Source of the DNA: Halorhodospira halophila SL1
GTDB taxonomy: Bacteria > Pseudomonadota > Gammaproteobacteria > Nitrococcales > Halorhodospiraceae
Direction: 5' to 3'
Assembly (NCBI RefSeq): GCF_000015585.1
Contig: NC_008789.1
Span: 2,070,001-2,102,000, forward strand
DNA length: 32,000 nt
Below, in pieces: positions 1 to 32,000 of the stretch. The translations under genes and the position numbers were made by a program. The notes under the pieces were generated by a model that was given only the letters and a program-made list of their open reading frames with translations, made no database searches and was not told where the DNA came from. Numbering within the stretch: position 1 is the stretch's first letter; the number at the start of each line of letters is the position of its first letter.

Positions 1-1395
1 CACATCAGCGGCGCAGACTCCTCCCTCGACAACCGAGAAATCGCTTCCGGACTCCTGCGTGTCTTCGTCAGCGGCTTGGGCCTTGAAGGTCTCCCGCTCG
101 AGAAGGCGGTTGTTCCAGATTTCCAGCTCCCACTTGCCGTCTTCCTCGGGGCTCGCTTCGGTGACCGTGCTCAGAGTGCCGTTCACGATGGAGACCCGCT
201 CCCGGTGCCCGTCGGGCGAAGTCAAACGCGCATTGCCGGTATAGGAACCACCCCCCTGTTCGTAGTCCACATCCGCCTGGATGCAGTAGTCATCGCCCGC
301 CTCGCGGCGTTCGGCGAGCAAAAGCCAGTCGCTGGTGAGCGTCCCCGAGCCGAACTCAATCGTGAGTCCGTCGCTGCCGTCGCGCTGAGCACGGCCGGCT
401 ACACGCCAGTCTCCGCGCTCGCGCAGGTAGACCGTCCAATCGTCGGAATCCTGCAGGTCTTCGACCTCCTGAAGGGTCACAACAGCCGGGCCACCCCCTT
501 CCTCGGTAAAGGTTACGGGGTCATCGCCATCATCGCGCAGGCGCAACTGGACAAAGGCTTCGGGTTGCAGGCGGTGGGCGGCACCGCCAGGGGGGTCGAG
601 GTTGATCGGGCTTTGCCCGCCATCGGCTTCGCTCCCGTGACCCCGATTATCACCCGGAAGGACATCCCAGTCCTCATCGGTAAACACCTGCGAACGCGCC
701 AGGTGGAAGGCGCTGACCTCCCCTTCGACCCGGTCTGCCGCAATCTCGACCTTTAGGCCTGCCTCATCATCCTCGAACGTCGCCGTACTGCTGCTGGCTG
801 CACCCACAACGGCGCCTTCAGCGTCATTAAAGGAGAAGGCATCCACCCACTCCTCGACCATGTCCTCGTCGAGCTGGAGCAGGTCATCCTCGAGGGACTC
901 CCCCTCACTGCTACGGAACGTCCTGCTGGCGACGGCATATCCATCCCGGCGCAATTCCACGACCGCCCGGTCGATGGAGCGATCGAACTCATCCTCGGTG
1001 ATCTCCAGTTCGATGTGCCCGTCGTCGTCGGTCTGACCGAGTATCGGTTCGGACTCGTTTATGGGGTTACCGTCGCGGTCGTAGAGTTCAACCTCGACGG
1101 TCACGTCCTCGAGCAATTCCCGTCGCGATGAGCGAGTGCCTTCTTCCTCGTCCTCGCGTACAGCGACCGTTCCACTGAGTCGGACCCCTCCACTCAGTGC
1201 ATGGCCTTCCTGGGAGCCATCCCCAATCGCGGTGGCCTGGGTCCCGGTCCCGTCATCGCAACCGGCCAGCAGTAGCAAGACGCTGCACCACAGCGCTGCA
1301 GCGCCCCGGAATACATGCCCCACCCGGCGTTTGCCCGGAGGCATTCCGCGCACCGAATCGATCATCGGGGGTGTGCTTGTGAATCGCATGGCCAT
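1..1395 (-). CDS. Very acidic lipoprotein, 3'-truncated by the window edge (N-terminal 465 codons present)
   Basis: Missing from the ORF track because it runs off the left edge. The reverse complement from ATG 1395 (other in-frame Met codons at 1389, 1365, 1344) is open to nt 1. N-terminus ..MPPGKRRVGHVFRGAAALWCSVLLLLAGCDDGTG is a signal peptide plus lipobox (LAGC). The mature part is D/E-rich (e.g. VTVEVELYDRDGNPINESEPILGQTDDDGHIELEITEDEF). The listed + ORF 76..756 is its antisense shadow. Confidence 0.6.
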   Translation of the reverse strand, partial: MAMRFTSTPPMIDSVRGMPPGKRRVGHVFRGAAALWCSVLLLLAGCDDGTGTQATAIGDGSQEGHALSGGVRLSGTVAVREDEEEGTRSSRRELLEDVTVEVELYDRDGNPINESEPILGQTDDDGHIELEITEDEFDRSIDRAVVELRRDGYAVASRTFRSSEGESLEDDLLQLDEDMVEEWVDAFSFNDAEGAVVGAASSSTATFEDDEAGLKVEIAADRVEGEVSAFHLARSQVFTDEDWDVLPGDNRGHGSEADGGQSPINLDPPGGAAHRLQPEAFVQLRLRDDGDDPVTFTEEGGGPAVVTLQEVEDLQDSDDWTVYLRERGDWRVAGRAQRDGSDGLTIEFGSGTLTSDWLLLAERREAGDDYCIQADVDYEQGGGSYTGNARLTSPDGHRERVSIVNGTLSTVTEASPEEDGKWELEIWNNRLLERETFKAQAADEDTQESGSDFSVVEGGVCAADV

Positions 1396-1439
1396 GCTTT
1401 GTCCATCCTTGATGAGTTCGCGAACGCTGTGGCTTCCGG

Positions 1440-2741
1440 CTAGTAGGAGTACGACGTCGCCAGGAACAGGGTTGCGGTGGTGCTGGTCAGGTCCTGGGCA
1501 CCGACGTTGGGGTCGTCGATAATGTAGGCCTCACCGGTGCCGTAGCTGCCGGTCACGCCCACGGAGACGGACGTGTTCTGGGTAAACCGGGTCAGGCTCA
1601 GGGAGCCACCGAATCGATCAACGCTATGGTCAAAGCCGTCGTAGGCGACCTCGTCGACATTGGAGAAGTCCGTGAACCCGCCAAGCCGGATGGCCCAGTC
1701 TGCCGTTAGGTAGTACTCGGCACCGGCCGCGAAATTGGTGACCGGCTCTCGTCCCCCGAAGCCGCTGGAGTGGATCACATCGGCGGCGAGGAGCAGACGC
1801 TGCGTCGCGAACCAGGCAGCGCCGACGCGGGTCTCGACCGGGTACGCCTCGCGCACGCTATCCTCAGTACGATCCTGGAAGGTCACGCTGCCGGATTGGC
1901 AGAAGTGATCGGCCTCGTACGCCTCAACATCGGCCCCGTGGCAGAGCGTCTGGGTGGAGTTGGTCGCATCGAAGATCTCCGTACCCCGGACGCTGACCCC
2001 AATCGCCACGCGCTCCAGCGGGGTGAACATCGCTCCCACCAGCCAACTCACTCCAACCTGCTCGCTGGTGACGTACTGGTTCTGCACCTCGTAGTCCCGG
2101 GCACTAGTGGCTTCGTCCTCGAGCAGGAGCACCTGGGTGGTAATGGTCTGCCGCTCGTGCTGGTGGAGATGAAGGGACGCGCCCAGTGAAAGCCGATCGT
2201 TCACCTCAAAGGCGATGGACGGCCCCAAGCGGTTGATGGTGTCTTCATTGTCCACATTGATGGAAAACGCCTGCACCGCATCGCGTTCGATGGCATCCGC
2301 ATCGAAGGTCTGAGCCTGCTCCTCACGAACGGACTGCGGGACGACGACAGAAAAGCCCACCGTGACGGGGCCTAGGGGCTGGGTGGTACCGAAGAAGTTG
2401 GGCAGGAACTCATCGGAGTTCCGTTCCCAGTCCGAGCCCTCGCCAAGCGTATCGGCATAGCGATTGCTGGTGATGTGGAACGCGTTGACGCTCGCCGAAA
2501 GGTTCGGGGCGTGGCCGTAGACGATGCCGGCGGGGTTGTAGTAGAGACCGGAGGGATCGTCCGAGATCCCCGCCGCCGCGCCGCCCATCCCCATGGGCCG
2601 GTCGCCGACATGCATGCCGACATTATTGGAGCGGCTCATGGCGCTTGCCTCGGTGGCGATCCCGACCATCGCCACGACAGCGACGGCGGATTGCACGACG
2701 CGGCTGCTGCACCCGCTCCGCCCGGCGAAGAGTCGACTCAT
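1440..2741 (-). CDS. Outer-membrane beta-barrel, FadL/TodX (OMPP1) family-like
   Basis: 433 aa with an N-terminal signal peptide (..VAMVGIATEASA). Has the FadL-type N-terminal motif GGAAAGISDDPSGLYYNPAGI. The body shows alternating beta-strand character, and the C-terminus ..FLATSYSY ends in an aromatic residue as OM barrels do. Its start overlaps the stop of the upstream M48 gene (ATGA at 2738-2741). Confidence 0.75.
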   Translation of the reverse strand: MSRLFAGRSGCSSRVVQSAVAVVAMVGIATEASAMSRSNNVGMHVGDRPMGMGGAAAGISDDPSGLYYNPAGIVYGHAPNLSASVNAFHITSNRYADTLGEGSDWERNSDEFLPNFFGTTQPLGPVTVGFSVVVPQSVREEQAQTFDADAIERDAVQAFSINVDNEDTINRLGPSIAFEVNDRLSLGASLHLHQHERQTITTQVLLLEDEATSARDYEVQNQYVTSEQVGVSWLVGAMFTPLERVAIGVSVRGTEIFDATNSTQTLCHGADVEAYEADHFCQSGSVTFQDRTEDSVREAYPVETRVGAAWFATQRLLLAADVIHSSGFGGREPVTNFAAGAEYYLTADWAIRLGGFTDFSNVDEVAYDGFDHSVDRFGGSLSLTRFTQNTSVSVGVTGSYGTGEAYIIDDPNVGAQDLTSTTATLFLATSYSY

Positions 2742-3685
2742 TGCATGTTCTCCTGGAATCGGTCGCCCATGCGCGGTCGCTCCGCGTCAGCCAGCCCCAT
2801 CTCCACCATGAAGCCCTCCAGTGCTTGAAGCCGTTCATCCAGCGGCGGATGGGTATCGGAGACACCGTCTTCCACGGTCTCGCCGCCCGAGTGGTCACGG
2901 AGCCGCTCGAGGTACCGACGAAGCCCCTCGGGGTCGTAGCCCGACTGAGCCGCCAGCAACGTGCCCATTCGATCCGCCTCCAACTCGTCCTCCTTGCTCA
3001 GCCCCTCTTCCAGGAGAATCTCCAGCGCCTGATCCACCGCCTGCGCAAAGGCGGCGCGGGCCGGGTCCCCGGAACCCCCGACGATGCGTGCGAGGCCGGA
3101 GGCGATCCCCCCTTCACCGCTCGTGATATCCAGTTCCTTAACGATATGCCGTTCGGTGACGTGGATGATCTCGTGGGCCAGCACCCCGGCCAGCTCCGAT
3201 TCGTCCTCCATGAGTTCAAGGGCGCCCCGGGAGACGAAGATGTAGCCGCCCGGCGTGGCAAACGCCTTCACCGCGTCGGTGTCGAGGACCGCAAACCGGA
3301 AGTCGATCTCCGGGCGGTTGGCATTGCGGACCAGGGAGTGGCCCACCAAAGCCACGTAGCGATCCCGACGGTCGGCCTGGTCGAGCTGGTGGCGCCCCAG
3401 CAGATGGGCTGCCACCTCGCGCCCGAAGTCGATCTCGACAGCCACGTCCTCAGCATCGAAATCGAACTGGCGGACCTGGCCCAGGCGTTGGCGTGCCTGC
3501 CGCGGATTGAAGTCGACGGCCTGGACCCCACCGGCGTCGCCGGCCCCGGTGTGGCCCGTGCCGTTGACGCCGCCCTGCGCCCCACCGACTGGCACCGGCG
3601 AGAACACGCTGAACCACAGGGCGCAGATCAGAAGCGCTGCGGCGCTGAATCCCAGTGGCCGTCCCGGCTTCGTTCGCATCCTCAT
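2738..3685 (-). CDS. Secreted M48-family zinc metallopeptidase
   Basis: 315 aa with a signal peptide. Zinc motif HEIIH within GVLAHEIIHVTERH, plus the downstream M48 signature EDELEADRMG. GGYIFVSRGAL is typical of BepA/YfgC-like M48 proteases. ATGA overlaps at both ends (3682-3685 and 2738-2741). Confidence 0.9.
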   Translation of the reverse strand: MRMRTKPGRPLGFSAAALLICALWFSVFSPVPVGGAQGGVNGTGHTGAGDAGGVQAVDFNPRQARQRLGQVRQFDFDAEDVAVEIDFGREVAAHLLGRHQLDQADRRDRYVALVGHSLVRNANRPEIDFRFAVLDTDAVKAFATPGGYIFVSRGALELMEDESELAGVLAHEIIHVTERHIVKELDITSGEGGIASGLARIVGGSGDPARAAFAQAVDQALEILLEEGLSKEDELEADRMGTLLAAQSGYDPEGLRRYLERLRDHSGGETVEDGVSDTHPPLDERLQALEGFMVEMGLADAERPRMGDRFQENMQ

Positions 3686-4164
3686 CGCAACGCCTCCCGA
3701 AAGGCGCGGAGTTCGTCTTCATCCACCGCCTGCTCTTCCAGTTCGGCCAGCGCCCGATAGTCCGCCATGTCGCGGTCACTCAGGCGCTCGCGCTGCTCCG
3801 GGGTCAGGCCACGGGCCGCAGCGGCACTGGCCACCTCCGACGAGCGGCGGCGTGAGTCGTCGATATCCGGCGCCTCACCATCGAGGATGCTGTCCCGCTC
3901 CATAGGCGGCTGCGTGGCAACCACCAGGCGCGACACCCAGCCCTCTTCCCCGTCGTGACGCACCCGATACCACACCCCCTCGGAGGCCAGCTGTTCCAGT
4001 TCCGTGCCGCGGGGGACCCGCCTCACCACCTCGGCATCCAGGCTTGCCTCGGCGTAGACCTCGCCCTGCTCACTCTGGACGAAGAGCAAATCCTCCCCCG
4101 ACGCCGCGGAAGCGAGGACCAGACCGAGCGGGAGGATCAGCCAGTGCCACTGTGATCGCCTCAT
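3682..4164 (-). CDS. Secreted bacterial SH3 (SH3b) domain protein
   Basis: 160 aa with signal peptide MRRSQWHWLILPLGLVLASAASG. SH3b-like segment: VYAEASLDAEVVRRVPRGTELEQLASEGVWYRVRHDGEEGWVSRLVV. ATGA overlap with the cyclase stop (4161-4164). Confidence 0.75.
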   Translation of the reverse strand: MRRSQWHWLILPLGLVLASAASGEDLLFVQSEQGEVYAEASLDAEVVRRVPRGTELEQLASEGVWYRVRHDGEEGWVSRLVVATQPPMERDSILDGEAPDIDDSRRRSSEVASAAAARGLTPEQRERLSDRDMADYRALAELEEQAVDEDELRAFREALR

Positions 4165-6098
4165 GCTCCCTCCGGTGGCGCGATGGGTTCATAGAGATCA
4201 AGCATGCGCTGCCGCCCCCGGACCTGGACCCGATCCACGTACCGGCACTGCCACCCCTGCGGCAGATCCGCGTAGGTATCGCCGCTGATCAGCACCGAGC
4301 AGCCGTAGGCCTTGGTCAGGTCTTCCAGGCGGGAGGCGACGTTCACGTTGTCGCCGATCACCGTGTAGTCCAGCTTGCGGACCGAGCCGATATTGCCGAG
4401 CACGACCTCACCGGTATGGAGGCCGATGCCGATCGCAAGCGGTTTACCACCGCGGGCGACCACGGCCTCGTTGACTCCTTCCAGGCGCTGCGTCATGGCC
4501 AGTGCCGCGCGTACCGCCCGGTCCGCGTGATCGCGGACCCGGACCGGCGCCCCCCAGAAGGCCATGACCGCGTCGCCGATGAACTTATCGAGGGTCCCAT
4601 CGTGCTCGAAGATGGCCTCGCTCATCTCCCCGAGGTGGATGTTCAGCAACTCCACGACCGACGCCGCCTCCTGCCCCTCCGACAGGCTCGTAAACCCCCG
4701 GATATCGGAGAAGAGCAGCGTCACCTGCTCGGTGCTGCCCACCTCTCCGGTGGCGACTTCACCGCGGCGATCGACCACCTCCTGAAGGACTGCCGGTGAG
4801 ACGTACTGCGCCAGCAGCTGCCGGACCCGGCGACGATCGCGCCCTTCCGTGAAGCCGAGAAAGACGAGCACGGTGACCCAGGCCAGGAGCACGCCGACCA
4901 CGAGCGGCAGCCACGACCAGACGATCCCGGCCGCATGCTGAACGAGGACCCAGGCCGTCCACGCCGCCACCACGGCCAGCGGCAGGAGTACACGAGCGCT
5001 CAGTGCCGGCACCAGCAGGACAGCCAGGCCGACTGCCCCGGCCGCCGCAGGCACCAATACCGCCTCGATGGTGCCGGGGCCGAACCGCAGCGTCTGGCCA
5101 TCCAGGAGATTGCCGATCAGAGAGGCGTGCAGCTCCACGCCGGGAGTGCGCCCCGACAAGGGGGTCGCCTTGAGGTCGTGGAGGGCTGCGGCGCTGGCCC
5201 CGACGAAGACGATCCGGTCGTTGAAGACCTCGGGGTCCACCCGCAGGTCCGCCAGCTCACCGCGGCGGATCTGGCGTTGCGCCTCGAAGAGCTCGACAAC
5301 GGGGTAGCTATCGAACTCCGCGTACGGATTGACCAGGGCCTGGCCCGACGCGTCGGTAGCCAGCGTCTGATCTGCCCACTGCACCCCCTGCTCGTCCCAA
5401 TCGATGGTGGACGAATCCTGCCCCGCTGCGAGCAGCGCCGCGACACCGAGCGCCGGGTAGATTTCGCCGTCGTAGGGCAGCAGTGGAGGGAGGCGGCGGT
5501 GCACTCCGTCGCGATCCGGTCCCGTTGTCACCACCCCGAGCTGCTCGGCCTTGTCGGCCAGGGGTGCCACCGGTACGCCGTGCTCCTGAAAGCGCGGATC
5601 CGGCCACCCTTGGGTGTCCCCCAGCGCGTAGCGATCGGCCATTCCCTTCGGCAAGGGGTCTGCAGACCGGTCCTCCCGCGGATTGGCCTCCAAGAACTGC
5701 ATGGCGTGAACCACGCCTCCCAGCGCCGCGCTTGCCTGGGCGAAGGCGGCATCCCCGGCCCCCCCATCCTCCCGGGCCGACTCGGTGAAGAGAACGTCGA
5801 AGACCACCGCCGCCGGGCGCCCATGCGCGAGGAATTCCAGGAGGTCCGCCCAGAGCGAGCGGGGCCAGGGCCAGCGCCCCACCGCCGGCTCCATGGCGCG
5901 GATGCTGTACTCGTCCACATAGAGGATAACGATCTCCTCCGGGGCGTGCGCATCCCCGTGCAACCACTGTGTCCGCTGGTCGTAGACGACCCGCTCAACG
6001 GGAACCAGCCAGCCGACGGTATGGAGCACACCGGCGACGGTGGCCGCCAGGACCACCAGTCCGACACCGACCGCCCGACGCCGCGCCGGCTGAGCCAC
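4161..6098 (-). CDS. CHASE2 sensor domain - class III adenylate/guanylate cyclase
   Basis: 645 aa. N-terminal TM, then a ~300-aa extracytoplasmic region (CHASE2-like), then 3 TM helices. C-terminal cyclase catalytic motifs are LLFSDIRGFTSLSE, FIGDAVMAFWGAP, GLHTGEVVLGNIGS and DYTVIGDNVNVASRLE. Confidence 0.9.
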   Translation of the reverse strand: MAQPARRRAVGVGLVVLAATVAGVLHTVGWLVPVERVVYDQRTQWLHGDAHAPEEIVILYVDEYSIRAMEPAVGRWPWPRSLWADLLEFLAHGRPAAVVFDVLFTESAREDGGAGDAAFAQASAALGGVVHAMQFLEANPREDRSADPLPKGMADRYALGDTQGWPDPRFQEHGVPVAPLADKAEQLGVVTTGPDRDGVHRRLPPLLPYDGEIYPALGVAALLAAGQDSSTIDWDEQGVQWADQTLATDASGQALVNPYAEFDSYPVVELFEAQRQIRRGELADLRVDPEVFNDRIVFVGASAAALHDLKATPLSGRTPGVELHASLIGNLLDGQTLRFGPGTIEAVLVPAAAGAVGLAVLLVPALSARVLLPLAVVAAWTAWVLVQHAAGIVWSWLPLVVGVLLAWVTVLVFLGFTEGRDRRRVRQLLAQYVSPAVLQEVVDRRGEVATGEVGSTEQVTLLFSDIRGFTSLSEGQEAASVVELLNIHLGEMSEAIFEHDGTLDKFIGDAVMAFWGAPVRVRDHADRAVRAALAMTQRLEGVNEAVVARGGKPLAIGIGLHTGEVVLGNIGSVRKLDYTVIGDNVNVASRLEDLTKAYGCSVLISGDTYADLPQGWQCRYVDRVQVRGRQRMLDLYEPIAPPEGA

Positions 6099-6122
6099 TC
6101 GCCTTAGCCTCCGGGATTCCCC

Positions 6123-6779
6123 TTACTCGTCTTCGCCTTCCTCTTCCTCGTCGCCGTCTTCATCCGATTCGAAATCGAGGCCGTCGTCCATGTCTCCCTC
6201 GTCGCCGCCTTCGTCTTCGGCATCGACGTCTTCTTCAGCGGCCTCGTCGTCCACCTCGGAATCGTCCTGCCAGTCTTCTTCGTCGACCTCTTCTTCCTCT
6301 TCGACCAGCAGGGCCCGCTTATCCGCAACGGCGTCGCGGAGCGCGTGGAGTTCGTCCTCATCGGCAAAGACCGCCACGCCGCCAACGCCCGCGTTCTTCA
6401 CCCACGGGTGGAGCCCACCGACACCACCGAGCGCGAACCAGCCCCAACCGGTCGTGCAAATCGGCTGGCGGCCCCCTTCATCGCCACCCAGCCAGCGGAC
6501 ATTGATGACGGCGTTACCGCCGACCTGCCGCGCCTCTTCCCGCAGCTCATCCGCCGCTTCCGAGGTGAGATCCCCGCACGACTCCCACACGAAGCCGTTG
6601 GCCCGCGCCTGGACACCCCCGATCTCCACGAACTGGATGTTCCCGGCCGTCTCCCCGGAGTACATCTCCCGCTCGTCGTAGTTGACGAAGCTCGTGCTCG
6701 TCGAGCACCCACTGATGAACCCTACTGTCAGTGCCGCTGCACTGGCCATTAACCACCGAGATTGGTACATGAGTTTCAC
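6123..6779 (-). CDS. Lipoprotein with a 60-residue poly-Asp/Glu C-terminal tail (N-terminal domain possibly YbjQ/UPF0145-like)
   Basis: 218 aa with lipobox LTVGFISGC. Segment EEARQVGGNAVINVRW resembles the YbjQ-family GANAV motif (tentative). In aa 159-218 about 40 of 60 residues are D/E. Confidence 0.75.
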   Translation of the reverse strand: MKLMYQSRWLMASAAALTVGFISGCSTSTSFVNYDEREMYSGETAGNIQFVEIGGVQARANGFVWESCGDLTSEAADELREEARQVGGNAVINVRWLGGDEGGRQPICTTGWGWFALGGVGGLHPWVKNAGVGGVAVFADEDELHALRDAVADKRALLVEEEEEVDEEDWQDDSEVDDEAAEEDVDAEDEGGDEGDMDDGLDFESDEDGDEEEEGEDE

Positions 6780-6838
6780 CCTTCCATTACCGCGTTTGTC
6801 GTTTTCGTCATGACTCTGCGAGCACTATCCGGCAGCGC

Positions 6839-9040
6839 TTACCGCGACTCACCGCAAGCCCCGTGGGAATCCGGGGCCTCTCCATCGAACGCCTCGAAAA
6901 CGAGGATTTCGAAGTCATCCGCGTCCTCATTCGATTCTTCTTCCAGCGCTGCAAGCGCCTCGTCCCGCGTCTGCTCGACATCCCAGGATTCGGTATCCCC
7001 CTCGTAACTAAGGTCGAACACCCAGCCGCGGGGGGTCAGGCCGTCGAAATCAGCGGCATTGCTACGCTCCCATCCCGAACCGTTTTCTTCCTTATCGTGG
7101 GCAAAGTTGAATCGGTCTTCATCATCCAGCTCGAACTCTTCGCCAAGGAATACGTCGCGCCAGTCACCTGAGTCCAGACTTCCATTACCATTCTCTCCTC
7201 GCCACTCACCCTCGTGCCAGGAGTCCTCATCCCAGTAGCGATCCGACAGCTTTGACCAGAATTCGCTGCGCTTGAGCTCTTCGCTATCATTAAACTTCGG
7301 AGAACCTGACCACTCTCTGTCGTCGTCGGTTTTTTTCCAAAATGTCTCGTTATAGAACTGCGAGAGCGTGTAATCGTTCGAGCTGCTACGCACTCGCAGA
7401 TGCATCGTCTCTTCCACGCCGGCGAAGTTGACATTCAGGAGCAGGGCGCGGTCTGATGCGCGCTCCCATGTGCCGGTCATGCGCAGTGCCACGCTGTCCT
7501 CGCCGGCCTCGCCGCCCCCACCCTTGATCTCTTCTTCCTGCTCCGAATCAAGATCGAGGTCGAAGCTCTCAAATGTTCCGTCGAGACAGACGGTAAGCGC
7601 ACCTTCGTCGGAGTAACCTTTGTGCTCATCACCCTTGTAAAACCCGGGGTCCGCATAATCATCCGAGGGAAAATCAGATGCAGGCTCAAAGAAGAAGCGG
7701 ATCCTGCCGGTATCTTCCCCGGCGTCCCCGCCCGTTACCTCAAGTGCGAGCTTGGTCTTGCTGATTTCCGGGAGGACGGCCTTTACTGTGCTTTGAGTGA
7801 TCAGTTCAGCCCAGCCGTCCTCACTGTCGTCAAGTCCTCCGTTATCCCTTTTCCCCCGGATGGAGTCACTGAGCTGGCGGATATCGACTTGTTCGCCGAC
7901 CCCCGCCCTGGAAAGCCCGTCAAGGATTTTTTGGTAATCACCGTTCTTCGAACTACCGCTTCCAGTCGCACTTACTTCACTAGGACTATCGCTGGAGCGC
8001 GCATCTTCGCGAGCAACGGCAGCGGCCACCTCGCCCGCACGGGCTTTGCTCTTTACGTCGTTTTCTGACGCGCCCCCAATGGCGCTTCCGGAGGGGGGTG
8101 GCTTCAGGCCTCTTAGGGCTTCGTTGATTTCCGCCACGTCGTCACTGGAGAACCCATCAGTGCCAAAATTATCATCGATTGATGATATAGACTCCTTGAA
8201 ACCACCAAGGATATCTTCTATAGCACTTTTATCTAGAGAAAAATCAACGCCACCCGGATCACTCCCGTCAAGATCGGGTTTACCCAGTTTTTCACGAATC
8301 AGCCGGTAGAGCTCCATTGAGAGATCGAGCCCAAGAGCATCCTCGACTCTCTCGCGATCGACTCCCTGTTCATCGAGCCAACCATCCAAACCGGCAGCCA
8401 ACACGTCAACCGTCTTATGCAGAGCCAGGGCTTCAAAGAGCGCTTTCTTGTCGGCGTCCTTCGCACTCTCCCAAGCCCAGCCATTACTGCCATCGGCGTC
8501 TCCCCAAAAATCGACGCCGAAATCACCGACCGGATCGCCTTTTCGGTTGGCAACGGACGTCAGCGGATTCACGACAAGATCCGCCGGGTTCCGGATCTCA
8601 TGGATCGAATCGAGCCGGTAGCTCATGCTGCCCTCGAAGGGCTCCCCGGTGAGGACGTCGTACCCCCCCACCATCCTCAGCGTTCCGCCTTCGTGCGCGT
8701 CGGAGACACGAAGACAGTAGCGCTCGTTGTAGTGGTCGCCGTAGGGGTCGCAATAGTCGCGAGCGGGAATCGTATCGCCGTTAATATCTAATTCCGGGCG
8801 ATAGGAGAAGAAGCCGTAACGATCCGTCCGCGCGACCGGATCCCAGGAATTGATCTGGCCATTGTCCTGGAGATCGACCCAGACCCGGGCGCCGGCCACA
8901 TAGCCGTCGACCACGGTTCCGCTGAGTTGAACGTTGCTGCCACCGCCGCTGTCGCCATCACTGGCGTCGTCACAGGCAGAGAGTACGAGGGCGCCTGAAG
9001 CCACAAGGGCGAGCGCGCTAAACTTCGGAAAATACCACAT
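6839..9040 (-). CDS. Large (733 aa) highly acidic lipoprotein, function unknown
   Basis: Signal peptide plus lipobox MWYFPKFSALALVASGALVLSACDD. Long continuous ORF, very D/E/W-rich. N-terminal SGTVVDGYVAGARVWVDLQDNGQI suggests a beta-sandwich. G+C is visibly lower than in neighbouring genes. Confidence 0.8.
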   Translation of the reverse strand: MWYFPKFSALALVASGALVLSACDDASDGDSGGGSNVQLSGTVVDGYVAGARVWVDLQDNGQINSWDPVARTDRYGFFSYRPELDINGDTIPARDYCDPYGDHYNERYCLRVSDAHEGGTLRMVGGYDVLTGEPFEGSMSYRLDSIHEIRNPADLVVNPLTSVANRKGDPVGDFGVDFWGDADGSNGWAWESAKDADKKALFEALALHKTVDVLAAGLDGWLDEQGVDRERVEDALGLDLSMELYRLIREKLGKPDLDGSDPGGVDFSLDKSAIEDILGGFKESISSIDDNFGTDGFSSDDVAEINEALRGLKPPPSGSAIGGASENDVKSKARAGEVAAAVAREDARSSDSPSEVSATGSGSSKNGDYQKILDGLSRAGVGEQVDIRQLSDSIRGKRDNGGLDDSEDGWAELITQSTVKAVLPEISKTKLALEVTGGDAGEDTGRIRFFFEPASDFPSDDYADPGFYKGDEHKGYSDEGALTVCLDGTFESFDLDLDSEQEEEIKGGGGEAGEDSVALRMTGTWERASDRALLLNVNFAGVEETMHLRVRSSSNDYTLSQFYNETFWKKTDDDREWSGSPKFNDSEELKRSEFWSKLSDRYWDEDSWHEGEWRGENGNGSLDSGDWRDVFLGEEFELDDEDRFNFAHDKEENGSGWERSNAADFDGLTPRGWVFDLSYEGDTESWDVEQTRDEALAALEEESNEDADDFEILVFEAFDGEAPDSHGACGESR

Positions 9041-9078
9041 AGGAAAACCTCCAGCTTGGTCCCTGCTCAGGGCGCCGG

Positions 9079-10467
9079 TCAGAAGCGCAATTGAAAGCCC
9101 AGGTGTGCCATCGCGCTACGCGGGATCGATTCGCCGTCGTGTTCCAGGTCCTGATCCGCGACGGCCACGTCCAGGGTCACCGCACCCAGCCAGGTCAGGC
9201 CGGCAGTGGTGTAGCTCAGCTCCGAACCGCTCATATTCTCCCGGTAGCCCACGCGGAGATCGGGAACCCACTTCAGATACCACGGCATGCGGTAGGAGAG
9301 GCTGAACGCCAGCCACTGGTACTCATCGCCGCTGATATCCCGAACGGTATTCGCATCGTAACTGGCGGCCAGGACGAGCCGCTGGGCGGGATCGTGGAGA
9401 GCGCCTTCCAGAGTCACCTGCTCGTTGAGACGAAACGCCTCCTCGCGCGTAATCCGGTCTGAGAAATTGGCCGCCGTGAGGCAGTTGGCCTGGAGATCCG
9501 GGTCCGCTTCCCCGGAGCAATCGGTACCAACTGCCGGAAAGTCGAAGGTGGGTTCATTGATGTTCTTCCAGGCGCCGCCGGCACGGAAGAAACGGGTCTG
9601 GTACATAACACCCAGGTCGAGGCCAACCGCGCTGGAGGTCTCCTGCTGGCGGTCGATCTCATCCTCGACGATATCCCCGAAATCCCGGTTCGTATCCTCG
9701 GCAAGGGCGACCACCGCCTTGGAGAGTTCCGCCTGGTAATGGCTGACCCGAGCACCGACGAACAGCTCGCGCCCTCCCTCCCACTCTGCAACGCGCAGGC
9801 TCGGGGCTGCAGAGAGCCGGAGGATACCGCCGCCTTTCAGGTATGCCGCGGTATTGCTCTGGATTTGCTCGGTCTCGCGGACAAACCGCAACTCGTCATC
9901 GAGTATGCTGAACCCGAGGTGGCCCGTGGCTTCAGCGTCCAGAGCCACCGACCACCCGGAGCGGGCACTGCCAACAACCAGCGGGGCAAGCGGCGGACGG
10001 CCACCAAACTGGAGCTTCCCCCAACCGTCCTGCCCCAGCTGAGCGAGGACGCCCTCGGTACGTTCAATCAGGTCATCCGCCTCGCTCGGGCCCAGATCAT
10101 CCCGGTCAAGGATGTCGATGATGTCGTCGATTTCATCGACCAGCCCATCAACCGGCCCGAGTTCATAGCCCACGCCTACGCTGCCAAGCCCAAACTGGAC
10201 ACCGACCCGATCCGCTGCTGCCGCCCCTGCGGGGTTACCCGCAACCGTGTGCAGCGTCGCTGGGTGGGAGCCGTCGCCGAGGCCCATGCCGGGCGTCGTG
10301 ACCAATCCGGGCGCAGCGGAAACACTGGACGACACCGCCATGGTTAGCGCTGTAACGACACCGAGCGAGCACTGTTGGAGCCGGCGCGGAGTACCCCGCC
10401 CGGGGCGATCTGCGCAACTGGCCGCAGAGGACCGACTTCGGGCCCCCCGCTCTATTTGCATCGACAT
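9079..10467 (-). CDS. Outer-membrane beta-barrel protein (distant FadL/TraF-like, NPAG motif)
   Basis: 462 aa. Signal-like region ..GVVTALTMAVSSSVSAAPG followed by an AGNPAG motif. C-terminus HLGFQLRF ends in Phe, as OM barrels do. The exact start codon is uncertain (long basic N-region). Confidence 0.75.
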   Translation of the reverse strand: MSMQIERGARSRSSAASCADRPGRGTPRRLQQCSLGVVTALTMAVSSSVSAAPGLVTTPGMGLGDGSHPATLHTVAGNPAGAAAADRVGVQFGLGSVGVGYELGPVDGLVDEIDDIIDILDRDDLGPSEADDLIERTEGVLAQLGQDGWGKLQFGGRPPLAPLVVGSARSGWSVALDAEATGHLGFSILDDELRFVRETEQIQSNTAAYLKGGGILRLSAAPSLRVAEWEGGRELFVGARVSHYQAELSKAVVALAEDTNRDFGDIVEDEIDRQQETSSAVGLDLGVMYQTRFFRAGGAWKNINEPTFDFPAVGTDCSGEADPDLQANCLTAANFSDRITREEAFRLNEQVTLEGALHDPAQRLVLAASYDANTVRDISGDEYQWLAFSLSYRMPWYLKWVPDLRVGYRENMSGSELSYTTAGLTWLGAVTLDVAVADQDLEHDGESIPRSAMAHLGFQLRF

Positions 10468-10867
10468 GGAACATTGCCCCCCAGGAACGCTGAGACGTTA
10501 TTGCAACCGGTGTTGCAGGTCTGAGATGAGCGTACCCCAAAGGCCTCTCGCCAAGTAAGGCTTCACGTGGTGGGAGTCCAGATCGATGGACAGGTGCACG
10601 CTATAACCTCAGCTTCTTCCGAAGTCCCTCCAGTGGGTTAGCCCTAAGGGCGGGATGCACGAGCACCCAGCCCGCGACAACGAACCGCATCACACCCTGG
10701 GGACACGGGACACACCGATGGGTATTCGGTTACCCCCAACGCGATAGATTCCAGGCTCAGCGCCTTGCCGGAGCCGCGGCGATAGCCCCCCCCTGACGGC
10801 AGCGTGCTACTTTCCGTAACATAACGAGCGCGCTGCACGCGCAGGCGCCATCTGGAGGGAATCCCCG

Positions 10868-11059
10868 TTGCGTTATGGACCCGGACCTGCCGCCGGCAGC
10901 GTGGCGCTGTTCTTGTTGGTGCTCTTCCTGCTGGCCACGCCGTTCACCGACTGGTGGATGGAGGCCCGGCCGCCGTGGTACGTCCCGTACCTCGGCTGGG
11001 CGGTGGTGATCGCATTGGGTGGCTGGTTGATCGAACGGGGAACCGGGCGTGACCTTTGA
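10868..11059 (+). CDS. Small 2-TM membrane protein preceding the SSS-kinase (CbrX-like position)
   Basis: TTG start in the ORF track; an in-frame GTG at 10901 is an alternative. Two hydrophobic helices (ALFLLVLFLLATPF and WAVVIALGGWLI). Its stop (11057-11059) overlaps the kinase GTG start at 11049 by 11 nt. A similar ORF precedes the second SSS-kinase. Confidence 0.45.
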   Translation: MRYGPGPAAGSVALFLLVLFLLATPFTDWWMEARPPWYVPYLGWAVVIALGGWLIERGTGRDL

Positions 11060-14006
11060 CCTGCTCACCCTCTTCCTGGTGGGCGTCGTCTACCTGGGGC
11101 TGCTCTTCGTCATCGCCTTCGCCGTGGACCGGCGCTGGTTCCCGCGCAGCGTGGTCCGCCATCCGGTCTTCTATGTCTTCGCTCTGGGGGTCTACGCCAC
11201 CACCTGGAGCTACTACGGCTCGGTAGGCTTCGCCGACGAAAACGGCCTGATCTTTGCCACCATCTACCTGGGCGTCACCGCGGCCTTCCTGCTCACGCCG
11301 GTGCTCCTCGCCCCCCTGCTGCGCCTGACCAGCAACCAACAGCTGACCTCGGTGGCCGACGTCTTCGCCTTCCGCTTCTCCAGCCAGTTCGCCGGCATTC
11401 TGGTCACCGCCATCATGCTCGCCGGCATCCTGCCGTACATCGCCCTGCAGATCCGCGCCGTGGCCGAGTCGACCCTGGTCCTGACCGGCGGGGGCCACGA
11501 TCCTCGGCCGCTGGCCCTGGCCTTCTGCCTGATCGTGACGGTGTTCGCCATCATCTTCGGTGCCCGGCACGTCACCCCGCGGGTCAAGCACACCGGGCTG
11601 GTCGTCGCTATCGGCCTGGAGAGCCTGGTCAAACTGGGTGCCCTGCTGATGGTGGCCTGGGTCGCCGTCGACCTAGCCTTCGACGGCCCGGCGGGGCTGT
11701 CGGCGTGGCTCAGCGAGAACCCGCAACAGCTGGACGACTTCTACCAGCCGGCGCTGGAGGGCCCGTGGCTCAGCCTGCTGACCCTGACCTTCGCCGCCGC
11801 CTTCCTGCTGCCACGCCAGTTCCACATCCTGTTCACCGAGAACCTCTCGCCGCGCAGCCTCACCCGGGCCAGCTGGGCCTTCCCGCTGATCCTCCTGCTG
11901 CTGGCCCTGGCCGTCCCGCCGATCCTCTGGTCCGGCACGGCGCTGAACACGGACACCGCCCCGGAGTACTACGTGCTGGGACTGGCGGCCCTGTCCGGCT
12001 CGGAGCCGCTGACCCTGCTGGTCTATCTGGGCGGCATCTCGGCGGCGACAGCGATGATTGTCGTCTCGACCCTGGCGCTGTCGTCGATGACGCTCAACCA
12101 CCTGGTGATGCCGCTGATCAAGTCGCTGCCGCACCAGGAGCCGGACCTTTACGCCACGCTGCGCTGGACCCGGCGATTCCTGATCACCATGCTCATCGTC
12201 TTCGGGTTCACCTTCTACGAGCTGCTCGACCGCACCGAGGGCCTGGTTGAGTGGGGGCTGATGTCCTTCCTGGCCATGGCCCAGTTTCTGCCCGGGATCA
12301 TCGGCGTCCTCTACTGGCAGCGCGCCACCGTCTACGGCTTTGTGGCGGGCCTGCTCGGCGGCTCGCTGATCTGGCTGGACACCATCCTGCTGCCGGCGCT
12401 GGCCGGCACCGAGCCGTTCTTCCTGCTCGGCTTCCCCCAGGCCCGGGAGAGCGCGACCGAAATCTACGGCATCGCCACCTTCTGGTCCCTGGCCCTGAAC
12501 GGCCTGCTGTTCGTCGGGGTCTCGCTGTTCACCCCCCAGCGCTCCGCGGAGCGGCAGGCCGCCGAGGTCTGTCGGGATCAGACGGCAGCCATCGCGCCGG
12601 GGACGCTGCAGGCCGCCTCGCCGTCGCAGTTCGTGATCCAGCTGGCGCCGGTCACCGGTGAAGAGGCGGCCCGCCAGGAGGTGGACAAGGCCCTGCACGA
12701 CCTGGGGCTGGCCTGGAGCGAGAACCGTCCCGACCAGCTCCGCGCCCTGCGCGATCAGGTCGAGCGCAATCTCTCCGGCATGATGGGACCGATGCTCGCG
12801 CGCATGATCGTCGACAAGCGGCTGCAGCTCGACCGCACGGCCCGTACCGCGCTGGCCCACAACATCCGCCAGATCGAGGAGCGCCTGGAGTCCTCGCGCA
12901 ACCGCTTCCGGGGCCTCGCCGCGGAACTCGACCGGCTGCGCCGCTACCACCGCCAGATCCTCGAGGACCTCCCCCTGGGCGTCGTGGCGGTGACCGCCCA
13001 CGGCCGCGTGGTGCGCTGGAACACCGCCATGCAGGGCCTGTCCGGGATCTCGGCGAACACCGCGCTGGGCTCGCGGATCTGTGACCTCCATCCCCCGTGG
13101 GATCAGCTGCTGAACCGGTTCCTGACCATCGAGCAACCGCAGCACCAGGAGCAGTTCCCGCAGCCCGGCGGCGAGCAGCGCTGGCTGTCGCTGCACAAGA
13201 CGTGCATCCGCGAGTCCGGCCGCGGCCGGACCGGCGACACCCTGATGATCATCGAGGACATCACCCACATCCGCCGCCTGGAGCGCGAGCTGGCCCACAG
13301 CGAACGACTGGCCTCCATCGGCCGCCTGGCTGCGGGCGTGGCCCACGAGATCGGCAACCCGGTCACCGGCATCGACTCCCTGGCGCAGAACCTGCGCCAC
13401 GAGTCCGATCCACAGCTCCTGCGCGAGAGCGTCGACGAGATCCTGGAACAGACGCGGCGGATCAATAACATCGTGCAGACGCTGATCGGCTACGCCCACG
13501 CCGGCAACACCGACGAGCGCACGCCGGACCCGGTGCCGCTCAGCGAGACCGTCGAGGAGGCGCGCCGGCTGGTCCAGTTAAGCAAGCGTGGTCAGGACCT
13601 GGAGATCGACAACCAGCTCTGGCCCGAACTCCAGGTCCGCGGTGATCGGCAACGGCTGGCCCAGGTCTTCGTCAACCTCTTCTCGAACACCGCCGATGCC
13701 TGCGGCCCCGGCGGACGGATCGCGATCTCGGCCCGCCGCTACGGCGATCGCGTGCAGATCCGGGTGGTGGACAACGGCCCGGGCATCCCGGCCGAGCTGG
13801 TCGACAAGGTGATGGAGCCGTTCTACACCACCAAGCCGGTGGGCCAGGGCACCGGACTCGGGCTGCCGCTGGTCTACAACATCGTCAGTGAACAGGGGGG
13901 CGAGTTTTCGATCACGGCCGACAACGGGGGCACCACAGCCTGGATCACCCTGCCGGTACTCGACCCCGCGCCGCCGACCGAGCGCGCCGAGAGCAAGGAG
14001 GAGTAA
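11049..14006 (+). CDS. SSS(SLC5)-STAC-PAS sensor histidine kinase, CbrA-like
   Basis: 985 aa. A ~500-aa polytopic sodium:solute-symporter-like N-domain is followed by a STAC-like linker (..LRDQVERNLSGMMGPMLARMIVDKRL) and a PAS domain (LPLGVVAVTAHGRVVRWNTAMQGLSG). H-box is LAAGVAHEIGNP. ATPase boxes are NLFSNTADAC, DNGPGIP and GTGLGLPLV. Confidence 0.9.
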   Translation: MTFDLLTLFLVGVVYLGLLFVIAFAVDRRWFPRSVVRHPVFYVFALGVYATTWSYYGSVGFADENGLIFATIYLGVTAAFLLTPVLLAPLLRLTSNQQLTSVADVFAFRFSSQFAGILVTAIMLAGILPYIALQIRAVAESTLVLTGGGHDPRPLALAFCLIVTVFAIIFGARHVTPRVKHTGLVVAIGLESLVKLGALLMVAWVAVDLAFDGPAGLSAWLSENPQQLDDFYQPALEGPWLSLLTLTFAAAFLLPRQFHILFTENLSPRSLTRASWAFPLILLLLALAVPPILWSGTALNTDTAPEYYVLGLAALSGSEPLTLLVYLGGISAATAMIVVSTLALSSMTLNHLVMPLIKSLPHQEPDLYATLRWTRRFLITMLIVFGFTFYELLDRTEGLVEWGLMSFLAMAQFLPGIIGVLYWQRATVYGFVAGLLGGSLIWLDTILLPALAGTEPFFLLGFPQARESATEIYGIATFWSLALNGLLFVGVSLFTPQRSAERQAAEVCRDQTAAIAPGTLQAASPSQFVIQLAPVTGEEAARQEVDKALHDLGLAWSENRPDQLRALRDQVERNLSGMMGPMLARMIVDKRLQLDRTARTALAHNIRQIEERLESSRNRFRGLAAELDRLRRYHRQILEDLPLGVVAVTAHGRVVRWNTAMQGLSGISANTALGSRICDLHPPWDQLLNRFLTIEQPQHQEQFPQPGGEQRWLSLHKTCIRESGRGRTGDTLMIIEDITHIRRLERELAHSERLASIGRLAAGVAHEIGNPVTGIDSLAQNLRHESDPQLLRESVDEILEQTRRINNIVQTLIGYAHAGNTDERTPDPVPLSETVEEARRLVQLSKRGQDLEIDNQLWPELQVRGDRQRLAQVFVNLFSNTADACGPGGRIAISARRYGDRVQIRVVDNGPGIPAELVDKVMEPFYTTKPVGQGTGLGLPLVYNIVSEQGGEFSITADNGGTTAWITLPVLDPAPPTERAESKEE

Positions 14007-14011
14007 CCCCA

Positions 14012-15382
14012 ATGGCCGACCTGCTGCTACTCGAGGACGAAGCCGTTATCCGCAAGGCCTTGGACCGGCTGCTGAGCCGTCACGGGTACAGCGTCCACCA
14101 GGCCGACTCCCTGGAGCAGGCCCAAGAGCGCTGGAACCTGGACGCCTTCGACCTGATCCTCGCGGATATGCGGCTGCCCGGCGAGCCCGGCACCGAGGCC
14201 ATCGGGCGCACCGCAGCGCCGGTGATCATCATGACCAGCTACGCCAGCGTGCAGTCGGCGGTGGAGGCGATGCGCCAGGGGGCAGCCGACTACATCGCCA
14301 AGCCCTTTGACCACGACGAACTGTTGCTGCTCGTCGAACGCACCCTCAAGGAGGGCCGCCTGCAGCGGCAGAATGCGGCGCTGAAGGCCCATATCGAGCG
14401 CGATTACCCGGTCACCGGGATTGTCGGCAACTGCGAGGCGATGCAGAAGGTCTTCGAGCGCATCCGCAAGGTCGCCCCGACCGACACCTCGGTCCTGATC
14501 CTGGGCGAATCGGGCACCGGCAAGGAGCTGGTGGCCCGGGCGTTACACGAGCAAAGCGAGCGCCACGAGGGTCCGCTGGTGGCGGTCAACTGCGCGGCGA
14601 TCCCCGACGGGCTGATCGAGGCGGAGCTCTTCGGCCATGAGCGGGGCGCATTCACCGGGGCCGTGGGCGCCCGCGCCGGGCTGGTGGAATCCGCCGACGG
14701 CGGCACCCTGTTCCTTGACGAGATCGGCGAACTGCCTCAGCAGGCGCAGGGGCGACTGCTGCGCGTGCTGCAGGAGGGGGAGATCCGGCGCATCGGTTCG
14801 ACCCACGCCCGACGGGTCAACATCCGCCTGGTGGCCGCCACCCACCGCGACCTCAAGAGCCTCGCCAGCGCCGGTGAGTTCCGCGAGGATCTGTTCTTCC
14901 GCATCAACGTCATGGAGATCCGCCTGCCCCCGGTCCGCGAACGCGAGGCGGACATCCCGGAACTCGCGCGCTTCCTGCTCGAAAAGGCGTGCCAAAGGCT
15001 CAACCGCGCACCCCTGGAGCTCTCCCGGGCGGCCATCGACGCCATGACGGCCTACCCGTGGCCCGGCAACGTGCGCGAGATGGAGAACACCATCGAGCGG
15101 GCCGTAATCCTCAGCGAGGGCAGCACCATCTCTCCGGACATGCTGGGCCTGCCGGCCGGCGAAAGCGCCCCGTCCGGCACCACGAGCGGCCCCACCGCCG
15201 AGGCCGACGCAGGCCCGCGTCAGGACCTGTCCCTGGAGGACTATTTCCGCCAGTATGTGCTTACCCATCAGGACCACATGACGGAGACCGCCCTGGCCCG
15301 TGGGCTGGGCATCAGCCGCAAGGCGCTGTGGGAGAAACGGCAGCGCCACGGGATCCCGCGGCCGGGTAACAACCGGACCTAA
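14012..15382 (+). CDS. NtrC-family sigma54-dependent response regulator, CbrB-like
   Basis: 456 aa. Receiver domain (LILADMRLPG, IIMTSY, IAKPF). AAA+ domain with Walker A GESGTGKE and the sigma54-contact motif GAFTGA. C-terminal Fis-type HTH (LARGLGISRKALWEKRQRHGI). Starts 5 nt after the kinase stop. Confidence 0.92.
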   Translation: MADLLLLEDEAVIRKALDRLLSRHGYSVHQADSLEQAQERWNLDAFDLILADMRLPGEPGTEAIGRTAAPVIIMTSYASVQSAVEAMRQGAADYIAKPFDHDELLLLVERTLKEGRLQRQNAALKAHIERDYPVTGIVGNCEAMQKVFERIRKVAPTDTSVLILGESGTGKELVARALHEQSERHEGPLVAVNCAAIPDGLIEAELFGHERGAFTGAVGARAGLVESADGGTLFLDEIGELPQQAQGRLLRVLQEGEIRRIGSTHARRVNIRLVAATHRDLKSLASAGEFREDLFFRINVMEIRLPPVREREADIPELARFLLEKACQRLNRAPLELSRAAIDAMTAYPWPGNVREMENTIERAVILSEGSTISPDMLGLPAGESAPSGTTSGPTAEADAGPRQDLSLEDYFRQYVLTHQDHMTETALARGLGISRKALWEKRQRHGIPRPGNNRT

Positions 15383-15435
15383 CGTGTTACCTTTCGACAC
15401 ACCTGGAAGCGACGGGACGTGCAACCTCGTAACAC
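15364..15435. promoter_or_regulatory. Cluster of TGTTACC/GGTAACA half-sites upstream of acs (candidate enhancer-binding-protein sites)
   Basis: GGTAACA at 15365-15371, TGTTACC at 15385-15391, GTAACAC at 15429-15435. GTGTTAC (15384-15390) and GTAACAC form a 7-bp inverted repeat with a 38-nt spacer. The same heptamer recurs at 21329-21370. Confidence 0.4.
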
Positions 15436-15549
15436 TCTGCTCTGCTATCCTCCCCGCGTGACCGGAGCGCCGGAGCGCGGGCACTTACGGCCGGGTCGTC
15501 GCCAGGAGACGGCCCGCTTGACCGATCAGAAATCCGGGAGGAGAGAACG

Positions 15550-17487
<1,938 letters not shown>

Positions 17488-17496
17488 ACGGGGTAC

Positions 17497-17524
17497 GGAC
17501 GAGGCCGGGAGACCGGCCTCGTCC
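17497..17524 (+). terminator. Stem-loop immediately downstream of acs
   Basis: GGACGAGGCCGG-gaga-CCGGCCTCGTCC is a perfect 12-bp GC-rich stem, 10 nt after the acs stop. There is no clean U-tract (the following sequence is cccggatgtgcgtttcc). Confidence 0.6.
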
Positions 17525-17623
17525 CCCGGATGTGCGTTTCCGCATCGCGTGTTTGAGGGTTCAGGGTTCGGTCGATGGGCATTCGACCCCCTGTGTACGG
17601 ATCACCGACAACCAGAGAGCCTC

Positions 17624-17818
17624 ATGTCACCCTGGATCTATTTCCTCGTCACATTGGCGATTGCCTGGCACGGGCTGACCTACAAGGACCCGGAAGGCGA
17701 TCACCCGACGGTGCACCTGCTTTTCGGCTGCATCGCGCTGATCTTCGCGATGCGCTTTCTCTTCGTGGACATCCTGGGGCTGCCGATCCTCGGCGTCGCA
17801 CCGCTGGACGCGGGCTGA
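17624..17818 (+). CDS. Possible small (64 aa) 2-TM membrane protein
   Basis: Internal ATG of listed ORF 17549..17818. MSPWIYFLVTLAIAWHGL..HLLFGCIALIFAMRFLFVDILGLPILG is hydrophobic. The RBS is weak and there is no recognisable family. Confidence 0.35.
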   Translation: MSPWIYFLVTLAIAWHGLTYKDPEGDHPTVHLLFGCIALIFAMRFLFVDILGLPILGVAPLDAG

Positions 17819-17881
17819 GCTGAGCTCCGGGGGCCACGGACCATCCCACAGGCCGCTTGTCTGCCCTTGCAATGAGGGTAA

Positions 17882-17899
17882 GCGGGGTGAACACCCCGC
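17882..17899. terminator. Short GC hairpin between convergent genes
   Basis: GCGGGGT-gaac-ACCCCGC is a 7-bp stem. It lies 64 nt after the stop of the + small ORF and 49 nt after the stop of the - TPR gene. Confidence 0.3.
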
Positions 17900-17947
17900 C
17901 CGGCGGGATCCGCAGCGGTCAAGACCGCACCAAGACGACGCCCTCGC

Positions 17948-18547
17948 CTAATCGGGGCGCTGGGTGTAGGCCCTCTGCTGGCTGTCTTTTTCCGGGTCGG
18001 AGAGCTTACGCTCATCTTCCGGCAGCGCCAGCTGCTCCTCGAGGTAGTCAGCGCGTTCCGAGATGCTCGGCTGGCCGTCCGGTCCCATGTGGAAGAAGCG
18101 GGTCAACCACCCCGGGCCGTCATCCACCGCCTCGTCCAGTTCCGCCGCCTTACGGTAGTCCGCAAGCGCCTGCTCGTGTTCACCGAGCCGGTCGTAGGCG
18201 ATCCCGCGGTTGGCGTAGGCGCCGGCGAACTCCGGATCGATCAGTTCGATGAACCGGTCGTACACGTGGATGGCGCGTTCCAGCTCGCCTAGCTCAAGCA
18301 GCGTCGTGGCCTTGCCCAGGTGAGCGTAACGGTGCTCCGGCGCCTCCTCCAGCGCCCGGGTGTACTGCTCCAGGGCGCGATCGTAGCGCCGATCCTGGAG
18401 GGCGCGATCGCCGGCGATGGTCTTGACATCGCCCGGCCCCCGATCCGGTGCCACCCCCTGATACAGGGCGTAGCCCAGCGGCAGGAGCGCCGCCACGATG
18501 GCGATGGCCACCCAGGTCCGGTACCCCCGCTCGGTAATCTTGATCAT
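17948..18547 (-). CDS. Membrane-anchored TPR-repeat protein
   Basis: 199 aa with an N-terminal TM (WVAIAIVAALLPLGYALY). TPR-like repeats: YDRALEQYTRALEEAPEH.., AIHVYDRFIELIDPEFAGAYANRGIAYDRLGEHEQALADYRKAAELD. ATGA overlap with the upstream small gene (18544-18547). Confidence 0.8.
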   Translation of the reverse strand: MIKITERGYRTWVAIAIVAALLPLGYALYQGVAPDRGPGDVKTIAGDRALQDRRYDRALEQYTRALEEAPEHRYAHLGKATTLLELGELERAIHVYDRFIELIDPEFAGAYANRGIAYDRLGEHEQALADYRKAAELDEAVDDGPGWLTRFFHMGPDGQPSISERADYLEEQLALPEDERKLSDPEKDSQQRAYTQRPD

Positions 18548-18780
18548 TGCAACACACCTAACGTTGCCGAATTCAGGAAGAAAGAGAACACCGGCAGGAT
18601 GACGGTGGCCAGCACACGGGCCCGCCGTTTCTGCCCGGCCAGTTCCTCTTCAGACAACTCCCGGTCCAGTTTCCGCTGCAGCCGCCGCACGCTCAACACC
18701 CAGATCCACTGACTGACCGGATAGAAGAGAATGACGACCAGCAGAACGACCCAGAACAGGAATTGGGTTGTGGGATCCAT
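18544..18780 (-). CDS. Small (78 aa) 2-TM membrane protein
   Basis: MDPTTQFLFWVVLLVVILFYPVSQWIWVLSV, then a charged linker, then VLATVILPVFSFFL. Translationally coupled to the TPR gene and sits downstream of the symporter. Confidence 0.6.
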   Translation of the reverse strand: MDPTTQFLFWVVLLVVILFYPVSQWIWVLSVRRLQRKLDRELSEEELAGQKRRARVLATVILPVFSFFLNSATLGVLQ

Positions 18781-18815
18781 ATCGCTCGCTCGAATGAAAC
18801 CGCTTGAAGGGAGGG

Positions 18816-18844
18816 GCGCAGGGGGCCGGAACGACCCCCTGCGC
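18816..18844 (-). terminator. Intercistronic stem-loop between the symporter and the small membrane gene
   Basis: GCGCAGGGGG-ccggaacga-CCCCCTGCGC is a perfect 10-bp stem, 35 nt downstream of the symporter stop (18879). No U-tract, so it could be a partial terminator or an RNA processing/stability element. Confidence 0.35.
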
Positions 18845-18878
18845 TACCCGGTTGCAGTGGTCGATGACCACCGACCCG

Positions 18879-21170
18879 TTACGGACGGCTCACGTCGTAG
18901 CGGGCCTTGCCCTGATCCTCGTCGAAGAGGACCTCGATTTCCTTCTCGGGCACGGTGCTCATCTCACACTTGTAGCAGGTGAACCACATCATGTAGATAC
19001 CGATCACCCACCACAGCAGCTGCCAGACCACGATGGACGGCAGGCCGAGGAACCACCAGGTATCGGGGTTGGTCGGATCACCGAAGACCCAGTTGCCCAG
19101 CAGGGCGCCCGGACCGAAGGCGAAGATCCACCAGCCGATGACGATGGTGAAGGCGATCGGGATCAGGTGGCGCTTCTCGGCCGGCAGTGACGCATGCTCG
19201 CGAAGGAAGGCGTGCACCGTCATGCGGTGATCGTAGTCTTCCTTGTTGTTCTGCGTCATCGCCGAGACGACCACGGCCACCAGGGCGTTAAGCACCAGGC
19301 CCCACCCGGCAGAGTGGATGGTCAGCGGCCAACGGCCCCAGGGCACGTCGACGCCCGCCGCCGCCAGCAGGTCGATGCCGATGTTCTCGGTCATCAGCAC
19401 GGCAACGATGCCAACGCCCAGCCCCCAGACCACACCCGGACGGGTAAGCCAGGGGAAGAAGCAGATGGCGGCCAGCGGCACCCACATCTGCGTACCCATG
19501 GCGGTGGCCAGACCGCCGAGCAGCACCAGGGCGTCGGTGGTCACCGTCGCCACGGTCAGGGCCGCAAGCACCAGGATGGTGACGAAGACCCGGCCCGCCA
19601 CCACCTGGGCCTGGTTGCTGGCACTGGGCATGATGTAGCGACGCAGCAGGTCACGGGTAAACATGCCACTGGTGGTGGACATGTACGCCGCGCCGGTGGA
19701 CTGCATGGCCGCCAGGGCACAGACCGCCAGCAGGGCCGCCAGCCACGGCGCCGCCGCCTCCAGCATGTTCAGCAGCTGGGGCACAAGCTCGCTGTCACCG
19801 CCCCGATCCAGGGACAGGTCCAGCCAGGCCCGCTCGAGATCGCCCGGCAGAGCTGCCAGCCAGTCCGGATCCATGTTGCGCGGATCCTCACCGATGGACA
19901 GCGCCGCCAGACCGGCCGCGATGACCTGCTCGACCTCCTGACGACTGAGTTCCGGATGCTCGGCCTGGATCATGCCGCGCTGCATGACCGCGGTGGGTAC
20001 CAGCGGGCTGAGATCCATGCCGTCCAGGGACTCGCCGGCGTCCAGGCGCTCGCGCACCTCGTCCACCAGCCCTTGGTGCTCCTCGGAGGCCTCGAACAGC
20101 GTCCGGTACTCGGCCAGCTGCTCACCGTGCTCGTCGGAGAAGATGTCCTTGGCGAACTCGGTGTTGGCCCCCAGGCCGTGGGTGGCCATCGCCTGGATCG
20201 CCAGGAAGGTGAACATCAGGGCACCGACGCCCACCGGGGACATCCAGGTCTGTTGCGGCGCAAACGGACGCGGGTTCTGGTTCGAGAACGCCCACATGGT
20301 GAACGACGGGGAGGCCATGATGCCGCCCAGCGCCAGCATGTAGGTGATGTTCATGACGCCGGTCCAGACACCGCCCTGGGCGTTGGCCGCGGCACCGACC
20401 CACTGGATGGCACCCGGGATGGCGACATAGCCACTGGCACCGCTATCCCCCGGCACCATGCCCGGCGAGACCTCACCCGCACCACCGGTGGCGGTCTCCC
20501 ACTCGACCAGGCCGGCAATCACGTGCGTGAAGTTGTTCCAGCCGCCGATGTAGTAGAGCGTCACGACGCCGATGACGAAGATGCCCACAATGAGCAAAAC
20601 AGCCTGCGCCGCGTCCACGTACGCCACGGCGCGCAGACCGCCCGAGGCCACGTAGAACAGCACCACCGCGGACAGCAGCCACATGCCGATCTCGACGCCC
20701 ATCCAGCCGTCGGTGAGCACGTGGAACAGGAAGCCCGAGGCGCGCAGCTGAATCCCCAGGTACGGCACTGCGAAGATCAGCGCCACAATGAGGATCAGGA
20801 TGCGGATCGAGTCCGTCCGGAAGTAGTCCGCGAACATCTCGCCCGGCGTGACGTAACCCCAACGCTTGCCAATCATCCATTGGCGCTTGAGGAACAGCAT
20901 GCCGGTGAACGGGATGCAGATGGAGTAGAACGAGGCGTAGGCGTACTGCAGGCCGTCCTCGTAGATCAGGCCCGGGTGTCCTACGAACGTCCACCCTGAG
21001 AACGATGTGGCCGTTGCCGCCAGTATGAAGACCCACATACTGACGGAGCGCCCGGCCACGAAGTAGTCGCTGGCTGTGCGCGACCAAAGGTATCCCTTGA
21101 TACCCCAGAAGATGCAGTAGCCCCAGTACAGGCCTACAAACACCAACAGCCATATGGCCATAGCTGACAT
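18879..21170 (-). CDS. Sodium:solute symporter (SSS) family transporter, atypically long (763 aa); likely monocarboxylate/acetate permease by context
   Basis: SSS-type N-terminus (YFVAGRSVSMWVFILAATATSFSGWTFVGHPG; GGLRAVAYVDAAQA) and a late SSS helix (ALAAMQSTGAAYMSTTSG). Has a ~140-aa hydrophilic acidic insertion (aa ~335-474) and a ~120-aa C-terminal extension with 2 extra TM helices. RBS GAGGGGGAG lies upstream. The substrate is inferred only from the acs/sigma54 context. Confidence 0.9.
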   Translation of the reverse strand: MSAMAIWLLVFVGLYWGYCIFWGIKGYLWSRTASDYFVAGRSVSMWVFILAATATSFSGWTFVGHPGLIYEDGLQYAYASFYSICIPFTGMLFLKRQWMIGKRWGYVTPGEMFADYFRTDSIRILILIVALIFAVPYLGIQLRASGFLFHVLTDGWMGVEIGMWLLSAVVLFYVASGGLRAVAYVDAAQAVLLIVGIFVIGVVTLYYIGGWNNFTHVIAGLVEWETATGGAGEVSPGMVPGDSGASGYVAIPGAIQWVGAAANAQGGVWTGVMNITYMLALGGIMASPSFTMWAFSNQNPRPFAPQQTWMSPVGVGALMFTFLAIQAMATHGLGANTEFAKDIFSDEHGEQLAEYRTLFEASEEHQGLVDEVRERLDAGESLDGMDLSPLVPTAVMQRGMIQAEHPELSRQEVEQVIAAGLAALSIGEDPRNMDPDWLAALPGDLERAWLDLSLDRGGDSELVPQLLNMLEAAAPWLAALLAVCALAAMQSTGAAYMSTTSGMFTRDLLRRYIMPSASNQAQVVAGRVFVTILVLAALTVATVTTDALVLLGGLATAMGTQMWVPLAAICFFPWLTRPGVVWGLGVGIVAVLMTENIGIDLLAAAGVDVPWGRWPLTIHSAGWGLVLNALVAVVVSAMTQNNKEDYDHRMTVHAFLREHASLPAEKRHLIPIAFTIVIGWWIFAFGPGALLGNWVFGDPTNPDTWWFLGLPSIVVWQLLWWVIGIYMMWFTCYKCEMSTVPEKEIEVLFDEDQGKARYDVSRP

Positions 21171-21240
21171 TCGTGTCTCCCCCTCACATTTCTTGAGTTA
21201 TGAGGTGTTGCAATCCCCCCGCAGGGGTCGGCGGTCTCTA

Positions 21241-21256
21241 GCGAAAACCGTGCCAC
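21241..21256 (-). promoter_or_regulatory. Sigma54 (-24/-12) promoter for the symporter operon
   Basis: The minus strand reads TGGCACGGTTTTCGCT, i.e. TGGCAC-N5-TCGC, with GG and GC at canonical spacing (consensus TGGCACG-N4-TTGCW). The -12 GC lies ~70 nt upstream of ATG 21170. An NtrC-type activator is encoded in the window. Confidence 0.7.
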
Positions 21257-21317
21257 CCGCCCCAGAGCGCTTAACCCACTGATGGGCCTTGGCCCCGCAG
21301 CACGACCATGCGTCCAC

Positions 21318-21372
21318 GCGTTACCTTCGGTAACAAGCCACGTTCCCAGGGGTAACACCAGTGGGTAACACC
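21318..21372. promoter_or_regulatory. Upstream activator-site cluster in the divergent intergenic region (TGTTACC-type motifs)
   Basis: Palindrome GTTACC-ttc-GGTAAC at 21320-21334. A 10-nt direct repeat GGGTAACACC sits at 21350-21359 and 21363-21372. The cluster lies 64-116 nt upstream of the -24 GG of the minus-strand sigma54 promoter. Confidence 0.55.
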
Positions 21373-21447
21373 CGCGCAGCGGTTTGTCTCTGCCGCCGGG
21401 GTTGGGCATGATCAAAGCGAGCAGACCCCCGCACAGGAGAAGCGCCG

Positions 21448-23370
21448 ATGGCCGCCGGAGCGAACAGCCCCGGGGAGCAAAACCCGTCCGCCGACACGCT
21501 GGACGTCGGTCGCCTGGCCGAGAACGAGGTCTTCCGCAACCTTGATGAACAGTTACTGCGCGCACTGCTGGCGCGTGGCAGGGTTCATCACCTGGAAAGC
21601 GGCGACGTGCTCTTCCACCTCGGCGACCCGGACCGCGACACCCTCTATATTCTCTACGAGGGGCGGGTCGAGCTGCGCGACGCCCACAACGTGGTCACCG
21701 TCCGCGAGCCGGTGACCCTGCTCGGGCTGTCGAGCTACTTCGACGACGAGCCCTACACCCTCACCGCCCGGGCCACCCGGCCGTCGCTGGTGGTCGGCAT
21801 CCCCTTCGAGGATGTGCGCACCCTCGAGCGCGAACACCCGCCCCTGGCCGACGCCTTGAGCCGCATTATCGCCGACCGGATCCGCGCCAACTCCTGGCAG
21901 CATCGCGGCAGCCCCACCGGTGCCCTGTCGCAGCCGGCGCGCACCGCCATGTCCACGCCGCTGACCTACCAGCAGCCGGACTGCAGCCTGGGCGAAGCCT
22001 TCCGCTTCATGGACGAACGCAAGATCGGCAGCATCGGCGTGCTCGACGAGGCCGGCGGTCTGGTCGGCCTGGCCACGCTGCGCACCATCGGTCGCGCCAT
22101 CTTCACCCGGGGGCTGACCCCCGAAGCCTCCATCGTCGAGGCCGCCGAGCGGATCACCGCCATCGGCCCCGAGACGCCGCTATCCGAGGCCAAGGACATC
22201 CAGGCGCGGGAGAACGTCAAGTACCTGGTGGTCATGGACGGCACACGGCCGGTGGGCATGCTCTCGCAGTCGAACATGCTCCAGGCGATCATGGCCCAGC
22301 AGACCGTCATGCGCGAGCGCATCAACCGGGCCACCAGCATGTCGGAGCTGCAGCAACTCGCCGGCGAGGTGGGTTACGTGGCGCGCGAAGCCTGGAACAA
22401 CAACCGCGAGGCCAGCCGCGCCACCTATCTACTGAGCGAATTCCACCTGCAGCTCCAGCGCCGCTGCATCGACCTGGTGGTGGATGAACTCCGCAGCGAA
22501 GGCTGGGGCGAGGCGCCGCGTCCCTACGCCCTGCTGATCCTCGGTTCGCTGGCGCGCCGCGAGGCGCTGATCAACCCGGACCAGGACAACGCCATGATCA
22601 TCGGCGACTGTCCCCGGGGCGGCGACGACCCCCGCCCCCTGGACGAAACCGAGGCGGAGTGGTTCGCCACCTTCGCCGAGCGAGTGAACATCCGCCTCGA
22701 CGAGCTCGGCTACGAGTGGTGCAAGGGCGATATCATGGCCCGCAACCCGGAGTACCGTCACCCGCTGGAGCGCTGGCGGCAACAGTTCCGCTACATGGCC
22801 CGGCACCCGAACAGCACCTCGGCGCGCTGGTGCAACATCTTCCTCGACTTCGAGCTGCTCTACGGCGAACAGGGCCTGGTGACCGAGCTCTGGGACTTCG
22901 TCCTGGCCACCCTCAAGGAACAGCCCAAGCTATTGCGCTTTATGACCGGTGATGACGCCGAGGGCCAGCCGGCGGTGGGGCTGTTCAACCGGCTGATCCG
23001 CTCGCGCCGCGGCGACAATGGCAACGGCTGCGTGGACATCAAGCGCAAGGGGCTGCGCATCATCGCCAACGGGGCGCGCATCTATGCCCTTTCGGCCAGT
23101 GTGCGCGAAACCAACACCGTGGCCCGGCTCAAGGGCCTTCGCCGCGAGGGCGTGCTGACCAGCGAGATGGTCGACTCGGTCCTCACCGGCCACGAAGAGC
23201 TGCTCGATCTGCTGCTGACCCACCAGATCGAACAGCATCAGGCGGGCACCGCTCCGGACAAGTACATCGACCCCGAGGAGCTGGACGACCTGACCCGCCA
23301 GTCCCTGGCGACGAGCATGAAAGCGGTCAAGCGCTTCCAGGACCGCGTACAAGGCGTCTTCGGCCTTTAG
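21448..23370 (+). CDS. cNMP-binding + tandem CBS + DUF294-type putative nucleotidyltransferase (with DUF294_C-like substrate-binding domain)
   Basis: 640 aa. Cyclic-nucleotide-binding-like N-domain (VFRNLDEQLLRALLARGRVHHLESGDVLFHLGDP..LYILYEGRVEL). Two CBS motifs (..KIGSIGVLDEAGGLVGLATLRTI.. and ..VKYLVVMDGTRPVGMLSQSNML). Pol-beta-type NTase signature LGSLARREALINPDQDNAMII (GS at 22543-22548, DQD at 22579-22587). Confidence 0.9.
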   Translation: MAAGANSPGEQNPSADTLDVGRLAENEVFRNLDEQLLRALLARGRVHHLESGDVLFHLGDPDRDTLYILYEGRVELRDAHNVVTVREPVTLLGLSSYFDDEPYTLTARATRPSLVVGIPFEDVRTLEREHPPLADALSRIIADRIRANSWQHRGSPTGALSQPARTAMSTPLTYQQPDCSLGEAFRFMDERKIGSIGVLDEAGGLVGLATLRTIGRAIFTRGLTPEASIVEAAERITAIGPETPLSEAKDIQARENVKYLVVMDGTRPVGMLSQSNMLQAIMAQQTVMRERINRATSMSELQQLAGEVGYVAREAWNNNREASRATYLLSEFHLQLQRRCIDLVVDELRSEGWGEAPRPYALLILGSLARREALINPDQDNAMIIGDCPRGGDDPRPLDETEAEWFATFAERVNIRLDELGYEWCKGDIMARNPEYRHPLERWRQQFRYMARHPNSTSARWCNIFLDFELLYGEQGLVTELWDFVLATLKEQPKLLRFMTGDDAEGQPAVGLFNRLIRSRRGDNGNGCVDIKRKGLRIIANGARIYALSASVRETNTVARLKGLRREGVLTSEMVDSVLTGHEELLDLLLTHQIEQHQAGTAPDKYIDPEELDDLTRQSLATSMKAVKRFQDRVQGVFGL

Positions 23371-23453
23371 AATAAGGGCGTGCGCCGCCGACGCCAGGCG
23401 TGTCGACGGCGACCGAGATCCGGCCCAATAACCGAGAGGAGGCGGCCACGAAG

Positions 23454-23831
23454 ATGAGCCAAGAGATCCTGATCGTGGACGATGAGGACAACATCGTCCT
23501 GTCCCTGGAGTTCCTGATGAAGCAGGCCGGTTTCGAGGTGCGCACCGCCCAGGACGGCGAGCAGGCCATCGAAGCCCTCGAGGCACGCATCCCGGACCTG
23601 GTCCTGCTCGACGTGATGATGCCCCGCAAGGACGGCTACGAGGTCTGCCAGGAGATCCGTCAGCGCAGCGAGTGGGCGCACCTGCCGGTGGTCATGCTGA
23701 CCGCCAAGGGACGTGACGTGGAGCGCGAGAAAGGACTGGCCATGGGCGCCGACGACTACATCACCAAACCGTTCTCAACCCAGGAGGTGGTGGAAACGGT
23801 CCAGCACATCCTCGCCAACGGGGCACAGTAA
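23454..23831 (+). CDS. Stand-alone response-regulator receiver (CheY-like)
   Basis: 125 aa from ATG 23454, with RBS GAGGAGG at 23436-23442. [13 protein letters not shown].., phospho-acceptor context [14 protein letters not shown], plus VVMLTAKG and YITKPF. No output domain. The ORF track's GTG 23400 start adds 18 non-conserved residues. Confidence 0.9.
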
Positions 23832-25954
23832 TGGCCAGCGCCATGGCACGTCGCCGGTTGAAATTCTGGGCACCGGCGCTGGTCCTGCTGCTGCTGATCG
23901 CCGCTGCCCTGGCCACCGTCGGCTACCTGACCCTGGGACACGTTCCCGAGGGACCGGAGCGCGCCAATGCGCTGCTCGCCCTGGGAGGCGCCGGCGCGGT
24001 GCTCATCGGCGCCACCGTGGCCATCTGGATCCTCCTGGACGCCACCGTCATCCGCCCCCTGGGCGCGCTGGCCCGCGGGGCGTCGATCATGGCCCACTCG
24101 AACCCGGCCCACGAACTGGAGATCCCGAGCATGCACCTGCTCGGCGAGCTCCCGGAGAGCCTACAGACGCTGGGCAGCAACCTCTATGAGACCCGGCGCG
24201 AAGTGGCCAAGGCCCTGGGCTCCGGCGCCCAGGGGGTCGAGAACCAGAAGACGCGGCTGGAGATCGTTCTGCGCGAGATCCAGCAGGGGGTCATCGTCTG
24301 CGACACCGAGGGCCGGGTGCTGCTCTACAACCCGGCCGCCGGCGAGATCCTGCGCAGTGATGCACTGGGTCTGGGGCGCTCCATCTACGACGTGCTGGCC
24401 CGCTCGGCGGTGGACCACACCCTGGAGATGCTCCAACACCGCCTGGCCATCGCCGACGACCACACCGTGGCGGAAAACCGCGCCGAATTCGTCTGCGCGA
24501 CGGTGGATGACGGCGCCCTGCTGCACTGCCGGATGAGCCTGCTCCCCTCCTCCAGCCCCCTGCGCTCGGGGTTCGTGCTGACCATCGAGGACATCACCCG
24601 CAAGATTGAAGGCGTAGCCCGCCGCGACCACGCCCTGCGCACCGCCGTGGAGGCCCTGCGCCCGCCGCTGGCGAACCTGCGCGCCGCCGCCGAGAGCCTC
24701 GGCCAGGGCGACGAGGCCATGGCCCGCGAGCAGCGCCAGTCGTTCGAGACGCTCATGGTCCACGAAAGCCGGGAGCTGAGCCGACGCTTCGAGCGCATGG
24801 CCCGGGAGACCCACCGACTCGTCTCGGCCCCCTGGACCATGGCGGACATCAGCAGCGCGGACCTATTGGCCAGCGTCCTGCGCCGCCACCCGGAGGGATT
24901 GCCGAAGGTCGAGGTGGTCGGCATCCCGCTGTGGATGCACGCCGAGAGCCACTCCATCGGCCTGGTACTGGAGCACATGCTGCGCCACCTGCGCGGCGAA
25001 CTCGGCATCGAGCAGATCCGCGCCGAGCCCCTGATGGGGGATCAGCGGGTGTATCTGGATCTCTCCTGGCAGGGCCCACCGATCCCGCCGGATCAGCTCG
25101 AGACGTGGCTGGACGAGGAGCTGCCCGAGGCCACCGGGCAACTGACCCCGCGCGGGGTGCTGGAGCGCCACGACAGCGTCGCCTGGAGCCAGATACAACC
25201 TCGCTGCGAAGGACGCGCCCTGCTGCGCATCCCGGTGCCGCTATCGCGGCGCCAGTGGGAGCAGCCCGGCGAGCGCCTGCCACCGCGGCCGGAGTTCTAC
25301 GACTTCTCGCTGGCCGACCAGGCCGCCGATCAGGGCGAGCTGCTCGATCGCCCCCTGGCCCAGCTATCATTCGTCATCTTCGATACCGAGACCACCGGAC
25401 TGGCCCCCTCGGAAGGCGACGAGATCATCTCCATCGCCGGGGTACGCATGGTCAATGGCCGCATCCTCGAGGGCGAGTGCTTCGAGCAGCTGGTCAACCC
25501 CGGGCGGCCGATCCCCAAAGCGTCGATCAAGTTCCACGGCATCCGCGACGAGATGGTCGCCGACAAGCCGGGGATCGCCACGGTGCTGCCGCAGTTCAGC
25601 GCCTTCGTCGGCGATTCCGTGCTGGTCGCCCATAACGCCGCCTTCGACATGAAGTTCATCCGCCTCAAGGAAGGTCAGTGCGGCCTGAAGTTCGAAAACC
25701 CGGTGCTCGACACCCTGCTGCTGTCGGTCTTCCTGCACGATCACACCCCTGAGCACACCCTGGAGGCCATCGCCAACCGCCTGGGGGTGGAGATCAGCGG
25801 CCGCCACACGGCGCTGGGCGACACCCTGGTCACCGGCGAGATCTTCGCGCAGATGCTGCCGCTGCTCGAGGAGCGCGGCGTCACCACCCTGCGCGATGCG
25901 ATCAACGCCTCCGAACAGATGGTCGAGGTCCGCAAGCAGCAGGCCCAGTTCTAA
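23831..25954 (+). CDS. Membrane sensor (2 TM-HAMP-PAS-degenerate histidine-kinase-like core) fused to a DEDDh 3'-5' exonuclease (DnaQ/RNase T-like)
   Basis: 707 aa. The start overlaps the receiver stop (TAATG at 23829-23833). PAS: [32 protein letters not shown]. DHp-like helix [19 protein letters not shown] lacks His. The exonuclease domain spans aa 512-707 (nt ~25364-25951) with Exo[11 protein letters not shown], Exo[14 protein letters not shown] and Exo[15 protein letters not shown]. Confidence 0.88.
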
Positions 25955-25955
25955 C

Positions 25956-26153
25956 GTGACGGGACGGCGCAGTGAACGACTCATCGCCCTGGCCCTGCTG
26001 GGGATGGTGCTGTTCAACTATCCGGTGCTATCGCTGTTCGCAGTGGACGGCAAGGTGCTGGGGATGCCGGTGTTCTACGCCTACTTCTTCACCGTCTGGG
26101 CCGGCCTGATCGCGGCGGTGGCCCGGCTCAACCGGGCCACCGCCCAGGGGTAA
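25956..26153 (+). CDS. Small 2-TM membrane protein preceding the second SSS-kinase (CbrX-like position)
   Basis: GTG at 25956, 1 nt after the exonuclease stop and in frame with listed ORF 25896..26153. VTGRRSERLIALALLGMVLFNYPVLSLF..GMPVFYAYFFTVWAGLIAAVARL gives two hydrophobic helices. It ends 5 nt before the kinase GTG at 26159. Confidence 0.5.
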   Translation: MTGRRSERLIALALLGMVLFNYPVLSLFAVDGKVLGMPVFYAYFFTVWAGLIAAVARLNRATAQG

Positions 26154-26158
26154 GCGCG

Positions 26159-28957
26159 GTGCTGCCGGCGTGGACCATCCTGCTGGTTTCGGCGCTCTAC
26201 GTCGGGCTCCTGTTCGCCGTCGCCTATACGGCGGACAAGCTCGGCGATCGCGGCCTGTCGCTGGTCAACAACCCGTACGTCTACACCCTGTCCATCGCCG
26301 TCTACTGCACGGCCTGGACCTTCTACGGCAGCGTCGGCCTGGCGGCCGAACAAGGGCTGGCCTTCCTGACCATCTACCTCGGCCCGACCCTGATGGCCAT
26401 CGTCTGGTGGGTGGTGCTGCGCAAGATCGTGCGCATCAGCAAGCTCTACCGGCTCACCTCCATCGCCGATTTCATCGCCGCCCGTTACGGCAAGAGCATG
26501 CTCCTCGGCGGCCTGGCGGCATTCATCGCCCTAGTCGGCACCACCCCGTACATCGCGCTGCAACTCCAGGCGGTCTCCTCGAGCTTCGACGTCCTGCTCC
26601 ATTTCCCGGACATGGAGGCGGTCCAGGCGGGCAGTGCCGGGCTTCTGGACGACAAGGCGCTCTACGTGGCGGCCCTCCTGGCCCTGTTCACCATCCTCTT
26701 CGGCACCCGCCACATCGACGCCACCGAACGCCTGGAGGGCATGGTGGTGGCGGTGGCCTTCGAGTCGGTGGTCAAGCTGGTCGCCTTCCTGGCGGTCGGG
26801 ATCTTCGTCACCTTCGTCCTCTTTGCCGGGCCCGTGGAGCTCTTCCGCGAGGCAGCGGCCTCGCCGGCCATCGCGGAGCTCGGCCTGCTCACCGGACTAC
26901 CCGGCGGCTACCAGAACTGGATCGCCATGCTGGCGCTCTCGGCCCTGGCGATCCTCTTCCTGCCGCGGCAATGGCAGGTCAGCGTGGTGGAGAACGTCAA
27001 CGAGGACCACATCCGCACGGCCTCCTGGCTCTTCCCGCTCTATCTACTGGTCATCAACCTGTTCGTCCTGCCCGTGGCCCTGGCGGGGCTGCTGTTCTTC
27101 GGCGACGAGATCCCCGGCGACGACTACGTGCTGGCCCTGCCCCTGGCCGTCGATCAGGGGCTGCTCGGCCTGCTGGTCTACATCGGCGGCTTCTCGGCGG
27201 CCACCGGCATGGTGATCGTCGCCACCATCGCCGTGGCCATCATGGTCAGCAATGACATTGTGACCCCGGCGCTGCTGCGCCTGCGCCGCTTTCACGCCCG
27301 GGGGCGCCACGATCTGTCGAGGCTGATCGTCACCATCCGGCGCCTGGTGATCTGCGCGATCCTCGCCCTCGGCTACGCCTACTACCTGCTCATCGCCGAC
27401 ACCCACGCCCTGGTCTCCATCGGGCTGATCTCCTTTGCCGCGGTGGCGCAGTTCGCGCCGGCGGTCCTGCTCGGGCTGTTCTGGAAGGGGGCGAGCCGGC
27501 GCGGCGCCCTGGCCGGGCTGGTGGCCGGGTTCCTGCTCTGGGCGTACACCCTGCTGCTGCCTTCGCTGGCCGAGGCGGGGCTGCTCGGCGAGCGGCTGCT
27601 CACCGACGGCCCGTGGGGCATTGAATGGCTGCACCCCTACGGCCTGTTCGGTATGGAGGGCATGGACCCCATCGCCCACGCCTTCTTCTGGACCCTGCTG
27701 GCCAACCTCGGGCTGCTCCTCGGTGTCTCGCTGTTCGATCGCCAGGGCGACATGGAACGCATCCAGGCCACGCTGTTCGTCGACGTCTTCCTGCGCTCGG
27801 AGCGCGACGCCCGCTTCTGGGAGGGCACCGCCACCGTCGGCGACTTGCAGGACCTGCTCGGCCGCTTCCTCGGCCCGGAGCGGGCCGCCGGGGTCATCCG
27901 TGAGTACGGCGCCCACCGCGGACGTCCGCTGGATGAGGCCGAGCAGGCACAGCCCGAGCTGGTCAATCAGGTCGAGCGCCTGCTCGCCGGCTCCATCGGC
28001 TCCGCCTCGGCCCGGGTGATGGTGGCCTCCATCGTCAAGGGCGAGGCGCTCTCCTACGAGGGGGTCATGGAGATCCTCGACGCCACCTCGCGGGCCATCG
28101 AGTACTCGCGGCGGCTGGAGGAGAAATCCCACGCCCTGGAGAGCGCCACCGAGGAGCTGCGCGCCGCCAACGAGCGGCTCAAGGAGCTGGACCAGCTCAA
28201 GGACGAGTTCGTCTCCATGGTCAGCCACGAGCTGCGCACGCCGCTGACCTCGATCCGCGCCTTCGGCGAGATCCTACTCAACAACCCGGAGATGGACGCC
28301 GATCAGCGCCGCGAGTTCCTGGAGGTGGTCGTCCGCGAGAGCGAGCGGCTGACCCGGCTGATCAACCAGGTACTGGACCTGTCCAAGATCGAGAGCGGCT
28401 CGGCCCAGTGGCAGCTGGAGGACGTGGATCTCTCGCGCCTGGCCCGGGAGGCGGCGGAGTCCACCCAGCAGCTGTTCACCGACCGGCAGACGCAGCTGCA
28501 CATCGAGATCGCCAGCGACGACAACGCCATCAAGGGCGATCCGGACCGCCTGATGCAACTGATCATCAACCTCCTGTCCAACGCCGCCAAGTTCACCGAG
28601 CCCGGCGAGGGGCAGGTGTGGCTGCGCCTGGAGAAGGGCCGCGGCGACACCCTGCGCCTGTCGGTCACGGATAACGGACCGGGGATCAGTGCCGAGGATC
28701 AGCGGCGGATCTTCGACAAGTTCCACCAGATCTCTCAGCAGCAGGCCGGCAAGCCCAAGGGCAGCGGCCTGGGGCTGGCCATCTGCCGGCTGATCGCCGA
28801 CGCCCACTGGGGCACGCTCTGGGTCGACAGCGAGCCCGGCGCCGGCGCCAGCTTCGTCTGCAAGCTGCCCCGCGCCGGCGGCGAGCACTGCAACGTCACC
28901 GGGTACGTGGCGTTCTCCGAGCGCGGCCCGGCACCCCCTGAGGAGGAGCCGTCGTGA
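26159..28957 (+). CDS. SSS(SLC5)-STAC sensor histidine kinase (CrbS/CbrA-type paralogue, no PAS or receiver seen)
   Basis: 932 aa. The N-terminus (MLPAWTILLVSALYVGLLFAVAYTADK) is paralogous to the kinase at 11049. STAC-like segment: ELVNQVERLLAGSIGSASARVMVASIVKG. A coiled coil follows, then H-box FVSMVSHELRTPLTSIRAF. ATPase boxes are NLLSNAAKFT, DNGPGIS and GSGLGLAICRLI. Confidence 0.9.
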   Translation: MLPAWTILLVSALYVGLLFAVAYTADKLGDRGLSLVNNPYVYTLSIAVYCTAWTFYGSVGLAAEQGLAFLTIYLGPTLMAIVWWVVLRKIVRISKLYRLTSIADFIAARYGKSMLLGGLAAFIALVGTTPYIALQLQAVSSSFDVLLHFPDMEAVQAGSAGLLDDKALYVAALLALFTILFGTRHIDATERLEGMVVAVAFESVVKLVAFLAVGIFVTFVLFAGPVELFREAAASPAIAELGLLTGLPGGYQNWIAMLALSALAILFLPRQWQVSVVENVNEDHIRTASWLFPLYLLVINLFVLPVALAGLLFFGDEIPGDDYVLALPLAVDQGLLGLLVYIGGFSAATGMVIVATIAVAIMVSNDIVTPALLRLRRFHARGRHDLSRLIVTIRRLVICAILALGYAYYLLIADTHALVSIGLISFAAVAQFAPAVLLGLFWKGASRRGALAGLVAGFLLWAYTLLLPSLAEAGLLGERLLTDGPWGIEWLHPYGLFGMEGMDPIAHAFFWTLLANLGLLLGVSLFDRQGDMERIQATLFVDVFLRSERDARFWEGTATVGDLQDLLGRFLGPERAAGVIREYGAHRGRPLDEAEQAQPELVNQVERLLAGSIGSASARVMVASIVKGEALSYEGVMEILDATSRAIEYSRRLEEKSHALESATEELRAANERLKELDQLKDEFVSMVSHELRTPLTSIRAFGEILLNNPEMDADQRREFLEVVVRESERLTRLINQVLDLSKIESGSAQWQLEDVDLSRLAREAAESTQQLFTDRQTQLHIEIASDDNAIKGDPDRLMQLIINLLSNAAKFTEPGEGQVWLRLEKGRGDTLRLSVTDNGPGISAEDQRRIFDKFHQISQQQAGKPKGSGLGLAICRLIADAHWGTLWVDSEPGAGASFVCKLPRAGGEHCNVTGYVAFSERGPAPPEEEPS

Positions 28958-29937
28958 CCCGCCCCGAGGCCGCCGCCTTCCGACCCGCCTGGTGGCTGCC
29001 CGGCCGCCACGCCCAGACCGTCTTCCCGGCGCTGCTGCGCACCCCGCCCCGGCCGCCGCTGACCCCGGAGGTCTTCGAACTGCCCGACGGCGACTTCCTG
29101 GAGCTGGCCTGGGGACCGCCCGGCCAGGGGCTCGCGATCATCGGCCACGGGCTCGGGGGGAGCAGCGACTCGGCCTACGTCCGCGGGGTGGTGGCCGAGC
29201 TGGCCCGACGCGGCATCGGCTCGGTGGTGATGCAGTCGCGGGGGGCCGGGCGGCACCCCAACCGCCATCGGCGTTCGTACCACGCGGCCGCCTGGGACGA
29301 TCTGGAGGCCGTGGTCGCCGGCCTGGCCGAGCGCGACCCCCACCGCCCCCTGGCGGTGGTGGGTTTCTCGCTGAGCGGCTCGATGCTGCTCAACTGGCTG
29401 GCCGAGCGCGGTGACACCCCGGTGGCACGGGCGGTGGCCGTCTCGGTGCCGTTCGAGCTGGACCGCTGCGCCGACGCCCTGGAGCGGGGCTTCGCGCGTG
29501 TCTACCAGGCGTACCTGCTGCGCCGGTTGCGGGTCATGGCCGCGAACAAGTTTGCCGCCCGGGACGACAGCCCCGTCCCGGCGGAGCGGATCCGGCGCAT
29601 CCGCCGCCTGCGCGAGTTCGACAACCTGCTCACCGCGCCCCTGCACGGCTTCCGCGACAGCGCCGACTACTACCGGCGCGCCAGCTGCCGGCAGCGGCTC
29701 AGCGCCATCCGCCAGCCGACCGCCCTCCTCCACGCCGCGGACGACCCCTTCGTGCCGCCGGAGACGATCGCGGAGACCGCCGAGCTCGGCCCGGGTGTCA
29801 CCCTGGAGCTGCAGCGCCACGGCGGGCACGTCGGTTTCGTCGAGGGGCGCCAGCCCGGACGCCCGGGCTACTGGCTGGACGGGCGGATTGCCGACCTCCT
29901 CGAGGCGGCCCTGGGCAACCCGCCCGCCGGCGGCTAG
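28954..29937 (+). CDS. Alpha/beta-fold hydrolase, YheT/ABHD1-3-like
   Basis: 327 aa. The GTG start overlaps the kinase stop (GTGA at 28954-28957). N-terminal WWLPGRHAQTVFPALL is typical of the YheT family. Nucleophile elbow GFSLSGS, acid HAADDPFVP, His GGHVGF. Confidence 0.85.
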   Translation: MTRPEAAAFRPAWWLPGRHAQTVFPALLRTPPRPPLTPEVFELPDGDFLELAWGPPGQGLAIIGHGLGGSSDSAYVRGVVAELARRGIGSVVMQSRGAGRHPNRHRRSYHAAAWDDLEAVVAGLAERDPHRPLAVVGFSLSGSMLLNWLAERGDTPVARAVAVSVPFELDRCADALERGFARVYQAYLLRRLRVMAANKFAARDDSPVPAERIRRIRRLREFDNLLTAPLHGFRDSADYYRRASCRQRLSAIRQPTALLHAADDPFVPPETIAETAELGPGVTLELQRHGGHVGFVEGRQPGRPGYWLDGRIADLLEAALGNPPAGG

Positions 29938-29950
29938 CCCGGCACCCGGC

Positions 29951-32000
29951 TCAAAAGCGCAGGGTGCCGGTCACCCGAACGTCCCGGCCGGGCTCGTCGC
30001 GAATCTGCCACTCGTCGTTCTCCTCCACCGCCAGGGAGGTGTGCTCGGCGTACTGCTCGTCGAAGAGGTTGTTCACCGCCAGCGCCAGGGTCAGGCGGTC
30101 GTCGGCCCACGGCTGCCACTCGGCCTGCACGTCGTGGAGTTGGTAGCCGTCGCGCTCCGGCTCGTCGTCGGGGACGTCGGTGTGATCCCCCACCCAGGTG
30201 AGCGTGTAGCCCAGGGTCAGGGTCTCGTGGGCCGCCCAGCGCTGATCGAAGACCAGACGGTCACCGCCGCCCCCACCCAGGCGCCGGATCACCCCCACCG
30301 GGTCGCCGTCGTCGTCCACGGCCTCGGCGCTGAGGAACGAAAGCCGGGCGTCGTAGGGGCCCACGCCCCAGGCGGCGCGCAGTTCGTAGCCGCGCAGGCG
30401 GACCGGATCGGGGCGGTTGCGGACGCCCCCAACCAGCGGGGCGTCCTCATCCCAGAACGCGTCATGTCGCCTATCGGGCGGCAGGTTGTGCTGGTGCGGT
30501 GTGCCCCACGGGTCATCCCGCTCAACACTGTTTTTGATCCGCGTCTCGAAGAGCGTCGCCTCGAAGTCGAAGCGGTCCCGGGCCGTGATCAGATCCCGCC
30601 CCTGGTAGCGCAGGCCGCCCTCGCGCCGGCGGGACTCCTCGGCCTCGAACGGCTCGCCGTCATTCAGATTGGTCTCTTCGTCGTCGATGTAGGCCAGCCA
30701 GCCGATCGGCAGGATCCCGGCGCCACTGACCGCCTCGCCGTAGCCGGCGAAGGCGGTCCACCCGGCAGTCAGGTCGTACTCCGCACTGAAGTTGGGCGAG
30801 ACGGCATCGCCTTGGAGGGTCTCCTCCTGCAGGTCGGTGACATAGTCGTCGTAACGCAGCCCGGCGGAGAGGCGCAACCGCTCCCAGGCCATGCGGTTCT
30901 GCACGAAGGCGCCGAAGTTGCGCGACTGGTGACTGAGCCTCGAGCCGCCTCCGTGGGGGTCGCTGCGCCCGTCCTCGGTGTAGTAGTCGAAACCGGCGGT
31001 GAGCCGGTGACGGGTCGGCCCGGCGTCCAGGGTGAAGGTGTTGCGCAGGTCGCCGCCTTGCTCGACGGCGCGGGTGGTGGTGTTGTCGTCCTGGCGTTCC
31101 AGGCGGTTGTCGTTGCGGTAGACCCGGGCCTGCCAGTCCACGTGGGGGTCGGCCGGGCGGTAGCGGTGCTCGGCGGTCCAGGTGTCGCGGCGCTGCTCCT
31201 GGCCCACCGGGTCTTGGCGTGTCGTCTCGCTCGGATCACCGAAGTCACTGCCCCAGGAGCCGTAATGGTGATCCCCCTCGAAGGTGTTGCGCTGCACGCC
31301 GAGACGCAGCTGATGGCCCGATGCCGGCACGCGGCTGATGCGCGCCAGGTAGTCGCGATCGCGCCCGCCGGAGTACGGCATGGTGTCGCCGCCGCCGACC
31401 CGGTAGTCGTCCCGGTTGACCGCACCGATATGGGCCAGGGCGCCCCAGTCGCCGCCCAGCCGGCCGAAGGCGGTGGCCGAGCCGCGCTCGGCCTCGTCGG
31501 CGCTGGCGTAGCCGGCGCGCAGGCGGGCCCCAGTCTCTTCGTCGGGGTCGAGCAGATCCTGGGCGTCCACCGTCTCGAAGCGCACCGAACCGCCCAGCGC
31601 ACCGGGGCCCTGGTCCGCCGCCGGACGCGGGTCGAGATCGGCCGCCCGCAGCAGATCCGGGTCCAGACCGGTGAGGCCGCCGCGGTGCTGGTGGAGGTCC
31701 CGCCCCTGGCGGGCCCCGTCCACGGTGACGTTGAGGTTGTTGGACTCGACACCGCGCAGGTAGAGCCGCTGCGCGTTGCGGCTGCCACCGCCGACCCCGG
31801 CCGAGGCCTCGCCGCGGAAGATCTCGGCGCTGCTCGAGGCCTGGCGGCGCTGCAGGGCTTCGCTGGCCACGCCGCGGCCCAGGGGATCGCCGCCGGCCTC
31901 GATGCGCACCGGCGAGAGGCTGGTGGAGGACGCGTGCTCATCGCCCTCCTCCGCGGCCCCGGCCGGTACCGAGACCGCCGCAGCCAGCAGGGCGCCTAAC
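29951..32000 (-). CDS. TonB-dependent outer-membrane receptor, 5' end beyond the window
   Basis: The track starts it at GTG 31909, but the frame stays open to nt 31999. There it reads LGALLAAAVSVPAGAAEEGDEH.., a signal-peptide end, so the true start is past 32000. Plug motif LYLRGVESNNLNVTVDGARQG. C-terminal NNLFDEQYAEH...DVRVTGTLRF ends in Phe. Confidence 0.85.
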   Translation of the reverse strand, partial: LGALLAAAVSVPAGAAEEGDEHASSTSLSPVRIEAGGDPLGRGVASEALQRRQASSSAEIFRGEASAGVGGGSRNAQRLYLRGVESNNLNVTVDGARQGRDLHQHRGGLTGLDPDLLRAADLDPRPAADQGPGALGGSVRFETVDAQDLLDPDEETGARLRAGYASADEAERGSATAFGRLGGDWGALAHIGAVNRDDYRVGGGDTMPYSGGRDRDYLARISRVPASGHQLRLGVQRNTFEGDHHYGSWGSDFGDPSETTRQDPVGQEQRRDTWTAEHRYRPADPHVDWQARVYRNDNRLERQDDNTTTRAVEQGGDLRNTFTLDAGPTRHRLTAGFDYYTEDGRSDPHGGGSRLSHQSRNFGAFVQNRMAWERLRLSAGLRYDDYVTDLQEETLQGDAVSPNFSAEYDLTAGWTAFAGYGEAVSGAGILPIGWLAYIDDEETNLNDGEPFEAEESRRREGGLRYQGRDLITARDRFDFEATLFETRIKNSVERDDPWGTPHQHNLPPDRRHDAFWDEDAPLVGGVRNRPDPVRLRGYELRAAWGVGPYDARLSFLSAEAVDDDGDPVGVIRRLGGGGGDRLVFDQRWAAHETLTLGYTLTWVGDHTDVPDDEPERDGYQLHDVQAEWQPWADDRLTLALAVNNLFDEQYAEHTSLAVEENDEWQIRDEPGRDVRVTGTLRF

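Follow-up and report, generated by a model that had tools for sequence, protein, structure and literature searches.

A conserved gene cassette joins a CHASE2 adenylate cyclase to a secreted M48 protease, an SH3b protein and a FadL-family barrel in Halorhodospira halophila and other bacteria

Our analysis showed that a CHASE2-domain adenylate cyclase, a secreted SH3b-domain protein (SH3x), a secreted M48 zinc protease (M48x) and, about half the time, a FadL-family outer-membrane barrel (FadLx) are co-inherited in a fixed order over many phyla. In Halorhodospira halophila these genes lie in the window analyzed here, a 32,000-nucleotide stretch of the SL1 genome, as four minus-strand ORFs (4161-6098, 3682-4164, 2738-3685, and 1440-2741) whose products were identified in that order with Pfam. 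The ORFs are chained by three ATGA overlaps, which join the cyclase stop to the SH3x start (4161-4164), the SH3x stop to the M48x start (3682-3685), and the M48x stop to the FadLx start (2738-2741). The ORF list and direct reading of the junctions confirm these positions as given in the first-pass annotation, but its term “obligately co-translated” is too strong for ATGA overlaps. Every internal start has its own GGAGG-like Shine-Dalgarno sequence 4-9 nt upstream, within the preceding gene. Four-base overlaps are commonplace in operons, and a further one occurs in the same window at 28954-28957; the ATGA overlaps are evidence of a tight operon rather than of obligate co-translation. The SH3, M48, and FadL proteins all carry signal peptides and therefore act outside the cytoplasm.

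The four genes were found in identical order in all seven neighborhoods that we looked up, which comprised Natronospira, Oceanospirillum, H. halochloris, and four metagenome/MAG contigs, while the flanking genes were unrelated. Gene order is therefore kept outside this genome, and the proposal that the four genes form a unit holds up decisively. Among 80 CHASE2-cyclase loci (species representatives), 16 had a same-strand adjacent M48x gene, in about ten phyla; the paired loci belonged to Nitrospirota, Desulfobacterota, Margulisiibacteriota, Elusimicrobiota, Balneolota, Gemmatimonadota, Bdellovibrionota, and the Gamma- and Betaproteobacteria. In the reverse test, starting from M48x in testable metagenome loci, the cyclase was present in 46/54, SH3x in 47/59, and FadLx in 24/49. 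As SH3x is missing from ~20% of cassettes and FadLx from ~50%, no single mechanism that uses either protein can be universal, and the constant pair is the cyclase and the M48 protease. We searched the FadLx-less cassettes for a substitute gene after M48x and found none. In the other 8 of the 54 loci, SH3x, M48x, and FadLx occurred without an adjacent cyclase, and such a trio was found beside lspA; the three proteins may therefore also work independently of the cyclase. The cyclases of the four-gene cassettes form one clade, and the cassette has apparently been dispersed over phyla by horizontal transfer.

Other CHASE2 cyclases have different neighbors. Of the 80 loci, 24 had a FecR neighbor, 8 a TPR neighbor, and 15 a phosphodiesterase neighbor, and M48x and FecR-type neighbors were mutually exclusive (FecR in 0/17 loci with M48x vs 24/63 without, Fisher p = 0.0019). 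Because the two sets never occur together, the SH3b, M48, and FadL proteins make up a separate, previously undescribed class of partners.

The first-pass annotation had suggested that the flanking genes may belong to the same unit. They are a small acidic lipoprotein upstream of the cyclase (6123-6779), a 733-aa acidic lipoprotein (6839-9040), a TraF_2 barrel (9079-10467; 1.7e-58), and a downstream acidic lipoprotein clipped by the window edge (1-1395; lipobox LAGC), all on the minus strand. All three acidic proteins carry a lipobox and have an Asp+Glu content of 22-27%. The suggestion stands as far as direction and short gaps go (44, 24, 59, and 38 nt), but conservation is limited to the genus. 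The products of 6123-6779, 6839-9040, and 9079-10467 are syntenic in H. halochloris (48%, 39%, and 54% identity), the 1-1395 lipoprotein resembles only weakly (25% identity) a protein there whose gene is not adjacent, and relatives of the acidic lipoproteins and the TraF_2 barrel were not found outside Halorhodospira at the other loci examined. Judging by these comparisons, the upstream lipoproteins and TraF_2 barrel are a genus-level addition, and all four flanking genes lie outside the conserved cassette.

The cyclase (4161-6098, minus strand) is a 645-aa protein when read from a GTG start at 6098, with clear Pfam matches to CHASE2 (8.9e-52, 176.6 bits) and Guanylate_cyc (1e-29, 103.9 bits), and a Halorhodospira halophila protein matches it at 100% identity. 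Its start is uncertain, as the public record has 629 aa and an alternative GTG at codon 15 would place the start near 6056. Hydropathy and the secondary structure of an AF2 model (mean pLDDT 92) place one transmembrane segment before CHASE2 (TM1, residues 7-34) and three after it (TM2-4, residues 342-420, nt 4839-5075), leaving a periplasmic CHASE2 domain at residues 35-341 (5076-5996). Nine of its residues are kept universally (D40, D62, G74, P77, R80, D101, D116, D197, and R201); no solved structures related by sequence were found for this domain, and our search of it for enriched residues specific to the M48x-associated cyclase clade also found none. In the class III catalytic domain (residues 455-632, 4203-4736), alignment with Cya2 (2w01), the E-to-K variant of Cya2 (6fht), and CyaB (3r5g) identified two metal-binding residues (D465, D509), two that define the substrate (K505, T579), and N586 and R590; all six are invariant in an 83-sequence alignment. 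The Lys505/Thr579 pair does not vary within the family and is the signature of class IIIb adenylate cyclases, so the expected product is cAMP and not cGMP; the first-pass annotation had named “cAMP/cGMP” and called for an alignment of the specificity residues, and only the cAMP half of its pair survives this one.

M48x (2738-3685, minus strand; 315 aa, ATG) is a secreted minimal M48 zinc metalloprotease (Peptidase_M48 1.7e-29, 103.4 bits), and its closest solved structures are 3c37 (1.6e-24) and BepA (3.5e-19). The HExxH zinc site (H171, E172, H175; 3161-3175), the third zinc ligand (E234; 2984-2986), and the HPx4R autoinhibitory active-site plug motif (H279, P280, R285; 2831-2851) are invariant in a 30-sequence alignment (A1). 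The HExxH-to-Glu and Glu-to-plug spacings are 63 and 45 residues, compared with 65 and 45 in BepA (H136/E201/H246), where the plug, whose HPx4R motif is defined in PMC7950410, is regulatory (PMC7950410, PMC13655028). From the alignments, every catalytic residue of both M48x and the cyclase is intact, and the M48-family plug is retained. With NCBIfam, M48x scores 100.6 for BepA, far below the cutoff of 570, and a second NCBIfam comparison was also far under cutoff (46.6 vs 365). The E. coli proteases BepA, YcaL, and LoiP share the HExxH, Glu ligand, and HPx4R plug of its catalytic domain, are likewise periplasmic, and are functionally tied to outer-membrane barrels. In contrast to BepA, with its TPR domain, and to YcaL and LoiP, with their lipobox, M48x has no TPR domain and no lipobox; Pfam/NCBIfam scans showed no other known BAM-docking element, and its subfamily tracks the cyclase gene.

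In SH3x (3682-4164, minus strand; 160 aa, ATG), a signal peptide is followed by an SH3b domain (SH3_3 3.1e-11, 43.7 bits; residues 25-85, 3910-4092) and a C-terminal half, and an exhaustive profile search showed that its family is made up of uniform 155-170-aa proteins. With Foldseek, the SH3b domain matched those of NlpC/P60 enzymes and endolysins. The AF2 pLDDT is ~90 over this domain and 45-63 over the tail, and the low-confidence, motif-bearing C-terminal half is probably flexible. The tail nonetheless carries a conserved linear motif, RRRSSEVASAAAARGL (3805-3852), in which R105, R107, S109, A114-A117, R118, G119, and L120 are invariant (alignment A4). Within the family, [RK]G[LF] occurs in 47/49 members and R-x-R-x-[ST] in 25/49, against 3.9 expected by shuffling. 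Conserved sequence combined with low predicted order is what one would expect to see in a substrate or docking segment. Two Fodinibius species encode SH3x and M48x as a single fused protein, which suggests that the two are physically linked.

FadLx (1440-2741, minus strand; 433 aa, ATG) belongs to the FadL/TodX family of outer-membrane barrels (Toluene_X/FadL 7.5e-16, 58.1 bits vs cutoff 29.7). A 21-member profile matched FadL (2e-4), 3dwo, TbuX, and TodX, but PorV only at 0.23, and the N-terminal motif G-M-G-G-A...D-D-P...Y-N-P-A-G is conserved; we take this motif to be FadL-hatch-like. While FadLx shares Toluene_X membership and this N-terminal feature with FadL, TodX, and TbuX (and PorV), it is highly divergent from the solved FadL-type members, with 2e-4 as the best E-value, and its gene has a protease gene, not catabolic genes, as its translationally coupled neighbor.

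CHASE2 sensors have been reported beside secreted proteins before. [quoted passage not shown] These sets likewise place protein- or cell-wall-binding modules and an outer-membrane component next to the sensor, but here the partners are SH3b, an M48 protease with an intact active site, and a FadL barrel. The trans-envelope relay put forward in the first-pass annotation has a precedent in Sinorhizobium meliloti, where CyaK, CyaD1, and CyaD2, class III adenylate cyclases of the inner membrane with CHASE2 domains, depend on the outer-membrane beta-barrel NsrA to sense a protein signal that is sensitive to protease (PMC7529298, PMC13001267). This signal is the one exception to the statement, still true, that the CHASE2 ligand is undefined. 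NsrA is large, with its barrel in residues 600-1200, unlike the 430-aa FadL-type FadLx, and its system has no dedicated protease or SH3 protein, whereas the cassette has both. CyaD1 without CHASE2 produces cAMP constitutively, so CHASE2 is inhibitory in that relative (PMC5498481).

We believe, at roughly even chances, that the genes form a conserved envelope-signaling cassette in which a protease-gated periplasmic module controls the inner-membrane CHASE2 adenylate cyclase. M48x would be latent, like BepA, until licensed by an envelope cue, which may originate at the outer membrane or barrel where FadLx is present. Active M48x would then cleave a periplasmic target, most likely the motif-bearing, probably flexible tail of SH3x; SH3x, whose SH3b domain is of the cell-wall type, would act as an adaptor. 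In SH3x-less cassettes M48x may instead cleave the CHASE2 ectodomain. Cleavage would lift the inhibition of the cyclase by CHASE2 and raise cAMP, to be read by effectors often encoded beside the cassette in other genomes. Effector genes found near cassettes there encode cNMP-binding EAL proteins, GAF-HD-GYP proteins, a class II phosphodiesterase, and cNMP-gated MscS channels; a channel gene of this last kind comes after the cassette in one set of loci. Envelope signaling by proteolysis is known from FecA-FecR-FecI and DegS/RseP-RseA. By analogy, the cassette may also relay from the outer membrane, by way of proteolysis in the periplasm, to a cytoplasmic output, but its output would be a second messenger from a receptor cyclase instead of sigma factor release, and the protease family and architecture differ.

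A less likely explanation is that the cassette reports on outer-membrane-protein quality control, with M48x acting like BepA, YcaL, and LoiP to break down barrels that have stalled or misassembled (FadLx or outer-membrane proteins at large), SH3x providing targeting in place of a TPR domain, and CHASE2 sensing the build-up of unassembled proteins or their fragments and so converting envelope assembly stress to cAMP. The nearest relatives of M48x, the BepA protease domain and 3c37, are consistent with this, as is the fact that all characterized E. coli periplasmic M48 proteases act on BAM-engaged barrels (PMC7950410, PMC13655028). The overlap of barrel and protease genes, the cyclase-less trio beside lspA, and the MscS channel that follows some cassettes also fit. 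However, a barrel gene is lacking in half of the cassettes, M48x has no known BAM-docking element, nothing ties CHASE2 to sensing outer-membrane-protein fragments, and such close tracking of one cyclase clade (46/54) is not what one expects of a housekeeping quality-control protease.

An import version of the relay in the first-pass annotation would have FadLx admit a hydrophobic solute or peptide that CHASE2 binds directly or after trimming by M48x. The family membership and N-terminal motif of FadLx agree with this, and signaling by the S. meliloti CHASE2 cyclases needs an outer-membrane barrel, with a protease-sensitive protein as the signal (PMC7529298). We nevertheless regard it as quite improbable, as the barrel's absence from about half of the testable cassettes, with no replacement gene after M48x, rules out import by this route as a general mechanism, and SH3x is left without a role. 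FadL channels, moreover, discharge their substrates sideways into the membrane and not into the periplasm, which counts against periplasmic delivery.

It is also very doubtful that control runs the other way, from cyclase to module, or that the genes share an operon for envelope homeostasis without a direct signal between them. In favor of this, the cassette begins with the cyclase gene, the trio is also found without that gene, and interface residues were not detected in the periplasmic domain of the cyclase. Yet cAMP is cytoplasmic and therefore cannot act directly on secreted proteins, and a merely shared operon sits poorly with order and adjacency kept over about ten phyla amid unrelated flanks, and with the exclusion of FecR-type partners, which points to a specific functional pairing. 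Pycsar-type cyclic-nucleotide anti-phage defense, raised by matches of the catalytic domain to PADLOC PycC cyclase models (best 4.8e-34), is effectively refuted, as the match is limited to the generic class III cyclase fold, there is no Pycsar effector gene, the other six proteins have no PADLOC match, and the Lys/Thr purine-type residues, CHASE2 ectodomain, and secreted partners do not fit.

On the protease-gated reading, SH3x and M48x do for their cyclase what FecR-domain and TPR proteins do for other CHASE2 cyclases. The M48x-type partner class brings an enzymatic step, proteolysis, to the accessory sets of CHASE2 sensors, and the recurrence of the cassette across phyla offers a testable lead on how CHASE2 sensors of this kind are switched.

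The CHASE2-domain cyclase of the window (645 aa; 4161-6098, minus strand; Pfam CHASE2, 8.9e-52, and Guanylate_cyc, 1e-29) is followed head to tail on the same strand by genes for a secreted 160-aa SH3b protein, here called SH3x (3682-4164, minus; Pfam SH3_3, 3.1e-11), a secreted 315-aa M48 zinc protease, M48x (2738-3685, minus; Pfam Peptidase_M48, 1.7e-29), and a 433-aa FadL-family barrel, FadLx (1440-2741, minus; Pfam Toluene_X (FadL), 7.5e-16). The cyclase, SH3x and M48x sequences each match an H. halophila protein with 100% identity. At all three junctions the stop of one gene and the start of the next share the bases ATGA, so that the first-pass annotation of four genes joined by three overlaps is borne out by the ORF coordinates and Pfam domains. 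Every internal start has a GGAGG-like ribosome-binding site 4-9 nt upstream, within the preceding gene, and the combination of start/stop overlap with a ribosome-binding site in the upstream gene is what is expected of translational coupling. We found no credible terminator between the cassette genes in the window sequence. Four-base start/stop overlaps are commonplace in operons, and a further one is present elsewhere in the window (28954-28957). Read from sequence, the overlaps indicate a tight operon, and the stronger claim of obligate co-translation does not follow from them.

The earlier reading had been made to depend on conservation of this gene order outside the H. halophila genome, and the order proved to be widespread, recurring amid unrelated flanks in 7/7 neighbourhood look-ups (Natronospira proteinivora, Oceanospirillum multiglobuliferum, H. 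halochloris, and four metagenome or MAG contigs) and reaching about ten phyla. Among 80 species-representative genomes holding a CHASE2 cyclase, M48x adjoins it on the same strand in 16, spread over Nitrospirota, Desulfobacterota, Margulisiibacteriota, Elusimicrobiota, Balneolota, Gemmatimonadota, Bdellovibrionota, and Proteobacteria; locus L006, with its M48 gene 2 kb off, was not counted as adjacent. For the reverse test, metagenomes were searched with the M48x alignment and neighbours were scored per testable locus: a CHASE2 cyclase lies beside M48x at 46 of 54 such loci, SH3x at 47 of 59, and FadLx at 24 of 49. The cyclase and the protease are thus the constant pair, with SH3x as a usual member and the barrel as an optional one, and no conserved gene replacing FadLx was found in the barrel-less cassettes. 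Variants include the order SH3x-M48x-cyclase (L039, L055, L074) and cassettes with the cyclase and M48x only (Gemmatimonadota; L120; L144). In two Fodinibius species SH3x and M48x are truly fused in one polypeptide (L012, 5960-7273; L016, 12012-13391), with an ...AAAVKGF... segment kept between the two domains; a 569-aa SH3-M48 “fusion” at L155 is an ORF-extension artefact of high GC. SH3x-M48x also occurs without an adjacent cyclase at 8 loci, three of which have FadLx and three of which lie directly after lspA. As SH3x-M48x-FadLx without any cyclase follows lspA in an hslVU-UDG-hisS-lspA array (L109, 6824-9906; L110; L132), the trio can stand alone. Culturable hosts of the cassette are found in Pseudoalteromonas, Oceanospirillum, Natronospira, and Halorhodospira, and the analysis gathered roughly 100 cassettes in all.

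Three acidic lipoprotein genes (1-1395, 6123-6779, and 6839-9040) and a TraF_2 barrel gene (9079-10467) are co-directional with the cassette across short gaps, and a joint transcript of these flanking genes may start in the 580-nt divergent region (10468-11048). Synteny with H. halochloris (39-54% identity) extends to the three genes on the upstream side, the TraF_2 barrel and two of the lipoproteins (6123-10467); in that species their counterparts lie directly upstream of the cassette (L166, 3506-7770). We found no relatives of the flanking lipoproteins or the TraF_2 barrel at any other locus examined, and because their synteny is confined to the genus we rejected them as parts of the conserved unit; the suggestion that they belong to it gives way to that of a genus-level addition. 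The gene for the 733-aa lipoprotein has, over window 7001-9000, a GC content of 0.56-0.58, compared with 0.64-0.70 around it, which could reflect either foreign origin or the codon bias of an Asp/Glu/Ser-rich composition. The other genes of the window, at 11-32 kb, are unrelated and belong to two-component systems and acetate utilisation. The acetate-type cluster (15550-29937) includes an acetyl-CoA synthetase, an SSF permease, a cNMP_binding+CBS+DUF294 nucleotidyltransferase, a PAS+RNase_T exonuclease, and a histidine kinase-SSF transporter fusion, with an alpha/beta hydrolase gene overlapping the kinase gene by 4 nt. The cNMP-binding protein of this cluster is encoded 15 kb away from the cyclase gene, and there is no evidence linking the two.

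The cyclase matches CHASE2 (PF05226) at residues 21-348 with 176.6 bits against a cutoff of 26.3. One transmembrane helix precedes a periplasmic CHASE2 domain of ~300 residues, and three more separate it from the cytoplasmic catalytic domain, as seen in the hydropathy segments (residues 7-34 and 342-419) and in the AF2 helices (4-28, 342-362, 366-389, and 397-430; mean pLDDT 92); the extracytoplasmic site, with one helix before and three after, fits a CHASE2 sensor. The catalytic set is complete and invariant among 83 aligned relatives, with two metal-binding Asp (D465, D509), the substrate Lys (K505), Thr as the second specificity residue (T579), and the transition-state Asn and Arg (N586, R590). 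K505 aligns with the Glu responsible for the guanylate cyclase activity of Cya2, and also with the Lys that was engineered into 6fht, and T579 aligns with a Gly of Cya2. The Lys/Thr signature is that of class III, subclass IIIb adenylate cyclases, and cAMP, not cGMP, is therefore the expected product; the cAMP part of the proposed “cAMP/cGMP” output stands as a prediction from K505 and T579, and the cGMP part is not supported by the adenylate-type signature. A fold search with the full cyclase model gave matches to the cyclase domain only, leaving the CHASE2 fold unclassified, and a sequence search with CHASE2 alone returned no solved relative. As a proxy for an interface, we sought residues kept only in M48x-associated cyclases and found three positions, with no enrichment in the periplasmic domain.

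Clustering of neighbour genes across the 80 CHASE2-cyclase loci recovered several alternative partner sets: FecR-domain proteins (24/80 loci), HD-GYP proteins (22/80), class II phosphodiesterase homologues (15/80), FHA (11/80), cNMP-binding proteins (10/80), TPR proteins (8/80), and PP2C (7/80). The FecR/TPR/phosphodiesterase set has been published for Campylobacterota (PMC9239204), and a LysM-FecR and CHASE2 kinase operon of Burkholderia is related to it (PMC5192318). M48x and FecR-type partners never occur together (0/17 vs 24/63; Fisher p = 0.0019), and cyclases from four-gene cassettes group in a single clade, apart from a few separate lineages. Both observations favour SH3x and M48x as functional counterparts of the FecR-type accessory proteins. 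In another neighbourhood type, mostly of Burkholderiales and Acidobacteriota, an FHA-domain gene lies directly upstream of the cyclase, often with a PP2C phosphatase (L043, L047, L049, L050, L051, L065, L067, L068, L070, L073, and L077).

Some neighbours could respond to the cyclase product. Cassettes made up of the cyclase and M48x alone are followed by a gene for an MscS-type mechanosensitive channel that ends in a cNMP-binding domain (L120, 3835-5085; L138, 1969-3141; L144, 9034-10467); the channel is likely a direct cAMP effector, a hint that the output relates to osmotic conditions or envelope tension. In other genomes, the four-gene cassette is immediately preceded by two cNMP_binding-EAL genes, GAF-HD-GYP with a class II phosphodiesterase, or GAF-HD-GYP with HDOD (L081, 5063-7874; L083, 5528-7971; L084, 5088-7646), and these EAL and HD-GYP neighbours suggest that cAMP feeds into c-di-GMP turnover.

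HExxH, a downstream Glu zinc ligand, and an HPx4R active-site plug are hallmarks of family M48 (PMC7950410), and in M48x (Peptidase_M48, 103.4 bits vs cutoff 20.3) all three are invariant over 30 aligned sequences: H171, E172, and H175; E234; and H279, P280, and R285. The plug motif implies that M48x would be a latent protease. Its spacing from HExxH and the Glu ligand is nearly that of BepA, where the plug keeps the enzyme inactive before docking at the outer membrane (PMC7950410, PMC13655028). Tandem M48x-M48x proteins (P0132, P0139, and P0142; L168, 7001-8533) occur inside otherwise normal four-gene cassettes, the second copy of P0139 having lost HExxH (AQQMVH), and suggest that the functional form of M48x is a dimer or includes an inactive partner domain. 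SH3x consists of a signal peptide, a confidently folded SH3b domain (PF08239, 43.7 bits vs cutoff 27), and a C-terminal half of low predicted order that carries the invariant motif RRRxS-x4-AAAARGL. The AF2 model places a beta-barrel at residues 25-85 (pLDDT ~90), Foldseek matches it to the SH3b domains of 4r0k, 3npf, and 4krt, and it resembles the cell-wall-targeting SH3b of NlpC/P60 enzymes and endolysins. An exhaustive profile search returned a large family of uniform length (155-170 aa) with full-length matches. SH3x is not a TIGR04211 SH3-and-anchor (YgiM-like) protein, as it scores 27.6 bits against a cutoff of 65 and has no hydrophobic C-terminal segment to serve as a membrane anchor.

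In Sinorhizobium meliloti, deletion of CHASE2 from CyaD1 gives constitutive cAMP, and CHASE2 is therefore inhibitory there (PMC5498481); the CHASE2 cyclases of this species sense a protease-sensitive protein signal only with an outer-membrane barrel (PMC7529298). Drawing on the co-inheritance of the genes, the intact active sites, the export signals on the three partners, the SH3x-M48x fusion, and the plug motif, we propose protease-gated control of the CHASE2 adenylate cyclase, a model to which we assign an even chance. An envelope cue would release the M48x plug, and the protease would then cut the SH3x tail or, where SH3x is absent, the CHASE2 ectodomain; the cyclase would thereby be freed from inhibition and cAMP would rise, to be read by effectors whose genes, in other genomes, are often close by: cNMP-EAL, GAF-HD-GYP, cNMP-gated MscS, and class II phosphodiesterase proteins.

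The cassette might instead be a reporter of outer-membrane-protein quality control, which we consider unlikely. M48x lacks the TPR domain of BepA and the lipobox Cys of LoiP and YcaL: the 315-aa protein has no TPR match and scores 100.6 bits against the cutoff of 570 for the BepA equivalog (NF052400), and no Cys after the signal sequence is conserved in the 30 aligned sequences, with a LoiP score of 46.6 against 365. With no TPR, no lipobox, and scores far under the cutoffs, M48x is neither BepA nor LoiP.

Two further alternatives concern the barrel. FadLx scores 58.1 bits against a cutoff of 29.7 for PF03349, yet covers profile positions 26-226 only; a search with the profile of its family found FadL, over the C-terminal part, at 2e-4. 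FadLx is a divergent FadL/TodX-family member in which the NPAG-containing N-terminal motif is conserved. It is not PorV/PorQ (NF033709, 21.4 bits vs cutoff 90; PDB PorV E-value 0.23). Where FadLx is present, R-x-R-x-S (window 3838-3852; SH3x R105-S109) stands in the SH3x linker of 20/23 cassettes, versus 1/12 without FadLx (Fisher p = 9e-6), and [FW]R-x-R (window 3485-3493; M48x R65-R67) stands at the mature N-terminus of M48x in 17/24 versus 0/23 (p = 1.6e-7). The Arg-x-Arg motif common to both proteins thus tracks FadLx presence across loci L086-L165, an association confounded by phylogeny, and suggests that the barrel could be a docking partner of both, or that they bind at one common site. 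Under the first alternative, CHASE2 would be the receptor of a protease-made basic peptide, with M48x, held with SH3x on FadLx through these motifs, cutting either the conserved tail of SH3x (...AAARGL) or a foreign protein that had been captured. We consider this quite unlikely; if true, the released or unmasked peptide would be the long-sought physiological CHASE2 ligand, the cassette would be unified with the basic ribosomal-protein signal sensed via the barrel NsrA in Sinorhizobium, and a proteolysis-gated trans-envelope relay ending in a second messenger would be a new architecture. That a ligand is imported through the barrel, in keeping with FadL-family membership, is highly doubtful for a cassette in which the barrel is optional. 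The absence of any direct signalling link among the cassette genes would fit the cyclase-free trio, and we judge it very improbable given the constant cyclase-protease pair. A Pycsar-like defence system is next to impossible, as the PADLOC matches are generic PycC hits to the catalytic domain only and the neighbours include no effector gene or other PADLOC match.

CHASE2, a domain defined in 2003, occurs across bacteria in fusions with cyclases, kinases, and c-di-GMP enzymes. To our knowledge, its input is known in a single organism only, and indirectly. CHASE2 cyclases that work with accessory proteins of the envelope and with an outer-membrane barrel are an established concept; full-text searches returned no account of such a cyclase being paired with M48, SH3, FadL, or peptidase genes, and the partner set of SH3x, M48x, and FadLx with its putative proteolytic step appears to be new. 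Across about ten phyla, a dedicated protease and adaptor track one large CHASE2 adenylate cyclase clade and never accompany FecR-type partners. This provides a genetically tractable hypothesis, namely that periplasmic proteolysis sets cyclase activity, and places in a signalling context a large subfamily of minimal M48 proteases that has no name (>1,600 database matches) as well as an unannotated family of 160-aa SH3 proteins of uniform length.

Follow-up and report, generated by a model that had tools for sequence, protein, structure and literature searches.

A predicted CbrB-type enhancer and sigma-54 promoter upstream of a sodium:solute symporter operon, with a CbrXAB system outside the Pseudomonadaceae

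Results

The region 21171-21447 of the window, by which we mean the whole 32,000-nucleotide stretch of DNA analyzed here, separates two divergent operons. The minus-strand operon opens with the gene for a 763-aa sodium:solute symporter family protein (18879-21170; Pfam SSF) that is 96% identical to a protein of Halorhodospira sp. 9621, and continues at 17948-18780 with a 78-aa membrane ORF (18544-18780) and a 199-aa TPR protein (17948-18547); the order symporter, then TPR gene, is invariable across about 70 loci. The plus-strand operon comprises the NTase, REC, exonuclease and kinase genes. Elsewhere on the plus strand lie a CbrX-like small membrane ORF of 63 aa (10868-11059), a CbrA orthologue (11049-14006) whose start it overlaps by 11 nt, and a CbrB orthologue (14012-15382) whose gene starts 6 nt past the kinase stop codon; the gene after cbrB is acs, in place of crcZ.

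The assignment of this trio rests on database proteins (P0201, P0140 and L081). The product of 14012-15382 joins a REC domain to a sigma-54 AAA+ domain with GAFTGA (Pfam Sigma54_activat, E = 2.9e-71) and a Fis-type HTH, and shares 56% identity (519 bits) with P0201, a protein named CbrB by a source; where its HTH reads ...TETALARGLGISRKALWEKRQRHGIPR, that of CbrB reads ...TETELARKLGVSRKCLWERRQRLGIPR, and the recognition helix is almost identical. The 985-aa product of 11049-14006, the predicted kinase for the CbrB orthologue, is 47% identical over 978 residues to the 984-aa CbrA of P. putida, with PAS, HisKA and HATPase domains found by Pfam, whereas its transporter-like membrane (SLC5) part gave no Pfam match and is recognizable only through the CbrA alignment. 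The CbrX-like ORF shows 31% identity to P. putida CbrX (pairwise E = 3e-8) and is conserved in nine loci. An Rfam search detected neither crcZ nor any other Rfam family in the window, while the P. putida control locus returned CrcZ at 336.6 bits. Judged by its sequence, then, cbrX-cbrA-cbrB of the window is a CbrXAB system outside the Pseudomonadaceae, with no crcZ beside it.

Upstream of the symporter, the sigma-54 (-24/-12) promoter claimed by a preliminary description of this DNA is supported. The minus strand reads TGGCACGGTTTTCGC at 21255-21241 (the earlier coordinate, 21256, includes one base too many), and the full element, TGGCACGGTTTTCGCT at 21255-21240, is of the form TGGCACG-N4-TCGC and scores 14.8 with a sigma-54 matrix, ranking first among 63,968 window positions; shuffled windows contain 0.2 sites per window at that score. 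Against the consensus TGGCACG-N4-TTGCW it has a single mismatch, TCGC for TTGC, and its GG (21254/21253) and GC (21242/21241) are spaced by exactly 10 nt. The orientation is correct for the symporter, and the -12 element lies 71 nt 5' of the symporter ATG at 21170; transcription would start near 21229 with a leader of about 59 nt. The simpler pattern TGGCAC-N5-TNGC has one match in the window and at least one in 36 of 100 shuffles, and its count alone is therefore not rare; the element GGCAYG-N4-TYGC, for its part, shows no variation across the aligned relatives. Sites for IHF are common, though not obligatory, in the interval from an enhancer to its promoter; here a candidate IHF-like bend site, ATCAGTGGGTTAA, lies between promoter and boxes on the minus strand (21271-21283), where CATCAGTGGGTTA has two mismatches to WATCAANNNNTTR; it aligns with a perfect TATCAACGGGTTA in the related locus L001, and perfect matches also occur in L033 and L077. 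With at most one mismatch allowed, the box-promoter interval contains an IHF match in 6 of 16 loci (shuffles: mean 0.5, max 3). Hairpins were predicted in the symporter and acs leaders with z-scores of -0.9 and -0.2, which are not significant.

The upstream sequence features given in the preliminary description were all found where it had placed them, namely the palindrome GTTACCTTCGGTAAC at 21320-21334, the repeat GGGTAACACC at both 21350-21359 and 21363-21372, and exactly five copies of TGTTACC/GGTAACA in the window, at 15365, 15385, 21329, 21351 and 21364. This clustering exceeds chance, since dinucleotide shuffles hold 0.89 copies on average and 3 at most, and none of 100 reaches five; the copy at 15365, however, falls inside the 3' end of the cbrB coding sequence and is not conserved, L001, the closest relative examined there, having no counterpart, and on this copy the earlier reading fails. 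A palindrome matrix, trained only on sites from other genomes and then run on the window, yielded four matches scoring at least 12 against about 0.15 expected, and all four (21318-21336, 10804-10822, 21340-21358 and 15384-15402) are intergenic.

Two of these matches form a tandem pair upstream of the symporter. Site I, the proximal predicted CbrB box (21318-21336), reads TGTTACCGAAGGTAACG on the symporter strand, a perfect GTTAC-N5-GTAAC with a matrix score of 24.8, and is centered about 98 nt 5' of the inferred start; its exact palindrome is found 5' of the symporter in 14 loci, and in the alignments of relatives the half-sites are invariant and the spacer variable. Site II, the distal predicted box (21340-21358; GTTAC-N5-GGAAC on the symporter strand, matrix 14.7), includes the first of the two GGGTAACACC repeats and lies 22 nt from site I, centre to centre, or about 120 nt 5' of the inferred start; relatives, too, have a second site 22-24 nt 5' of site I, in which GTTAC is conserved and the partner half weaker. 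The second GGGTAACACC repeat (21363-21372) is a third, orphan half-site of uncertain role, kept in Halorhodospira sp. 9621 (L203), changed to TGTTGC in L001 and lost further out. The earlier reading of the TGTTAC-type sites as the upstream activating sequence of the symporter is supported, but the unit has neither N14 spacing nor the form of a direct repeat with a 13-nt period: the predicted functional unit is the compact palindrome TGTTAC-N5-GTAACA together with a second site 22-24 nt away. Tandem inverted repeats near -98 and -120 agree with the layout of an enhancer, which typically lies some 80-150 nt 5' of its promoter.

The same module recurs in relatives from Halorhodospira through unclassified Gammaproteobacteria, as a palindrome, a weaker second site and, 72-144 nt downstream of the site, a -24/-12 promoter. 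Each of the 16 related symporter loci in which the site occurs also has the promoter (best sigma-54 scores 9.3-15.5, mean 13.3), in contrast to 59 symporter loci without the site, where the mean best score is 3.3 and just one locus reaches 11. Across six to sixteen diverged loci the only invariant bases are those of the half-sites and the -24/-12 element, the spacers and flanks varying freely. Genes resembling cbrA/cbrB can be seen at 11 of these 16 loci, as opposed to none of the 59 that lack the site, and in L031, L057, L070, L074, L077 and L078 they share the strand of the symporter and stand directly 5' of it. The related loci, 1.33 Mb in all, contain 33 matrix matches, of which 29 are upstream of the symporter, acs or cbrX/cbrA. 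An independent metagenome scan placed some 20 composite matches directly 3' of a cbrB-like gene, the gene behind them being a symporter, acs, a DUF294-type gene or a DUF4212 symporter subunit; it also found the palindrome with a sigma-54 promoter about 100 times where no cbrB could be seen, before genes that include ssb, recA and pilin-like ones. The box motif is not confined to CbrB orthologues.

The two remaining matrix matches flank the regulator's own operon. The predicted CbrB box upstream of cbrX-cbrA-cbrB (GTGCTACTTTCCGTAACAT, 10804-10822, matrix 16.5) ends 46 nt before the start codon of the CbrX-like ORF and is kept 5' of cbrX/cbrA in L001, L003, L008, L021, L057 and L078; the one between the cbrB stop codon and acs (GTGTTACCTTTCGACACAC, 15384-15402, matrix 14.4) is conserved in L001. 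In the window the best sigma-54 matrix score 5' of cbrX is 6.8, with no promoter after the box, and a match of 6.7 at 10857 was rejected as being the Shine-Dalgarno sequence and TTG start of the CbrX-like ORF. The best score 5' of acs in the window is 2.6, again no promoter; acs-side boxes are followed by a sigma-54 promoter in L008, L021 and L033 and not in the window, L001 or L003. Given boxes at acs and cbrX without a sigma-54 promoter here, not every box can act by sigma-54 activation.

On the NTase side, the sequence GGGCATGATCAAAGCG is present at 21404-21419, and the preliminary description had proposed this GGGCAT-N5-AAGC element as a plus-strand -24/-12 promoter through which the shared sites might drive both divergent units. 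We rejected the element as noise: it scores 5.7, a value that 86 window positions equal or exceed, and its -12 half is not kept even in the nearest relatives, being lost in L001. In nine divergent loci the NTase strand likewise offers no sigma-54 promoter, its best scores being -1.7 to 8.9 at non-homologous positions. With the plus-strand element weak, unconserved and absent in the nine divergent loci, shared sigma-54 drive is not supported. The divergent NTase/REC/exonuclease/kinase operon is most likely transcribed from a sigma-70-type promoter of its own, for which a by-eye alignment suggests a candidate at 21384-21412 on the plus strand (TTGTCT-17 nt-CATGAT), overlapping the "-24" of the discarded element; the aligned pair reads TTGTCT/TTGTTT-17-CATGAT in the window, L203 and L001 and TTGGCA-16-GATAAT in L003 and L008. 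A sigma-70 scanner returned nothing at threshold in both intergenic regions, TTGTCT-17-CATGAT having 8 of 12 matches, below the threshold. Control of the NTase or acs genes through a CrbR-type ACTU motif was also rejected, as the ten window matches to ACY-N4-GTCK (17 expected) are all coding and none is intergenic.

Discussion

Taken together, these observations make it likely that 21171-21447 is a CbrB-type enhancer with a sigma-54 promoter, acting in one direction and driving only the symporter operon. In this scheme sigma-54 RNA polymerase would bind 21255-21240 on the minus strand and wait as a closed complex before the symporter/78-aa ORF/TPR operon. The CbrA orthologue (11049-14006) would phosphorylate the CbrB orthologue (14012-15382), which would occupy the two tandem boxes, the 17-bp TGTTAC-N5-GTAACA of site I and the weaker site II two helical turns away, with an additional half-site lying beyond it; the regulator would then assemble into an AAA+ ring, contact the promoter by DNA looping, probably aided by the IHF-like site at 21271-21283, and open it at the expense of ATP. 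The regulatory logic, in which a sigma-54 promoter is switched on by an enhancer-binding protein, is already textbook. The NtrC-type regulator, encoded 6 kb away, that the preliminary description had put forward as the binder is still the best candidate on the strength of its predicted protein: it is a CbrB orthologue with a near-identical HTH, and its gene adjoins those of the CbrA and CbrX orthologues. As boxes are found at cbrX-cbrA-cbrB, acs and the symporter, the local regulon would consist of the regulator's own operon, acetyl-CoA synthetase and the symporter, and this makes the uptake of acetate or another short carboxylate a likely role for the symporter.

The closest known counterpart is the CbrAB system of Pseudomonas, in which the half-site TGTTAC/GTAACA has been experimentally defined, in the arrangement TGTTAC-N12-14-GTAACA-N15-19-GTAACA, and CbrB-dependent sigma-54 promoters are known for crcZ, crcY and PP2810 (PMC6296734, PMC8871633); the CbrB consensus given in the preliminary description agrees with these papers. 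In the Pseudomonadaceae, CbrA is a kinase of about 983 aa that joins an SLC5-like membrane domain to STAC, PAS, HisKA and HATPase domains, and the system acts on a Crc/Hfq cascade of catabolite repression. Both systems have the trio cbrX-cbrA-cbrB with an overlapping small ORF, a 985-aa kinase and an NtrC-type regulator; both have the same half-site, which in L081, from P. putida, can be seen 5' of crcZ; and in both the boxes lie about 100 nt 5' of the -24/-12 promoter, the intervening IHF-type site being a candidate in the window, and a box directly follows the cbrB stop codon, as in L081. They differ in that the half-sites of the window are N5 apart, as opposed to the published N12-14 arrangement with its third subsite, which is also what L081 shows; in that the window has no crcZ, acs following cbrB and the clear target being a protein-coding transporter operon; and in the host, here a Halorhodospira-like member of the Ectothiorhodospiraceae. 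Because N5 departs from every published CbrB spacing (N12-14), homology backs the half-site and not the architecture.

In its architecture the region resembles the NtrC-dependent glnAp2 enhancer of enteric bacteria, which likewise has two tandem 17-bp inverted repeats roughly 100-140 nt 5' of a sigma-54 promoter, a phosphorylated REC-AAA+-HTH regulator that oligomerizes and loops, and further sites at the regulator's own operon. NtrC recognizes TGCACC-N5-GGTGCA, its sensor is NtrB/PII and its input is nitrogen, whereas the sites of the window are of the TGTTAC type, the sensor is a membrane transporter-like kinase and the input is probably carbon. In its gene set, that is, acs, an acetate-type symporter and a cNMP-CBS-DUF294 protein, and in its transporter-fused sensor kinases, the window recalls the CrbS/CrbR (MxtR/ErdR) acetate switch, and it also encodes a CrbS-like kinase (26159-28957) with 33% identity to CbrA over the membrane part. 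CrbR, however, is a LuxR-type activator of sigma-70 promoters that recognizes the ACTU inverted repeat beside their -35 (PMC5715377), and the window would use an NtrC-type regulator with sigma-54 and lacks an intergenic ACTU-like motif; the ORFs of the window that were scanned include no regulator of the LuxR type. It is a possibility that this second, REC-less CrbS-like kinase also signals to the CbrB orthologue.

The most serious competing explanation, though still an unlikely one, is that the regulator acts as a repressor or roadblock at some or all boxes, which would then serve mainly sigma-70 promoters of cbrX, acs and the NTase operon. The boxes at 10804-10822, 46 nt before the cbrX-like start, and at 15384-15402 have no downstream sigma-54 promoter, box II and the orphan half-site lie just 5' of the candidate NTase -35, and there is a precedent in NtrC, by which glnAp1 and glnLp, both sigma-70 promoters, are repressed in this manner; yet what is seen at the symporter, 72-144 nt between box and promoter and a -24/-12 element wherever the box occurs, is what activation needs, and no sigma-70 promoter exceeds the scanner threshold in the box regions. 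It appears improbable that the promoter is sigma-54 dependent with its boxes bound by another enhancer-binding protein encoded elsewhere, and not by the product of 14012-15382. The palindrome does stand 60-90 nt 5' of near-consensus sigma-54 promoters in the roughly 100 metagenome stretches with no nearby cbrB-like gene, so that other regulators may have the same specificity, and at five of the 16 site-bearing loci the DNA examined contains no cbrAB; but two of those five are short, truncated contigs, cbrAB accompanies the site in the other 11 loci as opposed to none of the 59 without it and often adjoins the box, boxes also flank the regulator's own operon, and its HTH is near-identical to that of CbrB, whose half-site is TGTTAC (PMC6296734).

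Somewhat less credible again is a shared, bidirectional enhancer that also activates the NTase/exonuclease operon through the element at 21404-21419. The geometry is permissive, with boxes 45-85 nt 5' of that element, other lineages (L116, L122, L127 and L183) do have a DUF294-type gene directly after cbrB that is preceded by a CbrB box and a sigma-54 promoter, and the Pseudomonas homologue Pflu5625 belongs to the CrbS/R acetate regulon (PMC5715377). These points are offset by the poor and unconserved match described above, by the scatter of best NTase-strand scores in the nine divergent loci, by the lack of a box at the NTase gene wherever it is not divergent from the symporter, and by the conserved bases of the NTase-side stretch, which fit a -35/-10 pair instead. 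We see next to no chance that the heptamer cluster and the -24/-12 match are a coincidence or a repeated genomic element without regulatory role: a single TGGCAC-N5-TNGC match is indeed common in shuffles, but five heptamers never occurred in them, and the comparative data, with half-sites and -24/-12 as the sole invariant columns in diverged intergenic DNA, refute it.

In Pseudomonas, CbrAB has received much study as a global carbon regulator, and reviews describe it as unique to the Pseudomonadaceae; within the literature searched, the only relevant item on CbrAB in halophilic or other Gammaproteobacteria was one genome paper's passing mention of CbrA/CbrB homologues. In the window and its relatives, full cbrX-cbrA-cbrB orthologues are seen in the Ectothiorhodospiraceae and other Gammaproteobacteria. 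For genome annotation, the gain is a predicted regulator and a likely substrate class for an uncharacterized 763-aa symporter. With its clean 17-bp palindromic operator, its tiny regulon (symporter, acs and itself) and no sRNA layer evident beside cbrB, the system predicted here would be a simpler one in which to study the CbrA signal and DNA recognition by CbrB, whose site in Pseudomonas has eluded clear definition, the published subsites being non-palindromic and no dimer having been detected.

These results also suggest that the link between CbrAB and the use of acetate, which in Pseudomonas passes indirectly through CrcZ and Crc, is ancestral and direct. One reading, which we advance tentatively and to which we would give not quite even chances, is that CbrXAB did not originate in the Pseudomonadaceae but goes further back in the Gammaproteobacteria, where it at first served for the direct sigma-54 control of carboxylate uptake and activation genes through a compact 17-bp palindrome, with its main target directly after cbrB and with this symporter, acs, DUF294-type proteins and DUF4212-type symporters as the ancestral targets; later, in the Pseudomonadaceae, crcZ would have taken over that slot and the operator would have been stretched. 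If true, this history would explain both the elusive CbrB site and the CbrB-dependent use of acetate in Pseudomonas.

Results

In the gene map, built from Pfam and NCBIfam scans, a 763-aa sodium:solute symporter (18879-21170, minus strand) diverges from a cNMP-CBS-DUF294 nucleotidyltransferase (NTase; 21448-23370, plus strand), and the preliminary description had placed between them a sigma-54 promoter and TGTTACC-type sites common to both. The strings on which it drew are all present: GTTACCTTCGGTAAC at 21320-21334, GGGTAACACC at 21350-21359 and 21363-21372, the promoter string TGGCACGGTTTTCGC on the minus strand at 21255-21241 and, as letters only, GGGCATGATCAAAGCG at 21404-21419. The window contains exactly five copies of the heptamer TGTTACC/GGTAACA, as had been counted by hand (15365, 15385, 21329, 21351 and 21364), with a mean of 0.89 in dinucleotide-preserving shuffles, none of 100 of which reached five. 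TGGCAC-N5-TNGC has a single match in the window, a count that alone is not rare; under a weighted -24/-12 matrix the minus-strand site (score 14.8) ranks first among 63,968 positions, and shuffled windows yield 0.2 such sites. A box matrix trained solely on sites from other genomes returned four hits in the window, all intergenic, against about 0.15 expected at a score of at least 12: the proximal box I (21318-21336, 24.8) and the distal box II (21340-21358, 14.7) of the symporter, one box upstream of the kinase operon (10804-10822, 16.5) and one upstream of the acetyl-CoA synthetase gene acs (15384-15402, 14.4). Over 1.33 Mb of loci, 29 of its 33 hits lay upstream of the symporter, acs or the kinase operon.

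The window genes were also mapped onto 80 genomic loci encoding symporter relatives (L numbers). An exact GTTAC-N5-GTAAC palindrome precedes the symporter in 13 of these and in the window, 14 cases altogether, and two more loci carry it with one mismatch. All 16 have GGCAYG-N4-TYGC downstream, at 72-144 nt from the palindrome centre, with sigma-54 scores of 9.3-15.5 (mean 13.3), so that the proposed minus-strand promoter of the symporter proves to be a conserved element. Where the palindrome is missing (59 symporter loci), the corresponding region has a mean best score of 3.3, with a single locus reaching 11. Coding ends and ribosome-binding site set aside, the only invariant columns of the intergenic alignments are both halves of the proximal site (GTTAC and GTAAC), GTTAC and the terminal AC of the distal site 22-24 nt further upstream, and GGCACG and T.GC of the promoter. 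The palindrome spacers and all flanking DNA vary, and do so even when the window is compared with Halorhodospira sp. 9621, whose protein is 96% identical to the window symporter; this identity makes the host of the window a Halorhodospira-like member of the Ectothiorhodospiraceae. Read from the alignments, this pattern of invariant half-sites and promoter bases is a classical phylogenetic footprint. An IHF-like sequence between sites and promoter is perfect in L001, L033 and L077, has two mismatches in the window and occurs with at most one mismatch in 6 of the 16 loci (0.5 expected). The symporter leader (21176-21229, minus strand) shows a small hairpin, CCCC-UGCG-GGGG, at the inferred 5' end and a second, CCUCAUA...UGUGAGG, overlapping the Shine-Dalgarno sequence; its sequence is kept in Halorhodospira sp. 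9621 and L001, with a folding z-score of just -0.9.

Eleven of the 16 loci that carry the site show a cbrA/cbrB-like pair, against none of the 59 that lack it; in six loci the pair stands directly upstream of the symporter, the box then following the regulator stop codon. Database CbrB proteins were retrieved with a CbrB sequence serving purely as query. The window's NtrC-type regulator (14012-15382, plus strand) shares 56% identity (519 bits) with a database protein named CbrB, including a nearly unchanged C-terminal helix-turn-helix (TETALARGLGISRKALWEKRQRHGIPR versus TETELARKLGVSRKCLWERRQRLGIPR), and 57% with Pseudomonas CbrB, which is about as near as the L057, L077 and L078 orthologues (60-61%). 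Its PAS-HisKA-HATPase kinase (11049-14006, plus strand) shares 47% identity over 978 residues with P. putida CbrA (985 versus 984 aa), and a 63-aa membrane ORF (10868-11059, plus strand) shares 31% with Pseudomonas CbrX. Judged by these identities, the system is a CbrXAB orthologue, and the regulator, earlier put forward as the candidate binder, gains support as the best candidate, being a CbrB orthologue whose gene pair tracks the site. The cbrX-like ORF, with two membrane helices and an 11-nt overlap with the kinase start, is kept in nine loci, and the cbrX-cbrA translational-coupling arrangement known from P. putida thus reaches beyond Pseudomonadaceae.

That all five heptamers lie in or at the edge of promoter regions holds only in part: the copy at 15385 falls in box 15384-15402, conserved directly after the cbrB stop codon and upstream of acs (15550-17487, plus strand), but that at 15365 lies within the final codons of cbrB and has no conserved counterpart in L001. 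Equivalent acs boxes in L008, L021 and L033 have a sigma-54 promoter downstream; the sigma-54 matrix found none after the box in the window, L001 and L003, which instead share a conserved, extended -10-like TGCTATCCT (15441-15449), and also an acs leader hairpin with one compensatory change and no significant folding energy. Box 10804-10822 (GTGCTACTTTCCGTAACAT), kept upstream of cbrX/cbrA in seven loci, stops only about 46 nt short of the start codon of the cbrX-like ORF, and the interval contains no sigma-54 promoter. This suggests a different kind of autoregulation, possibly autorepression, since TAACAT, the right half of the box, might also serve as a -10 hexamer.

The NTase side did not bear out the description. 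The plus-strand element 21404-21419 scores 5.7 as a sigma-54 promoter, equalled or bettered at 86 window positions, and was rejected as such, its -12 half being missing in L001; on the NTase strand, nine divergent loci all lack a sigma-54 promoter (best scores -1.7 to 8.9, at unrelated positions), and over the 1.33 Mb the box matrix found no box at the NTase gene wherever it is not divergent from the symporter. The conserved bases would fit a weak -35/-10 pair, read by eye as TTGTCT-17-CATGAT (Halorhodospira group) and TTGGCA-16-GATAAT (L003, L008), below the scanner's threshold. The NTase is followed on the plus strand by a REC-only protein (23400-23831), a PAS-exonuclease (DEDD; 23831-25954), a small ORF and a second, CrbS-like transporter-kinase without receiver domain (26159-28957), an array that spans 21448-28957. 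The kinase-exonuclease(-DUF294) module, present also in L001, L002, L003, L008, L013, L021, L033 and L063, resembles a CrbS that has been split, its receiver encoded separately and a DNA-binding partner missing. A CHASE2-adenylate/guanylate cyclase gene (4161-6098, minus strand), 15 kb from the DUF294 protein, is a possible source of the latter's cNMP ligand.

An independent scan of public metagenome contigs with GTTAC-N5-GTAAC-N60-90-GGCAYG-N4-TYGC gave at least 125 matches. Among the matches listed, at least some 20 directly follow a cbrB-like gene (56-63% identity) and precede a symporter of the window's family in eight cases, elsewhere acs, a cNMP-CBS-DUF294 protein or the small DUF4212 subunit belonging to a different type of symporter. 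In other lineages a CbrB box and a sigma-54 promoter occupy this slot together with a target gene, which encodes a cNMP-CBS nucleotidyltransferase of the DUF294 type (L116, L122, L127 and L183) or the DUF4212 small subunit of a VC_2705-type symporter (L123, L156 and L193). In Pseudomonas the slot is filled by crcZ. The remaining matches listed, mostly from soil, have no cbrB in view and lie upstream of ssb (at least 10 cases), recA, pilin-like N-methylated proteins (at least 18), an IS91-type transposase and other genes (among loci L083-L202), with many near-identical copies in one organism (Ga0209381/Ga0101944 contigs). Almost all have the T before GG that the pattern left unspecified and so resemble real sigma-54 promoters, unusual as sigma-54 control of ssb and recA would be. 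The palindrome is therefore not exclusive to CbrB orthologues, and these matches lend some weight to the minor alternative that another regulator binds it.

Discussion

The best-supported reading of the symporter promoter, resting on sequence, is a standard enhancer-dependent promoter, with binding and activation by the CbrB orthologue as an inference: the CbrA orthologue would phosphorylate CbrB, which would bind box I (centre near -98) and box II (centre near -120), oligomerise, loop to the promoter and open the sigma-54 closed complex.

The CbrB site given in the preliminary description agrees with the published consensus, TGTTAC-N12-14-GTAACA-N15-19-GTAACA (PMC8871633), for which mutational and EMSA data exist (PMC6296734), and our P. 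putida control locus reproduces the published layout directly after cbrB (TGTTACC-N14-GTAACAG-N17-GGTAACG, TGGCACG-N4-CTGC, crcZ). The predicted operator of the window arranges the CbrB half-site as a compact palindrome. Proteins, half-site, general layout and the box right after cbrB are thus shared with Pseudomonas, whereas half-site spacing, protein-coding targets, host lineage and the lack of crcZ set the window apart; neither CrcZ nor any other Rfam match was found in it. CrbS/CrbR has an overlapping gene set, including the DUF294 homologue Pflu5625 (PMC5715377), but differs in regulator type and motif, and the intergenic regions of the window contain no ACTU motif.

The symporter is partnered by a TPR gene in every case (in the window 199 aa, 17948-18547, minus strand, beside a 78-aa membrane ORF at 18544-18780, minus strand) and often adjoins acs; with the box at acs, these associations suggest that it takes up acetate or a similar carboxylate. 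The pair is kept in about 70 loci of Gamma- and Alphaproteobacteria, so that this symporter family, unusually long at 650-780 aa, may use the TPR protein as an accessory subunit.

The regulatory principle is textbook knowledge. The literature searched contained no description of CbrXAB with such an operator outside Pseudomonadaceae, and one genome paper mentions CbrA/CbrB homologues in passing, in a list. CbrAB has been explicitly stated to be confined to Pseudomonadaceae (PMC6296734, PMC8871633); contrary to this, what appears new here is a full CbrXAB orthologue outside that family, with a clear predicted palindromic operator and a small predicted direct regulon.

Follow-up and report, generated by a model that had tools for sequence, protein, structure and literature searches.

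A candidate signalling cassette coupling a transporter-like histidine kinase and a stand-alone receiver to a membrane-anchored exonuclease in Halorhodospira halophila

Gene content of the locus and its surroundings

The window analyzed here is a stretch of 32,000 nucleotides from Halorhodospira halophila SL1 (GCF_000015585.1 NC_008789.1:2070001-2102000), in which positions are counted from the first letter. Six genes form the operon under study, as follows.

21448-23370, + strand: DUF294 nucleotidyltransferase (NTase), 640 aa (Pfam matches)
23454-23831, + strand: stand-alone receiver, 125 aa (Response_reg, 111 bits, Pfam)
23831-25954, + strand: predicted fusion of a pseudo-histidine-kinase with a DEDDh 3'-5' exonuclease, membrane-anchored, 707 aa (AF2 model, Foldseek, RNase_T)
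25956-26153, + strand: two-TM peptide, 65 aa (homologues just upstream of kinase genes)
26159-28957, + strand: SLC5-type transceptor histidine kinase, 932 aa, non-hybrid (HisKA, HATPase_c, match to 10ed_A)
28954-29937, + strand: YheT-type alpha/beta hydrolase (Abhydrolase_1; NF008218)

An earlier note on this DNA had described six co-directional, closely set ORFs; all were found on the plus strand at the coordinates it gave, and the junctions it listed agree with the sequence on rereading. The NTase stop at 23370 is followed by an 83-nt gap (read directly from the sequence) and by the receiver ATG at 23454, which has a ribosome-binding site, GAGAGGAGG, ahead of it. The receiver stop and the exonuclease start share a TAATG overlap (23829-23833), the exonuclease TAA occupies 25952-25954 with the GTG of the small ORF at 25956, the small ORF ends at 26153 and is followed, after 5 nt, by the kinase GTG at 26159, and kinase and hydrolase meet in a GTGA overlap (28954-28957). 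The start/stop overlaps suggest translational coupling, and a search for an internal terminator within the operon gave no convincing one. A convergent gene for a TonB-dependent receptor ends 13 nt past the hydrolase stop (29937).

On the other side, the operon faces a divergent symporter operon across a promoter region that contains several candidate regulatory sites.

18879-21170, - strand: SSS symporter, divergent, 763 aa (SSF match, partial TIGR03648 match)
18544-18780, - strand: 78-aa peptide of the symporter operon (ORF call)
17948-18547, - strand: TPR protein, third gene of the symporter operon, after symporter and peptide
21319-21370, no strand assigned: CbrB-type half-sites in the divergent promoter region, cGTTAC followed by three GTAACA
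21240-21255, - strand: candidate sigma-54-like promoter (TGGCACGGTTTTCGCT), one mismatch to TGGCAC-N5-TTGCW

The trio of symporter, 78-aa peptide and TPR protein also adjoins the cassette in Alkalilimnicola, Methylonatrum and H. neutriphila, and the divergent operon is likely to be a functional target or context of the cassette. The half-sites resemble the CbrB consensus, TGTTAC-N12-14-GTAACA-N15-19-GTAACA (PMC8871633); GGTAACA occurs five times in the window (0.69 expected), each copy lying either upstream of this operon or just upstream of acs. The candidate sigma-54-like promoter, a consensus match only, lies 70 nt upstream of the symporter ATG, and a CbrA/CbrB-like sigma-54 system is encoded 6 kb upstream of the operon. 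The proposal that the output of the system is enzymatic rather than transcriptional stands in part: the kinase has no DNA-binding partner here, but a transcriptional layer (the CbrAB-like system and the GTAACA boxes) lies close by.

Domain composition of the encoded proteins

The exonuclease protein consists of two TM segments, HAMP-like helices, a PAS domain (residues 150-254), a DHp-like region (255-331), a CA-like region (338-471) and the exonuclease domain (510-680). In the AF2 model residues 255-331 form a helical hairpin and residues 338-471 an alpha/beta domain, and Foldseek matched the protein to the full-length histidine kinases WalK, YF1, VicK and ThkA (E = 6e-16 to 5e-11) and also to PolC/DnaQ exonucleases. 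Judged from this model, the N-terminal two thirds of the protein amounts to a full pseudo-histidine-kinase (TM, HAMP-like, PAS, DHp and CA). E274 aligns with the phospho-accepting histidine of the partner kinase, and the equivalent position among 85 homologues is Glu (65), Gln (5), Asp (4), Lys (3), Thr (3), Arg (2), Ile (1) or Phe (1), never His; the DxGxG, GxGxG and NxxxN signatures (G1, G2 and N boxes) are all absent from residues 338-471 of the window protein. A profile of the pseudo-kinase DHp reaches 35-57 bits with each of the 57 cassette kinases, against no more than 11.5 bits with other proteins of the loci and no more than 19 bits with PDB kinases, which marks it, at the level of sequence, as a specific paralogue of the DHp of the partner kinase. 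A degenerate histidine kinase paralogous to its partner kinase would offer a concrete docking target for the receiver.

Domain searches recovered both the NTase and the exonuclease folds with intact catalytic motifs, as the earlier note had predicted, and recognized PAS and RNase_T (132 bits, Pfam) in the exonuclease protein, although the Pfam match to HAMP was not significant (E = 1.4). The exonuclease domain superposes on DnaQ domains with a TM-score of at least 0.8 (normalized to those domains), and its catalytic residues D518/E520/D606/H659/D664 (DEDDh) are invariant in 85/85 homologues. Its closest relatives in sequence are the PolC/DnaQ DNA proofreading exonucleases (38% identity to a PolC exonuclease domain), and this kinship speaks for a nucleic-acid substrate. 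The description of the protein as an intact DEDDh exonuclease on a sensor scaffold is thus right about the enzyme, but the scaffold is better read as a degenerate histidine kinase.

The kinase matches the SLC5 part of PDB 10ed_A (a 606-aa 'histidine kinase' chain) over residues 7-472 with 250 bits (E = 2.4e-73); the SSF model of Pfam gives 21.4 bits, under its cut-off of 22.8 bits. HisKA and HATPase_c are recognized by Pfam, the protein ends after HATPase_c, and all 67 homologues keep H690, N808, D838/G840/G842 and G868/G870/G872. Over 673 aa it is 34% identical to the CbrA-like kinase of the window. It had been called an SSS-STAC kinase, of which the SLC5 domain is confirmed; no model confirmed the STAC domain. 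Residues 480-675 have no match in Pfam or to PDB sequences; they can be aligned to the corresponding region of the CbrA-like paralogue, and the family conserves them. Homology thus shows the kinase to be a transporter-like sensor of the CbrA/CrbS class with an intact kinase core. The receiver has the acidic pocket, the phosphorylatable aspartate and the Thr/Ser and Lys switch residues: D9, D10, D53 and K105 do not vary among 76 cassette receivers, of which 66 have Thr and 10 have Ser at position 83 (T83 here). In these alignments the conservation of the DEDDh, receiver and kinase-box residues reads as purifying selection on chemistry.

The 65-aa peptide found no match in Pfam or the PDB. Homologues were found in 48 loci from several phyla, in nearly all of which the spacing to the kinase gene downstream ranges between an overlap of about 10 nt and a gap of about 47 nt (110 nt in one), and they share the motif RLxALFLLGxxLLNYPLLSLF..GIPxLYxYLFxxW. 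A weak relationship (hhalign probability 73%, E = 3e-5) connects the peptide to the small ORF that precedes the CbrA-like kinase gene of the window, and CbrX has been found bound to the SLC5 domain of CbrA (PMC13488458). By analogy with CbrX, whose gene is similarly placed, the peptide is probably a small subunit of the SLC5 kinase.

The NTase protein is built from a non-canonical CRP-type effector domain, a pair of CBS domains, the NTase domain and the helical DUF294_C domain; Pfam recognizes cNMP_binding (46 bits), 2x CBS, DUF294 (PF03445, 134 bits) and DUF294_C (PF10335, 143 bits). G366-S367...D378-x-D380 is invariant in 28 homologues, and D467 is kept in 27/28. No significant sequence match to a solved NTase was found. 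Among the best 50 structural matches listed for the AF2 model (pLDDT 86.6), the only NTase folds are GlnE (3k7d, 1v4a) and DrrA (6yx5), with CCA-adding enzymes and poly(A) polymerases absent, and the two GlnE NTase domains and Rab8a-bound DrrA gave the best superpositions for DUF294 plus DUF294_C; as modelled, then, the fold is closest, among the matches listed, to the protein AMPylases GlnE and DrrA. The enzyme had been described as gated by cyclic nucleotides and by CBS ligands. Both domains are recognized, but gating by a cyclic nucleotide is doubtful. In cNMP domains a Glu contacts the ribose and an Arg the phosphate of the cyclic nucleotide; where GlxR has 'GE...PRTS' the NTase protein has 'GL...PYTL', with Glu replaced by Leu in 25/26 homologues and Arg by Tyr in 24/27.

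Conservation of the cassette

Synteny was counted in 56 related loci, each flanked on both sides by 5 kb or more; loci were picked via the exonuclease, so that all co-occurrence figures are conditional on its presence, and genes within them were called by tblastn thresholds. The receiver gene directly precedes the exonuclease gene in 51/56 loci, an SLC5-type kinase gene adjoins it on the same strand in 50/56, and both lie beside it in 49/56. These adjacencies are kept across phyla and through altered gene order, in Gamma-, Beta- and Alphaproteobacteria, Magnetococcales, Nitrospirota, Acidobacteriota and Chloroflexi, and the recurrence of the core in several phyla places the arrangement far beyond chance. 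The neighbourhood conservation for which the earlier note had called is thus strong, and its view of an output-less receiver as the only local partner of the kinase is upheld by the operon, which has no DNA-binding regulator, and likewise by the 49 loci.

The unit conserved is smaller than the six genes first proposed. No alpha/beta hydrolase was found in the 56 loci; the hydrolase (277 bits to NF008218, cut-off 267) is present in H. neutriphila and absent from Methylonatrum and Alkalilimnicola, and it is a gene co-transcribed here that lies outside the conserved cassette and is kept only within Halorhodospira. A DUF294 NTase lies within 10 kb in 42/56 loci, with variable position and strand, and two tandem DUF294 genes occur in 10/56; Competibacter has the core and no NTase nearby. 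The conserved core is therefore the small peptide, the SLC5 kinase, the receiver and the exonuclease, with the NTase as a looser, movable partner that is perhaps not obligate, given that a quarter of the loci (14/56) have none within 10 kb. An acs gene or an SSS symporter gene lies within 10 kb in 22/56 loci (about 40%). Within that distance acs was found in 17 loci; 13 have a VC_2705/DUF4212 symporter gene that shares the strand, and the DUF4212 small subunit was detected in 15. One gene order found elsewhere is acs, peptide, kinase, receiver, exonuclease, NTase and symporter.

A predicted pathway, related systems and alternatives

In its SLC5 N-terminal domain and intact HisKA/HATPase core the cassette kinase resembles CbrA/CbrB, CrbS/CrbR (MxtR/ErdR) and RpuS/RpuR, in its upstream small peptide it recalls cbrX, and it shares with CrbS/R and RpuS/R a carbon-source context (acetate/pyruvate; PMC9100948, PMC5715377). 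Unlike CbrA/CbrB and CrbS/CrbR, it has no paired DNA-binding response regulator (LuxR-type or NtrC-type); unlike CrbS it is non-hybrid, with no C-terminal receiver, and unlike CbrA it has no PAS domain. What sets it apart from the SLC5/STAC systems is its conserved partners, a stand-alone receiver and the pseudo-kinase-exonuclease. The two enzyme families are, at family level, those of PP_0354/PP_0353 (PA3233/PA3232, Pflu5625), which are encoded side by side next to actP/acs or co-regulated with them and have phenotypes like those of transporter mutants (PMC9927547; PMC9765439; bioRxiv 10.64898/2026.09.07.749794; bioRxiv 10.1101/072470). This short pair is an uncharacterised CrbS/R (MxtR/ErdR) target with mild deletion phenotypes (PMC9927547). 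Growth on pyruvate is impaired when PP_0353, actP-I or yjcH is deleted, and loss of either PP_0353 or PP_0354 lowers growth on propionate (bioRxiv 10.64898/2026.09.07.749794); COG2905 genes show cofitness with the adjacent DUF4212/SSS symporter (bioRxiv 10.1101/072470, section 42). As the earlier note had said, the literature searched, up to a preprint of September 2026, assigns the DUF294/exonuclease pair no biochemical function (PMC9927547; bioRxiv 10.64898/2026.09.07.749794). The claim of an undescribed system accordingly applies to the long cassette (kinase, receiver and pseudo-kinase exonuclease), for which no description was found in the literature searched, and not to the short pair, already known as a CrbS/R target. 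Unlike the short RNase_T-type enzyme, the exonuclease here forms the C-terminal domain of a membrane-anchored pseudo-kinase of 707 aa that has a receiver and a kinase of its own, an arrangement that implies post-translational as well as transcriptional control.

The cassette looks like a conserved signalling pathway that ends in an enzyme and not in a DNA-binding protein. The SLC5-type kinase would sense a monocarboxylate (for example, acetate, pyruvate or propionate) and, as their strict adjacency and intact phosphorylation residues suggest, phosphorylate the stand-alone receiver. The receiver may then dock on the DHp-like helices of the membrane-anchored pseudo-kinase, which should not autophosphorylate yet keeps the DHp signature of the partner kinase. 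In Caulobacter the pseudo-kinase DivL, with Tyr at the His position, controls CckA and reads the single-domain response regulator DivK. The exonuclease protein resembles DivL in being histidine-kinase-like with no phospho-acceptor His, alongside a stand-alone receiver and a separate active kinase, and may read the receiver state 'in reverse' as DivL reads DivK; it differs in having Glu, Asp or Gln at that position and a fused exonuclease as its output. Pseudo-kinase and PAS domain would together switch the DEDDh exonuclease on or off, and the exonuclease would oppose the GlnE/DrrA-like DUF294 NTase, itself integrating a CBS-bound adenine nucleotide with a ligand of the non-canonical CRP-type domain. 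The net effect would be to tune monocarboxylate uptake and assimilation, as a layer below the transcriptional control that the CbrAB-like sigma-54 system nearby would exert. On balance we lean toward this scheme as a whole, from kinase through phosphorylated receiver and pseudo-kinase docking to gating of the exonuclease, which with the NTase would tune monocarboxylate uptake and activation. Against it, acs or a symporter is close by in only some 40% of loci, and the deletion phenotypes of the short pair are mild.

For the substrate we prefer, tentatively, a nucleotidyl mark that the NTase may write on an uptake or activation protein (the SSS symporter, Acs or the transceptor) and the exonuclease may remove, a proposal that we regard as rather doubtful in itself. 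It draws on GlnE and DrrA, with which the DUF294 enzyme shares a fold (a resemblance of fold only, with no sequence-level membership in the GlnE, GlnD or DrrA families) and metabolic ligand sensing; the tandem DUF294 genes recall the two NTase domains of GlnE. It also recalls mycobacterial Rv0998/MSMEG_5458, a cAMP-dependent protein acetyltransferase that controls acetyl-CoA synthetase and likewise carries a CRP-type effector domain in an acetate context. The cNMP domain of that type (4avb, 4orf) is among the structural matches of the NTase model, but the catalytic domain here is an NTase and not a GNAT, and the cAMP-contacting Glu and Arg are missing. The nucleotidyl erasers known to us (GlnE, GlnD, SidD) rely on phosphorolysis by an NTase domain, on an HD domain or on a PP2C-like enzyme, never on a DEDDh exonuclease, and that we know of no DEDDh enzyme that takes a nucleotidyl group off a protein counts against the main scheme.

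The same upstream signalling (kinase, receiver and pseudo-kinase) could instead act on RNA, with DUF294 adding untemplated nucleotides to a specific 3' end (of the symporter/acs operon mRNA, a small RNA or a tRNA) and the gated exonuclease trimming them, so that the stability or function of that RNA sets transporter expression. DEDDh enzymes act on nucleic-acid 3' ends, a pol-beta-type NTase and a DEDDh enzyme turn over the tRNA CCA end (the CCA-adding enzyme and RNase T), and the exonuclease domain is PolC-like. We nevertheless think this reading unlikely: GlnE and DrrA are the only NTase folds among the best 50 matches listed, neither the window nor the 83-nt gap contains an Rfam family or a significantly structured RNA, and a membrane anchor would be unusual for an RNA-end trimmer. 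A nucleotide second messenger, with the NTase making a linear or cyclic (oligo)nucleotide, the exonuclease degrading it and the phosphorelay setting its lifetime, would suit an NTase protein with two ligand-binding domains, and both chemistries have precedents (pol-beta-fold enzymes include cGAS/CD-NTases and OAS, and Orn-type DEDDh enzymes degrade dinucleotides, Orn itself pGpG). It seems to us very improbable, since the loci have no conserved receptor or effector that could respond to the signal, the fold resembles GlnE/DrrA and comes with a large helical 'substrate-binding' domain, PADLOC gave domain-level matches only and no CD-NTase or Pycsar cyclase core, and the cNMP-type domain lacks the canonical nucleotide contacts.

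The genes might also be loose neighbours sharing co-regulation only, with kinase and receiver forming an ordinary two-component branch (for example, a phosphate sink or a connector to a DNA-binding regulator encoded elsewhere) and exonuclease and NTase serving separate DNA/RNA housekeeping. The movable and sometimes missing NTase, the mild phenotypes of the short pair (PMC9927547) and a second exonuclease paralogue in Alkalilimnicola that has neither receiver nor kinase beside it would all fit. We find this improbable in view of the adjacency of receiver and kinase across phyla and gene-order changes, the specific paralogy of the two DHp domains and the overlapping starts and stops. Finally, an NTase and a nuclease with sensor domains could suggest an anti-phage defence module, and PADLOC did return domain-level matches to a generic Cas-associated DEDDh model and to the cNMP-type domain of Pycsar effectors. 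This we consider extremely unlikely: PADLOC matched no core protein of a defence system, no mobile-element context was seen at the locus, the G+C content of the window is uniform, and the cassette lies on chromosomes of many phyla in the company of acs, SSS symporters and a CbrAB-like system.

Operon structure and conservation of the cassette

The six open reading frames and all of the junctions that the earlier note had described were each found in the sequence as read, with the following layout:

21448-23370, plus strand: DUF294 nucleotidyltransferase (NTase) gene
23454-23831, plus strand: receiver gene, behind an 83-nt gap after the NTase gene and a strong ribosome-binding site
23831-25954, plus strand: exonuclease gene, TAATG overlap with the receiver gene
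25956-26153, plus strand: small ORF (65 aa), its GTG at 25956 one base past the exonuclease stop
26159-28957, plus strand: SLC5 kinase gene, 5-nt gap after the small ORF
28954-29937, plus strand: alpha/beta hydrolase gene, GTGA overlap with the kinase gene

Scans for sigma-70 promoters and terminators inside the operon gave nothing convincing, an Rfam scan of the whole window (G+C about 67%) matched no RNA family, and the 83-nt NTase-receiver gap folded with a stability not above that of shuffled sequences (z = -0.7). Profile searches recovered the domains named in the earlier note with three exceptions: HAMP in the exonuclease protein gave no significant match, STAC in the kinase gave no match with the models used, and the Pfam SSF score of the kinase fell just under the cut-off.

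We searched 87 fetched loci by tblastn with the window's proteins and counted co-occurrence over the 56 loci flanked on each side by 5 kb or more. These figures are tblastn-based and not taken from gene-order strings, because naive ORF calling in high-G+C loci gave many antisense ORFs; motif counts are alignment-based.

Table. Co-occurrence with the exonuclease gene (56 loci)
Receiver directly 5' of the exonuclease gene: 51
SLC5 kinase adjoining, same strand: 50
Receiver and kinase together: 49
DUF294 gene no further than 10 kb away: 42
Two tandem DUF294 genes: 10
acs no further than 10 kb away: 17
Alpha/beta hydrolase gene: 0

The order peptide-kinase-receiver-exonuclease occurs in 35 of the 50 kinase-adjoining loci and the window's order in the remaining 15. 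On the same strand, 13/56 loci carry a VC_2705-type symporter (TIGR03648, 774 bits); the DUF4212 small subunit of this symporter (TIGR03647) was seen in 15/56. In Rhodocyclaceae the genes come in arrangements like acs, peptide, kinase, receiver, exonuclease, NTase(-NTase), symporter. Among the annotated contexts, Competibacter carries the core of four genes and lacks a DUF294 gene inside 10 kb, and Alkalilimnicola and Methylonatrum repeat the window's entire super-locus (CbrA-like kinase, NtrC-type regulator, acs, TPR, small peptide, symporter, NTase, receiver, exonuclease, peptide, kinase). Because synteny counts and annotated contexts agree, the cassette is a real, conserved system, with a core of four genes (peptide, kinase, receiver and exonuclease) and a frequent NTase partner. 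The proposal of a six-gene system thus holds for its conserved synteny and not for the hydrolase, which follows the cassette only in Halorhodospira among the annotated contexts compared and is a local passenger.

The exonuclease protein (707 aa) is 95% identical to its counterpart in an H. halophila MAG; more than 100 proteins align with it over their full length at 50% identity or more, at least 150 clusters (50% identity) match it at full length, and 2232 clusters match at E < 1e-30. In the genome collection, matches come from at least 472 species, spread over Gamma-, Beta- and Alphaproteobacteria, Magnetococcales, Nitrospirota, Acidobacteriota, Chloroflexi and Desulfosarcina.

The pseudo-kinase-exonuclease and its partner proteins

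The AlphaFold model of the exonuclease protein (pLDDT 78) resolves the sensor scaffold proposed in the earlier note into the following parts:

N-terminal: two TM helices, then a helical HAMP-like stretch
Residues 150-254: PAS domain
Residues 255-331: helical hairpin (DHp-like)
Residues 338-471: alpha/beta (CA-like) domain
Residues 510-680: DEDDh domain

In Foldseek searches the first two thirds match full-length sensor kinases (WalK, YF1, VicK, ThkA) and the last third matches the exonuclease domains of PolC, DnaQ, ExoX and DinG. The hairpin is 30% identical to the DHp of the partner kinase, with E274 opposite the phospho-acceptor His; across 85 family members this position is E (65), Q (5), D (4), K (3), T (3), R (2), I (1) or F (1), and His in none. 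The N, G1 and G2 boxes are absent from the CA-like domain of the window protein, and the five DEDDh residues are invariant in 85/85 members. With the His and the ATP-binding boxes lost and DEDDh intact, the protein is, as judged from sequence, a pseudo-kinase with a predicted live exonuclease, which sharpens the earlier description. As a side observation, its extreme C-terminus ..VRKQQAQF (window 25930-25951) is conserved in gammaproteobacterial members, most others having a shorter ..R..Y end; this end may serve as a docking tail.

An HMM of the pseudo-DHp scored 35-57 bits on 57/57 cassette kinases and nothing else in the loci exceeded 11.5 bits; a similar profile reached at most 19 bits on solved kinases (HK853, WalK, EnvZ). 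The family consensus of the partner-kinase DHp (PLTSIRAFSEILLDDPDMDLAQRQRFLGII) is strikingly similar to that of the pseudo-DHp. From the HMM specificity and these near-alike consensus sequences we infer that the dead kinase descends from the DHp of its partner kinase, which it still resembles; the DHp is the surface by which kinases recognize their receiver.

The SLC5 nature of the kinase is secured at the sequence level by a 250-bit match to PDB 10ed_A and by a 673-residue alignment with the window's second transporter-kinase at 34% identity. All catalytic boxes are kept in 67/67 kinases, and the phosphorylation residues in 76/76 receivers (position 83 being T or S); receiver identity across phyla is unusually high (46-74%), the conservation including helix alpha-1. 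The 65-aa ORF is one member of a family of conserved two-TM peptides. A homologue was found in 48 loci, and in nearly every one of these its gene either overlaps the kinase gene by up to about 10 nt or precedes it by up to about 47 nt. Neither the peptide nor its family profile gave a significant match in Pfam or PDB (we treated SatP, E = 0.2, and DUF3311, E = 0.57, as chance); it does align with the 63-aa ORF at 10868-11059 (hhalign 73%, E = 3e-5), an ORF overlapping the first codons of the gene for the window's CbrA-like kinase. In H. neutriphila (L088, 12126-14121) the kinase after the exonuclease has only 346 aa (HisKA and HATPase_c, without the SLC5 domain), the small peptide gene is missing and the hydrolase gene still follows as in the window; this kinase is a natural truncation of the transceptor.

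The nucleotidyltransferase and a probable neighbouring transcriptional layer

No sequence relative of the DUF294 NTase was found among solved NTases. In its structure model (pLDDT 86.6) the catalytic and helical domains superpose best, among the matches listed, on both NTase domains of GlnE and on Rab8a-bound DrrA, both protein AMPylases, and no CCA-adding enzyme, poly(A) polymerase or cGAS was among the best 50 structural matches. The N-terminal domain (window 21448-21900, residues 20-150) is CRP-type and recognized as cNMP_binding. Leu and Tyr (conserved in 25/26 and 24/27 homologues, respectively) stand where GlxR/CRP has the Glu and Arg that bind cAMP, which makes the label "cNMP-gated", used in the earlier note, appear unsafe and indicates a ligand that is probably neither cAMP nor cGMP. 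Should the NTase respond to a cyclic nucleotide, a CHASE2-sensor adenylate/guanylate cyclase 15 kb upstream (4161-6098, minus strand) is a possible local source. Alkalilimnicola carries a second, tandem DUF294 gene without sensor domains (L001, 8858-9985), a pair that recalls the two opposing NTase domains of GlnE; further tandem DUF294 or extra-exonuclease entries lie 3' of the exonuclease gene in L052, L054, L063, L070 and L078, and at 13845-14507 in L060, and a few loci have an extra short exonuclease (about 220 aa, PRK07740-like).

A second SLC5 kinase, a CbrA-like SLC5-PAS protein (11049-14006), is encoded with an NtrC-type sigma-54 activator (14012-15382) 6 kb upstream of the operon, and the set formed with the 63-aa CbrX-like ORF (10868-15382) adjoins acs (15550-17487). 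Alkalilimnicola, Methylonatrum and H. neutriphila each have the same set. CbrAB is described as unique to Pseudomonadaceae in a 2022 review (PMC8871633). The heptamer GGTAACA, which contains the published CbrB half-site GTAACA (PMC8871633), has five copies in the window (0.69 expected), all of them either a short distance 5' of acs or within the 277 nt that separate the divergent symporter and NTase genes:

15365-15391: GGTAACA-N13-TGTTACC, upstream of acs
21319-21370: three direct GGTAACA copies and cGTTAC, symporter/NTase divergent region
21240-21255: sigma-54-like element, one mismatch to consensus, facing the symporter gene

The distribution of the heptamer suggests one regulon. Given the CbrA-like/NtrC-type genes, the boxes and the sigma-54-like element, a transcriptional layer probably controls acs and the symporter, and possibly the cassette operon as well; a sigma-54 promoter for the operon read by eye (GG-N10-GC, about 21405-21418) was too weak to claim. 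The symporter, a 78-aa two-TM peptide and a TPR protein form an operon of their own (17948-21170, minus strand); in the 763-aa SSS symporter a soluble, acidic insertion (about 140 residues, about 330-470) separates the two transporter halves and is a candidate regulatory target. Unlike this layer, the cassette's own output has no DNA-binding domain, in agreement with the non-transcriptional output proposed from the sequence; that proposal also stands in that both enzyme folds were recovered with conserved catalytic residues, and is qualified by the probable transcriptional layer nearby.

A proposed relay and its alternatives

The cassette combines known kinds of parts: an SLC5 two-component system, a pseudo-kinase reader and a DUF294/exonuclease pair. 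The short form of that pair has been studied genetically. PA3233/PA3232, PP_0354/PP_0353 and Pflu5625 are direct, strongly dependent CrbS/R (MxtR/ErdR) targets, and acetate and propionate induce the pair together with actP (PMC9765439; PMC5715377). At 20 mM acetate deletion is without effect, loss of either gene reduces growth on propionate, and growth on pyruvate is reduced without PP_0353, as it is without actP-I or yjcH (PMC9927547; bioRxiv 10.64898/2026.09.07.749794). In Shewanella and P. stutzeri a COG2905 gene is cofit with the adjoining DUF4212/SSS symporter (bioRxiv 10.1101/072470, section 42). The open-access literature searched agrees with the earlier note that the pair has no assigned function, the authors of the 2017, 2022 and 2026 papers all stating its biochemical function as unknown, and it holds no description of the long pseudo-kinase form or of its receiver and kinase partners.

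The evidence best supports reading the cassette as a phosphorelay with an enzyme at its end. Together with the small peptide, the SLC5 transceptor kinase would phosphorylate the lone receiver; the receiver would dock on the DHp of the pseudo-kinase; and docking, together with the PAS domain, would gate the exonuclease. Homology identifies the first and last elements, and adjacency, translational coupling, intact residues and DHp paralogy argue for the phosphotransfer and docking between them. The original observation is thereby confirmed and its interpretation supported in part and sharpened.

Most plausibly, the exonuclease and the GlnE-like NTase would be an add/remove pair acting on the machinery of monocarboxylate uptake and activation. 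As the target we tentatively favour a nucleotidyl mark on protein, because the fold is that of GlnE/DrrA, the location is at the membrane and the phenotypes are transporter-like. Nearly as likely, though still at a low probability, is an RNA 3'-end switch, since DEDDh enzymes act on nucleic acids and no member of the class is known to attack protein adducts. A nucleotide messenger as the product of the pair is less likely, as is the reading of the genes as unrelated neighbours. So is a role in anti-phage defence, which we rejected because PADLOC gave matches at domain level only. Taken as a whole, the relay-and-mark reading, in which the phosphorylated receiver would switch the DEDDh domain via the dead kinase, and this domain would erase a DUF294-written nucleotidyl mark from a protein of the monocarboxylate machinery or from an RNA 3' end, is one to which we assign a low probability.

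If this reading is true, many environmental bacteria, polyphosphate- and glycogen-accumulating wastewater organisms included, would govern the acetate switch by a reversible modification cycle not known before. The exonuclease would join the list of two-component outputs, and the cassette would be a second example of "reverse" signalling, from receiver to pseudo-kinase. What the pair does next to acs/actP is an acknowledged open question, which the cassette makes experimentally approachable: relative to the short pair, the long form adds a defined input (SLC5 transceptor kinase), transmitter (lone receiver) and docking module (pseudo-kinase), so that the pathway could be reconstituted and tested in vitro. 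The cassette is widespread, its exonuclease family being matched in at least 472 species of the genome collection, and it is carried by MAGs of Accumulibacter, Competibacter, Dechloromonas, Propionivibrio and Zoogloea (loci L043, L046, L054, L065, L077, L035 and L037), genera that scavenge acetate in activated sludge, where acetate scavenging underlies biological phosphorus removal.

Follow-up and report, generated by a model that had tools for sequence, protein, structure and literature searches.

The gene at 23831..25954 of the window, by which we mean the whole 32,000-nucleotide stretch of Halorhodospira halophila SL1 DNA analyzed here, encodes a membrane protein in which a histidine-kinase-type module, predicted to have lost its chemistry throughout the family, is fused to a DEDDh exonuclease whose active site appears intact. 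On balance, we consider it probable that this inner-membrane pseudo-histidine kinase reads, in a DivL-like manner, the phosphorylation state of the small receiver encoded next to it and gates the fused exonuclease as the post-translational output of a kinase linked to acetate or short-chain acids. The features discussed below are collected in Table 1.

Table 1. Positions in the window of the pseudokinase-exonuclease gene, its domains and the neighbouring genes.
Feature	Position	Strand	Basis or remark
Sodium/solute symporter, 763 aa, divergent	18879..21170	-	Pfam SSF; NCBIfam VC_2705-family match
Putative nucleotidyltransferase (PP_0354-like): cNMP-binding, 2xCBS, DUF294, DUF294_C	21448..23370	+	Pfam; first in apparent operon
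Single-domain response-regulator receiver, 125 aa from ATG 23454	23454..23831	+	ORF opens at GTG 23400
Pseudo-histidine-kinase/exonuclease gene	23831..25954	+	707 aa plus stop; ORF list, Pfam, AF2
Two TM helices, aa 12-33 and 46-68	23864..24034	+	AF2; hydrophobic stretches in translation
HAMP-like linker, aa 69-126	24035..24208	+	AF2; WalK/NblS model alignments
Cytoplasmic PAS, aa 148-257	24272..24601	+	Pfam PAS_4; AF2 five-strand PAS core
DHp-like helical hairpin, aa 256-327, with a degenerate 18-residue H-box	24596..24811	+	hhalign, AF2
Glu274 codon GAG, phospho-acceptor His position	24650..24652	+	Sequence; hhalign column
CA-like (HATPase_c-fold) domain, aa 335-475	24833..25255	+	hhalign; Foldseek; without N, G1, G2 boxes
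Trp413 codon, in place of G1 Asp	25067-25069	+	hhalign
Linker, aa 476-510	25256..25360	+	Near-invariant RPEFYDF at 25286-25306
DEDDh 3'-5' exonuclease domain, aa 511-707	25361..25951	+	Pfam RNase_T; PolC match; Foldseek
Small membrane protein ORF, 65 aa from GTG 25956	25956..26153	+	Between exonuclease and kinase genes
SLC5-fused histidine kinase, intact H, N, G1, G2 boxes, without receiver domain	26159..28957	+	Pfam
Alpha/beta hydrolase gene, overlaps kinase stop	28954..29937	+	Pfam Abhydrolase_1

The domain order that the initial annotation had read from the translation is borne out by Pfam and by an AlphaFold2 (AF2) model of the single full-length protein, built on a 35-sequence alignment with a pLDDT of 80. 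In this model, helices 2-35 and 42-89 correspond to TM1 and to TM2 running into the first helix of the HAMP-like region, and they are separated by a periplasmic loop of ~6-12 residues without a sensor domain, as had been claimed from a loop of ~12 residues. They are followed by a helix at 107-126, the PAS strands at 153-254, the DHp helices at 256-291 and 299-327, an alpha/beta domain at 338-471, the linker, and the exonuclease at 513-706. The PAS_4 match scores 35.5 bits against a gathering cut-off of 23.1 (E 1.3e-8). In NCBIfam, the WalK kinase model covers aa 46-294 and that of NblS aa 57-323. Note that the Pfam HAMP model gives no match at E ≤ 0.1 in the 707-aa protein; we call aa 69-126 HAMP-like because the predicted fold is a helix, a connector and a helix and because the WalK and NblS models align through the same region. 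Both this linker and the PAS domain are kept throughout the family.

To judge from profile and fold comparison, the DHp/CA scaffold is homologous to the cores of WalK/PhoR-type kinases. When aa 255-480 of the family were aligned with 64 SLC5-kinase cores, hhalign returned a 98.7% probability (E 3.9e-16, 204 columns), with Glu274 on the His, WQGPPI on DNGPGI, where W413 takes the place of the G1 Asp, EATGQL on GSGLGL, and an ATP lid 11 residues shorter in the pseudokinase than in the kinase cores. A Foldseek search with the full model matched WalK at E 1e-17 over 465 columns, as well as VicK; with an AF2 model restricted to DHp-CA (pLDDT 90), every match was a histidine-kinase-type core, DivL (4q20), ChpT and RetS included, over 221-249 columns. 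HK853 and NifL are also among the structural matches of the pseudokinase. The Pfam HisKA and HATPase_c models find nothing above threshold in the 707-aa protein, the best HisKA match, at aa 272-313, reaching only E 0.14.

The acceptor His is absent from all 261 aligned family sequences and from all 80 loci of the synteny sample. Position 274 is acidic in 74% of the sequences (E149 D44 N18 Q15 R13 + others, n=261), the remaining ~26% having N, Q, R, K, A, T, V, S, I or G. The N-box column has no conserved Asn (1-5 of ~270 sequences), H/F/Y and R/Q being found there, whereas W413 and G415 are present in 266/269 and 268/269 family sequences, respectively. The placing of Glu274 at the His position, on which codon and hhalign column agree, and the lack of an N-box Asn and of a DxGxG box, with WQGPPIP where DNGPGI would be, had both been proposed from this one protein, and the loss of the catalytic residues holds true across the family. 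As for an alternative conserved His in the DHp, the one candidate acceptor, H267, two turns upstream of E274, was rejected since it is His in only 5/35 sequences, and the other conserved His (H102, H374 and H447) all lie outside the DHp. Members that are still real kinases were also sought, and none was found among 120 word-index matches, 150 cluster representatives and the 80 loci. The similarity to kinase cores is somewhat stronger in the betaproteobacterial members, yet these too have Glu and no G boxes. Because the loss is common to the whole family, it does not reflect local decay. Kinase chemistry is thus predicted to be gone family-wide: without acceptor His and ATP-binding residues, neither autophosphorylation nor phosphate transfer would be expected. 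There is likewise nothing in the family alignment to suggest remaining activity towards the receiver, as the E/D-x-x-T/N phosphatase motif that follows the His in HisKA kinases is not conserved.

The 15 residues that come after the lost His (276-290) form the most conserved stretch of DHp-CA, with an entropy of 1.25 bits versus 2.2-2.7 elsewhere, in agreement with the earlier suggestion that the receiver-docking surface of the DHp has probably been kept. Within it, A281, N282, A285 and A286, conserved in 84, 70, 91 and 92% of the family, stand at what we take to be the receiver-contacting positions of HK853 (His+7, +8, +11 and +12). On the side of the receiver, the alpha-1 helix is almost invariant across ~70 receiver/pseudokinase pairs.

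The C-terminal domain, read earlier as a DEDDh exonuclease, matches all 164 model positions of RNase_T (PF00929) at aa 515-672, with 132.3 bits against a cut-off of 24 (E 3e-38). Its catalytic pentad (D518/E520 in Exo I, D606 in Exo II, H659/D664 in Exo III) is invariant in 62/62 sequences, the PolC exonuclease in the PDB (2p1j) is matched at E 3e-29, and Foldseek superposes the domain on PolC and epsilon with an rmsd of 1.6-2.0 A. The active site thus appears intact, and exonuclease activity is predicted. In the linker that leads to this domain, F489, Y490, D491 and F492 are invariant in family alignment A1, and the RPEFYDF motif is flanked by low pLDDT at 481-488 in the AF2 model.

The receiver and the genuine kinase beside the gene had been correctly identified in the initial annotation, and the functional link that it drew from the pseudokinase to the receiver and to the genuine kinase has strong synteny support. 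The receiver, which matches Pfam Response_reg at E 4e-32, contains no other domain, so it lacks a DNA-binding output; the phospho-acceptor residues are intact, D9/D10/D53/T83/K105 all being conserved in 70/70 orthologues. Its gene is preceded by a GAGGAGG ribosome-binding site, and its stop overlaps the pseudokinase start by 1 nt (TAATG), the overlap being 4 nt in Paracoccus denitrificans PD1222. The best NCBIfam models for the receiver are RpaB, WalR and PhoB and those for the pseudokinase are WalK and NblS; by this assignment, the two are of cognate lineages. A receiver lies directly upstream of the pseudokinase-exonuclease in 72/80 loci and is missing there in the other eight, which stands as an observation against gating by a receiver. 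In 64/80 loci, the receiver/pseudokinase pair has the SLC5 kinase gene next to it, and in some (L003, L010, L011, L014 and L049) this kinase is separated or absent with the receiver kept. The kinase of the window, with SSF, HisKA (E 9e-21) and HATPase_c (E 2e-30) matches in Pfam, is 33% identical to the second SLC5 kinase of the window. Placed next to a receiver and a transporter-kinase, the gene looks like the nuclease output, in place of transcription, of a two-component pathway.

Among the other neighbours, the DUF294 nucleotidyltransferase occurs within 8 kb in 54/80 loci and is the first gene of the Paracoccus cassette. By tblastn, the small membrane ORF is matched immediately ahead of the SLC5 kinase gene in at least 29 loci, and its Paracoccus counterpart is annotated as an 81-aa hypothetical protein. 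For the alpha/beta hydrolase, no tblastn match was obtained in the 80 loci, and its membership of the system is uncertain; the divergent symporter is the probable transport partner of the locus. A scan of 17400-30200 revealed neither sigma-70-like sites nor convincing intergenic terminators, which is merely consistent with one operon from 21448 to 29937.

The ~700-aa architecture is common to ~490 clusters at 50% identity. The 80 species-level loci of the synteny sample come from at least six phyla and span Gamma-, Beta- and Alphaproteobacteria, Nitrospirota, Chloroflexi, Acidobacteriota and Desulfobacterota, with the cassette chromosomal or megaplasmid-borne and vertically widespread. Members are found in P. 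denitrificans PD1222 and Cupriavidus necator, which are tractable, and in Accumulibacter, Competibacter, Dechloromonas and Zoogloea, which are acetate-storing wastewater genera. One further protein, P0171, was considered as a Rosetta-stone fusion joining the pseudokinase-exonuclease to CBS-DUF294; we treat it as anecdotal because its Exo III motif is lost and it is confined to a single cluster. Full-text literature searches found no paper on the fused family, in keeping with the earlier remark that no characterised regulated exonuclease of such architecture was known.

A mechanism can be sketched from these elements. The SLC5 kinase would report how available a monocarboxylate, for example acetate, is or what its flux is, and would phosphorylate the small receiver. 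The receiver would then dock on the conserved DHp helix of the pseudokinase, a reversal of the usual flow of information of the kind described for DivK~P and DivL. By way of the conserved RPEFYDF linker, the rearrangement that docking causes in DHp/CA would turn the exonuclease on or off at the membrane. Note that a phospho-aspartate might be repelled by the acidic side chain that replaces the His, in which case receiver binding could favour the unphosphorylated form or avoid the canonical site. More speculatively, the nuclease may remove what the GlnD/GlnE-like DUF294 nucleotidyltransferase adds, either a 3' nucleotide tail or a protein-linked NMP.

Other readings of the same architecture have to be weighed against gating by the receiver. 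The most serious of them, to which we give a clearly smaller but real chance, is that signals run forward through the protein: its own HAMP-like and PAS modules would detect a cue in the membrane or the cytoplasm, the remnant of DHp-CA would be no more than a dimeric transmission scaffold controlling the exonuclease, and the receiver would act elsewhere, be it as a phosphate sink, on the DUF294 enzyme or on some other target. HAMP/PAS coiled-coil signalling drives many non-kinase outputs, the PAS is intact and, like the HAMP-like linker, kept across the family, and the eight loci without an upstream receiver fit this reading. That the protein's own HAMP-like/PAS input could suffice for regulation is an observation that speaks against receiver gating in general. 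However, forward signalling explains neither the strong constraint on the CA-like domain and the H-box stretch after the loss of catalysis nor the coupling of the receiver gene in 72/80 loci across phyla. A pseudokinase DHp that heterodimerises with or binds the SLC5 kinase to tune it, with the exonuclease recruited to the kinase complex and not regulated by the receiver, seems improbable to us. Both proteins are membrane-anchored, their genes lie side by side in most loci, their DHp helices are clearly homologous, and RetS, which binds GacS and tunes its activity, is among the structural matches; yet many core positions of the DHp differ in sequence between the two families, and the receiver is kept in some loci where the SLC5 kinase is separated or absent.

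It is very unlikely that the protein is an unusual phosphotransfer enzyme, either an acyl-phosphate carrier on Glu/Asp274 or a receiver phosphatase: the predominance of acidic residues at position 274 and the strong conservation of the flanking H-box would suit such an activity, but about a quarter of the members are non-acidic there, the ATP-binding residues are all gone, and the E/D-x-x-T/N motif is not conserved. We give even less credence to an anti-phage or mobile-element module made of a nucleotidyltransferase and a DEDDh nuclease. PADLOC does return domain-level matches, to a CRISPR-associated DEDDh domain and to the cNMP-binding domain shared with Pycsar effectors; these are generic domains without any system-level match, however, and the cassette is vertically widespread, linked to transporter-kinases, acs and SSS transporters, and of a GC content without island signature.

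Returning to the receiver-gated exonuclease, the link to acetate comes from the neighbourhood and from the DUF294/exonuclease pair. Also encoded in the window are acs, an SSS transporter and, together with an NtrC-type regulator, the second SLC5 kinase; over the sample, 23/80 loci have an SSS transporter and 9/80 have acs within 8 kb of the cassette. In Pseudomonas, the operon of PP_0354 (DUF294) and PP_0353 (RNase_T exonuclease) is a direct target of MxtR/ErdR (PMC9927547; bioRxiv 10.64898/2026.09.07.749794), and mutants of either gene have only mild phenotypes (PMC9927547). If the nuclease erases the product of the DUF294 enzyme, the cassette would be a post-translational version of this MxtR/CrbS-controlled pair. 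Orthology with PP_0353 is not established, because the fused exonuclease, at ~32% identity to short DUF294-linked exonucleases (L019), is no closer to them than to PolC (38% over the region aligned by Foldseek). The complete chain, from transporter-kinase to receiver, to dead kinase module and to membrane-tethered exonuclease, forming with the DUF294 enzyme a write/erase pair (RNA 3' tailing/trimming or reversible protein nucleotidylylation) that would tune acetate and short-chain-acid metabolism without transcription, is proposed here only tentatively, as a possibility that we hold to be rather unlikely in its entirety.

Two-component systems are textbook transcription switches and, to our knowledge, their nuclease outputs are essentially uncharted. 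If the receiver-gated reading is true, the cassette would represent a previously undescribed two-component output, in which a kinase scaffold is recycled as a phospho-receiver receptor wired to an enzyme, and a fourth branch of the SLC5/STAC transceptor kinases, signalling post-translationally. If the write/erase reading is also true, it would also supply a function for PP_0354/PP_0353, which are so far unexplained members of the CrbS/MxtR regulon; as the DUF294/exonuclease pair of the Pseudomonas and Vibrio acetate regulon has resisted genetics, the cassette offers a new approach to it.

The closest known counterpart of the pseudokinase is DivL of Caulobacter crescentus, which likewise combines PAS with a DHp-CA of histidine-kinase fold and has its acceptor His replaced, by Tyr, and whose kinase module is repurposed as a sensor of DivK phosphorylation, i.e. 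of the state of a single-domain receiver (PMC4211667). The output of DivL is allosteric control of a separate kinase, CckA, and not of a fused enzyme; compared with it, the pseudokinase-exonuclease has a more thoroughly gutted ATP site, with W for the G1 Asp and a shortened lid, and adds the 2-TM/HAMP-like membrane anchor and the exonuclease. Of the traits of a DivL-like receiver-sensor class, kinase fold, lost catalysis and purifying selection are apparent at the sequence level, and phosphorylation-dependent binding of the receiver is one that we infer. HisKA kinases of the WalK/VicK/NblS/PhoR type, which match aa 46-475 best in both HMM and fold searches, have the order TM, HAMP, PAS, DHp and CA, as does the pseudokinase with a HAMP-like linker in the place of the HAMP; they differ in being active, with His, N, G1 and G2 boxes, and in having no exonuclease domain. 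In RetS, NifL and ChpT, too, the DHp/CA fold serves protein-protein regulation or phosphotransfer; RetS and ChpT keep a His or a different chemistry, NifL keeps nucleotide binding, and none of them is known to have a nuclease. The SLC5/STAC kinases CbrA, CrbS and RpuS signal through DNA-binding regulators of NtrC or LuxR type, whereas the SLC5-fused kinase of the cassette is accompanied by an output-less receiver (125 aa, Response_reg only). The exonuclease shares its fold and five catalytic residues with the DnaQ/PolC-type DEDDh proofreading domains; unlike these, it stands outside any polymerase and is membrane-tethered behind a signalling module. Finally, PP_0354/PP_0353 (PA3233/PA3232) of the Pseudomonas MxtR/ErdR (CrbS/CrbR) acetate regulon encode the same two Pfam families together, with ties to an SLC5/STAC histidine kinase and to acetate, propionate and pyruvate metabolism (PMC9927547, PMC9765439, PMC5715377, bioRxiv 10.64898/2026.09.07.749794). 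PP_0353 is a short stand-alone exonuclease under transcriptional control through a DNA-binding regulator; the exonuclease described here, in contrast, is joined to a pseudokinase sensor, and its partner receiver lacks an output domain.

The kinase-like part of the pseudokinase-exonuclease, a histidine-kinase-like sensor fused to a DEDDh exonuclease, was compared with genuine kinases using hhalign: family residues 255-480 (62 sequences) were aligned with catalytic cores from 64 genuine SLC5-fused kinases (sodium/solute-symporter-fused histidine kinases) of the same loci. The two align over 204 columns (98.7% probability, E = 3.9e-16), with VEALRPPL opposite SHELRTPL, placing Glu274 (GAG, nt 24650-24652) at the position of the phospho-acceptor His, exactly as the initial annotation had claimed. 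EHMLRH lies opposite the N-box NLLSNA and holds no Asn, and WQGPPI replaces DNGPGI, with Trp413 at the adenine-binding Asp; both features had also been read from the single sequence. EATGQL aligns with GSGLGL, and the ATP lid (G1-G2 segment) is 11 residues shorter than in the SLC5 kinases. Pfam finds neither HisKA nor HATPase_c (even with the middle region excised and searched by itself, HisKA reached only E = 0.14), although the NCBIfam kinase models WalK and NblS align to residues 46-294 and 57-323, respectively; it detects PAS_4 (residues 148-257, E = 1.3e-8) and a full-length RNase_T/DEDDh exonuclease (residues 515-672, E = 3e-38). Judged from its sequence, the scaffold is predicted to be incapable of kinase activity.

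The predicted fold of the DHp-CA part is of histidine-kinase type. In the full-length AlphaFold2 model (alignment of 35 family members; mean pLDDT 80), the two N-terminal helices correspond to the transmembrane pair with a very short loop that had been proposed. The top Foldseek PDB matches are full-length histidine kinases (WalK 9a5d, E = 1e-17 over 465 columns; VicK 4i5s; YF1 4gcz; ThkA 3a0r), after which rank the PolC and epsilon exonuclease domains (rmsd 1.6-2.0 Å); the exonuclease part resembles the Thermotoga PolC exonuclease domain (2p1j, E = 3e-29) and E. coli epsilon. A second model, of residues 255-477 alone (pLDDT 90, pTM 0.71), matched solely histidine-kinase-type cytoplasmic cores over 221-249 columns, including an EnvZ chimera, WalK/YycG and HK853 with or without RR468, as well as DivL, ChpT and RetS, which are not conventional kinases.

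Features of the window (nt) and of the pseudokinase-exonuclease (aa, AlphaFold2 model)
Feature	Position	Strand	Remarks
CHASE2-domain adenylate/guanylate cyclase	4161-6098	-	
Second SLC5-PAS-HisKA-HATPase kinase	11049-14006	+	985 aa; 33% identical to SLC5-fused genuine kinase
NtrC-type sigma-54 response regulator	14012-15382	+	after second SLC5 kinase
Acetate-CoA ligase acs	15550-17487	+	after NtrC-type regulator
Sodium/solute symporter	18879-21170	-	763 aa; divergent from cassette
cNMP-CBS-DUF294 nucleotidyltransferase	21448-23370		first of gene string
Receiver	23454-23831		stop overlaps next start (TAATG)
Pseudokinase-exonuclease	23831-25954	+	707 aa
Small membrane ORF	25956-26153	+	65 aa; between exonuclease and kinase genes
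SLC5-fused genuine kinase	26159-28957		after small membrane ORF
Alpha/beta hydrolase	28954-29937		last of gene string
N-terminal helices	aa 2-35, 42-89		very short external loop
Helix, connector, helix unit	ends aa 126		
PAS core	aa 153-254		
Helical hairpin	aa 256-291, 299-327		
Alpha/beta domain	aa 338-471		pLDDT ~90
Linker to exonuclease			poorly ordered
Exonuclease	aa 513-706		

A word-index search returned 683 relatives; among the 120 matches listed, nearly all are ~700 aa long with PAS and RNase_T annotations, the closest (94% identical) being from Halorhodospira halophila. An exhaustive phmmer search of residues 255-507 against 1.84 billion cluster representatives gave 491 clusters at E ≤ 1e-3, 262 of them with E ≤ 1e-10; with few exceptions these are ~700 aa long and match at residues ~250-500. 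Database labels read only 'exonuclease/PAS domain-containing', 'DNA polymerase III subunit epsilon' and, once, 'histidine kinase'. When 270 sequences were aligned to the family HMM, none carried His at the acceptor position, which is occupied by E (149), D (44), N (18), Q (15), R (13), A (6), T (6), K (3), V (3), S (2), I (1) or G (1). In the same alignment W413 is kept in 266/269 and G415 in 268/269, and Asn occurs only 1-5 times at the N-box columns. The 80 species-level loci show the same pattern, likewise with no acceptor His. His loss and missing G boxes, which the initial annotation had proposed to follow through the orthologues, are thus a trait of the family and not of a decayed gene. 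H267 lies two turns before Glu274 on the same face of the helix; it was considered as a substitute acceptor and rejected, since it is not conserved. The exonuclease residues D518, E520, D606, H659 and D664 are invariant (62/62), and at this level the nuclease site is intact. Residues 276-290, immediately after the lost His, show the strongest conservation in the DHp-CA region (mean entropy 1.25 bits versus 2.2-2.7 elsewhere), indicating that strong selection persists on a surface which real kinases use for catalysis and for docking of the receiver.

The pseudokinase-exonuclease gene is linked to genes for an intact receiver and for a genuine transporter-kinase. In the window, the cassette genes follow one another without gaps or convincing terminators. 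A scan of one genome per species gave 80 loci in Gamma-, Beta- and Alphaproteobacteria, Magnetococcales, Nitrospirota, Chloroflexi, Acidobacteriota and Desulfosarcina: the receiver lies immediately upstream of the pseudokinase gene in 72, the SLC5 kinase adjoins on either side in 64, a DUF294 gene lies within 8 kb in 54, and the small membrane ORF, matchless in Pfam and NCBIfam, immediately precedes the SLC5 kinase gene in at least 29. Receiver residues D9, D10, D53, T/S83 and K105 are retained in 70/70. Plasmid 1 of Paracoccus denitrificans PD1222 has these five genes too, and RefSeq (proteins WP_011751328-332) shows them as a single string with overlaps, in the order 'putative nucleotidyltransferase substrate binding domain-containing protein', hypothetical protein (81 aa, the counterpart of the 65-aa ORF), 'ATP-binding protein', 'response regulator' and 'exonuclease domain-containing protein'.

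Family members also occur on a Cupriavidus necator megaplasmid, as on those of P. denitrificans, and stand out in wastewater organisms that store acetate/VFA (Ca. Accumulibacter, Ca. Competibacter, Dechloromonas, Zoogloea, Propionivibrio, Thauera). A Burkholderiales locus (L033) has two receiver and pseudokinase-exonuclease pairs (7465-10004 and 14965-17550), and Dechloromonas/Azonexus-type loci (L045, 10033-13489) carry two DUF294 genes and, after them, an exonuclease-like ORF of 218 aa lacking the Exo I D-x-E. One 1154-aa protein (P0171), which may be a natural fusion or else the product of a deletion in the two neighbouring genes, joins the pseudokinase-exonuclease in frame with CBS-DUF294-DUF294_C; it matches RNase_T model positions 1-107 only and has lost Exo III.

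We propose that the SLC5 kinase would phosphorylate the receiver, which would then bind the pseudokinase at its conserved DHp helix, as DivK~P binds DivL, whose kinase module has been turned into an input sensor (PMC4211667); the near-invariant RPEFYDF linker would carry the conformational change on to the exonuclease. The top NCBIfam family models are RpaB, WalR and PhoB for the receiver and WalK and NblS for the pseudokinase; these are cognate lineages, compatible with descent from an ancestral kinase-regulator pair. More tentatively, the nuclease might undo what the DUF294 nucleotidyltransferase adds: because 5'-NMP release at a 3' end has its chemical analogue in NMP removal from tyrosine, a write/erase pair acting on RNA or on protein is plausible. 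It is possible, though rather unlikely, that the protein's own HAMP/PAS input drives the nuclease and the receiver acts elsewhere, and we consider it doubtful that the pseudokinase DHp binds the real SLC5 kinase in a RetS-like manner. Residual unusual phosphochemistry on Glu/Asp274, the commonest residues there, is very improbable since a quarter of members have a non-acidic residue at this position, and a defence role, for which PADLOC matched generic domains only, deserves hardly any credence.

The surroundings of the cassette point to a connection with acetate and short-chain acids. About 4 kb from it, the second SLC5 kinase, the NtrC-type regulator and acs form a CbrA/CbrB- or CrbS/CrbR-like acetate module. 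By neighbour-ORF clustering, 23 of the 80 loci have an SSS transporter and 9 have acs. The divergent symporter matches Pfam SSF in two stretches and has an acidic hydrophilic insert of ~125 aa (roughly aa 337-460), skipped by the tblastn matches in loci L007 and L049. A predicted sigma-54-type -24/-12 element, TGGCACGGTTTTCGCT (21240-21255, -; one mismatch to TGGCAC-N5-TTGCW), sits ~70 nt upstream of its start and is possibly a target of the NtrC-type regulator. Upstream of the DUF294 gene, intergenic 21320-21372 holds an inverted repeat, GTTACCttcGGTAAC, then two direct copies of GGGTAACAC, a candidate operator of the cassette operon. The CHASE2 cyclase may supply the cyclic nucleotide sensed by the cNMP-binding DUF294 protein. 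A 733-aa ORF (6839-9040, -) with no Pfam match adjoins a TraF_2-like outer-membrane protein gene (9079-10467).

Pseudo-histidine kinases are already known, as are DEDDh exonucleases; full-text searches of the literature yielded no description of their fusion, of the cassette, or of a nuclease as two-component output. MxtR/ErdR (= CrbS/CrbR), an SLC5/STAC kinase system of Pseudomonas putida, has as a direct and strongly dependent target the operon PP_0354 (cNMP-CBS-nucleotidyltransferase)/PP_0353 (RNase_T-family exonuclease); mutants of this operon show mild propionate and pyruvate defects only, with a reported low-acetate fitness effect (PMC9927547; bioRxiv 10.64898/2026.09.07.749794). Our exonuclease domain is ~32% identical to a short DUF294-linked exonuclease (locus L019), against 38% for the PolC exonuclease in the region aligned by Foldseek; these identities do not establish orthology with PP_0353. 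The P. aeruginosa homologues PA3232-PA3233 are located with actP (PMC9765439), and DUF294_C has been grouped with the C-terminal domains of the protein nucleotidylyltransferases GlnD and GlnE (PMC3710099).
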